In this document: one piece after another, positions 1-32,353 of the stretch
How the letters are laid out: the number at the start of each line of letters is the position of its first letter
Numbering within the stretch: position 1 is the first letter of the stretch
Made by a program: the position numbers and the translations under genes
NCBI GenBank assembly: GCA_029932895.1
Contig: JAOZPF010000004.1
Span: 1-32,353, forward strand
Direction of reading: 5' to 3'
Length of the DNA: 32,353 nucleotides
Source of the DNA: Anaerolineae bacterium
GTDB lineage: Bacteria; Chloroflexota; Anaerolineae; B4-G1; DUEL01
Notes under the pieces: generated by a model
Databases searched by the model: none
Seen by the model: only the letters and a program-made list of their open reading frames with translations
What the model was told of the DNA's origin: nothing

Positions 1-1
1 C

Positions 2-628
2 ACTCTGCTTCTCCCCGACGAGGGGCGAATCACGGTCTTTGGCCACGATGTGCGCAAGGAGGAGATGGCCGTCAAGCGACTCATCAACCGCGTCTCGGTG
101 GAGGCATCGTTCTTCAAAAAGCTGACGCCGATGGAGAACCTCCTCTACGGCGCGCGGCTGTATGGGATGGAGGGACGGGAAGTGCGACGGCAAGTGGTCG
201 ATATCCTGGCTCGCCTAGGGCTCAAGAAGGAGGATGTTTACCGGCCAATGGAGGAGATGAGCCGGGGTATGCAACAAAAGGTCGCTATCGCCCGCGCCTT
301 CCTCACCCAGCCGATCCTCCTCCTGCTGGACGAGCCGACGACGGGGTTGGACCCCCGCTCGAAGCGGGAGGTGCAGTCGTTCGTGGAGGAGCTGCGCGAC
401 GACCACGACGCCACGATCCTGCTGACCACTCACGACATGCAGGAGGCCGATGTCCTCTGCGACCGGGTGGCGATCCTCGATGAGGGGCAGATCGTGGCCT
501 TGGACACCCCCGCCGGTCTCAAGAGCCTGGTGGAACGCACCAATGACCACGAGGTAACGCTGGAGGAGGTCTTTATGGAGCTGACCGGCAAGCATCTGCA
601 GCAGGAAAAAGAACAAAGGGGGTACTGA
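2..628 (+). CDS. ABC transporter ATP-binding protein (5' end lies outside the window)
   Basis: The frame is open from nt 2 (TLLLPDEGRITVFGHDV...), so the GTG at 50 is not the true start. It has a signature-like MSRGMQQK, Walker B LLLLDEPTTGLD and H-loop LTTHDM. Stop TGA is at 626-628. Confidence 0.9.
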   Translation, partial: TLLLPDEGRITVFGHDVRKEEMAVKRLINRVSVEASFFKKLTPMENLLYGARLYGMEGREVRRQVVDILARLGLKKEDVYRPMEEMSRGMQQKVAIARAFLTQPILLLLDEPTTGLDPRSKREVQSFVEELRDDHDATILLTTHDMQEADVLCDRVAILDEGQIVALDTPAGLKSLVERTNDHEVTLEEVFMELTGKHLQQEKEQRGY

Positions 629-1653
629 TGTCTGGGAACAATATCGATCTGGAAGAATTGGCCGCCAGGCTGGATATACCCGGGCTGACCCTGCGTCGCT
701 TCCGTGGCACTCGAGACCTGCCCGCTATGGTCTCGGTCGTCAACCGGAGCGAGCAGGCCGATGGGATGGACTATGTGCTCACAATCGAACAGATGGCAAA
801 CCGGTTCGCCCACCTGACCAATACCGATCCGTACCAGGACCTGGTCTTGATCGAGGTCTCTGGAGAGCTGGTGGGGTATAACAGTGTCCGGTGGTGGCAG
901 GAACTGGAGGGAACGCGGATCTATTTTCACTATGGTTTCCTGTTGACTGAATGGCGGGGACGGGGGATTGAAGAGGTGATGTTGGACTATGGCGAACGAC
1001 GGCTGCGCCAGATCGCCGCCAGCCATCCGGCCGATGTCCCCCGTTTCTTCTCTACCTACGCCTTCAAGACTCAGCAGGACAAGATAGCGTTGCTGCGCCG
1101 GTGGGGATATGAGCCCGTGCGCCACTTTTACGAGATGATCCGTGATGGTCTTGATGACCTGCCTCCCGCGCCGCTCCCCCCTGGCCTGGAGGTCCGCCCC
1201 GTCGAGCCCGACCAGTATCGGGCGATATGGGAGGCTAACGAGGAGGCTTTCCGCGATCACTGGGGATATGGAGAAAAGGAAGAGGAGGACTATCAGCGCT
1301 GGTTGGGGGACCCACAACTGGCACCCGATCTGTGGCAGGTGGCCTGGGACGGCGACCAAATTGCTGGGGTAGCTCTCAATTCGATAGACGAGGAGGAGAA
1401 CGCTGCCTACAACCGCAAGCGGGGATACGTGGAAGACCTCAGCGTGCGCCGCCCGTGGCGCGGGCGCGGTCTGGGCCGCGCCCTGCTGGTGCGCAGTCTG
1501 GCCCTCTTTCGTGAGCGTGGCATGACCGAGGCCGTCCTCGGCGTGGACACTGAGAACCCGACCGGCGCGTTGCGGCTCTATGAAAGCGTCGGCTTTCGCC
1601 CGCTCAAGGAGAGCGCAAGCTATCGCAAGCCGTTACAGGAGGGAGATGGATAA
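628..1653 (+). CDS. GNAT family N-acetyltransferase with two tandem GNAT domains (mycothiol-synthase-like architecture)
   Basis: The ATG overlaps the upstream stop (TGATG). The N-terminal half has GFLLTEWRGRGIEEVM. The C-terminal half has the classic acetyl-CoA loop YVEDLSVRRPWRGRGLGRALL and LYESVGF. Confidence 0.8.
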   Translation: MSGNNIDLEELAARLDIPGLTLRRFRGTRDLPAMVSVVNRSEQADGMDYVLTIEQMANRFAHLTNTDPYQDLVLIEVSGELVGYNSVRWWQELEGTRIYFHYGFLLTEWRGRGIEEVMLDYGERRLRQIAASHPADVPRFFSTYAFKTQQDKIALLRRWGYEPVRHFYEMIRDGLDDLPPAPLPPGLEVRPVEPDQYRAIWEANEEAFRDHWGYGEKEEEDYQRWLGDPQLAPDLWQVAWDGDQIAGVALNSIDEEENAAYNRKRGYVEDLSVRRPWRGRGLGRALLVRSLALFRERGMTEAVLGVDTENPTGALRLYESVGFRPLKESASYRKPLQEGDG

Positions 1654-2482
1654 CGCAATGGCTCAAATCATACGTGAAATCCGCGCTTCCTATGCCTTTG
1701 TGGAGCGCAACTTTAATCTGATCCGGCGGTACTGGGGCTGGGAGGTGGTCTGGCTGGCCTACTCCATCGCCTCCACCCTTTCCATCACCTACATCGGCGC
1801 CGGGATGGAGGCCATCTCCGGCGTGCAGATGGACACCGACTACCTGATCCTCTACCTGCTCATCGGCACGATGGTCTGGCGGTTCCTAGCCATCATCTTT
1901 GACAACATCAGCGAGATGATCGCCTGGGAGCGGTGGGAGGACACCATTGAGTATACCTTTATGGCTCCAATCACCCGTTTCACCCACATGATGGGCCAGA
2001 CCATTTTCTCGATCCTCTACAGCCTGATCTTTACCGCCATCATCCTGGGCGTGGTGGCGCTCTTTTTCCACCTCGACCTGGGTGGGGCCAACCTGTGGGG
2101 AGCGACGCTGATGCTCCTGGCCGGCAGCCTCTCCTTCATCGGCCTGGGCATTGTCGCCTCGGTGTTGCCGCTGCTCTTTCCAGAGCGAGGGGCACAGATG
2201 ACCAACGTCGTCCAGGCGGTCTTTTTGCTTATCTCGGGGGTTTATTACCCCATCGAGGTCCTGCCGGCCTGGATGCAGCCGCTGGCGCGGCTCTCTCCGG
2301 CGACCTTTGTGCTGGAAGGAATGCGGTCCACTATCCTAGAGGGGGCGGCGACGCGCACCCTGTGGCCTCTCCTCTGGCCGCTCCTGGTGGCGGGGGTGGC
2401 TGCTATCCCCATCGGGCTGTGGGTCTTTGGGCGAGGGGAACGGTACGCCAAACGGACCGGCAAGCTCAAGCGGAATGGCTAA
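1646..2482 (+). CDS. ABC-2 type transporter permease
   Basis: The protein is hydrophobic with about 6 predicted TM segments and the usual N-terminal YAFVERNFNLIRRYW of ABC-2 permeases. The start is ATG 1646 or ATG 1658, just after AGGAGGGAG. The 1580 start in the track overlaps the GNAT gene and is rejected. Confidence 0.85.
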   Translation: MDNAMAQIIREIRASYAFVERNFNLIRRYWGWEVVWLAYSIASTLSITYIGAGMEAISGVQMDTDYLILYLLIGTMVWRFLAIIFDNISEMIAWERWEDTIEYTFMAPITRFTHMMGQTIFSILYSLIFTAIILGVVALFFHLDLGGANLWGATLMLLAGSLSFIGLGIVASVLPLLFPERGAQMTNVVQAVFLLISGVYYPIEVLPAWMQPLARLSPATFVLEGMRSTILEGAATRTLWPLLWPLLVAGVAAIPIGLWVFGRGERYAKRTGKLKRNG

Positions 2483-2500
2483 CTGACCCGGCGCGAAAAG

Positions 2501-2524
2501 GCGCGGCCGAGCACTCGGCCGCGC
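2501..2524 (+). terminator. GC-rich perfect hairpin after the ABC operon (weak U-tract)
   Basis: GCGCGGCCGAG (2501-2511) pairs perfectly with CTCGGCCGCGC (2514-2524). Only TT follows, so it may be a terminator or just a stabilising hairpin. Confidence 0.45.
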
Positions 2525-2569
2525 TTGGCGTTGGCGTTCCCTCCACTCGCCCTTTGTGTCAGAGTCGGG

Positions 2570-2575
2570 TATAAT
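2570..2575 (+). promoter_or_regulatory. Candidate -10 box (TATAAT) giving a near-leaderless HAD transcript
   Basis: A perfect TATAAT lies 10 nt upstream of ATG 2586. No convincing -35 element and no SD sequence in between. Confidence 0.35.
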
Positions 2576-2585
2576 AGGCCCTCGT

Positions 2586-3299
2586 ATGGACAGACCTGCG
2601 CTTATCCTGGACGCCGACGACACCCTTTGGGAGAACAATATCTTTTACGAGAAGGCAACGGACGATTTCGCCGCGCGCATGGCTCGCGAGGGGTTCGACC
2701 CCGACCAAGCTCGCCAGACATTCACGCAGATCGAACACGAACGAGTGCTCCTGGTCGGCTACGCCCCTCGGGAATTCGCCCACAGTATGGTGATCGCCTA
2801 CCGTCTCCTGTGCGAACAAAGTAGTCGTCCCCCACTCCCAAAAGTGGAAGCGGCGGTAGAGGCCATTGGACTTGGCGTGGTCGATTACCCCATCCTGCTA
2901 CTGGAAGGGGTGGCCGAGACGTTGCCCCAACTCCACCTCCGCTGCCGGCTGTTCCTCCTCACCAAAGGCGACCTCCAGGTGCAACGACGCAAGATCGACC
3001 GCTCCGGTCTGGCCCACTACTTTGAATCGCTTCACGTGGTGCCGGAAAAGGGCCCCCAGGTCCTAAAGGAACTGGTGGCTCGCCACAAGCTGGACCCCAA
3101 CGCCACCTGGATGGTAGGGAACAGCCCCCGCTCCGACGTCAACCCCGCCCTCGAAGCCGGCATCGGCGCTATCCATATTCCCTACGCTGTGCCGTGGTCG
3201 TTCGAGCAGGTTCCCCTCACCGACCCCACGCGGGTGATCACGCTGCGCCGTTTTTCCGACCTGCTCACTCTGTTTCCCCAGAGAGGGGGTGAGCGTTGA
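2586..3299 (+). CDS. HAD superfamily hydrolase
   Basis: Motif I is LILDADDTLWEN (DxDxT). Motif III/IV region is KGD...MVGNSPRSDV. The start is taken as ATG 2586 (MDRPALILDADD), not the GTG at 2556. Confidence 0.8.
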   Translation: MDRPALILDADDTLWENNIFYEKATDDFAARMAREGFDPDQARQTFTQIEHERVLLVGYAPREFAHSMVIAYRLLCEQSSRPPLPKVEAAVEAIGLGVVDYPILLLEGVAETLPQLHLRCRLFLLTKGDLQVQRRKIDRSGLAHYFESLHVVPEKGPQVLKELVARHKLDPNATWMVGNSPRSDVNPALEAGIGAIHIPYAVPWSFEQVPLTDPTRVITLRRFSDLLTLFPQRGGER

Positions 3300-4549
3300 C
3301 CCGCGCCGTCATTTTCGACTGGGGCGCGGTGCTGATGCGCACTGTGGACATTCGCTCCCGCATGGCGTGGGAGCGCCGGCTGGGGCTGGCACCGGGCGAT
3401 CTGGCCGACCTCTTTTTCCGCGGCGCGACATGGCAGGATGCCCAGCGCGGGCGGGCGACGACGGACGACGCCTGGGCCGAGGTGGCCCGCCACCTGGGGC
3501 TGGACGAGGAGGGAACTGCTATCCTGCGCCAGGACTTTTGGGCCGGTGACCGGCTGGACGAGGACCTGGTGACATTGATCCGCGAACTGCGAGCTGGCGG
3601 CCTGCGCGTCGCGCTGCTGAGCAACTTTGCGGCCGAGTTGCCGGCCCTATTGACCGATATGGGCCTGAGCGACCTGTTCGATATAGTCGTCGTCTCTGGC
3701 CTGGAGGGAGTGATCAAGCCCAATGCGGCGATCTACCAGCGGACGCTGGAGCGGCTGGGTGTCGCTGCCGAGGAGGCTATCTTTATCGACGACCAGCAGG
3801 CCAATGTGAAGGCGGCCCGCGACCTGGGGATAACCTCCGTGCGTTTCCGGGGGACGCTTCACCTCCGGCGGGCGCTGGCGGCGACCGGCCTGCCGGTGGA
3901 GGTCCCCCCTCTGCGCTCGCTTCCCTCCATCCGCGCCGTCATCTTTGATTGGGGCGGCGTGTTCTCGCCCCTCACCTTCCGCCAGCACACACAGGAGTGG
4001 GAAAAACGGCTCGGCTTGGCAGGGGGAGAACTGGAGCGGATCCTCTGGGGTAGAGAATGGAAACGGCTCGAGGTCGGCGCTATCACCCCCCAAGAGTTCG
4101 ACGAGCATGTAGCGCACAGTCTGGGCCTGCCGGACCGGCCGGCCGTCCAGTCGTTCTACCGCGCCTACTATGCCGACGAGCACATCGAGTGGAAGGTGGC
4201 CCACGCCGCGCGCACCCTGCGGGACCGCTACCAGGTGGCAATGCTGACCAACGCGTTCCCGGGCCACGCTGAACTGAGCACCGAACGGCACGGCTTTGAC
4301 CCGCGAGCCGAGTTCGATCTCTATGTCAATTCTGCCGAGGTAAGGCTGGCTAAACCCGACCCCGCGGTGTACCAACTGGTTTTGGACCGCCTGGATGTCT
4401 CGCCCGGCGAGGTCGTTTTCCTGGACGACATGGTGCGCAACACGGACGCAGCCCAGGCGTTGGGGATGCACACCATCGTCTTTGCCAGCGTCGACACCAA
4501 CCTGCGCGACCTGGAGACGCTGCTTGGCGTTACAGTATTGCCGGATTGA
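3296..4549 (+). CDS. Fused double HAD-like hydrolase (two YihX-like IA-type modules)
   Basis: The TTG start overlaps the upstream stop (TTGA) and is preceded by GAGGGGGTGA. Two collinear modules each begin AVIFDWG(A/G)V...WE(R/K)RLGL and end K-P...(F)(I/L)DD. Confidence 0.8.
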   Translation: MTRAVIFDWGAVLMRTVDIRSRMAWERRLGLAPGDLADLFFRGATWQDAQRGRATTDDAWAEVARHLGLDEEGTAILRQDFWAGDRLDEDLVTLIRELRAGGLRVALLSNFAAELPALLTDMGLSDLFDIVVVSGLEGVIKPNAAIYQRTLERLGVAAEEAIFIDDQQANVKAARDLGITSVRFRGTLHLRRALAATGLPVEVPPLRSLPSIRAVIFDWGGVFSPLTFRQHTQEWEKRLGLAGGELERILWGREWKRLEVGAITPQEFDEHVAHSLGLPDRPAVQSFYRAYYADEHIEWKVAHAARTLRDRYQVAMLTNAFPGHAELSTERHGFDPRAEFDLYVNSAEVRLAKPDPAVYQLVLDRLDVSPGEVVFLDDMVRNTDAAQALGMHTIVFASVDTNLRDLETLLGVTVLPD

Positions 4550-4607
4550 GCGGCCTTTTTCCACCGGAAAGCATCGCGCCTAGTAGCTACCGGGGTCGCG
4601 CAACTGG

Positions 4608-4636
4608 TTGACTTGCTCTGCAAGAACGAGTATAAT
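4608..4636 (+). promoter_or_regulatory. Sigma70-type promoter TTGACT-N17-TATAAT
   Basis: TTGACT at 4608-4613, a 17-nt spacer, then TATAAT at 4631-4636, in the intergenic region upstream of the DUF4388 gene. Confidence 0.65.
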
Positions 4637-4700
4637 CAGGCCGACCTACCCGGAGAAGGGGGCATAACCTCTTGTCCCATTGCAAAAAGGCGAACGGCGT

Positions 4701-5540
4701 ATGGCATTAAAAGGAAACCTGCGGGATTTTAGCACAACTCAGCTTCTGAACCTCGTCAACTTGGCGCGCAAGACCGGCACGCTCGCCATCGAGGGGCGAG
4801 ATGGACAGGTGCAGATGTGCTTCAAGGAGGGCAAGCTGATCTATGCCCGAATGAATGGGCAGGACGATCGGCTGGTAAGCATCCTCTTGAAAGCCGGCAA
4901 GATCACCGATGAACTCGCCCGTACCATTCGCGCCCGCTCCGACATCAAGGACGACCGCGAGTTGGGAGTGTTATTGAGCAATGCCGGCTATGTCACCCAG
5001 AGTGACATCGCCGATAGCGTCCGCAACTATACCCTGGGCATCGTCTACAAGCTCTTTACCTGGTCGGACGGCATGTTCCGCTTTGAACCCACCCTGCTCC
5101 CCATCCAGGGGCGCATCACAATTCCCATCAACCTGGAAAACGTGATCATGGAGGGCAGCCGCCGCCTCAAAGAGTGGGAGCGGCTGCAAGAAGAGCTGCC
5201 CAACCTGGACATGGCACTGCGCTTTACCGACCGCCCCGACGCGCGGCTGCGCACGATCAATCTGGCCGTCGAAGAATGGCGCGTGGTCTCTTTCATCAAC
5301 CCCCGCAACACGATCCGCCAGATCGCCCAGTACAACAATATGAGCGATTTTCAGATCCGGCGGATCGTCTATGGCCTCCTGCAGGCGGGACTGGTAGAGA
5401 TCGTCCAACCAGAAGGGGTGGAACCCAAGCCCGTGTCTGGTCCAGCAGGGGCACCGCCCCCCGCCCCAGTAGCCCGGAGGCGTCCTGCTGTCAAGCGGAG
5501 TGTCATTCGCAGGTTGATCGATCGCATTCGGGAGTTGTAA
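4701..5540 (+). CDS. DUF4388 / PATAN domain protein with Pro/Ala linker and basic C-terminal tail
   Basis: The N-terminus MALKGNLRDFSTTQLLNLVNLARKTGTLAIE is the typical DUF4388 opening. The C-terminus is PAGAPPPAPVARRRPAVKRSVIRRLIDRIREL. An in-frame TTG at 4680 is an alternative start. Confidence 0.8.
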   Translation: MALKGNLRDFSTTQLLNLVNLARKTGTLAIEGRDGQVQMCFKEGKLIYARMNGQDDRLVSILLKAGKITDELARTIRARSDIKDDRELGVLLSNAGYVTQSDIADSVRNYTLGIVYKLFTWSDGMFRFEPTLLPIQGRITIPINLENVIMEGSRRLKEWERLQEELPNLDMALRFTDRPDARLRTINLAVEEWRVVSFINPRNTIRQIAQYNNMSDFQIRRIVYGLLQAGLVEIVQPEGVEPKPVSGPAGAPPPAPVARRRPAVKRSVIRRLIDRIREL

Positions 5541-5543
5541 TCA

Positions 5544-6092
5544 ATGCAGACGCTCAAGATGGTGGTGACCGGCCCGTTTGCGGCGGGCAAAACGCAGTTC
5601 ATCCAAACCATTAGCGAGATCGACGTCGTCGCCACCGAGCGCAAGCTGAGCCGCGACGAGGAGCGGATCAAGGACCAGACCACTGTCGCGATGGACTTTG
5701 GACGGATCACCATCGACGAGGACCTGGTCCTCTACCTTTTCGGCACCCCAGGTCAGCGCCGCTTTGACTTTATGTGGGAGATTCTCTCCGAAGGGATGCT
5801 GGGCTTTGTCGTGGTGGTCGACAGCGTGCGGCCCGAGACATTCCGTGAAGCCCGCAGTATCCTGGATACGTTCCGCGCTTACGCCCCCACGCCGTACGTG
5901 GTGGCAGCCAACAAGCAGGACCAGGAGGACGCCTGGTCACCCGACGACCTGCGCATCGCTTTGCGCATCGCCTCAGAGATCAAGGTCCTCCCCTGCGTGG
6001 CGACGGATAAGGAAAGTGTCAAGCAGGTCCTGCTCGAATTGCTCTATGCCATACTAGAGATCATGGACGAGGAGGAAGAAGAGGCTGAATGA
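5544..6092 (+). CDS. Small Ras-like GTPase (COG2229 / CvnD-MglA-like ATP/GTP-binding protein)
   Basis: G1 is GPFAAGKT, G3 is LFGTPGQRRF, G4 is NKQD. The tail is acidic (DEEEEEAE). GGGAG lies 9 nt upstream, and the gene starts 3 nt after the DUF4388 stop. Confidence 0.85.
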   Translation: MQTLKMVVTGPFAAGKTQFIQTISEIDVVATERKLSRDEERIKDQTTVAMDFGRITIDEDLVLYLFGTPGQRRFDFMWEILSEGMLGFVVVVDSVRPETFREARSILDTFRAYAPTPYVVAANKQDQEDAWSPDDLRIALRIASEIKVLPCVATDKESVKQVLLELLYAILEIMDEEEEEAE

Positions 6093-6113
6093 TCCTCCTG
6101 ATGGCCCGAGGGG

Positions 6114-6174
6114 GCGGATGCCCGGTACCCGTCGTGCCTCAGGCCGTCCGGGGTCGGCGCGTCCGCTCTTTTTT
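6114..6174 (+). terminator. Candidate intrinsic terminator (long GC-rich structure plus T6)
   Basis: GCGGATGC (6114-6121) pairs with GCGTCCGC (6159-6166), with one G-U wobble, enclosing inner CCGG/CCGG pairing. The structure is followed by TCTTTTTT (T-run 6169-6174). Confidence 0.4.
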
Positions 6175-6235
6175 GACAGAGGCGTGTCATCAAGACCATC
6201 CGGGCGCGATAATTTGAGCACAGGGACATCAAGCA

Positions 6236-7021
6236 ATGAGTTCAATCGTCACTGACCGTGGAGTGGTGCATTACGAGGCGTATGGGCGCGGGTTGCCGGT
6301 GGTGCTGCTCCACTGCTGGATGGGCTCGTGGGGCTACTGGCTCAGCACGATGGAGGCCCTGAGCGACAAGTACAAGACCTATGCCTTGGACTTTTGGGGA
6401 TTTGGTGATTCAACCAAGCGGAGCGGACAATATAATGTCCCTGATTATGTGGAGATGGTGGTGCAGTTCATGGAACGGCTGGGATTGCAAAGGGCTCCCG
6501 TGATGGGCCATTCGATGGGAGGCACTGTCTCATTGAGCCTGACCCTGAACCACCCCGAACTGGTCCAGAAGGTGGCTGTCTCTGGCTCCCCTATCAACGG
6601 CGACGGGTTGTCGCTGCTGCTCAAATTGGCCGCCAAACGCTTTCTGGCCTCCATGGCCTACAACATCCCCGGCGTGCTGCCCATCGGCATTCGCCTCATC
6701 TCCCCCTTTTGGGCGCGAGACTGGCGGACCTGGTATGCGATGTTCGAGCAGGACCTCTCTCGTACCACCGCCGAATCATTTCACTACAGCATCGCCTCTC
6801 TGCGCAAAACCGACCTCACACCACGACTGCACGAAATCCGAGTGCCAGCGCTGGGAATCTATGGCCGCAAGGACCGCATCGTCAATCCCAACCAGGGCGC
6901 ATTGCTGACCGATAACGCCCCGCTGGGCACAGTGGCCTACTTTGAGAACTCGGGCCACTTTCCGATGTTGGACGAGCCGGAAAAGTTTCACCGCACACTG
7001 CGCGAATTCCTGGACCGGTAG
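6236..7021 (+). CDS. Alpha/beta hydrolase (intact Ser-Asp-His triad)
   Basis: HCWMGSW oxyanion region. The nucleophile elbow is GHSMGG, with Ser93 encoded by TCG 6512-6514. Also GRKDRIV and NSGHFPMLDEP. A GATAAT box sits at 6208-6213 upstream. Confidence 0.9.
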   Translation: MSSIVTDRGVVHYEAYGRGLPVVLLHCWMGSWGYWLSTMEALSDKYKTYALDFWGFGDSTKRSGQYNVPDYVEMVVQFMERLGLQRAPVMGHSMGGTVSLSLTLNHPELVQKVAVSGSPINGDGLSLLLKLAAKRFLASMAYNIPGVLPIGIRLISPFWARDWRTWYAMFEQDLSRTTAESFHYSIASLRKTDLTPRLHEIRVPALGIYGRKDRIVNPNQGALLTDNAPLGTVAYFENSGHFPMLDEPEKFHRTLREFLDR

Positions 7022-7026
7022 GAAGT

Positions 7027-7665
7027 ATGGAAAAAACACCAGAGATCGATGCACTCCAAGAGCCGTATTTCCCCAACAAAATGGGGCGAATTCTGCTGTT
7101 GGCGATGGAAGAGGTGATGGGGCGTAACGGTGTCAACGCCCTGTTGAACCTGACAAACTTGAGAAAATGGGCCGAATACCCGCCCAATAACTTTGACATG
7201 GAGTTCCCGTTCAGCGACATGTCCCGCCTGATCGGAGGGTTGGAGGAGGTGTACGGCACGCGCGGGGGACGGGGGCTGGCCCTCCGCGCCGGCCACGCCT
7301 GCTTCCGCTTTGGCGTCAAGGACCTGGGCCCTATGCTGGGCGTGGCCGACCTGGCCCTGCGCGTGATGCCGCTGACGATGAAGATCAAGATCGGCTTTGA
7401 GGTGCTGGCCGAGGTCTTTAACAAGTTCAGCGACCATCAGGTACGGCTGGAGGAGGAGGACGAGTCTTTTCTCTGGATCATTGAGCAATGCGGTGTCTGT
7501 TGGGGCCGAAAAGCGTCTGCCCCTACCTGCCACCTGGCCGTGGGCATTCTCCAGGAAGGGCTCTTCTGGGTTAGCGGAGGCCAGAGCTTTGAGGTCGAAG
7601 AGATCTCTTGCATCGCCGTGGGAGACGAGACCTGTACGATCCGAATTGACAAGGAACCGATCTGA
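7027..7665 (+). CDS. V4R (4-vinyl-reductase-type) small-molecule-binding domain protein
   Basis: The C-terminal block is EQCGVCWGRKASAPTCHLAVGILQEGLFWVSGGQSFEVEEISCIAVGDETCTIRI, typical of V4R domains. Starts 5 nt after the upstream stop. Confidence 0.75.
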   Translation: MEKTPEIDALQEPYFPNKMGRILLLAMEEVMGRNGVNALLNLTNLRKWAEYPPNNFDMEFPFSDMSRLIGGLEEVYGTRGGRGLALRAGHACFRFGVKDLGPMLGVADLALRVMPLTMKIKIGFEVLAEVFNKFSDHQVRLEEEDESFLWIIEQCGVCWGRKASAPTCHLAVGILQEGLFWVSGGQSFEVEEISCIAVGDETCTIRIDKEPI

Positions 7666-7688
7666 CGAAAAACTGAAGGCTGGTCAGA

Positions 7689-8951
7689 ATGCGGAAAATC
7701 GTTCTGCATGATCACAGGCCAATATATCCCTTTAATGAACCTGCCAGGGAACTGCGCATCCTCAACAAGCCACTCTGGCTCTACCAGCGCGATGTCCTGG
7801 CCCCCTACGTGGAGGGGCTTGAGCGGGAGGTGAACTCGTTCGACGAGATCGGACCGGAACGGGTAGAGACGCTGGTCTACCGGGGCAATCTGTTCTTTGA
7901 CCGGTATTTCATCCATGACTTTGTGACCAGGGCGCGGCGGCTGGGGAAATCATGCCAGGTCGCCTTCCCGTTGGACGACCAAGCCATCGTCAACCACGCC
8001 CTACCGCTGCAACGAACGATACGGCGCAAGGGCGATTATTACGTCACCGACATGTGGTACTTTCCCTACGGCATCGAGGAGACCGTCCGCCCCCTGGTGA
8101 TGCACACCGAACCGCGCGAGATGGGCTACTACCGCGTGCCCACCCACATGTCGGATGCGATGGGGGACCTCGTCTACCAGGTGCCCACCAAGGCTTTTGT
8201 GGCCATCGAATCCTGGGTCCACGTGGTGTTGGCCAATGTGATCTTTGGCGTCTTTGCCGAGGCGGCCCGCCTGGACCGGAATATCGAGGAGAGCATCGCC
8301 CTGCAGCTCAAACTGTTCTGGCGAGCGTTGCTGGAGCAGAGACAGGTCCTCTCCTCCTCGGCCGTCGTCAAGATCGGCAAGAACTGTTCCATCGACCCCA
8401 GTGCCATCATCCGCGGGCCGACGGTGATCGGGGACAATGTCGACATCGGCCCTGGTGCGGTGATCGACATCTGCGTCATCGGCAACAACGTCACCGTCTC
8501 CGACGGCTGCCAGTTGATGCTCAGCGTGATCAGCGACCGCTGTTTCCTTCCCTTTCGCGCTTCCCTGTTCGAGACCGTTCTGATGGAAGATACAATGGTC
8601 GCGCAGAACACCTGCCTGCAGTTGAGTTGCGTCGGCCGGAGCAGTTTCGTCGGCGCTGGCAGCACTTTTACCGACTTTAATCTGATACCGAAAGAGCTCC
8701 GCGCTATCCACGGCGACAGCCTGGAGGACACTGGACTGACCGTTCTCGGGGGGTGCGTGGGCCACCACTGCCGGATCGGTTCGGGTATGATTGTCTATCC
8801 GGCCCGCACCATCGAGTCGGATAGTATACTGGTGGCCTCGCCGGAGCGGAGAGTTATCGACAAGGACGTCTCCTACGAGGAGAGCGACATTTACAAAATA
8901 CCGAACGCCACAAGCGTTCACCCGCGTCTCTACCCGCGGCACGGAGAGTAG
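7689..8951 (+). CDS. GlmU-like protein: NTP_transf_4-like N-domain without a nucleotide-binding loop, plus a left-handed beta-helix (hexapeptide repeats)
   Basis: The N-terminus is MRKIVLHDHRPIYPFNEPARELRILNKPL and has no GxGxR loop. The C-terminal half has [LIV]-G-x4 periodicity: IGKNCSIDPSAIIRGPTVIGDNVDIGPGAVIDICVIGNNVTVSDGC. Confidence 0.7.
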   Translation: MRKIVLHDHRPIYPFNEPARELRILNKPLWLYQRDVLAPYVEGLEREVNSFDEIGPERVETLVYRGNLFFDRYFIHDFVTRARRLGKSCQVAFPLDDQAIVNHALPLQRTIRRKGDYYVTDMWYFPYGIEETVRPLVMHTEPREMGYYRVPTHMSDAMGDLVYQVPTKAFVAIESWVHVVLANVIFGVFAEAARLDRNIEESIALQLKLFWRALLEQRQVLSSSAVVKIGKNCSIDPSAIIRGPTVIGDNVDIGPGAVIDICVIGNNVTVSDGCQLMLSVISDRCFLPFRASLFETVLMEDTMVAQNTCLQLSCVGRSSFVGAGSTFTDFNLIPKELRAIHGDSLEDTGLTVLGGCVGHHCRIGSGMIVYPARTIESDSILVASPERRVIDKDVSYEESDIYKIPNATSVHPRLYPRHGE

Positions 8952-8995
8952 ACGAGGCCGGGGGGCGGCTAGGGGGCAGGAGAAGCACACCAGAG

Positions 8996-10090
8996 ATGGA
9001 CTCGTTTGCCTTTATCATTCACCCGTTGGACCCCAAGGCAGACGTAGCGCGGAAGTATCCGCGCCTGGCCCGGGTGTTGCCGGTGTGGGCCATCCACTTC
9101 CTCTCCCGCTTTTGGCCCCCTCTGCTTCTCTCCCACGTGACAGGCATCCGCTCGGCAGCGACGGGTCGCGAGGTGGAGGGCTGGCTCCTGGCATGCCCTT
9201 TCACCGCGCGCCGGATGCTCCAACTGCCCCCTCGCGTGGTCTATCGCAAGATCATCCAGACCGGGCGGCTGGCCGAACGACTGGGGGCCAAAATACTGGG
9301 CCTGGGGGCATACACATCCGTGGTGGGTGATGGCGGGCTGACGGTCGCCAGAGCGCTCGATATCCCGGTCACCACCGGCGATAGCTACACCGTCGCCCTG
9401 GCGGTTCGCGCCCTGCTGGAGGCAGGAAGCCGGATGTCCATCGCTCCCAGCCAGGCCACCGGGGCCGTGGTCGGCGCGAGCGGCGCTATCGGCTCGGCCT
9501 GCGCGCGGCTGCTCGCCCCCCAGGTGCGAGAGATGCTCCTGGTGGGACGCCGAATGGAGCGCCTGAAAAAAGTGCGGGATGAGGTGATGAACCTGACCGA
9601 CAAGCCGGTCGAGATCACGAGCGACGTGGCGGACATACACCGAGCCGACCTGATCGCCAGCGCCACCAGCGCCGGGAAAGCGATCATCCGCGCCTCCCAC
9701 CTCAAACCAGGCGCGGTGGTCTGCGATGTCGCCCGACCACGGGACGTAGCGGCCCAGGTGGCGCAGGAGCGCGGAGACGTGCTGGTGGTCGATGGGGGGC
9801 TGGCTGAGGTGCCGGGGCAGGTGAACTTTGGCTTTGATTATGGACTGCCTCCCCGCCTCACCTTCGGCTGTATGGCCGAGACGATGGCCCTGGCCCTCGA
9901 GGGCCGCTTCGAGGACTATACGGTGGGCAAGGACATAGATATCGACCGCGTGAAAGAGATCGAGCGGGTCGCGGAACGGCACGGTTTTCGGCTGGCCGGC
10001 CTGCGCTCCTTCGAGCATTTGTTGACAGAGGAACGGATTTCATCCGTCCGCCGCAAGGCGGCCCAGGTGGCCAAATCTGGCCCCGCCTAG
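8996..10090 (+). CDS. Acyl-ACP reductase (AAR)-like NAD(P)-dependent reductase (COG5322-type)
   Basis: Collinear by eye with my recollection of cyanobacterial AAR (not aligned or searched). Shared blocks are LGLGAYTSVV, TTGDSYT and the Rossmann segment ATGAVVGASGAIGSACARLL. The FGCMAETMALALEG block carries Cys292 (TGT 9869-9871), and the C-terminus is ERHGFRL. Confidence 0.75.
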   Translation: MDSFAFIIHPLDPKADVARKYPRLARVLPVWAIHFLSRFWPPLLLSHVTGIRSAATGREVEGWLLACPFTARRMLQLPPRVVYRKIIQTGRLAERLGAKILGLGAYTSVVGDGGLTVARALDIPVTTGDSYTVALAVRALLEAGSRMSIAPSQATGAVVGASGAIGSACARLLAPQVREMLLVGRRMERLKKVRDEVMNLTDKPVEITSDVADIHRADLIASATSAGKAIIRASHLKPGAVVCDVARPRDVAAQVAQERGDVLVVDGGLAEVPGQVNFGFDYGLPPRLTFGCMAETMALALEGRFEDYTVGKDIDIDRVKEIERVAERHGFRLAGLRSFEHLLTEERISSVRRKAAQVAKSGPA

Positions 10091-10106
10091 TTTGGGAGGT
10101 TACAGT

Positions 10107-11000
10107 ATGAGCGAGGGGAGAATCCTGGTCGTAGAAGACGATTTTGACATCTCGAACATGCTGCGCATCTACTTCCAGAGCCAGGGCTACGAGGTATCCG
10201 TAGCGCCACGGGGAAGCGACGCGCTTGAGATGACGCGCCAGCAACTACCCAACATCATCGTCCTCGATATTATGCTCCCGGATCTGGATGGGTATGATGT
10301 CTGCCGCCACCTGCGCAGCAACCTGCGTACCAAGCACATTCCCATCATCTTTCTCACCCAGAAGGACGAGCGGTCGGACAAAATCCACGGCCTCGAGCTG
10401 GGGGCGGATGATTATATCACCAAGCCCTTTGATGTCGAAGAACTAAAGCTGCGGGTCAAGAACGCTATGGCCAGAGCAGCCTACGAGAGCCTGACCAACC
10501 CTACCACCGGGCTTCCCAGTTCCAAACTCATCGAGGAGCAACTGCGCGAGCTGATGCGGCGGGATAACTGGGGTGTCCTCTACATCGGCATCGAGCGCCT
10601 GGAGCCCTTCAGCGAGGTCTATGGCTTTGTCGCCGCCGACGAGGTCCTGCGCTATACCGCCATGGTGTTGGGCGAGACGGTGGACGGGCTGGGCACCCCC
10701 AACGACTTTATCGGCCACGTTGGCGGGGACGACTTTCTCATCATCACCCGCGCCAACCTGGTCAAGCCGCTGACGGAGGACCTGCAGCGACGCTTTGCAG
10801 CCGGGGTTGGCACCCACTATGACTTCAAGGCCCGCCAGCAGGGGTACATCATCGTTCAGGACGACGAGGGAAACGAGCGCAAAGTGGGATTGATGGAGCT
10901 GGCAGTCGGCACTATCACCGACCAGGACGGCCCCTTCACCGACATCCGCGAGATCACCGAGGCAGCAGCTTCGGCGCGACGCGAGCGAAGCCGCGCCTGA
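10107..11000 (+). CDS. Response regulator: receiver plus degenerate GGDEF domain (GGDDF)
   Basis: The REC motifs are intact: VVEDD, IIVLDIMLPDLDG, IIFLTQ, DYITKPF. The GGDEF-like domain has TGLPSS instead of TGLxNR, HVGGDDF instead of GG(D/E)EF, and no RxxD I-site. GGGAGG lies 7 nt before ATG 10107. Confidence 0.85.
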   Translation: MSEGRILVVEDDFDISNMLRIYFQSQGYEVSVAPRGSDALEMTRQQLPNIIVLDIMLPDLDGYDVCRHLRSNLRTKHIPIIFLTQKDERSDKIHGLELGADDYITKPFDVEELKLRVKNAMARAAYESLTNPTTGLPSSKLIEEQLRELMRRDNWGVLYIGIERLEPFSEVYGFVAADEVLRYTAMVLGETVDGLGTPNDFIGHVGGDDFLIITRANLVKPLTEDLQRRFAAGVGTHYDFKARQQGYIIVQDDEGNERKVGLMELAVGTITDQDGPFTDIREITEAAASARRERSRA

Positions 11001-11040
11001 GAAAAACAGGAGAGCGTAGCGAGCAAGTACACAGGGCAAG

Positions 11041-14000
11041 ATGGAGATGCCAAACCTAGAACGGCCAAAGGGCATAGCTGCCCCGTTAGGGGGGATCACC
11101 CTCATCCTGGTCCTCGGCCTGGGCCTGAACCTGGTCCCGGTCGAGTGGCTGGGGCCGTTCTACCTGGCGCTCCCCTTCGCCGTCGTCGCCCTGACGCTCC
11201 TGACCGAGCGACGCGCCACGCTGGTAGGCGCCGCCATCGCTGTCCTCGCCCTGGCGCTCCGCCTCTTGCGGCCCGCTCCGACCCCCAGCATGGTCTCGGG
11301 CATCGTCGCCGGCCTGCTCTGCCTGGCAGCGGCCCTTTTCCTCCCCCCCCTCGGCGCCCTGCGGCAGGTGCGAAGAGGCGTCCGCCGCAAAACCAGGGGT
11401 AGACGATCATACCGCGACCTGGCGGAAGCGGTGCTGGACGAAGCGCTGCGGGTGACAGGGGCCGAGATGGGCGAAGTGTTGCTTCGTCTCAGTGATGAGG
11501 AACAGGTACAGCAGATTACAAGTCGGGGCCTGGGAGGAACATCGCTGGCCTCCTCTGCCTCCGGGCACGGGGACCGCGTCGTGACCGACCTGGTGCTGAG
11601 CGAGCAACGGCTTTGCCTCTTTTCTCCGCCCCCCACGACCGGAGCACAAACCGGGGCCGCGCTCCCCCTCCGCACCCAGGACCAGGTTCTGGGGCTCGTC
11701 TGTGTGGGCAGCCACGCCAAGCGCACTTTCAACTCGCGGGAACTGGCCCGCTTTTACGCTGTGGCGGAGGAAGGGGCGTCCGCCCTGGCATCGGTTATCC
11801 CCACCTCGCCCGGTCCCGCCCCCACACGGGAGATGGAGGAGCTGACCACCCTCGACGAGATCGGGCACGCCATCACTGCCAGCCTGGACCTGGGAACAAC
11901 TCTGAGAACGATTCTCGTCTCTACCCGCAAACTCATCCCCTTCGACCTGGGGGAGGTGACTCTGTGGGATTCGGCCAGCCACCGGCTGGTAAGCCGGGGA
12001 TCGCTCGACGCCGACGAGTACCACGCCGCGGTGGGCGACACATACCGCCTGAACGAGGGATACTCCGGCTGGCTGGCCCGTAATCGCCGCCCCCTCCTCA
12101 TCACCGATATTCCCAACTACCGGGAGGTGCGACCCAAGCTGGACCGCCCTGACTCTCCCCTCCGCTCTTTCCTCGGCCTCCCGCTGGAGAACCGGGGCGA
12201 GTTCATCGGTACGCTAGAGTTGGTCAGCTATCAACTGGATGCCTTTTCCGAACATGACCTGGACCTCTTGCAGACCATCGGCACTTATGCCGCCGCGGCC
12301 ATTGAGCACGCCCACCTCTACGAAGAGGCCCGGCGCCGGACGTTGGAACTGGATTCCCTCTCGCGCGTCTCGGCGGCGGTGAGTTCCACACTGGACCTGG
12401 ATCAGGTCCTCCAGACCATTGCCACCTCGGCCCTGGAGGTGGTCGGCTGCAATCGCTCGGCGATCTTTGTGTTGGAGGAGGAGAGCGACACGTTGCGCCT
12501 GGCGGCGAGCCAGGGCCTGAGTAAAACGTATGTGGACAAGTCGCAGGCCCTCCCCATCGAGGCCGGTGGTCGTACCCACGCCGTCGCCACCAGACAGCCG
12601 GTACTGGTGGAGGACATTACCGCCGATCCAGGATTGCGCCGCCTGGCCCCTCTGGCCGAGGGAGAGGGAGTCGTCGCCTTTGCCGACATCCCGCTGCGAG
12701 TGGGGAAACAGGTGATCGGCATGCTCTCGGCCTTTTTCACCCAGCCCCACCGTTTTACCGATGTGGAGCGGGGGCTGCTGACCTCCTTTGCCGACCAGGC
12801 AGCGATCGCTATCGAGAACGCCCGTCTCTATGCCAACACCGACCGGGAACTGCGGCGTCAGGCAGAAGCGCTGAGCGGATTGCAGGTGGTGGCGCAGGAG
12901 GTGAGTGTCACTTTCGACCAGGAGCATATCCTGCGCATTGTGCTGGAAGAGGCTATGCACCTCAGCCGCGCCGACCACTGCGCCATCCTCCTCTACGATG
13001 AGCCATCGGACCACTGGACGATGGGCTTTTGCGCTGGCTACTTGGAAGAGGAACAGGCCGCCCTGCGGCAGCGGTTGTCGAACCTGCCCGACGAGGACAG
13101 TTTCGCCGAAATGTGCCGCACCGGCAAGACCCTCCACCTGGACGACGCGACGGAGGAGGGCCGGGAGGTGGTGGGGCGGAGCGATGTACGCTCGGCGCTC
13201 CTGGTCCCCATCCGCTACGGGGAACAGACCGCCGGCGCCATCGTCCTGGGCAGCCGGAGCGTTGGCTGCTTCGACGACGTCGTCCGCCGTTTTGTCGAGA
13301 CGCTCGCCGCCCAGGCAGCCATCGCCATCAGCAACGCCCGTCGCTATCAGGAGCAGAGCGACCGCAACACCCTCCTGCGCCAGCGGGCTGACCAGTTGTC
13401 CAGCGTCTTGGAGGTCAGCCGGGCCGTCCGCTCCGACGAGCCTCTGGAAGATGTATTGGAAGAGATCGCCTATGCCATCCAGGAGAGCGTGGGCTTTGAC
13501 CTGGTGCTTGTCAGCATGCTGGAGGGAGACCCGCCCCACCTACGCCGCGTCGCGGCCGCTGGCGTCCCCCTGCCGGTGCTGGAGCAGATGAAGCAAGTCC
13601 TCCAGCCCTGGAAATCGCTGGAAGTGGTGATCCGCGACGAGTTCAAGATCAGCCAAAGCTATTACATCCCCGCCGAGGAACAGGCCCGCTGGCGCGACAC
13701 CCTGCACACCTACGAGCAAGAAAATGTAGAGACCGCCAGAGAGCCGGGCCGCTGGCACCCACAGGACATGCTCCTCACGCCGCTGCTCGGTTCCGGCGGC
13801 GAGATTCAGGGTATCCTCTCGGTGGACGAACCTCGCGATGGCCGAGTGCCTGGCTACCCCACCATCGAGGCACTGGAGGTATTCGCCGCCCAGGCTGCTG
13901 CCTACATCGAGAACGCACGTCTGCTCAAAGCCCTGCAGGGCCAGTTGGACGCTCTCTCCGTGTTCAACGAGATCAACCGCTCTGTGGCAGCCAAGCTCGA

Positions 14001-17000
14001 CCTGGACGAGGTGCTACGGACGGTCGTCGGCTCGGCGGCCCGCCTGATCGACTGTCAGGGCAGCGTTATCTTTCTCGAAGAAGAGAGGACCGGTCAGTAC
14101 GTGGCCCGGCAGACCTATGGTCACGACCTGGCGGCGTTGAAAAAGAGCGTCTTCGCCCCCGGCGAGGGGCTGGTGGGCAGCGTCGCCGAGAGCGGGATGC
14201 CCATCTCGGTGCGGGACGTGGAGGAGGAGACAGGCGGTGAGCCTGACTATGTGCAGGAGGGGGCAGCGATCCTCGTCCCCCTCAGCATTGGCGGAAGGGT
14301 GGTGGGCGTGCTGACCGCCGACCGTGACTACAGCGAGCCCTTCAGCCCGGTGGATGTGGCTACCCTCACCGCCCTGGCCGACCAAGTGGCCGTAGCCGTG
14401 CAGAACGCCCAGCTGTTCGCAGAGACAACCCGCCGCAGCCAGGAACTTTCCACGCTGCTGGAGGCGGGCAGCGCCCTCTCGTCCACCCTGGACCTGAACT
14501 GGGTGCTGCAGGCCCTCGGCGACCGGCTGCTGGAGAGCGCGCAGGCCGATAGTTGCCTCATCTCGGAGTGGGACCGCGACGAGAACCGGGTGACGGTGGT
14601 GTGGGAGATGGGCGACCCCTCCGTCCGCCCGCTGCTCGGCACTACCTACCTGGCCTCTCAGCGTCCAGATGTCGTGGAAGTGCTTCTCGTCCAGGAGCCT
14701 ATGCTTCTCGCGCTAGACAACCCCCAGATCAGCAATGCCGCCCGCGCTCACCTGGAGCAGAGAGAAGCCCACACCGTCCTGCTGCTCCCTATGGTCGCCC
14801 GTGGGCAGACGGTGGGGCTGGTGGAATTGGAACGGCGCGGCGAGCGCGGCCCCTTCGCCCCAGGCGAGGTCCGCCTAGCCGAGGCGCTGGCGAGCCAGGC
14901 CGCCGCCGCAATGGCGAACGCGCGGCTGTACGAAGAAATCCGCCGCTTTAGCGCTGAACTGGAGGAGCGGGTCGAGAAACGGACCCACGAGCTGGCCCAG
15001 GCCCTCCAAGACCTGACGGTCGAGCGGGACCGGATGGAAACGCTCTACCGCATCACAGCCGAGGTCTCGGCCAGTTTGGACCTGGACCACGTGTTGAACC
15101 GGACGCTGGAGCTGGTGGTGGAGGCGACCGGCGCGGAGCGCGGCGTGACCCTGTTGGACGATCCGGAGACGGAGCAATTGTTCTACCGTGCCGGCGTGGG
15201 ATTGCCGGTGCACCTCCCACCCGGAGGGCGCCCCTCCCGCTTCCAGCACGGCGATGGGCTGGTGGGCTGGGTGATCGAGCATAACGAGTCCGTAGTGATC
15301 CCCGATCTGCGCGAGGAACCACGCTGGGTGCCCAGCGAGATGGAGGACCCGGTGCACCGGGCCTGCTTGGCTGTCCCATTAAGCAGGGCAGGGGAGGTTC
15401 AGGGGGCGTTACTGCTCTTTTCCTCCACCCCTGGTCTCTTTACCGAGGATCACCTGCGGCTGACCGAAGCGGCGGCGACCCAGATAGCCAATGCCGCTGG
15501 CAACGCCGTGCTCTACAACCTGATCCGCGAACAGGCCGAGCGGCTGGGCACGATGCTCAAGGCCCAACAGGTCGAGGCCGCCAAGAGCCAGGCCATCCTG
15601 GAGGGAGTCGCCGACGGGGTCGTGGTAGCCGACGCCAAAAACCAGATCGTCCTCTTTAACGCCGCCGCCGAGCGAATCTTGGAGATCCCCCGCGAGCAGG
15701 CCCTGGGCCGGACGACGCGGGAGATGATCGGGTTGTACGGCGGCGAAGGCCGGACCTGGCTGGAAGCGATCGAGGATTGGACAGCCCACCCCACCACCGA
15801 CCGCACTCCCGAGGACTTTGTCACCGAGCGGCTGGAGCTGGACAACCAGGTCGTGAGCGTCCACGCCGCCCCGGTTATCATGGGCTCCGAGTACCTGGGC
15901 ACTGTCTCTGTCTTCCGCGACATCACCGCCGTGGTGGAGGCAGACCGGGCCAAGAGCGAGTTCGTCTCCACGGTCTCCCACGAGCTGCGCACACCGATGA
16001 CCTCCATCAAGGGGTACGCCGACCTGCTGTTGATGGGGGCGGTGGGCGAGTTGGGCGATCAGCAGCTCCACTTTCTCTCCATAATCCGCAACAACGCCGA
16101 CCGGCTGACCGCCCTGGTCAACGACCTACTGGACATCTCCCGCATCGAGACCGGGCGAGTGGAACTGGACCTGAAGGCAATCCACATCCACGATACCGTG
16201 AACCAGGTCGTCAACACCCTTCTGGGCCGGGCGGAGGGGAAAGGGCTGACCCTCACCTCCGACGTGGCGGAGGACCTCCCCGCCGTCTGGGGTGATAGCG
16301 CCCGCCTGGTCCAAATCCTGACCAACCTGGTGGGCAATGCGATCTACTACACGCCGCCGGGCGGCTCGGTCCACGTCTCCGCCCGCCCCGTGGGCGATGT
16401 ATTGGAGATCTCGGTGACCGACACCGGCATCGGCATCGCCAAGGAGGACCAGGCCAAGATATTTGGCCGTTTCTTCCGCGTCGACGACCCCCTGGTGCAA
16501 GAGACGCCAGGCACTGGCCTCGGCCTGCCGATCACCGCCTCCCTGATCGAGATGCACGGCGGCAAGATTTGGGTCGAGAGCGAGTTGGGGGAGGGCAGTG
16601 TCTTTACCTTTACCATCCCCCTGGCCCGCGCGGTGCAGGCGACGGCTCAGGCCCGCGAGGCGGGTGTGCAGCAACTCTTGGTGGTCGAGGACGACCCGGA
16701 TATCGCCAACCTGATCCGCGCTCAGTTGGAGGAGGCGGGATACCGGGCGACCGCCGTGGGACGGGGAGAGGATGCACTCCAGGCAGCAAGGGAACTACTC
16801 CCGGCCCTCATCACACTGGACATCCGCCTGCCTGATATGGACGGGTTCGAGGTGCTGAAACGATTGAAGCACGACCCCGAGACCGCCGATATTCCCGTGG
16901 TCATTGTCTCCGTGGTGGAGGACAAGGAAAAGGGATTCCGGCTGGGAGCGCTGGATTATGTGGGCAAGCCAATCGACGAGGAATCGCTGCTGGGCGCGGT

Positions 17001-17421
17001 GCGCGGTATCCTCGAATCCCATGGCCTCGTCCTCGTCGTGGACGACGACCGGGACACGCTCTCTATGGTTCGCGAAGCACTGCGGCGACACGGCTTTCAC
17101 GTCCGCACCACCGCCCGGGGGCGTCGCGCCCTCCAGGTAGCCAGGGACCTGCGGCCCGCCCTGGTGCTGCTCGACCTAAAGTTGCGGGATGTAGACGGTT
17201 ACCACGTGTTGCGACAACTCAAATCCGACCCCCGCACGCGCGCTATACCCGTCGTCATTATGACGGGTAGCCTGACTGAGGAGGAGGTCAAGCAACAGCG
17301 AGCGTTGACGCTGGGTGCGGCCCGTTTTCTGACCAAACCGTTTGCAATAGAGGAGCTGGTTGACGAAATCTCGGCCGTCCTGCAGCATGCCGCCGAGAAG
17401 CAGGTCGCGCAACCCGCCTAG
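11041..17421 (+). CDS. Membrane-anchored multi-GAF / PAS hybrid sensor histidine kinase with two C-terminal receiver domains (2126 aa)
   Basis: Domains in order: N-terminal hydrophobic helices; 8 successive GAF-like modules, each ending in an AxxAAxAIxNAxLY-type helix; a PAS domain (VADGVVVADAKNQIVLFNAAAERIL). The kinase core follows: H-box SHELRTP (His1647, CAC 15979-15981), N-box NLVGNAIYYT, G-boxes DTGIGI and GTGLGL. Last come REC1 (Asp1927) and REC2 (Asp2045). Confidence 0.95.
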   Translation: MEMPNLERPKGIAAPLGGITLILVLGLGLNLVPVEWLGPFYLALPFAVVALTLLTERRATLVGAAIAVLALALRLLRPAPTPSMVSGIVAGLLCLAAALFLPPLGALRQVRRGVRRKTRGRRSYRDLAEAVLDEALRVTGAEMGEVLLRLSDEEQVQQITSRGLGGTSLASSASGHGDRVVTDLVLSEQRLCLFSPPPTTGAQTGAALPLRTQDQVLGLVCVGSHAKRTFNSRELARFYAVAEEGASALASVIPTSPGPAPTREMEELTTLDEIGHAITASLDLGTTLRTILVSTRKLIPFDLGEVTLWDSASHRLVSRGSLDADEYHAAVGDTYRLNEGYSGWLARNRRPLLITDIPNYREVRPKLDRPDSPLRSFLGLPLENRGEFIGTLELVSYQLDAFSEHDLDLLQTIGTYAAAAIEHAHLYEEARRRTLELDSLSRVSAAVSSTLDLDQVLQTIATSALEVVGCNRSAIFVLEEESDTLRLAASQGLSKTYVDKSQALPIEAGGRTHAVATRQPVLVEDITADPGLRRLAPLAEGEGVVAFADIPLRVGKQVIGMLSAFFTQPHRFTDVERGLLTSFADQAAIAIENARLYANTDRELRRQAEALSGLQVVAQEVSVTFDQEHILRIVLEEAMHLSRADHCAILLYDEPSDHWTMGFCAGYLEEEQAALRQRLSNLPDEDSFAEMCRTGKTLHLDDATEEGREVVGRSDVRSALLVPIRYGEQTAGAIVLGSRSVGCFDDVVRRFVETLAAQAAIAISNARRYQEQSDRNTLLRQRADQLSSVLEVSRAVRSDEPLEDVLEEIAYAIQESVGFDLVLVSMLEGDPPHLRRVAAAGVPLPVLEQMKQVLQPWKSLEVVIRDEFKISQSYYIPAEEQARWRDTLHTYEQENVETAREPGRWHPQDMLLTPLLGSGGEIQGILSVDEPRDGRVPGYPTIEALEVFAAQAAAYIENARLLKALQGQLDALSVFNEINRSVAAKLDLDEVLRTVVGSAARLIDCQGSVIFLEEERTGQYVARQTYGHDLAALKKSVFAPGEGLVGSVAESGMPISVRDVEEETGGEPDYVQEGAAILVPLSIGGRVVGVLTADRDYSEPFSPVDVATLTALADQVAVAVQNAQLFAETTRRSQELSTLLEAGSALSSTLDLNWVLQALGDRLLESAQADSCLISEWDRDENRVTVVWEMGDPSVRPLLGTTYLASQRPDVVEVLLVQEPMLLALDNPQISNAARAHLEQREAHTVLLLPMVARGQTVGLVELERRGERGPFAPGEVRLAEALASQAAAAMANARLYEEIRRFSAELEERVEKRTHELAQALQDLTVERDRMETLYRITAEVSASLDLDHVLNRTLELVVEATGAERGVTLLDDPETEQLFYRAGVGLPVHLPPGGRPSRFQHGDGLVGWVIEHNESVVIPDLREEPRWVPSEMEDPVHRACLAVPLSRAGEVQGALLLFSSTPGLFTEDHLRLTEAAATQIANAAGNAVLYNLIREQAERLGTMLKAQQVEAAKSQAILEGVADGVVVADAKNQIVLFNAAAERILEIPREQALGRTTREMIGLYGGEGRTWLEAIEDWTAHPTTDRTPEDFVTERLELDNQVVSVHAAPVIMGSEYLGTVSVFRDITAVVEADRAKSEFVSTVSHELRTPMTSIKGYADLLLMGAVGELGDQQLHFLSIIRNNADRLTALVNDLLDISRIETGRVELDLKAIHIHDTVNQVVNTLLGRAEGKGLTLTSDVAEDLPAVWGDSARLVQILTNLVGNAIYYTPPGGSVHVSARPVGDVLEISVTDTGIGIAKEDQAKIFGRFFRVDDPLVQETPGTGLGLPITASLIEMHGGKIWVESELGEGSVFTFTIPLARAVQATAQAREAGVQQLLVVEDDPDIANLIRAQLEEAGYRATAVGRGEDALQAARELLPALITLDIRLPDMDGFEVLKRLKHDPETADIPVVIVSVVEDKEKGFRLGALDYVGKPIDEESLLGAVRGILESHGLVLVVDDDRDTLSMVREALRRHGFHVRTTARGRRALQVARDLRPALVLLDLKLRDVDGYHVLRQLKSDPRTRAIPVVIMTGSLTEEEVKQQRALTLGAARFLTKPFAIEELVDEISAVLQHAAEKQVAQPA

Positions 17422-17432
17422 GAAGATGACCC

Positions 17433-17813
17433 ATGACCAAAATTCTTGTGGCTGAAGATGAAAAGGACATTCGCGAACTGATCGCTTTCACGCTCCGCTT
17501 TGCCGACCTCGAAGTCGTCCTGGCGACGAATGGCGAAGAATCCGTGCAGATGGCACGGGCGGAGCAACCGGATTTGATCCTGATGGATGTGCGGATGCCC
17601 AAGATGACGGGATACGAGGCCTGTCGCCGCTTGAAAGAGATTCCAGAGACGGCCGAGATTCCAGTTGTTTTTCTCTCGGCCAAGGGGCAGGATGCCGAGG
17701 TTCAACAGGGTCTGGATTCAGGTGCGACCGAGTACATACTCAAACCTTTTGCGCCCGACGAGTTGATCGTCCAGGTACGGAGGATTCTGGAAAAATCAGG
17801 GCGCGCCAAGTGA
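17433..17813 (+). CDS. Single-domain CheY-like response regulator
   Basis: VAEDE, DLILMDVRMPKMTG, VVFLSAKG and EYILKPF. Starts 11 nt after the kinase stop. Confidence 0.9.
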   Translation: MTKILVAEDEKDIRELIAFTLRFADLEVVLATNGEESVQMARAEQPDLILMDVRMPKMTGYEACRRLKEIPETAEIPVVFLSAKGQDAEVQQGLDSGATEYILKPFAPDELIVQVRRILEKSGRAK

Positions 17814-17835
17814 TAGAGGCGTCGGTGATCGGGCA

Positions 17836-18630
17836 ATGAGCGCGATAATCATTGAGAATGGGCTGACTCACTACGAGGCCATTGGCCGCGGTAGGCCGGT
17901 GATCCTGCTGCACGGGTGGTTGGGCTCTTGGCGGTACTGGGTACCGACTATGGACGACCTCTCGGATCGATTCCGCGCCTATGCTATGGATTTGTGGGGA
18001 TTTGGTGATTCGGACCGTCGCCGGGATAGTTATACTATCTCCTCCTACGTCCTCCTATTGCAGCGGTTTATGGACGAGATGGGGATCATCCGTGCCCCAT
18101 TGGTCGGGCACGCGCTGGGCGGGGTGGTCGCCCTCCACTTTGCCGCACAGATGCCGGAGCGGGTGGAGCAGGTGATGGCGGTCAGCACGCCGCTGGCGGG
18201 CACGGCAGTGATGCCTTCCCTCTCCAATTTTTCTGGCAACGGCGACGACGCGGTGACACGTGTGTTGGGCCGCCGGCAAGCCGCCACCTACCCCGAAGTG
18301 CAGTTGGAAGCCAGCAAGGCTGACGCCTCTGCTATTGTGAACAGCGTGCGGGCCGTGTTGCAGGACGACTTGCGCGCCCTCATCCCCGCTCTTGAGATCC
18401 CCGTCCTGCTGGTCCACGGTCAGCGCGACCCCGTCATCCAGCCACCCGACGAGGCCTGGCTGGAGGAAATGGCGGATAACGCACGGGCGATCTATCTGGA
18501 CGAGTCACGCCACTTTCCTATGCTCGACGAGACCCACAAGTTCAACAAGCTGTTGCGGCTGTTCTTGGAGGTCAAGGACGACCTGGACAGCCTGGAACTG
18601 AAGAAGGAGTGGCGGCGGCGAATGCGGTAG
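17836..18630 (+). CDS. Alpha/beta-hydrolase-fold protein, paralog of 6236-7021, with nucleophile Ser replaced by Ala (GHALGG)
   Basis: The N-terminal two-thirds is clearly alignable with the first operon gene by eye (HYEA-GRG-P--LLH-W-GSW-YW...WGFGDS). Codon 93 is GCG (18112-18114), giving Ala. Asp (GQRDPV) and His (SRHFPMLDE) are retained. Confidence 0.9.
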   Translation: MSAIIIENGLTHYEAIGRGRPVILLHGWLGSWRYWVPTMDDLSDRFRAYAMDLWGFGDSDRRRDSYTISSYVLLLQRFMDEMGIIRAPLVGHALGGVVALHFAAQMPERVEQVMAVSTPLAGTAVMPSLSNFSGNGDDAVTRVLGRRQAATYPEVQLEASKADASAIVNSVRAVLQDDLRALIPALEIPVLLVHGQRDPVIQPPDEAWLEEMADNARAIYLDESRHFPMLDETHKFNKLLRLFLEVKDDLDSLELKKEWRRRMR

Positions 18631-18683
18631 AGAGGCATCGTCGCTAGAGAACTCGGTCGTGCCCAAGCCCGCCCGCGGCGCGG

Positions 18684-20558
18684 TCAGGGTGCCCAGGAAA
18701 TGCGCTGGTGCTGCCAATCGGGCATATCCGTGCCTAGGTTGATGATCTCGTGCAAATCCTCCCCATCGGGGCGCATCAGGTAGATACCCCAGTCCCCATC
18801 CCGGTTGGAGAGGAACGCCAGATGGGAACCATCGGGTGCCCAGGCGGGGAGCGCCTCGACCGCCGGACCGTCGACCAGCGCCTGCACCCCGCCAGAGATG
18901 TCCAGCAAGTACAGGTCCCAACTGCCGGCCTGGTCCGACATGTAGGCCAGCGAGCTGCCATTGGGATGCCAGTGGAGGCCGGTATCATCGTTGCTGGCCG
19001 TGAGCCGGGCGGGAGGCTGGTCGTCGTCCGGGTTGTCGACAAAGATGCCGCAAGTGACCCCGTCGCCCTCGCAGCCGGTCCAGGCAAGGAGGCCAGAGGG
19101 ACCCCACGCCGGTCCCCTGCCTGGGGCGTGGAGCAGCGGCTCTTCACTTCCGTCCGTGCGGGCGATATAGATGTACCCATCCGCCGAGCCGTAGGCGTAG
19201 CGGCTGCCATCTGGCGAGAAGGTGGGCAGGGAGGCTCCCGGATCGATGCGCAAAGTGAGTGGCTGCCCGCCGGGCTGGACCATGGAGAGGCCGGAGGCGA
19301 GGTTGTTACGATAGATCAGCCAGTCGCTGCCCCACTGCCAACAGGGCTGGTCGCCCCCACCAGCCATCCGCACCAGTTCACCGCTGGCAAGGAGAGCGTT
19401 GATATCGTACAGGCCGGTGGCGCTGTTGTAGGCCGGGTAGGCCAGCCGGCCCACGGTAAAGCCCGGCACAACGACCGTGCCGGTGAGCGGTACTGTGCCG
19501 GTGAGGGGGGGGATCGGAGTCGGCGTCGCCGCCGCGCAGACCTCGGCTGCCTCCGCCCGCTTTGCGTCCACCGTGGGATCGTTCAGCAGCTCCAGCGCCC
19601 GCGCGTACTGGGCCGCGGCGGGACACATCTCGCCCTGTTCATACCACAGATCGCCATAGGCCACGCGGGCCTGATAGAGCTGAGTGGAGACGTCCTTATA
19701 GCCCGGCGCGAGCTCGTACAGCTCCTGGAACCACTGGATGCAGTGCTCCCAATCCACACCCCAATAGCCGCGAGCGGTCATATACCGCTGCGCCAGGGCC
19801 AGTTGTAGGAGCGTGTCCGAATCCAACGGGCGAATCTGACGCGCCTGGTCCAGGTAAAAGATACCTTCCTCAAACCGGTCGTCCTCCAGGTAGAGCATCC
19901 CCTGGTTGTAGAGGCTGGTAAAGAGCTTTTCCTCCACCTCGTCCGGCTCGTATTCGGGGTCAAAGACACGCAGTTGGCTCAAAAGCCGGGCGGCTGTCTC
20001 CCAGTCCTCCTGCTCGTAGGCGGCTATGCCCTCGGCGTACAACTCGCCAGCGATATCCTCCGCTGGCTGGGCGGTGGGGGTGGGACGGGTCGAGAGGCGC
20101 ACCTGGGCCTCGGCCAATCCCTGCCCCGCCAGCGGGTGGTTGGGGTTGAGTTCGAGGGCATAGTTGAACTCGGCGATAGCCAGTTCATACTCCCCAGCAT
20201 CCAGCCGGGCCAGCCCCTGCTGGTAGTGCTCGTCGGCGAGAGCGATCCGCCGCTCCAGACGCTGTTGTTCGCCGCTGCGGACCCCGGTGTAGCCAGCGAC
20301 CACGACGGCGGCAGCCAGCAGGCACACGAAAACCAGCAGCGCCAACAGGACAGTGCGCACGCGCTGCCATACGGTGGGGTGTGCGGGACGTCCTTGCTGA
20401 GGGACGGCAAGAGGCATGGTCTCCTCGAGAGCCGGGTTCCTCCTGGCGCGACGGCCCCACCGTCGTTTCAGAGGCTGGGTCTGTTCGATGTTGGCACCGC
20501 ATTGGGGGCAGAGGGAGAGCGGCTCTGGTACCTCATACCCGCACTCGGGACAGCGCAT
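18684..20558 (-). CDS. Zinc-ribbon / single-TM / TPR / TolB-like PD40 beta-propeller protein
   Basis: The N-terminus MRCPECGYEVPEPLSLCPQCG is a zinc ribbon. The TM helix is LLALLVFVCLLAAAVVVAGY. TPR-like repeats follow. The C-terminus has PD40 repeats (SPDGSRYAY, HPNGSSLAYMSDQAGSWDLYLL, APDGSHLAFLSNRDGDWGIYLM). Confidence 0.85.
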   Translation of the reverse strand: MRCPECGYEVPEPLSLCPQCGANIEQTQPLKRRWGRRARRNPALEETMPLAVPQQGRPAHPTVWQRVRTVLLALLVFVCLLAAAVVVAGYTGVRSGEQQRLERRIALADEHYQQGLARLDAGEYELAIAEFNYALELNPNHPLAGQGLAEAQVRLSTRPTPTAQPAEDIAGELYAEGIAAYEQEDWETAARLLSQLRVFDPEYEPDEVEEKLFTSLYNQGMLYLEDDRFEEGIFYLDQARQIRPLDSDTLLQLALAQRYMTARGYWGVDWEHCIQWFQELYELAPGYKDVSTQLYQARVAYGDLWYEQGEMCPAAAQYARALELLNDPTVDAKRAEAAEVCAAATPTPIPPLTGTVPLTGTVVVPGFTVGRLAYPAYNSATGLYDINALLASGELVRMAGGGDQPCWQWGSDWLIYRNNLASGLSMVQPGGQPLTLRIDPGASLPTFSPDGSRYAYGSADGYIYIARTDGSEEPLLHAPGRGPAWGPSGLLAWTGCEGDGVTCGIFVDNPDDDQPPARLTASNDDTGLHWHPNGSSLAYMSDQAGSWDLYLLDISGGVQALVDGPAVEALPAWAPDGSHLAFLSNRDGDWGIYLMRPDGEDLHEIINLGTDMPDWQHQRISWAP

Positions 20559-20666
20559 AGTCTCTCCGTTTGTTCGTCGTCACGTCCCCGGGAGGAAAGC
20601 AGCCCGCGTTGAAACCTATCGTCGCGGCGGCCTGACCATCCTCCGCCTGGCGTCCAGACTGCGGCG

Positions 20667-20695
20667 ATTATAGCCTGTTTTGGCTCACTTGTCCA
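20667..20695 (-). promoter_or_regulatory. Sigma70-type promoter TGGACA-N17-TATAAT on the minus strand
   Basis: The reverse complement of 20690-20695 is TGGACA and of 20667-20672 is TATAAT, with a 17-nt spacer. This predicts a 5' UTR of about 100 nt before ATG 20558. Confidence 0.55.
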
Positions 20696-20846
20696 GCAGG
20701 AATGCGCCTCGCTTGAGGGCGCGGGTTCGGGAATGAGGTAACACAAGCCGGCGACTTGCACCACCACCGACGGTGATCGCAGGAACAGACCCGCGCATCC
20801 GCCCACGGGGAGAATTTACGAGGCTGGCGTTTCGTGACGAATGGGG

Positions 20847-20852
20847 TATAAT
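20847..20852 (+). promoter_or_regulatory. Candidate -10 box (TATAAT) for the MBL-fold/TPR operon
   Basis: A perfect TATAAT lies 32 nt upstream of ATG 20885, followed by GAAGGAG. No clear -35 element. Confidence 0.4.
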
Positions 20853-20884
20853 CCACACCAAGCATCAGAAGGAGTTCATCGTCT

Positions 20885-21529
20885 ATGGAGATCGTCTGGC
20901 ACGGGTTGAATTGCTTCCGGCTGACGGAGCGCGGGATGGCCTCCGTCGTCACCGATCCCTACGACGCCAGCGTGGGCCTGACCCTGCCCCGTCCGCGGGC
21001 GGACATTGTCACCATCAGCCACGACGACCCAGCGTGCAACTTTGCGCGCGGCGCGCGGGGTCCCCACCGCGTGTTGAACACACCCGGCGAATACGAGATC
21101 GGCTCGGTCTTTATCACCGGTATCGCCACCTACGCCGACAAGAAAAAGGGCCGGGTGCGCGGGCTGAACACGATCTTTCATTTTGACTATAACGGCCTGA
21201 CCGTCTGCCACCTGGGACGCCTGGGCCATGTGCCGACGCAGAGCCAGATCGAGGCGCTGGGAGCGGTGGACGTCCTACTCGCTCCGGTGAGCGGTGATGG
21301 GGGATTGAGGCCAGCCGAGGCGTCGGAGGTGATCAGTCTCCTGGAACCGTCCATCGTAATCCCCATGTGGTTCAAGATCCCCGGCGCAAAACTCTCGCTG
21401 GGGACGCTAGGCCGCTTCCTCAAACAGATGGGGGTTGAGAAGCCAACACCCCAGGAAAGCCTCAAGGTCAACCGCAGCAATCTCCCCGGTGAGACCGCGA
21501 TCGTGGTCTTGCAACCCAGGTTAGAGTAG
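20885..21529 (+). CDS. MBL-fold metallo-hydrolase-like protein (UPF0173-like)
   Basis: MEIVWHGLNCFRLTE...VVTDPYD...DIVTISHDDPACNF...ICHLGRLGH matches the pattern of short MBL-fold proteins. Confidence 0.7.
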   Translation: MEIVWHGLNCFRLTERGMASVVTDPYDASVGLTLPRPRADIVTISHDDPACNFARGARGPHRVLNTPGEYEIGSVFITGIATYADKKKGRVRGLNTIFHFDYNGLTVCHLGRLGHVPTQSQIEALGAVDVLLAPVSGDGGLRPAEASEVISLLEPSIVIPMWFKIPGAKLSLGTLGRFLKQMGVEKPTPQESLKVNRSNLPGETAIVVLQPRLE

Positions 21530-21539
21530 GGAGGACGCG

Positions 21540-22649
21540 ATGACGCGCAAGTCACTTTGGATCGGATTCGTCTTGATTCTGGCCATGGCGGCCTGCACTT
21601 CTCAGTCGGCTGCCGATCTACTGAATAGCAGCAAAAGGGACATCGAGGCCAGCGAGTGCGCTGGAGTGGACCACTACCAGGAGGCGATCACCAAACTGCA
21701 ATCGGCACTGGCAGCAGATGCGAACGAGTTGGAGTCGTACTACTGGCTCTACCTGGCCTACAGCCGTTTGGGCGACGAGGCAGAAGCCACCAGCACACTG
21801 GCCGAGTTGGAAGGAGCTGTCGCCGACGGACGCGGCGGTCCGGCTGGGCAGTTCTGGCTGTTCAAGACCTACAAGGAGGCGGGGGACGAGCCATCAGCCT
21901 CCGCCACAGCGGCGGCGCTGGAGGCAGCCTCGCGCGCAGCTCCCGGCGACAGCGATGCTCATTTCTGGCTGGGGCGGGCCTACTACGAGATGGACCAGCC
22001 TGACCAGGCGCTCCAGGCGTTCCAGAGCGCGGTGACGGTGAACCCGGAACACAAGCTGGCTCATTTCTGGTTAGGCCAGATGTACACCGAGCGCGGGCAG
22101 CTCGACCAAGCTATCCAAGAGTTCAACACCGTCCTGCACCTGGACGCGGAGAGTGCAGCCGCCTACCACAACCGCGGAGTCGTCGCCTATCAACTGGGCG
22201 ACCTGAGCCAGGCGGAATCGGATTTCCAGGCCGCTATAGAGCGCGACGCGAATGACCCTCGCTCTCACTACCAACTGGGCGCAACATGGCTGGCCCAATC
22301 GTTGCCCGAGAGCCCCACCGACCTTCCCGACCAGGCGTTGCTAGAGCAGGCCCAGGGAGAGTTCGAGCAGGCATTGGAGCTCTGTCCCGACATGCTGGAG
22401 CCCCTGATCGGGATGGGAAACCTGCGTTTCCTCCAGGGTGACGCCGACTCCGCCCTCTCCTACCTCAACCAGGCGTTGGAGCAGAAGCCCGACTCACTGG
22501 AAGCGCAGTTCGCGCTGGGGCAGGTCTATGCCTCCCTGGGGCGGATGACAGAGGCCTGTGACGCCTTTGCTCACTTCCTCGACCTGTCCCCCCAGCCTGA
22601 ATGGGCGGAGCAGGCGGAGCAGATACGCTCGCAACTAGGGTGTCCCTAG
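21540..22649 (+). CDS. TPR-repeat lipoprotein
   Basis: Signal peptide with lipobox-like ILAMAAC. Repeated TPR signatures (HFWLGRAYYEMDQPDQALQAFQSAV, AHFWLGQMYTERGQLDQAIQEF, AYHNRGVVAYQLGDLSQAESDF). GGGAGG lies 6 nt upstream. Confidence 0.85.
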   Translation: MTRKSLWIGFVLILAMAACTSQSAADLLNSSKRDIEASECAGVDHYQEAITKLQSALAADANELESYYWLYLAYSRLGDEAEATSTLAELEGAVADGRGGPAGQFWLFKTYKEAGDEPSASATAAALEAASRAAPGDSDAHFWLGRAYYEMDQPDQALQAFQSAVTVNPEHKLAHFWLGQMYTERGQLDQAIQEFNTVLHLDAESAAAYHNRGVVAYQLGDLSQAESDFQAAIERDANDPRSHYQLGATWLAQSLPESPTDLPDQALLEQAQGEFEQALELCPDMLEPLIGMGNLRFLQGDADSALSYLNQALEQKPDSLEAQFALGQVYASLGRMTEACDAFAHFLDLSPQPEWAEQAEQIRSQLGCP

Positions 22650-22684
22650 CCCCAAGTTTCTCTACCAACAAAAGAGAGGTGATT

Positions 22685-23653
22685 ATGCCCGCAAGAGAGA
22701 TGAAGCACATCCTTGTCACTGGCGCTTGCGGTCAGATCGGTTCTGAGCTGACCCTGGCGCTCCGAGAGCGGTATGGGGGCGAGAACGTCGTCGCCACCGG
22801 CCACAGAACTCGGCCCAGCGCGGTGTTACGGGATTCAGGGCCGTTCGAATTCATCGACGTCACCAAGCGCGAGACGGTCGAGGCGGTGGTGGACAAGTAC
22901 AACATCGACACGGTCTATCACATGGCCGCCATTCTCTCCGCCGTCGGCGAGGAAAAGCCCCAACTGGCGTGGAACGTCAACATCAATGGCCTCTACAACG
23001 TGCTCGAAATAGCCCGCGAGCGGGACATGGTGCGGGTCTTTTGCCCCAGCTCCATCGCCGCTTTCGGCCCCGAGACCCCGCAGGAAAATACCCCTCAGGA
23101 GACAATCCTGCGCCCCAAGACGATGTACGGCGTCACCAAGGTGGCTGGGGAACTGCTGTGCGACTATTACTTTGCGCGCTTTGGCCTGGACGTGCGGGGA
23201 GTCCGCTATCCGGGCATCATCAGCAGCGAGACCCTGCCCGGCGGCGGCACAACCGACTATGCGGTGGAGATCTTTTACGAGGCGCTCAAGCACAAGCGGT
23301 ACACCTGTTTCCTGAGAGATGACACTGTCCTGCCGATGATGTACATGCCTGATTGCATTCGGGCGACGATCATGCTGATGGAAGCAGACCCCGCCGGGTT
23401 AAAGCACCACGCCGATTTCAACCTGGCGGCCTTCAGTTTTGCCCCTGCCGACCTGGTCGCCGAGATCAAGAAACACATCCCCGAGTTCACCTGCACCTAC
23501 GAACCGGACTTCCGGCAGGCTATCGCCGATTCCTGGCCGCATACCATCGACGATAGCACCGCACGGGAGGAGTGGGGTTGGGAACCGGAATATGACCTGG
23601 CAGCGATGACGGAGGACATGCTGGAGAAGCTGAGAGATAAGGTCAAGGTCTGA
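22685..23653 (+). CDS. tdh: L-threonine 3-dehydrogenase, extended-SDR (epimerase-like) type
   Basis: ILVTGACGQIGSEL Rossmann motif, YGVTKVAGE catalytic YxxxK, and pairing with kbl downstream. The start is ATG 22685 after GAGAGGTGA (alternative ATG 22700). The track start at 22601 overlaps the TPR gene. Confidence 0.8.
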   Translation: MPAREMKHILVTGACGQIGSELTLALRERYGGENVVATGHRTRPSAVLRDSGPFEFIDVTKRETVEAVVDKYNIDTVYHMAAILSAVGEEKPQLAWNVNINGLYNVLEIARERDMVRVFCPSSIAAFGPETPQENTPQETILRPKTMYGVTKVAGELLCDYYFARFGLDVRGVRYPGIISSETLPGGGTTDYAVEIFYEALKHKRYTCFLRDDTVLPMMYMPDCIRATIMLMEADPAGLKHHADFNLAAFSFAPADLVAEIKKHIPEFTCTYEPDFRQAIADSWPHTIDDSTAREEWGWEPEYDLAAMTEDMLEKLRDKVKV

Positions 23654-23689
23654 GGTTCAAAGTCCGAGGTCCGAAGTCGGAGGTCTGAG
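23648..23689. repeat. Tandem heptanucleotide array GTYNRAR x6
   Basis: GTCTGAG GTTCAAA GTCCGAG GTCCGAA GTCGGAG GTCTGAG. It overlaps the tdh stop codon. Confidence 0.7.
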
Positions 23690-23693
23690 CCCA

Positions 23694-24080
23694 ATCAAGG
23701 AGAACAACAGGGCAGCCATTGAGCGGTTCGAGGACTTTCAGGCCTGGCAGGCAGCGCGGGAGTTGACGCGGGCGATTTACGCAATGTCCGCACGGGGACA
23801 GTTCGCCAGGGATTACCGGTTGCGAGACCAAATTCAAGGCTCGGCTATCTCCGTGATGTCCAATATCGCCGAGGGATTTGACGCCGCAACGGACCGCGAA
23901 TTCGCCCGCTTTCTCAGCTATACCCGCCGCTCGGCCAGCGAACCCCAATCCCAACTCTACATCGCCCTGGACCAGAGTTAAATCTCACAGGAGGAATTCG
24001 ATCAGACATACAAACGGGCAACAGAGACCAAGGAGCTGATCGGAGGCTTTATCCGCTATCTGAGGAAACCCAGAACCTGA
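23694..24080 (+). pseudogene. Four-helix-bundle protein (23S rRNA intervening-sequence protein family), disrupted
   Basis: The continuous frame reads IKENNRAAIERFEDFQAWQAARELTRAIY...NIAEGF...SQLYIALDQS*ISQEEFDQTYKRATETKELIGGFIRYLRKPRT. An in-frame TAA at 23979-23981 sits where I recall the family having Tyr (from memory, not aligned). No ATG/GTG/TTG lies upstream of the conserved first helix (ATC at 23694). Confidence 0.7.
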
Positions 24081-24081
24081 C

Positions 24082-24118
24082 GACAAAGACATCAGACACA
24101 GGACATCGAACACCGAAC
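24082..24118. repeat. Tandem heptanucleotide array RACAYNR x5 (opposite polarity to 23648-23689)
   Basis: GACAAA GACATCA GACACAG GACATCG AACACCG AAC. It lies directly after the pseudogene stop and before the kbl RBS. Confidence 0.65.
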
Positions 24119-24137
24119 TTTTGAAAGGAGTGCAACG

Positions 24138-25334
24138 ATGGGAGACAAGCTAGACTTTATGCGTGAGGAGCTCGAGGCCGCCAAGGCTGAAAAGCGATAC
24201 ATCAACATCCGCACAATGGATTCGCCGGCCGACGGATGGATGGTGGTCGACGGGAAGAAGGTGCTGAACTTTTGCACCAACAACTACCTGGGACTAGCCA
24301 ACCACCCGGTGCTCAAGGAGGCCGCCAAGAAAGCCGTTGACGAGTGGGGGGTGGGGCCGGGTGCGGTGCGGACCATCGCTGGCACGCAGCGGCTCCACAC
24401 CGAGTGCGAGCAGCGGATGGCCCGCTTCAAGCGCGTCGAGGCCGCGCTGCTAGTACAGAGCGGCTTTTGCGCCAACCAGGCTGCCATCCCGCCGCTGGTA
24501 GGGCGCGACCGGGCGACCGGGCAACAGGACGTCATCTTCTCCGACCGCCTCAACCATGCCTCCATCATTGACGGGGCACGGCTGAGCGGGGCCAAGATCA
24601 TTGTCTATGAGCACCGCGACGCCGCCGACCTGGAGGCCAAGATCAAAGAACACCTGCCCAACTACCGCCGCGGCCTGATGATCACCGACGGCGTCTTCTC
24701 AATGGACGGCGACGTCGCCCCACTGGACAAGTTATACGAGGTGGCGTCCAAGTATGGCGTGATGACGATGGTGGACGACGCCCACGGCGAGGGCGTGCTC
24801 GGTCACGGGCGCGGCATTGTCTCCCACTTTGGCCTGGAGGGCAAGTTCGATGTCGAGATCGGCACGCTCTCCAAGGCTTTTGGCGTGATGGGCGGCGTCA
24901 TTGCCGGCAGCAGCCTAGTTGTGGAGTACATTCGCCAGAAGGCACGCCCCAACCTCTTTTCCAGCGCCCTGACCCCAGCTGACACCGCCGCTTGCATGAC
25001 CGCGGTGGACTATGTCGAGAGCCACCCCGAATTGGTGAAAAAGCTGTGGGACAACGCCGAGTACTTCAAGGCCGGCATTCAGGCCCTGGGCATCGACACA
25101 GGCCGCACCGAGACCCCCATCGTGCCGGTGATGCTGGGCGATGTGAAACTGGCCAAAGCGTTCAGCGCCAAGCTCTTTGAGTACGGCGTCTTTGCGATGG
25201 CCCTCGGCTTCCCCACCGTCCCGCGCGGGCAGGCCCGCATCCGCGTGATGAACACCGCCGCCCACACCAAAGAGGACCTGGACAAAGGCCTGGAGATCTT
25301 TGAACGCGTCGCGCGCGAACTGGGAGTCATCTAG
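24138..25334 (+). CDS. kbl: Glycine C-acetyltransferase (2-amino-3-ketobutyrate CoA ligase)
   Basis: Typical Kbl/AONS-family PLP enzyme: [28 protein letters not shown], and the PLP-lysine block GTLSKAF. AAAGGAG RBS upstream. Confidence 0.92.
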
Positions 25335-25849
25335 CCCAGCGGCCTGAGCGGCAGAAGCCAGACCAGGTACCGCCGCCCGGCCATGCGCAACATCTCCGCC
25401 CGGGCCTCCCGCAAGTCCGCATCAGTCGGGCGAGCGGGGGTCGGGGCGACGGCGCGCCAGTGTAAATTGACGATCGGGGCACCCAGTTCGGCCCGGGCCT
25501 CGAACTCGGCCTTCCAGCCGCCCACCTCGCCCTCCACAGACAGGGCAAGCGCGAGCCCCTGCTCCAGGTGCGTGGCCTCGTGGACGATTGCCCCCAACAG
25601 CCGGGGATCGGCGGGGTCCGTCTGCGGGGGATAATAGAGAGGGTTGAGCTTGATCGCCCCCCCGAGGGTCCAGCGCGCCGCCGTGCTCTGACGGGCGAAC
25701 CCGACGCGCACGTTGTGATCAATAATGTAGCGGGCCGCGCGCTGGCAGGTGGGACCGCCCCTAGCCAGGTTGGTGAGCACAGCATCACGCCACGTCTGTG
25801 ATGTACCAAGCAACCCGTTGGCCCCGGCCCCCTTGCTACCTTTCCTCAA
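25331..25849 (-). CDS. Hypothetical protein with HExxH zinc-metallopeptidase-like motif
   Basis: [12 protein letters not shown] motif. TTG start preceded by GAGGAG at 7 nt. Its stop overlaps the convergent kbl stop in the palindrome CTAG (25331-25334). Family not recognised. Confidence 0.55.
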
Positions 25850-25888
25850 AACAGCGCTCCTCTAACGTGTCCACCAATACCCGCGCGT

Positions 25889-26281
25889 TCACGGTCCATC
25901 TGTGGTGGTGGGAAGAAGCCGACGCACGCGCGCGACGACCTCCCCCACCCGCAGCGGACGAGTCAGCCAGGCTGCCACCCGCCCCCGCAGAGCGGCAAAG
26001 GTTCCCGCGCTGTACACTCCCACAAGCAAGAGCAGCGGCGCTTCCAGCAGGCGGAGCAGTTGCTCTACCTGCTGAAGTTGGGCGTCCGGCTCTTGGGTCA
26101 CGTCCAGAATCACCAACGCCGGCCGCACCACCCCGCTGGTCAGCGCCGGCAGGGCAAAACGCAGTCCGGGCAAGGCAACCACCTCATAACTGCCCTCCAG
26201 TTCCGCCAGGATCAGCGTCCGCGCCCGCCACTCGGCCTCGATCAGCAAAACGGCCTGCTGCTGCTCCCCCCCCACCGTCAT
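25889..26281 (-). CDS. Receiver-like (pseudo-receiver) domain protein
   Basis: REC-like strand pattern: VLLIEAE (in place of DD), ALVILDV (Asp kept), PLLLLVGV (no Thr/Ser), WLTRPL (Lys to Arg). ATG 26281 is preceded by GGGAGG at 6 nt; the track start is GTG 26305. Confidence 0.5.
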   Translation of the reverse strand: MTVGGEQQQAVLLIEAEWRARTLILAELEGSYEVVALPGLRFALPALTSGVVRPALVILDVTQEPDAQLQQVEQLLRLLEAPLLLLVGVYSAGTFAALRGRVAAWLTRPLRVGEVVARVRRLLPTTTDGP

Positions 26282-26416
26282 CTCCTGCCTCCCAGTTTCC
26301 CACACCTCCCCCCGCTTGTCAAACCAAAAGGAATCAAGGCTTCAACCGGTCCAGACGAGAGCCCCAGCCAGCAACCAGTTTACTGCCCGAAGGCTCGATC
26401 CCAAGATCCAACCAGG

Positions 26417-26444
26417 TTGACACCCCCTTTCCCCCCGCTATAAT
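26417..26444 (+). promoter_or_regulatory. Consensus sigma70 promoter TTGACA-N16-TATAAT driving a leaderless mRNA
   Basis: TTGACA at 26417-26422 and TATAAT at 26439-26444. The ATG of the glycosyltransferase begins 7 nt after the -10 box (26451). No SD sequence is possible. Confidence 0.7.
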
Positions 26445-26450
26445 GGCGTT

Positions 26451-27563
26451 ATGCGCATCGGCATTGACGCTCGGATCGTCGCCTACCGGCGGGGGGGGAT
26501 CGCCAACTATGTCACCCAACTCTTGGCGGCGCTGGCGGCGCTGGACCCCCAAACCGACTACCGCGTTCTCCGCAGCCGGCGGGAACGGGGACGGGCCGAA
26601 GCGGGGTCCAACCTTCGCCGCGTCACCATCTACACCCCATGCCACCACCCGCTGGAGCGGTGGGCGCTGGGAGCCGAGGTGGCCCGCCTGCAGCTCGACC
26701 TGCTGCACAGCCCCGACTTTATCCCTCCTGCCTTTGGCGCTCGTCACTTTATCATCACCGTGCACGACCTGACTTTTCTCCTCTATCCCCAGTTTCTCAC
26801 CGCCGAGGCTCGCCGCACCTACAACGACCAGATCGGTTGGGCCGTCCGCCGGGCCGACCACATCTTGACCGATTCGGAGGCCACCAGCGCCGACCTGGTC
26901 CGCCTACTGGGGGTAGCGCGAGCCAAGATCACCACCGTCCACCTGGCTGCCGGTCCGGCCTACCGTCCTCTGCCTGTGGCCCAGGTGCGCCCGCCGCTGG
27001 CTCGCTACGGCCTCCAACGTGGCTACCTGCTGTTTGTGGGCACTCTAGAGCCACGCAAGAACCTCCCCGGCCTTCTCTCCGCCTACCGGCTCCTGCTCGA
27101 CCGCGGAGAGACCGACCTCCCTTTGGTGATCGTCGGAGGGCGGGGATGGTTCTTTGAGCAGACGTTCGCCCAAGTGGAAAAGCTGGGGTTGACCGACCGG
27201 GTCCGCTTCCTCCACAACGTGCCCGATGCCGACCTCCCGGCCCTCTACAACGGGGCCACTCTCCTTGCCACCCCCTCTTTCTACGAGGGATTCGGCCTCC
27301 CGGCGCTGGAGGCGATGGCCTGCGGGACGCCGGTGGTAGTCTCGGAGCGCGGCTCGCTGCCCGAGGTGGTGGGGGAAGCTGGCATACAGGTAAACCCGGA
27401 TGTGCCGGCGGGCATCGCGGCGGGGATGAGCCGGCTGCTCAACGACCCGGCCCTGCGGGAACGGCTACGGGAAGCCGGGCTCGCTCGCGCGGCCCAGTTC
27501 ACCTGGGAAAAGACCGCCCGCGAGACCCTGGCGGTCTATCGGCGCGTGGTCGCAGTTTCGTGA
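26451..27563 (+). CDS. Glycosyltransferase family 4 (GT-B, group 1)
   Basis: FVGTLEPRKN...ATPSFYEGFGLPALEAMACGTPVVVS, the E-x7-E region typical of GT4. Confidence 0.9.
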   Translation: MRIGIDARIVAYRRGGIANYVTQLLAALAALDPQTDYRVLRSRRERGRAEAGSNLRRVTIYTPCHHPLERWALGAEVARLQLDLLHSPDFIPPAFGARHFIITVHDLTFLLYPQFLTAEARRTYNDQIGWAVRRADHILTDSEATSADLVRLLGVARAKITTVHLAAGPAYRPLPVAQVRPPLARYGLQRGYLLFVGTLEPRKNLPGLLSAYRLLLDRGETDLPLVIVGGRGWFFEQTFAQVEKLGLTDRVRFLHNVPDADLPALYNGATLLATPSFYEGFGLPALEAMACGTPVVVSERGSLPEVVGEAGIQVNPDVPAGIAAGMSRLLNDPALRERLREAGLARAAQFTWEKTARETLAVYRRVVAVS

Positions 27564-27574
27564 CTTTCCCCCCT

Positions 27575-28582
27575 CTACCCGCCTCCGATCACCAGCACCC
27601 CCGTGCCGTTGATCTCGCTGTGTTTGAGGGCCAGCAGAGCCTCATTGGCCGCCTCCAGGGCAAAGGTCTGGGTTGTGGTCTGGATCGGGACCTCGGCGGC
27701 CATTGCCAACAATTCCTCAGCATCCTGGCGGGTAAAGTTGGCCACGCTACGCACTGTTCGCTCCCAGTAGAGCAGTCGGTCGTAGTCGAGTTTGGGGATG
27801 GCGGTCATCGTCACGCCGGCCAGCGCCAGCGTGCCGCCGCGCTCTAGCACCCGCAATGCCTCAGGGACCAGCCTGCCGGCCGGGGCAAAGATGATGCTGC
27901 CATTCATCCTGGCGGGAGGGTCGTCCTCGGCCCCGCCCACCCAAACCGCACCCAGTTCTCGCGCCAGCCGCCGGTGGCGCTCGCTGCGGGTAAAGACATA
28001 GACCTCGCAGCCCCAATGTCGCGCCACCTGGATCGTGACGTGGGCCGAGCCGCCAAAGCCATAGAGGCCGAGTCGCTGACCGGGCTGCACCTCGCTCAGT
28101 CGCAGCGCTCGGTAGCCGATGATCCCGGCGCACAGGAGCGGCGCGGCGGCGATGTCGGAGAAGCCATCCGGGATGGGATAAGCCAGGTCCTGATAGGCCA
28201 CCATCGCCTCGGCGTAGCCGCCATCGGCGTGCAAGCCTGTGAACCGCGCCTCGCGGCACAGGTTCTCCAGCCCCCGCTGACAGAACTCGCACACACCGCA
28301 GGTGTGGTGAAGCCACCCCACCCCCACCCGGTCCCCCTCTGCGAAACGAGTCACACCATCGCCCAGCGCTTCCACCACCCCCACCACCTGGTGACCGGGG
28401 ACGAGCGGCAGCCGCTCCAGTTCCAGGTCCCCTTCCACTGTGTGCAGGTCGGTGCGACAGACCCCGCAGGCCCGCACCCGGATGCGTACCTGACCGGGGC
28501 CGGGCTGCGGCAGGTCAAGCTCGGTCAGCTCCAGCGGACGCTCCTCCGCTGGCCTCGGCTCGCGCAACAGCATCGCCTTCAT
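27575..28582 (-). CDS. Zinc-dependent alcohol dehydrogenase family protein
   Basis: CGVCRTDLH, PGHQVVG, structural-zinc cluster CGVCEFCQRGLENLC, GFGGSAH Rossmann motif. The start is ATG 28582 (MKAMLL) after GGAGGG; the track start at 28636 overlaps xseB. Confidence 0.88.
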   Translation of the reverse strand: MKAMLLREPRPAEERPLELTELDLPQPGPGQVRIRVRACGVCRTDLHTVEGDLELERLPLVPGHQVVGVVEALGDGVTRFAEGDRVGVGWLHHTCGVCEFCQRGLENLCREARFTGLHADGGYAEAMVAYQDLAYPIPDGFSDIAAAPLLCAGIIGYRALRLSEVQPGQRLGLYGFGGSAHVTIQVARHWGCEVYVFTRSERHRRLARELGAVWVGGAEDDPPARMNGSIIFAPAGRLVPEALRVLERGGTLALAGVTMTAIPKLDYDRLLYWERTVRSVANFTRQDAEELLAMAAEVPIQTTTQTFALEAANEALLALKHSEINGTGVLVIGGG

Positions 28583-28632
28583 ACTGCCCTCCGCCAAAGA
28601 GCTCGCGGCCCACAGGCCGTGAGAGATAACCG

Positions 28633-28854
28633 TCAATCCTGGTCAAAGGGAACGTCCGTGCCCTCTGGCGTCAGCTCCCGCACCTGAAGCTCGGCCTGGT
28701 CCAGTTTAGCGTTGCAGTGCTTGACCAAGGCCTGCCCGCGCTCATAGAGGGCCAGGCTCTCCTCCAGAGTGAGCCCGCCAGCCTCCAGCTTGTGGACCGT
28801 CTCTTCCAGCTCGGCGAACGCTTCCTCAAAGGCCAGTTCTTCGACAGATTTCAT
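28633..28854 (-). CDS. xseB: Exodeoxyribonuclease VII small subunit
   Basis: A 73-aa helical protein, FEEAFAELEETVHKLEAGGLTLEESLALYERGQALVKHC, the typical XseB sequence. Confidence 0.88.
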   Translation of the reverse strand: MKSVEELAFEEAFAELEETVHKLEAGGLTLEESLALYERGQALVKHCNAKLDQAELQVRELTPEGTDVPFDQD

Positions 28855-28878
28855 AGCTCCTCCACCTCGCCAATCAGC

Positions 28879-29454
28879 TTACCCCAACCGAGGCTTGGTC
28901 AGCACTTCCATCACCCGCAGGTCGAAGAACGCCTGGGCGTTGGCCGGGGCCAGGAGGACGGCGGTGTCGGCCCCGCGCCCGGTTCCGCCGATGGCGATGC
29001 AAGGCTCTCCAACAGTGACCAGCCCGGCGTCGGCAGCCATCAGGGCGATCTCCAGACAGACCTTCATTCCTTCGCCAAAGGTGCGCAAAGTATAGGCGAT
29101 GATCTCGTCGGTCAGGTAGGTGTTTAGCCTTTTCCGCACCGCACGGTTGACCCCGCCAAAGGCGTGCTGGCAAGTGAGGATACGCCCGCCCCTCTCTTCG
29201 ATCCTGGCACGATATTCCGCCTCCAACTCTTGAATGTTGGGGCCGCGGAAACCAGTCGAGTGGGTCACGACGATCACCTCACAGTCCGGCAGACGCTCCA
29301 CAGCCCTGGCGCCGGTCTCGCCCGTCGTGGTGGCGACCAGCACTGCCTTGATCCCCAACTGCTCGGCCCGCTGGCGGACCACCTCCAGAGTGCGCTCTGT
29401 GTTCTGGGGGCCTGGCTGGTCAAAGTAGACGGTCGGCACTGTGATCTCGGTCAT
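28879..29454 (-). CDS. Standalone pyruvate kinase C-terminal (alpha/beta) domain-like protein
   Basis: VYFDQPGPQNTERTLEVVRQRAEQLGIKAVLVATTTGETG...VVTHSTGF...MKVCLEIALMAADAGL...IAIGGTGRGADTA. ATG 29454 is preceded by AGGGAG; the track start at 29511 is rejected. Confidence 0.8.
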   Translation of the reverse strand: MTEITVPTVYFDQPGPQNTERTLEVVRQRAEQLGIKAVLVATTTGETGARAVERLPDCEVIVVTHSTGFRGPNIQELEAEYRARIEERGGRILTCQHAFGGVNRAVRKRLNTYLTDEIIAYTLRTFGEGMKVCLEIALMAADAGLVTVGEPCIAIGGTGRGADTAVLLAPANAQAFFDLRVMEVLTKPRLG

Positions 29455-29597
29455 CTTTGCTTCTCCCTTCACTCGAACGCAAAAACAGTATACATCAAGT
29501 GCGGGCTTCACTCAAGTGGGGGGGACAACGGAGAGCGTGTTTCAGTTTTGGCCCGACACGCGGGTGCCCCACCCATTTCGGCTCCGGCGGCTCATTG

Positions 29598-29606
29598 TGG
29601 TATAAT
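29598..29606 (+). promoter_or_regulatory. Extended -10 promoter element TGgTATAAT
   Basis: TGG plus TATAAT at 29598-29606, 35 nt upstream of ATG 29642, followed by GGAGGGACAGGAG. Confidence 0.5.
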
Positions 29607-29641
29607 CGGTCCCGTGCCAGGGAGGGACAGGAGCAAGATCA

Positions 29642-30463
29642 ATGACAGAAGAAATTTCTTACCAGGTCTTTGCCGTCTCCGACGGCACCGGGGGCACCGC
29701 CGAGCGTGCTGTCCGCGCTGCTCTCACCCAGTTCACGAGCAACGTGCAGGTCCATCGTGTCGGCGAGGTACACAGCCGGGAGCAGATCCGCGCGGTCGTC
29801 CGCCAAGCCGCCCAGGGCCACGCCGTCATCGTGCACACGCTGGTGACCGCCGAGCTGAGGCAGGCGATGTTCGATGAGGGCCGGCGGTGGAACGTGCACA
29901 CGCTCGACCTGATGGGCCCGCTCCTGGAGCGCCTCTCCGACCTGCTGGAGATGCCCCCGATGGCCCAGCCTGGGCGCTTTGGCGTCTATGGGCCAGAGGA
30001 ATACAGCCGGCGCATCGACGCGATGGACTTTGCCTTTCGCCACGACGACGGTCGGCGGGTGGAGGAACTGGACCAGGCCGAGATCGTACTGGTCGGTGTC
30101 TCCCGCACCGGCAAGACTCCGCTCAGCGTCTACCTGGCCTACCGCGGTTGGATGGTGGGGAACGTCCCCATCGTCCAAGGGTTCAACCTGCCAGCTATCT
30201 TGGACTCCCTCCCCCCGGAGCGAGTCATCGGCCTCTCTGTGACCCCGCAGCGGCTGGTCCAGCTGCGCCGGGCGCGCGCAACACGGATGGGCATGACCGG
30301 CCGTTCATACGTCGATCTGGCGCAGGTGCGGGAGGAAGTCAACTATGCACTGAGCATCTTTCGCCAGCACGGGTGGCGTCAGGTGGACATGACTTCCAAA
30401 CCCATCGAGGAGGCGACAGCCGAGGTGGTCGCGCTGATGGGTAGCCAGGAGAGCAGGGAATAG
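29642..30463 (+). CDS. Pyruvate,phosphate dikinase / PEP synthase regulatory protein (DUF299 kinase-pyrophosphorylase)
   Basis: VFAVSDGTGGTAE N-terminus, P-loop LVGVSRTGKTPLS, and a length of 273 aa typical of the family. Confidence 0.88.
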   Translation: MTEEISYQVFAVSDGTGGTAERAVRAALTQFTSNVQVHRVGEVHSREQIRAVVRQAAQGHAVIVHTLVTAELRQAMFDEGRRWNVHTLDLMGPLLERLSDLLEMPPMAQPGRFGVYGPEEYSRRIDAMDFAFRHDDGRRVEELDQAEIVLVGVSRTGKTPLSVYLAYRGWMVGNVPIVQGFNLPAILDSLPPERVIGLSVTPQRLVQLRRARATRMGMTGRSYVDLAQVREEVNYALSIFRQHGWRQVDMTSKPIEEATAEVVALMGSQESRE

Positions 30464-30467
30464 AGAG

Positions 30468-32353
30468 ATGAGCAAAGCGACTCCCATTCGCCAGCAGTAC
30501 CTTCAACTCAAGGCTCAACATCAGGACGCGGTGCTGTTCTTCCGCCTGGGCGATTTCTACGAGACCTTTGACGAGGATGCCGAGATCGCCGCGCGGGAGC
30601 TGGACCTGGTGCTAACCTCCCGGCCTGTCGCCAAGGGGGTGCGGGTGCCGATGGCTGGCGTACCTCATCACGCCATCGAGGGGTACGTCGCCCGCCTGAT
30701 CGAAAAGGGCTACCGTGTCGCTATCGCCGAACAGGTGGGGGAGGTCACCGGGCGTGGTCTGGTCCAGCGCGAGGTGACCCGCGTCGTCACCCCGGGCACG
30801 GTGGTGGAGCCGGCTCTCCTCGACGCCAAGCGGGCCAACTATCTAGCCGCGCTGGTGATCGAGGGAGAGCGGGCCGGCCTGGCCTATGCCGACATCACCA
30901 CCGGCGAGTTCGCCACGACCCAGATCAACCGCGACGAGGTGGCGCGAGAGCTGGCCCGTCTCCAACCCCGGGAGTGTCTCATCCCCAGGGCAGAGGGGAT
31001 GGGGGCATCACTTTCTGGATTCGGGCCGGGGACGGTTCCCCCATCCACTCACGTCACTCCTATCCCCTCCTACCGCGCCGAGCCAGGCGCAGCCAGGCAA
31101 GTGCTCCTGGACCACTTTCGGGTGACGACGCTGGAGGGATTCGGCTGCGAGGGCAAGCCCCTGGCTATTCGTGCCGCCGGCGCTATCCTCTACTACCTGC
31201 GCGAGACGCAGAAGGGAGCGCTGGCTCAGATCGCCGGGCTGCGCACCTATACCACCGACCGCTTCCTGGCGCTAGACCCCGTGACCCGTCGCAACCTGGA
31301 GCTGACCGAAACACTGCGAGAGCGCAAGGTGCAAGGATCTCTCCTGGGCGTGCTCGACCGCACACTGACCCCTATGGGCGGGCGGCTCCTGCGCGCCCGG
31401 CTGGTCCAACCACTGACCGACCGGGCCGCTATCGAGGCCCGGTTGGACGAGGTGGAAACTTTCGCCCAGGACAGCGTGCTGCGGGGACAGGTGCGCGCGG
31501 GGTTGAAGGATATGCCGGACCTGGAACGGCTGACGAACCGGGTGCTGGGGAACATTGCCACTCCGCGCGATATGGCCTCCATCAGCCGGGCGCTAGCGAG
31601 GGTGAAAGAGACCAAGGGCAGAATGCAGGAGGCGGGAACGTCGGAGGGCGCATCGCGCCCCCTCCACTTTGCCCTCGACCCATGCGACGATGTCGCCGCT
31701 CTGATCTCGGCCGCCATCGCCGCCGACCCCCCCGCCAACCTCTCCGCCGGCGGCTATATTCGCCCCGGCTTTTCCGCAGAACTGGACGAGCTGCTGCAAT
31801 CAGTGCACGAAGCACGGGATTGGCTGGCCAGCCTCGAACGGCGGGAGCAGGAGCAGACCGGCATCAAGAACCTCAAGGTCGGTTACAACAAGGTCTTTGG
31901 CTACTATATCGAGGTGACCAAATCCAACCTCGGTGCGGTCCCCGATACCTATATCCGCAAGCAGACGCTAGTCAACGCCGAGCGGTTCATCACCCCAGAG
32001 TTAAAAGAGGTGGAAACGCTGATCCTCAACGCCGAGGAGCGGCGGGCAGAGGTGGAGGTGCGGCTGTTCCGCGAGGTCTGCCAGCGGGTTGCGGCGCGCG
32101 CCCAGGCGCTGCTCAAGACCGCCAAGGCGGTGGGCCAACTCGACGTGGCCACGACCCTGGCCGAGGTCGCCGTCCGCAACCGGTACACCCGCCCGGAGCT
32201 GGTCGACACGGACGTGTTAGAGATCGTGGACGGGCGGCATCCTGTGGTGGAACAGGCGTTGCAAGAGGAACCTTTCGTCCCCAACGACCTGCATCTGAAC
32301 GACGCGGCTCACATCCTGGTCATCACCGGCCCCAATATGGCTGGCAAATCGGA
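30468..32353 (+). CDS. mutS: DNA mismatch repair protein MutS (3' end outside the window)
   Basis: This ORF is not in the track because it runs off the end of the window. The N-terminus is MSKATPIRQQYLQLKAQHQDAVLFFRLGDFYETF. Later blocks are MAGVPHH, RRNLEL, TPMGGRLL and GRHPVVE. It ends in the Walker A motif ITGPNMAGKS at the window edge. Starts 4 nt after the upstream stop. Confidence 0.95.
   Translation, partial: MSKATPIRQQYLQLKAQHQDAVLFFRLGDFYETFDEDAEIAARELDLVLTSRPVAKGVRVPMAGVPHHAIEGYVARLIEKGYRVAIAEQVGEVTGRGLVQREVTRVVTPGTVVEPALLDAKRANYLAALVIEGERAGLAYADITTGEFATTQINRDEVARELARLQPRECLIPRAEGMGASLSGFGPGTVPPSTHVTPIPSYRAEPGAARQVLLDHFRVTTLEGFGCEGKPLAIRAAGAILYYLRETQKGALAQIAGLRTYTTDRFLALDPVTRRNLELTETLRERKVQGSLLGVLDRTLTPMGGRLLRARLVQPLTDRAAIEARLDEVETFAQDSVLRGQVRAGLKDMPDLERLTNRVLGNIATPRDMASISRALARVKETKGRMQEAGTSEGASRPLHFALDPCDDVAALISAAIAADPPANLSAGGYIRPGFSAELDELLQSVHEARDWLASLERREQEQTGIKNLKVGYNKVFGYYIEVTKSNLGAVPDTYIRKQTLVNAERFITPELKEVETLILNAEERRAEVEVRLFREVCQRVAARAQALLKTAKAVGQLDVATTLAEVAVRNRYTRPELVDTDVLEIVDGRHPVVEQALQEEPFVPNDLHLNDAAHILVITGPNMAGKS

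Follow-up and report, generated by a model that had tools for sequence, protein, structure and literature searches.

A ten-gene signalling cluster conserved across the Anaerolineae links a small GTPase to a giant sensor kinase and a predicted aldehyde-forming-type reductase

Why are hydrolases, a V4R protein and a reductase encoded in line with a giant sensor kinase in an Anaerolineae bacterium? The locus that raises this question lies in a stretch of 32,353 nucleotides (GCA_029932895.1, JAOZPF010000004.1:1-32353; 'the window' throughout), in which an initial annotation had proposed an eight-gene operon (g1 to g8), with the first four products making, modifying or binding a lipid-derived small molecule to be read by the kinase and relayed to receiver domains. 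Here, we ask how far this unit extends, how well it is conserved and what its proteins are likely to do.

Extent and conservation of the cluster

The eight open reading frames all lie on the + strand between 6236 and 18630, and their positions and all seven gaps (5, 23, 44, 16, 40, 11 and 22 nt) agree exactly with the initial annotation, as does the convergent gene given as the downstream bound (18684-20558, - strand, downstream of g8). Terminator-like matches inside the block, which had been described as free of them, were not above chance (8 against 7.7 expected). The conserved unit, however, comprises ten genes rather than eight, with the upstream genes for a PATAN protein and a small GTPase belonging to it as well.

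Features of the cluster in the window, with positions counted from its first nucleotide
Feature	Position	Strand	Evidence
PATAN/DUF4388 protein	4701..5540	+	Pfam DUF4388 9.4e-27
Small Ras-superfamily GTPase, MglA/CvnD type	5544..6092	+	Pfam ATP_bind_1 8.7e-19, Arf, Ras
Long GC-rich hairpin then T6	6108..6174	+	MFE -45.2 kcal/mol, z -1.98
Sigma-70-like promoter match GTGTCA-18-GATAAT	6184..6213	+	consensus match, 9/12 positions
g1, alpha/beta hydrolase, intact predicted triad	6236..7021	+	Pfam Abhydrolase_1 4.8e-30
g2, stand-alone V4R / H-NOX / TRAPPC3-fold protein	7027..7665	+	Pfam V4R 31.0 bits; AF2; Foldseek
g3, nucleotidyltransferase-like N-domain + left-handed beta-helix (LbH)	7689..8951	+	Pfam Hexapep 1.2e-13; AF2/Foldseek
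g4, predicted AAR / PigE-N-type NAD(P)H-dependent thioester reductase	8996..10090	+	NCBIfam PigE N-terminus 3.6e-66, AAR 4.4e-29
g5, REC + degenerate GGDEF-like domain	10107 (or TTG 10092)..11000	+	Pfam REC 1.6e-29; partial GGDEF 8e-8
g6, membrane-anchored hybrid histidine kinase	11041..17421	+	Pfam: 8 GAF, PAS, HisKA, HATPase, 2 REC
g7, single-domain CheY-like receiver	17433..17813	+	Pfam REC 4.8e-30
g8, alpha/beta-hydrolase paralog, apparent pseudo-hydrolase	17836..18630	+	Pfam; nucleophile column of 41 sequences

The order P-G-h-V-L-A-r-K-c-H (PATAN, GTPase, hydrolase, V4R, LbH beta-helix, reductase, REC with degenerate GGDEF, kinase, CheY-like REC, pseudo-hydrolase) recurs in 79 other species-level Chloroflexota/Anaerolineae genomes, so that this is a signalling cluster conserved in dozens of species across the class Anaerolineae (Chloroflexota). 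Among loci with enough flanking sequence, L was present upstream of the reductase in 59/60, P (just upstream), G and h in 52/60 each and V in 42/60; on the downstream side, r followed g4 in 69/73, the kinase core in 45/55, and c and H in 43/55 each. Seven flanking genes of the window were found in 0-1 loci, and the orthologs are thus syntenic rather than scattered, which was the main point on which the initial annotation had staked its proposal. Neighbouring genes are tightly paired, with median gaps of -2 nt for h-V, 5 for L-A, 8 for K-c, 18 for c-H, 26 for P-G and 41 for G-h; given the first two of these, g2 is likely to be translationally coupled to g1, and g4 to g3. A literature search returned no published description of the ten-gene cluster and no characterised pathway matched it, in keeping with the view that a system of this composition is undescribed.

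The cluster is not uniform, and the manner in which it comes apart bears on the idea that the first four genes form one enzymatic set. At least eight loci for which 5.5 kb or more of upstream sequence is available jointly lack PATAN, GTPase, hydrolase and V4R while keeping LbH, reductase, REC-GGDEF-like protein and kinase, and V4R alone is missing from about ten more that otherwise look complete. The hydrolase and V4R protein travel with PATAN and the GTPase, whereas the beta-helix protein and reductase are a hub tied to the REC-GGDEF-like protein and the kinase (L-A-r-K being the most constant core); the proposed quartet therefore does not stand as a unit. A few loci carry LbH/reductase without an adjoining kinase, as does the gene list of Anaerolinea thermolimosa (PMC8756737).

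The hairpin and T6 that had been read as the upstream boundary are real, although their folding energy is only about two standard deviations (z -2.0) below that of GC-rich shuffles, and they are not the edge of the conserved cluster. A homologous GTPase-hydrolase hairpin with T4 occurs in the closest relative (L002), and 27/49 other loci have a GTPase-hydrolase gap of no more than 60 nt; in this lineage the hairpin may act as a terminator or attenuator. The GATAAT box reported alongside it was recovered as part of the promoter-like site listed above. The protein models of PADLOC gave weak receiver-domain cross-matches alone, and an anti-phage defence system was rejected.

Predicted enzymes, ligand-binding proteins and signalling proteins

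The assignment of g4 as an AAR-like reductase with Cys292 was borne out by both profiles and structures (PDB 4ppm, 1.5e-42; 6jzq, 1.8e-23). In the alignment, Cys292 (FGCMAET) falls on the catalytic Cys of 6jzq (FACFAEA), and none of C292, G160, G163 and G166 varies among 15 orthologs, the glycines forming a GATGxIG NAD(P)H motif. The protein falls below the equivalog level of AAR (TIGR04058; 101.9 bits against a curated cut-off of 449.7) and of PigE (NF053554; 224 bits against 850, matching model positions 51-359 of 837). Neither name was therefore given to it: the Cys and the Rossmann GxGxxG of AAR are there, but Pfam found no ferritin-like or aldehyde-deformylating oxygenase (ADO) domain in the window, and Pfam and NCBIfam found no class-III aminotransferase domain in g4 of the kind fused in PigE. 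From its sequence, g4 is nonetheless predicted to be a bona fide Cys-thioester reductase of the aldehyde-forming type, like the PigE N-domain, which converts a thioester into an aldehyde (PMC8341465). Among its relatives, fusion to an SRPBCC lipid-binding domain is frequent and one protein (P0390) has PilZ as well, which suggests that the substrates are hydrophobic and that there is a connection with signalling. The cluster encodes neither an acyl-activating enzyme nor a carrier protein.

The two hydrolases had been described as an enzyme and a paralog without its nucleophile, and both descriptions hold. The putative triad Ser93-Asp213-His241 of g1 is invariant in 56/56 orthologs. The g8 protein, ~35% identical to g1, keeps Asp198 and His226 but has Ala93 at the nucleophile position of GxSxG in the window, and among 41 sequences this column holds Gly (27), Ala (6), Asn (3), Asp (3) and Ser (2), so that 39/41 lack the nucleophile; it looks like a conserved, non-catalytic pseudo-hydrolase. 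Profile and PDB similarities of both are those of generic esterases, MCP-hydrolases and epoxide-hydrolases, and the analogy drawn with RsbQ-RsbP and D14/KAI2 found no specific similarity of g1 or g8 to RsbQ or D14/KAI2.

For g3, the beta-helix was upheld by Pfam and a nucleotidyltransferase-like fold by the AlphaFold model, whereas the Pfam NTP_transferase match implied by its original label was not (none at E <= 0.01). The architecture is that of GlmU/ST0452/GMPPA, and the modelled N-domain matches ST0452, RmlA, GMPPB and CobY in Foldseek at E ~1e-4. Sugar-1-phosphate nucleotidyltransferases such as RmlA carry an N-terminal signature loop, G-x-G-T-R-(L)-x-P. The consensus of g3 here is IILRDRRxIxPF, and the N-domain, similar in fold alone, looks non-catalytic without the Gly-rich loop; a GlmU-type or sugar-1-phosphate nucleotidyltransferase was rejected. 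The C-terminal half was modelled poorly (residues 310-400 with pLDDT below 50), and profile alignments reach the first beta-helix turns only, leaving unplaced the catalytic His/Asn that hexapeptide acyltransferases of the GlmU/LpxA/LpxD type carry in the C-terminal turns.

The V4R assignment of g2 is borderline by Pfam score (cut-off 31), but the AF2 model (pLDDT 88) shows, over its full length, the H-NOX/PoxR/TRAPPC3 kind of ligand-cavity fold, matching H-NOX (TM 0.6-0.7), PoxR, MopR, Bet3 and MJ1460 in Foldseek, and Cys155, 158, 168, 195 and 203 are invariant, probably as a Zn site. Score, fold and Cys cluster together place g2 in the V4R family; no Pfam HNOB match was reported at E <= 0.01, despite the fold match. 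This type of fold binds phenols, palmitate or haem (PMC10933270). Since V4R is missing from about ten complete-looking loci and is lost together with P, G and h from at least eight, it is not an obligatory receptor.

The hybrid kinase g6 has the eight GAF domains, PAS domain and two receivers first reported, and additionally a membrane anchor of ~4 TM segments at its N-terminus (hydrophobic stretches at aa 10-105). It has cytoplasmic GAF domains, no extracytoplasmic sensor domain and no Cys-His bilin motif; GAF number varies among orthologs of 1250-2965 aa. Besides HisKA, HATPase and two REC domains in g6, Pfam reported an HPt family for no cluster protein. There is accordingly no clear sign of a genuine multistep relay to the free receivers, and one has to suppose either direct transfer from kinase to REC or an unlinked HPt. 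Of these receivers, g7 is the single CheY-like REC expected, and g5 combines an intact REC (Asp54) with a GGDEF match to model positions 5-90 of 161 only and the motif GGDDF (GGDNF in 39/67 and GGDDF in 12/67 orthologs); lacking GG[DE]EF, it was rejected as an active diguanylate cyclase. No transcription-factor or DNA-binding receiver is present, which points to a protein-protein output.

With 74-90% identity, the small GTPase is better conserved than any other protein of the cluster. It has the motifs GPFAAGKT, TTVAMDFG, GTPGQ and NKQD, and its best PDB matches are Asgard Arf and, weakly, MglA (3t12, 4e-6). Pfam detected no Roadblock/MglB protein in the window, and no Roadblock or DUF742 domain in any cluster protein. 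The PATAN protein has 279 aa from ATG 4701, where the gene call of the orthologous locus L001 also starts (the reading frame opens at TTG 4680), and a conserved C-terminal region of ~60 aa. As judged from residues and motifs, all catalytic residues examined are retained in g1 and g4, and the GTPase has kept its motifs; apparent losses are the loop of the g3 N-domain, the GGDEF motif of g5 and the nucleophile of g8.

Possible functions of the cluster

The best single reading, which we hold tentatively and at somewhat less than an even chance, is that the cluster makes and senses its own hydrophobic aldehyde signal. In this scheme, g4, probably coupled to g3 and possibly fed by g1 (following the logic of LuxD and LuxC), would use Cys292 to reduce an acyl thioester to a hydrophobic aldehyde; the aldehyde or its acyl precursor could be held by the V4R cavity, the dead hydrolase g8, or both, and presented to the cytoplasmic GAF array of g6, which would phosphorylate its own receivers, g7 and g5. 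Output through the PATAN/GTPase pair, a switch that elsewhere steers type IV pilus or polarity machinery, would be the most plausible route: the type IV pilus motor is a binding partner of PATAN regulators (bioRxiv 10.1101/2021.06.11.447907), and kinases, small GTPases and accessory enzyme-like sensors co-occur in actinobacterial G-protein systems (PMC13343842). Sitting less easily with this reading are the hairpin that parts GTPase from hydrolase in this window, the unplaced beta-helix residues, the missing acyl-activating enzyme, carrier protein and HPt, the loci without V4R or without all of P, G, h and V, and LbH/reductase pairs with no adjoining kinase, including that of A. thermolimosa.

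Alternatively, the enzyme-like proteins may make no dedicated signal, and instead bind ordinary metabolites (acyl-ACP/CoA, NAD(P)H, nucleotide-sugar or membrane lipid), dock on the kinase or GTPase and report metabolic or membrane state. We give this a distinct minority chance. Three pseudo-enzymes (the g3 N-domain, g5 and g8) are consistent with it, and in fold V4R matches the stand-alone H-NOX sensors, which regulate neighbouring kinases. Furthermore, g6 resembles the AGPS kinases that carry accessory proteins in having no extracytoplasmic sensor, and CvnE (P450) and CvnF (GAF) have been proposed as accessory sensors in actinobacterial G-protein systems (PMC13343842). However, the invariance of the g4 motif and Cys and of the g1 triad argues for real turnover over mere binding, and eight GAF domains are already built into the kinase itself.

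The flow of information might also be reversed, with kinase and receivers sensing through GAF/PAS and controlling the reductase/beta-helix pair and the hydrolases post-translationally, for lipid or envelope remodelling (aldehyde, alcohol, wax or ether-lipid precursors). This would suit a cluster with L-A-r-K as its most constant part and no transcription-factor receiver, as single REC and REC-GGDEF-like proteins typically bind target proteins, and the fusion of P0390 to a PilZ c-di-GMP receptor domain indicates that the reductase family can be a regulated target. We consider it unlikely, as the cluster encodes no aldehyde-consuming enzyme (decarbonylase, alcohol dehydrogenase or aminotransferase) and no acyltransferase with placed catalytic residues, and V4R, pseudo-hydrolase and PATAN/GTPase link would be left unexplained.

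Vertical inheritance alone could have kept two or three operons (P-G, h-V, L-A, r-K-c-H) adjacent without shared function, as the hairpin and promoter-like site between GTPase and hydrolase (window and L002) and sub-modules found apart (in several loci and in the PMC8756737 appendix) might suggest, but gene order and strand persist across several orders whose proteins are 53-60% identical, with the seven flanking genes lost, and most junctions are 60 nt or shorter, making this highly improbable. A small natural-product cluster with prodiginine- or tambjamine-like aldehyde chemistry and its own regulators, evoked by PigE as the best named match of g4, is scarcely credible for a class-wide, single conserved copy that is not patchy, devotes more than half of its coding length to signalling and has no aminotransferase domain, PKS/NRPS, carrier protein, condensation enzyme or oxidase.

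Comparison with known systems

Several known systems each resemble part of the cluster. GMPPA and eIF2B gamma/epsilon are non-catalytic nucleotidyltransferase/beta-helix regulators with the two-domain architecture of g3, in which the nucleotidyltransferase loop is apparently lost, although identity is 10-13% and the partner of g3 is a reductase rather than a paralogous active enzyme. RsbQ-RsbP and D14/KAI2 likewise place an alpha/beta-hydrolase fold inside a signalling module, and g8 looks like a non-catalytic receptor; yet D14 and RsbQ keep the nucleophile that g8 lost, and the cluster has no PP2C or F-box partner. In the fatty-acid reductase of luminous bacteria (LuxC/LuxD/LuxE), an acyl-transferase of alpha/beta-hydrolase fold works together with a Cys-thioester reductase from which fatty aldehyde is released. 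The likeness of g1/g4 is one of logic only; LuxC is an aldehyde-dehydrogenase-type protein, the comparisons of g4 were with AAR and PigE, and the cluster has no LuxE-type synthetase or luciferase. With AAR and the PigE N-domain, g4 shares fold, NAD(P)H motif, aligned Cys and predicted thioester-to-aldehyde chemistry, while scoring far below both cut-offs, having no oxygenase or aminotransferase partner and lying inside a signalling cluster.

H-NOX/HnoK systems set a stand-alone ligand sensor beside a kinase and receivers with degenerate output domains. In its modelled fold g2 appears the same overall, and it is free-standing in the same operon as a kinase, a single REC and a REC with a degenerate cyclic-di-GMP domain; it differs in carrying the V4R Cys cluster (a putative Zn site) and apparently not the haem-binding signature of H-NOX, a proximal His and a YxSxR haem-propionate motif, in being absent from some loci and in co-varying with the GTPase genes and not the kinase.

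PATAN next to an MglA-family GTPase has been noted before in MglA groups 1 and 5 (bioRxiv 10.1101/2021.06.11.447907; PMC4316618), and by analogy the pairing suggests polarity or type IV pilus output. Unlike the regulators PatA, PixG and PixE, the PATAN protein here has no receiver domain, and the window holds neither MglB nor pilus genes; with a GTPase only weakly MglA-like and no adjacent Roadblock MglB, an MglA/MglB polarity module was rejected. Conservons, the actinobacterial G-protein systems (AGPS) with CvnA to CvnD in one operon, share with the cluster a kinase without an extracytoplasmic sensor, an ATP_bind_1-type GTPase and enzyme-like or GAF accessory proteins thought to be sensory inputs (PMC13343842, PMC4316618). 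They have CvnB Roadblock and CvnC DUF742 proteins, where the cluster has PATAN beside the GTPase, and it was not classed with them. Found in another phylum, and with another accessory set (hydrolases, V4R, LbH and reductase), a kinase that is truly hybrid in carrying receivers, and two further receiver proteins that stand free, the Anaerolineae cluster joins a small GTPase and a giant sensor kinase to a reductase of predicted aldehyde-forming type.

A conserved ten-gene cluster in Anaerolineae

The initial annotation described a block of eight same-strand genes, running from an alpha/beta hydrolase (h) to a pseudo-hydrolase (H), with a hairpin plus T6 and a GATAAT box at its 5' edge, a convergent gene 3' and no internal terminator. 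Our ORF list returned the same eight genes and the same seven gaps (5, 23, 44, 16, 40, 11 and 22 nt), the convergent gene was present, and the box forms part of a promoter-like site, GTGTCA-18-GATAAT. Terminator-like matches within the block did not exceed chance (8 observed vs 7.7 expected), and searches with Pfam and NCBIfam bore out nearly all of the domain calls, including the beta-helix (LbH) of protein L.

Features of the window, with presence at related loci with enough flanking sequence and median gap to the next gene in the consensus order
Feature	Letter	Window position	Strand	Content	Present	Gap (nt)
PATAN/DUF4388 protein	P	4701-5540		5' of hairpin	52/60	26
Small GTPase	G	5544-6092		Pfam ATP_bind_1, Arf, Ras; 5' of hairpin	52/60	41
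Hairpin, then T6		6108-6174		-45 kcal/mol
Promoter-like site		3' end at 6213
Hydrolase	h	6236-7021	+	alpha/beta hydrolase	52/60	-2
V4R protein	V	7027-7665	+	V4R, score exactly at cut-off	42/60	21
Beta-helix protein	L	7689-8951	+	hexapeptide beta-helix	59/60	5
Reductase	A	8996-10090	+	Rossmann domain		56
REC-degenerate GGDEF	r	10107-11000	+	REC, partial GGDEF; alternative TTG start 10092	69/73
Kinase	K	11041-17421	+	8 GAF, PAS, HisKA, HATPase, 2 REC	45/55 (underestimate)	8
CheY-like REC	c	17433-17813	+	single REC	43/55 (underestimate)	18
Pseudo-hydrolase	H	17836-18630	+	alpha/beta hydrolase	43/55 (underestimate)
Convergent gene		18684-20558		TPR, PD40
ORF		25798-26772	+	no Pfam match
Glycosyltransferase		26451-27563	+	GT4
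Short divergent ORF		28879-29511	-	pyruvate-kinase C-terminal-like domain only
Kinase/pyrophosphorylase		29642-30463	+	PF03618, PEP-synthetase-regulatory type

Homolog names and the nearest loci place the window in an Anaerolineae genome. Species-representative genomes were scanned with an alignment of the reductase as seed, and the window proteins, compared by tblastn and blastp with loci from the top 80 of at least 559 matches, gave the consensus order P-G-h-V-L-A-r-K-c-H. Synteny therefore holds in related genomes and extends beyond the block first described: the order recurs, while seven window genes flanking the cluster, used as a control, were found in 0-1 of 79 other loci. These 80 top-ranking matches, out of at least 559, were all labelled Chloroflexota (Anaerolineales, Thermoflexales, Promineifilaceae, Ardenticatenaceae, Villigracilis and others) except L030, a MAG labelled Syntrophothermus; genomes that have the cluster bear the names of four or more Anaerolineae lineages, and MAGs labelled Anaerolinea thermophila have it. 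Counts for K, c and H are too low because the kinase gene reaches 8.9 kb and flanks end at 10 kb. Cluster proteins are 53-90% identical, the GTPase being the most conserved of all, while neighbouring genes change completely, which implies that the function of the cluster is important. None of the 80 loci, drawn from the top of at least 559 matches, showed a Rosetta-stone fusion of two cluster proteins.

The hairpin between the GTPase and hydrolase genes is real, but the part of the claim that made it the edge of the block did not stand, as P and G lie beyond it. Its z-score is only -2.0 in a sequence of 60% GC. A hairpin and U-run also follow the GTPase gene in the closest related locus, L002 (~1160-1225), while G and h lie no more than 60 nt apart in 27 of 49 loci, leaving no room for such a structure in many other genomes; the hairpin is thus a feature of the lineage and not the edge of a conserved unit, and in that lineage it may act as a terminator or attenuator, dividing the cluster between two transcripts. 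The 143-nt spacer between the GTPase and hydrolase genes contained no Rfam match at gathering score and no tRNA, so a riboswitch or RNA leader there was rejected.

Elsewhere in the window, the short divergent ORF adjoins the PF03618 gene, and the glycosyltransferase gene overlaps the ORF without a Pfam match by ~320 nt where GC skew is strongly negative (-0.20 at 25798-27563); that ORF may be spurious.

Locus variants and sub-modules

The hydrolase, V4R, beta-helix and reductase genes had been proposed to act as a quartet, a grouping that locus variants break up. About ten loci lack V only (PGhLArKcH). P, G, h and V are all missing from at least eight others whose upstream sequence spans 5.5 kb or more; these retain L-A-r-K(-c-H) behind unrelated genes. 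A hidden V4R protein or hydrolase at these loci was rejected: a 233-aa protein 5' of L in L022, L053 and L070 is unrelated to either, and the other upstream genes encode YccF, LRR or ABC-2 proteins. In one lineage without P-G-h-V, two genes recur directly 5' of the LbH gene, one for a YccF membrane protein and one for an unannotated 233-252-aa protein (L022 7386-8486; L053 4156-5295; L070 5225-6480). Conversely, L013, L044 and L056 keep P-G-h-L-A with r-K not adjoining; in L044 a kinase lies further 3'. Because of these variants, L-A is the hub of the cluster, h-V belongs with the GTPase pair, and the phosphotransfer block consists of r-K-c-H. A further arrangement was seen in L023, where the pseudo-hydrolase (12257) directly follows the REC-GGDEF gene with no kinase between, and two V4R paralogs lie downstream on the opposite strand (14956 and 15579, - strand).

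In the cultured Anaerolinea thermolimosa, DUF4388, GTPase, hydrolase and GlmU-like genes within GAP05454-GAP05460 adjoin a cd1 nitrite-reductase-like (nirS-like) gene, and are named without comment as its neighbours in an appendix whose gene list omits GAP05457 and GAP05459 (PMC8756737). Going by that list, the organism carries at least the first half of the cluster and looks similar to P-G-h-L-A loci without adjoining r-K, so the first half can adjoin something other than the kinase.

Active sites kept and lost

The AAR-like assignment of the reductase was upheld. Its best named matches in NCBIfam were the PigE N-terminal domain (3.6e-66) and cyanobacterial AAR (4.4e-29), both scoring far under the equivalog cut-offs; among solved structures it matched PigE (4ppm, 1.5e-42) and AAR (6jzq, 1.8e-23), with Cys292 aligned on the catalytic Cys of AAR. 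Reduction of a thioester to an aldehyde has been demonstrated for the PigE N-domain (PMC8341465). An exhaustive search at E <= 1e-30 placed the family at 906 clusters (50%-identity representatives). Many relatives (among them P0390, P0405, P0419, P0460 and P0374) are longer fusion proteins, joining the reductase to an SRPBCC/START-like lipid-binding domain, to PilZ and SRPBCC, to GNAT and aminotransferase domains, or, in a large class of ~700 aa, to an unannotated 300-aa N-domain. That the reductase is repeatedly joined to a domain for hydrophobic ligands is consistent with a lipid-like substrate, and with the V4R protein filling that role as a separate partner within the cluster; as fusion to PilZ shows, members of the family can be coupled to signalling by second messengers. 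The unannotated ~300-aa domain also stands free at L060 (1607-2512), 8 kb 5' of the cluster there. The COG5322 reductase family is large and misannotated, its members being labelled 'shikimate dehydrogenase' or 'amino acid dehydrogenase' and the LbH partner 'multidrug transporter'; '4-vinyl reductase' also appears among cluster protein annotations.

Ser93, Asp213 and His241 of hydrolase h are invariant in 56/56 orthologs from related loci. The pseudo-hydrolase keeps the triad Asp and His, and its nucleophile position holds Gly in 27, Ala in 6, Asn in 3, Asp in 3 and Ser in 2 of 41 sequences. Neither hydrolase has the specific kinship to RsbQ or D14/KAI2 that the earlier parallel with RsbQ-RsbP and plant receptors might suggest: the best 60 PDB matches went no further than generic similarity to esterases, MCP hydrolases and epoxide hydrolases, and the likeness is one of logic only.

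The V4R protein was modelled (pLDDT 88) as one full-length H-NOX/PoxR/TRAPPC3-type domain. Its orthologs share five invariant Cys, predicted to form the Zn-Cys arrangement of PoxR and Asgard TRAPPC3, proteins with cavities that accommodate phenols or palmitate (PMC10933270). For protein L, annotated initially as NTP_transf_4-like with a beta-helix, the N-terminus had no nucleotidyltransferase match in Pfam, and support for that fold came from the AlphaFold model, in which residues 1-145 are confident and match ST0452, RmlA, GMPPB and CobY. Such enzymes carry a Gly-rich GxGTR loop at the N-terminus; because the ortholog consensus has IILRDRRxIxPF in its place, the modelled domain resembles the non-catalytic nucleotidyltransferase domains of GMPPA and eIF2B gamma/epsilon. 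Locating acyltransferase catalytic residues was abandoned, since only the first turns of the beta-helix could be aligned by a profile search of the PDB.

The receiver of r is intact; its GGDEF domain systematically lacks the catalytic Glu, given that GGDNF (39/67) and GGDDF (12/67) predominate. The kinase begins with ~4 hydrophobic segments (aa 10-105; aa 1-105 correspond to window 11041-11360) and no periplasmic domain, and most orthologs have at least one such segment. Ortholog lengths of ~1250 to ~2965 aa indicate that the number of GAF domains varies. Light sensing by a bilin-binding GAF array was rejected, as the kinase has no Cys-His bilin motif and only 11 Cys in 2126 aa; an anti-phage defence system was likewise rejected, PADLOC giving receiver-domain cross-hits only.

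Candidate signalling models and known systems

In anaerobic digesters, activated sludge, sediments and hot springs, few filamentous bacteria are as abundant as the Anaerolineae; to our knowledge, almost nothing is known of their sensing and behaviour. His-Asp phosphotransfer and Ras-like GTPases are rarely linked in bacteria. The cluster joins these two to an enzyme of aldehyde-forming type and to two proteins that are likely ligand receptors. Starting from its observed composition, conservation, gene pairing, and active sites kept or lost, our best model, held tentatively, is signalling by a self-made hydrophobic aldehyde. L-A, perhaps supplied by h, would convert an acyl thioester to a hydrophobic aldehyde; the V4R protein, the pseudo-hydrolase or both would hold this product or its precursor; the membrane-anchored GAF kinase would respond and phosphorylate the receivers; and output would be protein-protein, likely via the PATAN/GTPase pair, since no cluster receiver has a DNA-binding domain. 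The type IV pilus motor of Synechocystis is a binding target of PATAN regulators (bioRxiv 10.1101/2021.06.11.447907), and MglA-family GTPases adjoining PATAN genes have been noted before (PMC4316618). If true, this model would provide a new class of bacterial signal, and a function for the COG5322 family and its LbH partner.

The direction of information flow cannot be derived from sequence alone. As has been suggested for CvnE and CvnF of the actinobacterial G-protein systems (AGPS; PMC13343842), the enzyme-like proteins might be accessory sensors that report metabolic state to the kinase, an unlikely reading that, if true, would carry this recently proposed logic into a second phylum. Less likely again is a regulated output, with the phosphotransfer block controlling the enzymes. 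A mere neighbourhood of genes is very improbable, and a small natural-product cluster scarcely credible.

The aldehyde model also has a more specific form, which we regard as doubtful: a self-made lipid aldehyde, the product of the AAR-type reductase, would gate a G-protein and two-component pathway through the V4R protein, a prokaryotic version of the TRAPPC3/Bet3 and H-NOX fold, and the dead hydrolase as receptors, its signal split between the multi-GAF kinase and a Ras-like GTPase-PATAN switch for filament polarity, pili or adhesion. If true, it would introduce the first such signal in bacteria to be based on an aldehyde, whether intracellular or intercellular, and a bacterial counterpart to the control of small GTPases by lipid-loaded regulators of TRAPP type. 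As cultured relatives exist (A. thermophila-labelled MAGs, A. thermolimosa), the question is directly testable.

Full-text literature searches found no paper describing the cluster, in agreement with the initial view that no system of such composition was known; it is a combination of known domains, undescribed and conserved class-wide. The conservon/AGPS, which combines a kinase and a Ras-like GTPase with accessory sensor proteins, is the closest known kind; its defining Roadblock and DUF742 partners are missing from the cluster, and kinase, receivers and accessory set are unlike. In H-NOX/HnoK systems, too, the logic is that of a stand-alone sensor combined with a kinase and receivers whose output is degenerate, and AAR, PigE and LuxCD share the aldehyde chemistry.

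Follow-up and report, generated by a model that had tools for sequence, protein, structure and literature searches.

The last gene of a conserved signalling cluster of the Anaerolineae encodes ABH_B, an alpha/beta-hydrolase (ABH) fold protein without the serine nucleophile, while an intact paralog, ABH_A, is encoded within the same cluster. We lean towards the reading that ABH_B and the serine hydrolase ABH_A are old paralogs, that ABH_B lost its Ser early in Anaerolineae, and that it now serves the phosphorelay as a non-hydrolytic subunit. A non-enzymatic partner of signalling proteins is the most likely role for ABH_B, because the Ser was lost long ago and yet the gene has been kept beside the same signalling gene in all related genomes examined. 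The features discussed are collected in Table 1, with positions in the window, i.e., the whole stretch of 32,353 nucleotides that was analysed.

Table 1. Positions of the genes, codons and motifs discussed.
Feature	Positions	Strand	Description and basis
DUF4388 (PATAN-type) protein	4680..5540	+	First gene of cluster; Pfam DUF4388 9.4e-27; syntenic in 61 loci
Small Ras/Arf-like GTPase	5544..6092	+	Pfam ATP_bind_1, Arf, Ras
ABH_A	6236..7021	+	261-aa paralog, intact Ser93-Asp213-His241 triad; translation
17-mer copy in ABH_A	6395..6411	+	Encodes WGFGDS
Ser93 codon of ABH_A	6512..6514	+	TCG; GHSMGG elbow; placed through the ORF translation
V4R-domain protein	7027..7665	+	Pfam V4R 2.6e-7, at cutoff
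Left-handed beta-helix (hexapeptide-repeat, LbH) protein	7689..8951	+	Pfam Hexapep 1.2e-13
Acyl-thioester reductase-like protein	8996..10090	+	Resembles PigE N-domain and cyanobacterial acyl-ACP reductase
REC + degenerate GGDEF	10092..11000	+	GGDDF; Pfam, motif
Hybrid histidine kinase	11041..17421	+	2126 aa; ~7 GAF, PAS, HisKA, HATPase_c, 2 REC (Pfam)
Single-domain CheY-like receiver	17433..17813	+	Pfam Response_reg 4.8e-30; intact acidic pocket (..DLILMDVRMP..)
ABH_B (subject of this study)	17836..18630	+	264-aa alpha/beta-hydrolase fold without Ser nucleophile, GHALGG; translation
GSWRYW motif of ABH_B	17923..17940	+	Residues 30-35, start of helix A
17-mer copy in ABH_B	17995..18011	+	Encodes WGFGDS
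Ala93 codon of ABH_B	18112..18114	+	GCG, nucleophile elbow; read directly
Asp198 codon of ABH_B	18427..18429	+	GAC, kept acid of the former triad; read directly
His226 codon of ABH_B	18511..18513	+	CAC, kept His of the former triad, inside HFPML; read directly
B-specific C-terminal tail	18583..18627	+	LDSLELKKEWRRRMR; absent from A

Two Paralogous Alpha/Beta Hydrolases, One without a Serine Nucleophile

ABH_A and ABH_B align from Met1 onwards with 35% identity and 57% positives (pairwise E 3e-62), which upholds the paralogy proposed by the first-pass annotation of this DNA. The same annotation placed Ser (GHSMGG) and Ala (GHALGG) at residue 93 of the two elbows and stated that the Asp and His of the triad are present in both proteins. 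The translations and the codons read in ABH_B bear this out, and in the alignment Asp198 and His226 of ABH_B are the counterparts of Asp213 and His241 of ABH_A. ABH_A is the closest relative of ABH_B: the two share common N-terminal motifs, and the oxyanion-hole HG-x motif that follows strand 3 (H26-G27-W28), assessed on the sequence alone, is conserved in both. The lid of ABH_A, in contrast, is about 15 residues longer and better conserved than that of ABH_B, and ABH_A lacks the C-terminal tail. When 1.84 billion representatives were searched with a profile, A-type GHSMGGT sequences came out as the nearest non-B family.

ABH_B belongs to the alpha/beta-hydrolase fold superfamily. It matches Pfam Abhydrolase_1 with an E-value of 7.9e-25 and 88 bits (cutoff 25.8) and Abhydrolase_6 with 64 bits, and its AlphaFold2 model (pLDDT 86, pTM 0.89, low pLDDT in the tail) retrieved 1816 PDB ABH chains at E<=0.001 in Foldseek, the top ones with TM 0.79-0.80. 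PDB sequence and fold searches returned generic ABH neighbours only, those in Foldseek with TM 0.66-0.80; the top match was an engineered S103A mutant. The NCBIfam matches were likewise generic and below threshold (PcaD, BioH, PHA depolymerase). In ABH_B of the window, the G-x-Nu-x-G elbow offers no Ser, Cys or Asp as nucleophile, and we infer that acyl-enzyme hydrolysis would be impossible for this protein. Nor does the protein fit the Asp-nucleophile type of haloalkane dehalogenases and epoxide hydrolases (G-H-D-x-G), as it has Ala instead.

The two genes also have in common a stretch of 17 identical nucleotides, noted in the first reading of the sequence. This 17-mer, TGGGGATTTGGTGATTC, indeed occurs exactly twice in the window, with zero copies expected from shuffles, and it codes for the invariant peptide WGFGDS. 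The identical DNA was found in 0/61 A orthologs and 1/35 B orthologs, and the chance of the same codon choice across the 17-mer, estimated from ortholog codon frequencies, is about 3%. As the orthologs do not in general share the identical DNA, and chance could account for the matching codons, we read the 17-mer as paralogy at an invariant motif and nothing further; gene conversion and a DNA-level element were both rejected.

ABH_B Follows the CheY-Like Gene throughout the Anaerolineae

The cluster is ordered PATAN, GTPase, A, V4R, LbH, acyl-thioester reductase-like, REC-GGD(D/N)F, multi-GAF hybrid kinase, CheY and B. In a genome scan anchored on the acyl-thioester reductase-like gene, most of 80 species-level loci, and 5 metagenome loci as well, showed the gene order of the window. 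Conservation of the cluster extends over Anaerolineales, Thermoflexales, Caldilineaceae, Villigracilaceae and Aggregatilineales. The window itself derives from an uncultured Anaerolineae bacterium; Aggregatilinea lenta and Anaerolinea thermophila are cultured carriers of the cluster. Its most conserved gene is that of the small GTPase (median identity 79% over 61 loci). The V4R protein weakly matches the sensor domain of PoxR (5fru), and the matches of the LbH protein to GlmU and LpxD are weak as well. The reductase-like protein matches NCBIfam PigE (3.6e-66) and AcACP_reductase (4.4e-29), both below cutoff, as well as the PDB entries 4ppm (1.5e-42) and 6jzq (1.8e-23). Orthologs of the REC-GGDEF protein carry GGDDF or GGDNF and never GG(D/E)EF. 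The hybrid kinase varies from 1372 to 3119 aa among orthologs owing to the varying number of GAF domains; in the window its only Pfam PAS domain (residues 1516-1635) lies after the GAF array and before HisKA.

ABH_B lies directly downstream of the CheY-like gene and is co-directional with it in 58/58 species-level loci; the two genes are 0-138 nt apart (22 nt in the window), and wherever B is missing after CheY, a contig end accounts for it. The association with the CheY-like gene, proposed from a single window, is thus far stronger than that window could show. The description of an operon bracketed by the two paralogs holds only at its downstream end: ABH_B is the last co-directional gene in the window, the next gene (18684-20558) being convergent, but the cluster starts two genes upstream of ABH_A, and one sub-type of the cluster has no A at all and retains B. 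A search for RNA runs that might show co-transcription returned none.

The Serine Loss Is Old and the Elbow Has Remained Variable

The residue at the elbow was compared in three sets of B proteins. It is Ala in 92, Gly in 20, Ser in six, and Thr and Asp in one each of the 120 closest homologs; the 58 species-level orthologs carry Gly (39), Ala (8), Asp (6), Asn (4) and Ser (1), and 129 diverse B-type proteins carry Gly (79), Ala (19), Ser (17), Asp (8), Asn (4) and Thr (2). The first-pass annotation had proposed such an alignment of orthologs, a general Ser being the outcome that would point to a local mutation or a sequencing error; Ser was found in 6/120, 1/58 and 17/129, so that the pseudo-enzyme idea withstood this check. 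It is retained in about 13% of the B family overall and in about half of the Aggregatilineales sequences listed, and those B members that have it may be active hydrolases. All three triad residues are kept without exception in ABH_A orthologs (183/183, i.e., 120/120 homologs together with the aligned species-level orthologs, in which Ser was found in 62/62, Asp in 63/63 and His in 63/63). Since few B homologs and orthologs carry Ser while A has it in 183/183, the loss of Ser in B is ancient and either tolerated or selected, not strain-specific.

We give practically no credence to the idea that the Ala reflects a sequencing or assembly error or a strain-specific mutation, or that B is a decaying pseudogene. 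The Ala codon shows no difference over positions 18106-18132 in contigs of three independent metagenome runs (one hydrothermal-vent, two marine-sediment), and the lack of Ser is common to most orthologs across the bacterial class; together these results led us to reject error and strain mutation. Decay of the gene is contradicted by the B ORF, which is intact at every orthologous locus where the sequence reaches, and by the 41 positions that are at least 92% conserved among the 129 diverse B sequences.

The expectation that Ala itself would prove conserved was not borne out. Gly is the commonest residue, and many independent switches have occurred: at least 19 residue changes are required on a neighbour-joining tree of the near relatives and at least 28 on a wider one. 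Fitch parsimony places Gly at the root of B on the near-relative tree, and Ser occupies the basal branches of the wider tree. Ala as a selected state was therefore rejected. B has evolved faster than A in 48/48 species.

The other two triad residues have been kept far better. The position of Asp198 is Asp in 119/119 near homologs, 51/55 species-level orthologs and 123/129 diverse members, and that of His226 is His in 119/119, 52/55 and 120/129, respectively. Nevertheless, His is replaced by Tyr in three species-level orthologs and by Phe, Leu, Gln or Pro in B representatives elsewhere, and Asp by Asn, Gly or Val, all in intact orthologs. Some B orthologs, e.g., those of Anaerolinea thermophila (L084) and Aggregatilinea lenta (P0460), have a GHDLGA elbow, and the acid position is Asn in several proteins of this type (L084, L060, L072). 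On the evidence of these His and Asp replacements, decay of the former triad has begun in some B lineages.

These counts bear on the main alternative to a partner role, namely that ABH_B is still an enzyme, of a non-hydrolytic or non-canonical kind, with His226-Asp198 as general base or water activator. It could be a lyase, decarboxylase, isomerase or oxygenase, for which the elbow residue need only be small, and its substrate might be a product of the upstream A, LbH or acyl-thioester reductase-like proteins. Besides the invariant His and Asp of the near homologs and their presence in about 93-95% of the family, the retained HG-W oxyanion loop and the plausible small-molecule enzymes in the operon speak for it. 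Precedent is found in the cofactor-independent ABH-fold dioxygenases, in which a His-Asp dyad works and Ala at the elbow is tolerated or natural (kcat is kept in HOD S101A), and in tomato MKS1, which still decarboxylates beta-keto acids without a canonical triad (PMC10548524). ABH_B resembles HOD/AqdC and MKS1 in that Ala is possible at the elbow and the His-Asp pair is kept, but their catalytic-base His is strict, whereas B loses His in several lineages and A shows no exception in 183. Asp and Asn at the elbow, which B also accepts, would reshape such a site, and B persists in clusters without A. No specific affinity of ABH_B to HOD/AqdC or MKS1 was seen in PDB sequence and Foldseek searches, and no dioxygenase or MKS1 neighbour was among the top 50 Foldseek matches. 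Overall, we consider a surviving enzymatic function possible but doubtful. The first-pass annotation had called B a non-catalytic pseudo-enzyme; the Ser loss on which this was based proved old, while the word non-catalytic is to be held more loosely, as the widespread His and Asp leave room for non-canonical catalysis.

A Conserved Basic Tail and a Poorly Conserved Lid

B carries a conserved signature of its own. The family consensus of the C-terminal tail is ..L(E/K)LK(E/D)EW(R/K)RRxR-COOH, and Trp259, Arg261 and Arg264 are present in every B member, although these residues partly define the tail-bearing set; the tail motif was not found in the other ORFs of the window. In the GSWRYW motif, Gly30, Arg33 and Tyr34 are 96-98% conserved among the 129 diverse B members, while A is variable there (D/N/V and H/Y/P). 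The residues conserved in B only, i.e., Arg33, Tyr34, Arg47, Arg238, Trp259, Arg261, Arg262 and Arg264, are mostly arginines, and the last of them lie in the unstructured tail.

The lid is the least conserved part of B. Mean conservation over 46 species is 0.48 in the lid, 0.56-0.69 in the core and 0.68 in the tail, and the lid of A reaches 0.63. The lid residues E154, E158 and D163 are invariant in the near B family but unconserved family-wide, and Aggregatilineales B orthologs carry Pro/Ala/Ser-rich low-complexity insertions of 70-270 aa at this place. A cyanobacterial origin of these long-lid forms, guessed from their sequences, was rejected when the homolog search assigned them to Aggregatilineales, within Anaerolineae. 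For an enzyme, a specificity-defining lid of such low conservation that accepts long low-complexity insertions argues against retained catalysis. As the tail and the basic B-specific residues are conserved while the lid is poorly conserved and tolerant of insertions, a docking or adaptor role for B is favoured over that of a specific ligand receptor. The suggestion that B is either a ligand receptor or an adaptor for the kinase thus gains on its adaptor side and loses on its receptor side.

Comparison with Known Signalling Hydrolases

A second alternative is that ABH_B is mainly a small-molecule receptor, similar to RsbQ, KAI2 or D14, which has given up hydrolysis; the old active-site pocket would bind a substrate or product of A or of genes 1-4 and signal to the kinase or CheY. 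The His, Asp and oxyanion residues that form the pocket are mostly kept, and the V4R protein and the acyl-modifying enzymes of the cluster suggest a hydrophobic ligand. However, the variable, insertion-bearing lid with its unconserved E154, E158 and D163 is unexpected for a specific ligand pocket, and B remains where A is missing from the cluster.

The butenolide receptors D14, KAI2 and DAD2 have the same fold as ABH_B (TM 0.66-0.72) and transduce signals via protein-protein contacts. They are thus among its structural neighbours, but they rank 12-38 in the Foldseek search, below generic lactonases and esterases, and are no closer to ABH_B than PcaD (2xua) or AidH (TM 0.77-0.80). Moreover, D14, KAI2 and DAD2 keep and use the Ser-His-Asp triad.

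ABH proteins are also known to work in signalling with PAS-containing phosphatases, kinases and cyclases, as in the RsbQ-PAS modules (PMC3183031). The RsbQ-RsbP(PAS) module was described in Bacillus subtilis along with 45 homologous pairs, and it is defined by a hydrolase gene immediately upstream of that of a signalling protein with an N-terminal RsbP-type PAS domain; the outputs are histidine or hybrid kinases in Gram-negative members and GGDEF cyclases in others, and the RsbQ triad Ser96-Asp219-His247 is conserved and required (PMC3183031). The likeness to the Anaerolineae cluster is that of a stand-alone ABH protein encoded beside a signalling protein, and PAS precedes HisKA in the kinase here, too. 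The differences are that ABH_B is encoded downstream of the CheY gene, 415 nt past the end of the kinase gene; that PAS is N-terminal in RsbP and follows the GAF array in the kinase here; and that ABH_B has no Ser and has a basic C-terminal tail unmentioned for RsbQ (PMC3183031). RsbQ was absent from the top 50 Foldseek and the top 60 sequence matches of ABH_B. Membership of ABH_B in the RsbQ-PAS group was rejected on gene order and triad, and a primary receptor function seems unlikely to us.

Proposed Role in the Phosphorelay

As a non-enzymatic partner, B would belong to the phosphorelay that is encoded next to it, and purifying selection would have maintained it in this role. Helices A and F share one face of the sheet in the canonical alpha/beta-hydrolase topology. 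Extrapolating from this topology, the B-specific residues would form one basic surface with a flexible basic tail, and this surface may dock onto an acidic partner. Judging from gene adjacency, the most likely candidates would be the CheY-like receiver encoded next to B and the receiver and kinase domains of the hybrid kinase. In the docked state, B would influence phosphotransfer or link it to an output, and a small ligand may still be bound by the kept His-Asp pair and the oxyanion loop.

Non-catalytic ABH-fold proteins are known from eukaryotes, i.e., neuroligins, NDRG proteins, ABHD5/CGI-58 and GID1. These paralogs of active hydrolases lack one residue of the triad and function through the partners or ligands that they bind; they are unrelated to ABH_B in sequence and have other partners. 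Among bacteria, we know of no such pseudo-hydrolase that has been described as part of a two-component phosphorelay, and searching the literature for this cluster, or for pseudo-hydrolases in bacterial two-component systems, brought up nothing relevant. A bolder and rather improbable version of the partner role is that B is the founding bacterial pseudo-hydrolase devoted, as an accessory subunit, to a phosphorelay. The Arg-rich surface and the ..EEW(R/K)RRxR tail would then bind the CheY-like receiver at its phosphorylated or acidic face or, alternatively, a nucleotide second messenger tied to the REC-GGD(D/N)F protein, while a lipid-derived molecule handled by the A, reductase-like and LbH enzymes would be sensed in the old pocket.

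Significance

To our knowledge, dead paralogs turned regulators are well documented in eukaryotes and rarely in bacterial two-component signalling. Here, an active and a serine-less paralog are encoded in one operon, and the dead copy is fixed beside a CheY-like gene in 58/58 checkable genomes. The conserved signature of B, with its basic tail and arginine set, leads to testable predictions, and GGD(D/N)F adds a second degenerate enzyme domain to the cluster. The immediate impact is moderate, because the result is a comparative-genomics inference on a protein of predicted role only. Anaerolineae are an abundant and poorly studied class in sediments, vents and digesters, and the cluster is among their most conserved multi-gene signalling units. 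Were B indeed a founding pseudo-hydrolase, an enzyme and a dead enzyme would be wired as a pair into one signalling device conserved across the class Anaerolineae. The physiology of the Anaerolineae would benefit considerably from knowing which signals the cluster senses and what it controls.

The Paralogous Pair and Its Gene Cluster

The window encodes two alpha/beta hydrolases, ABH_A and its serine-less paralog ABH_B, and the translations of their ORFs agree with those of the first-pass annotation. Their BLASTP alignment begins at Met1 and extends as far as the end of ABH_A (35% identity, 57% positives, E 3e-62), in accordance with the proposed paralogy from residue 1. At the nucleophile elbow (position 93 in both proteins) the reported exchange was confirmed: ABH_A carries GHSMGG, with Ser93 placed by translation at codon 6512-6514, and ABH_B carries GHALGG, with a GCG codon read directly from the DNA at 18112-18114. 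The Asp and His of the triad are retained in both, Asp213 and His241 of ABH_A corresponding to Asp198 (GAC 18427-18429) and His226 (CAC 18511-18513) of ABH_B, whose lid is about 15 residues shorter. The identical 17-nt stretch noticed in the two genes occurs exactly twice in the window, with none expected from shuffled sequences. It codes for the invariant peptide WGFGDS, for which orthologs use other synonymous codons (the same DNA in 0/61 ABH_A and 1/35 ABH_B genes). Since ortholog codon frequencies give an estimated chance of about 3% for the same codon choice at this peptide, the 17-mer carries no message beyond paralogy.

Pfam and NCBIfam scans of the co-directional genes gave the annotation listed in the table.

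Genes of the cluster surrounding ABH_A and ABH_B
Feature	Position	Remarks
DUF4388/PATAN protein	4680-5540	co-directional with ABH_B
Small Ras/Arf-like GTPase	5544-6092	co-directional with ABH_B
ABH_A	6236-7021	261 aa (ORF translation)
V4R-domain protein	7027-7665	co-directional with ABH_B
Left-handed beta-helix (LbH) protein	7689-8951	co-directional with ABH_B
Protein like PigE N-domain/cyanobacterial acyl-ACP reductase	8996-10090	PDB 4ppm 1.5e-42, 6jzq 1.8e-23
REC (receiver) + degenerate GGDEF domain	10092-11000	co-directional with ABH_B
Hybrid kinase	11041-17421	2126 aa: ~7 GAF, PAS, HisKA, HATPase, 2 REC
Single-domain CheY-like receiver	17433-17813	ABH_B 22 nt downstream
ABH_B	17836-18630	264 aa (ORF translation)
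TPR/PD40 gene	18684-20558	convergent to ABH_B

ABH_B closes the unit in the window, as the TPR/PD40 gene after it is convergent. The suggested bracketing of the operon by the two hydrolases thus holds at one end only, because ABH_A comes third, not first, in the conserved cluster. The PATAN and GTPase genes lie upstream of ABH_A in 61 species-level loci; PATAN-GTPase neighbourhoods have been described, with hydrolase or V4R neighbours unmentioned there (PMC4316618). The GTPase, often with an acidic C-terminus (..MDEEEEEAE in the window), is the most conserved cluster product (median identity 79%), and the hybrid kinase the least (36%), its orthologs ranging from 1372 to 3119 aa as GAF domains are gained and lost (window, L002-L006, L087). 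The kinase contains two REC domains, and two more receiver proteins are encoded in the cluster, in which no HPt domain was found.

The V4R protein has a Pfam score exactly at the cutoff and a weak match to the phenol-binding PoxR sensor domain (5fru, E 0.009). Its start lies 6 nt past the ABH_A stop, a spacing that suggests possible translational coupling of the two genes. About 300 residues of the reductase-like protein align with the PigE N-terminal domain and acyl-ACP reductase, and its GxSGxIG nucleotide-binding motif and invariant Cys292 (..FGCMAET..) suggest a putatively active acyl-thioester reductase. The REC-GGDEF protein has GGDDF, within ..FIGHVGGDDFLIIT.., and its Pfam match covers the GGDEF model only up to the middle. 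In orthologs, GGDDF or GGDNF was found in 71/71 with listed motif counts (about 80 aligned) and the catalytic GG(D/E)EF never; this makes it a second conserved enzyme domain in the cluster that is probably non-catalytic.

Loss of the Nucleophile in ABH_B Orthologs

With the reductase-like gene as anchor, scanning a single genome for each species found 243 genomes. The best 80 loci all belong to the class Anaerolineae (Anaerolineales, Thermoflexales, Caldilineaceae, Villigracilaceae, Brevefilum, Anaerolinea thermophila, Desulfolinea), and the ten-gene order is kept in most of these and in five further metagenome/MAG contigs. In ABH_A, Ser, Asp and His are present in 120/120 nearest homologs and in 62/62, 63/63 and 63/63 species-level sequences, respectively. 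The elbow of ABH_B is Ala in 92, Gly in 20, Ser in 6, Thr in 1 and Asp in 1 of the 120 nearest homologs (54-75% identical, Anaerolineae/Chloroflexota MAGs), and Gly in 39, Ala in 8, Asp in 6, Asn in 4 and Ser in 1 of the species-level genomes, where the triad Asp and His persist in 51/55 and 52/55. Searching 1.84 billion cluster representatives with a profile yielded 306 proteins at E<=1e-30; the ABH_B type is told by GSWRYW and its C-terminal tail, and the next nearest family is the ABH_A type with GHSMGGT. Diverse ABH_B members pooled (n = 129) have Gly (79), Ala (19), Ser (17), Asp (8), Asn (4) or Thr (2) at the elbow, and retain Asp in 123/129 and His in 120/129.

The three sets indicate that Ser loss is old and widespread. 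The ortholog alignment proposed in the first-pass annotation thus speaks against a strain-specific change, Ser being in the minority in each set (6/120, 1 of 58 and 17/129). Ala is not the conserved state of ABH_B, as Gly is commonest in the species-level and diverse sets; the elbow is free to drift between residues that are small or fit the elbow, Ala being simply the one found in the window sub-clade. The Ala codon is the same in independently assembled contigs from one hydrothermal-vent and two marine-sediment runs, so it is not an error. With Ser loss widespread and the gene intact in every locus where sequence extends to it, the explanation by error, private mutation or pseudogene is refuted and retains practically no probability.

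ABH_A and ABH_B form separate clades in neighbour-joining trees, and the ABH_B elbow changed at least 19 times on one tree and at least 28 times on another, wider one. In the near-relative tree, those close relatives of the window protein that have Ser are dispersed singly; in the wider tree Ser occupies basal ABH_B branches. In the order Aggregatilineales, about half of the listed sequences still have Ser, the others having Asp, Gly or Ala. The cultured Aggregatilinea lenta carries GHDLGAA in the same REC-GGDEF, kinase, CheY, ABH_B context (ABH_B at L087:10001-11155, kinase of 3119 aa). An Asp-elbow sub-clade has GHDLGAL, as in dehalogenases and epoxide hydrolases; three of its loci (L084, L060, L072, including Anaerolinea thermophila) have Asn as triad acid, two (L063, L070) keep Asp, and an adjoining clade has Asn at the elbow.

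What Selection Maintains

ABH_B follows the CheY gene in 58/58 loci reached (gap 0-138 nt); wherever it seemed to be absent, the contig ended. Eight loci (L037, L044, L051, L058, L059, L061, L064, L079) lack PATAN, GTPase and ABH_A and retain ABH_B, which ties it to a core made up of the LbH, reductase-like, REC-GGDEF, kinase and CheY genes, not to its paralog. In this sub-type the elbow is always Gly, three species have Tyr for the triad His, and the LbH gene is preceded by genes for a YccF-like membrane protein (122 aa) and for an unannotated protein of 233 aa (e.g., L044:7386-8486). ABH_B is not always terminal, since in some Thermoflexales-like genomes a co-directional 290-293-aa gene without a Pfam match comes next (L002:10826-11698, L004:10837-11718); ABC-2 transporter genes follow it in other genomes.

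ABH_B evolves faster than ABH_A in 48/48 species (median identity to the window 44% versus 55%; CheY 67%, GTPase 79%). Regional conservation, taken as mean majority-residue frequency over the same 46 species, is 0.69 in its N-terminal core, 0.48 in the lid, 0.56 in the C-terminal core and 0.68 in the last 19 residues; the ABH_A lid, at 0.63, equals the ABH_A C-terminal core. Aggregatilineales proteins (P0256, P0264, P0265, P0390-P0500) bear, where the lid starts, about 70-270 inserted residues of low complexity, rich in Pro/Ala/Ser, and a variant tail, ..QFKDQWRRTMR.

Ten positions are at least 92% conserved in diverse ABH_B but not in ABH_A (Gly30, Arg33, Tyr34, Arg47, Pro228, Arg238, Leu239, Trp259, Arg261, Arg264), and Arg262 hardly varies within the near family; the ABH_B-specific positions are mostly arginines plus two aromatics. 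The tail, ..L(E/K)LK(E/D)EW(R/K)RRxR, is always C-terminal, is absent from ABH_A and was found in no other ORF of the window. The ABH_B model has pLDDT 86 and pTM 0.89, with low pLDDT in the tail. The textbook alpha/beta-hydrolase topology puts helices A and F on one side of the sheet; by this arrangement Arg33/Tyr34 (helix A start), Arg47, Arg238/Leu239 (last helix) and the tail would form one basic surface.

Possible Functions of ABH_B

Pfam, the AF2 model and Foldseek assign the alpha/beta-hydrolase fold to ABH_B, which lacks the nucleophile that defines a serine hydrolase. Given the ancient Ser loss in a protein under selection, the pseudo-enzyme proposed in the first-pass annotation is the best reading and is partly supported, although some relatives keep Ser and another catalytic route is conceivable. 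Such a route, through the His-Asp pair, is the main rival, though less likely: conservation of the pair and of the oxyanion loop still stands at about 93-95%, Ala occurs naturally at the elbow of ABH-fold dioxygenases, and MKS1 lacks a canonical triad (PMC10548524). However, Asp is occasionally lost and His is replaced, by Tyr in the three species also lacking ABH_A and, in some representatives, by Phe, Leu, Gln or Pro, which argues against an indispensable catalytic pair; the lid, being relaxed and tolerant of insertions, speaks against a narrowly defined pocket for a substrate or ligand.

The lid likewise makes a non-hydrolysing small-molecule receptor of the RsbQ/KAI2/D14 kind rather improbable. 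The concept of ABH signalling is established (PMC3183031) and KAI2/D14 are among the structural neighbours of ABH_B, but they are no nearer than generic lactonases or esterases. An RsbQ-PAS module is ruled out: the gene order differs, the N-terminal RsbP-type PAS partner is missing, and the triad, intact in that module, is broken.

Of the receptor and adaptor roles first suggested, the adaptor appears to suit ABH_B better, being favoured by the strongly conserved predicted basic surface, the tail and the CheY-side position. We therefore lean, with some reservation, towards a non-hydrolytic regulatory or adaptor subunit. Loss of the nucleophile makes an acyl-enzyme mechanism impossible; ABH_B would dock via its basic surface and tail onto a partner of acidic character, for which CheY or one of the hybrid kinase's receiver or kinase domains is the most plausible candidate, and would then alter phosphotransfer or link it to an output.

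No curated family covers ABH_B, NCBIfam giving sub-threshold generic matches only. Full-text literature searches found no account of the cluster, nor of any pseudo-hydrolase in bacteria that is linked to a two-component system. In eukaryotes, ABH paralogs that are catalytically dead and serve as binding proteins are well known. ABH_B, its function inferred from comparative data only, offers a clear-cut example, open to testing, from a bacterial class that has received little study.
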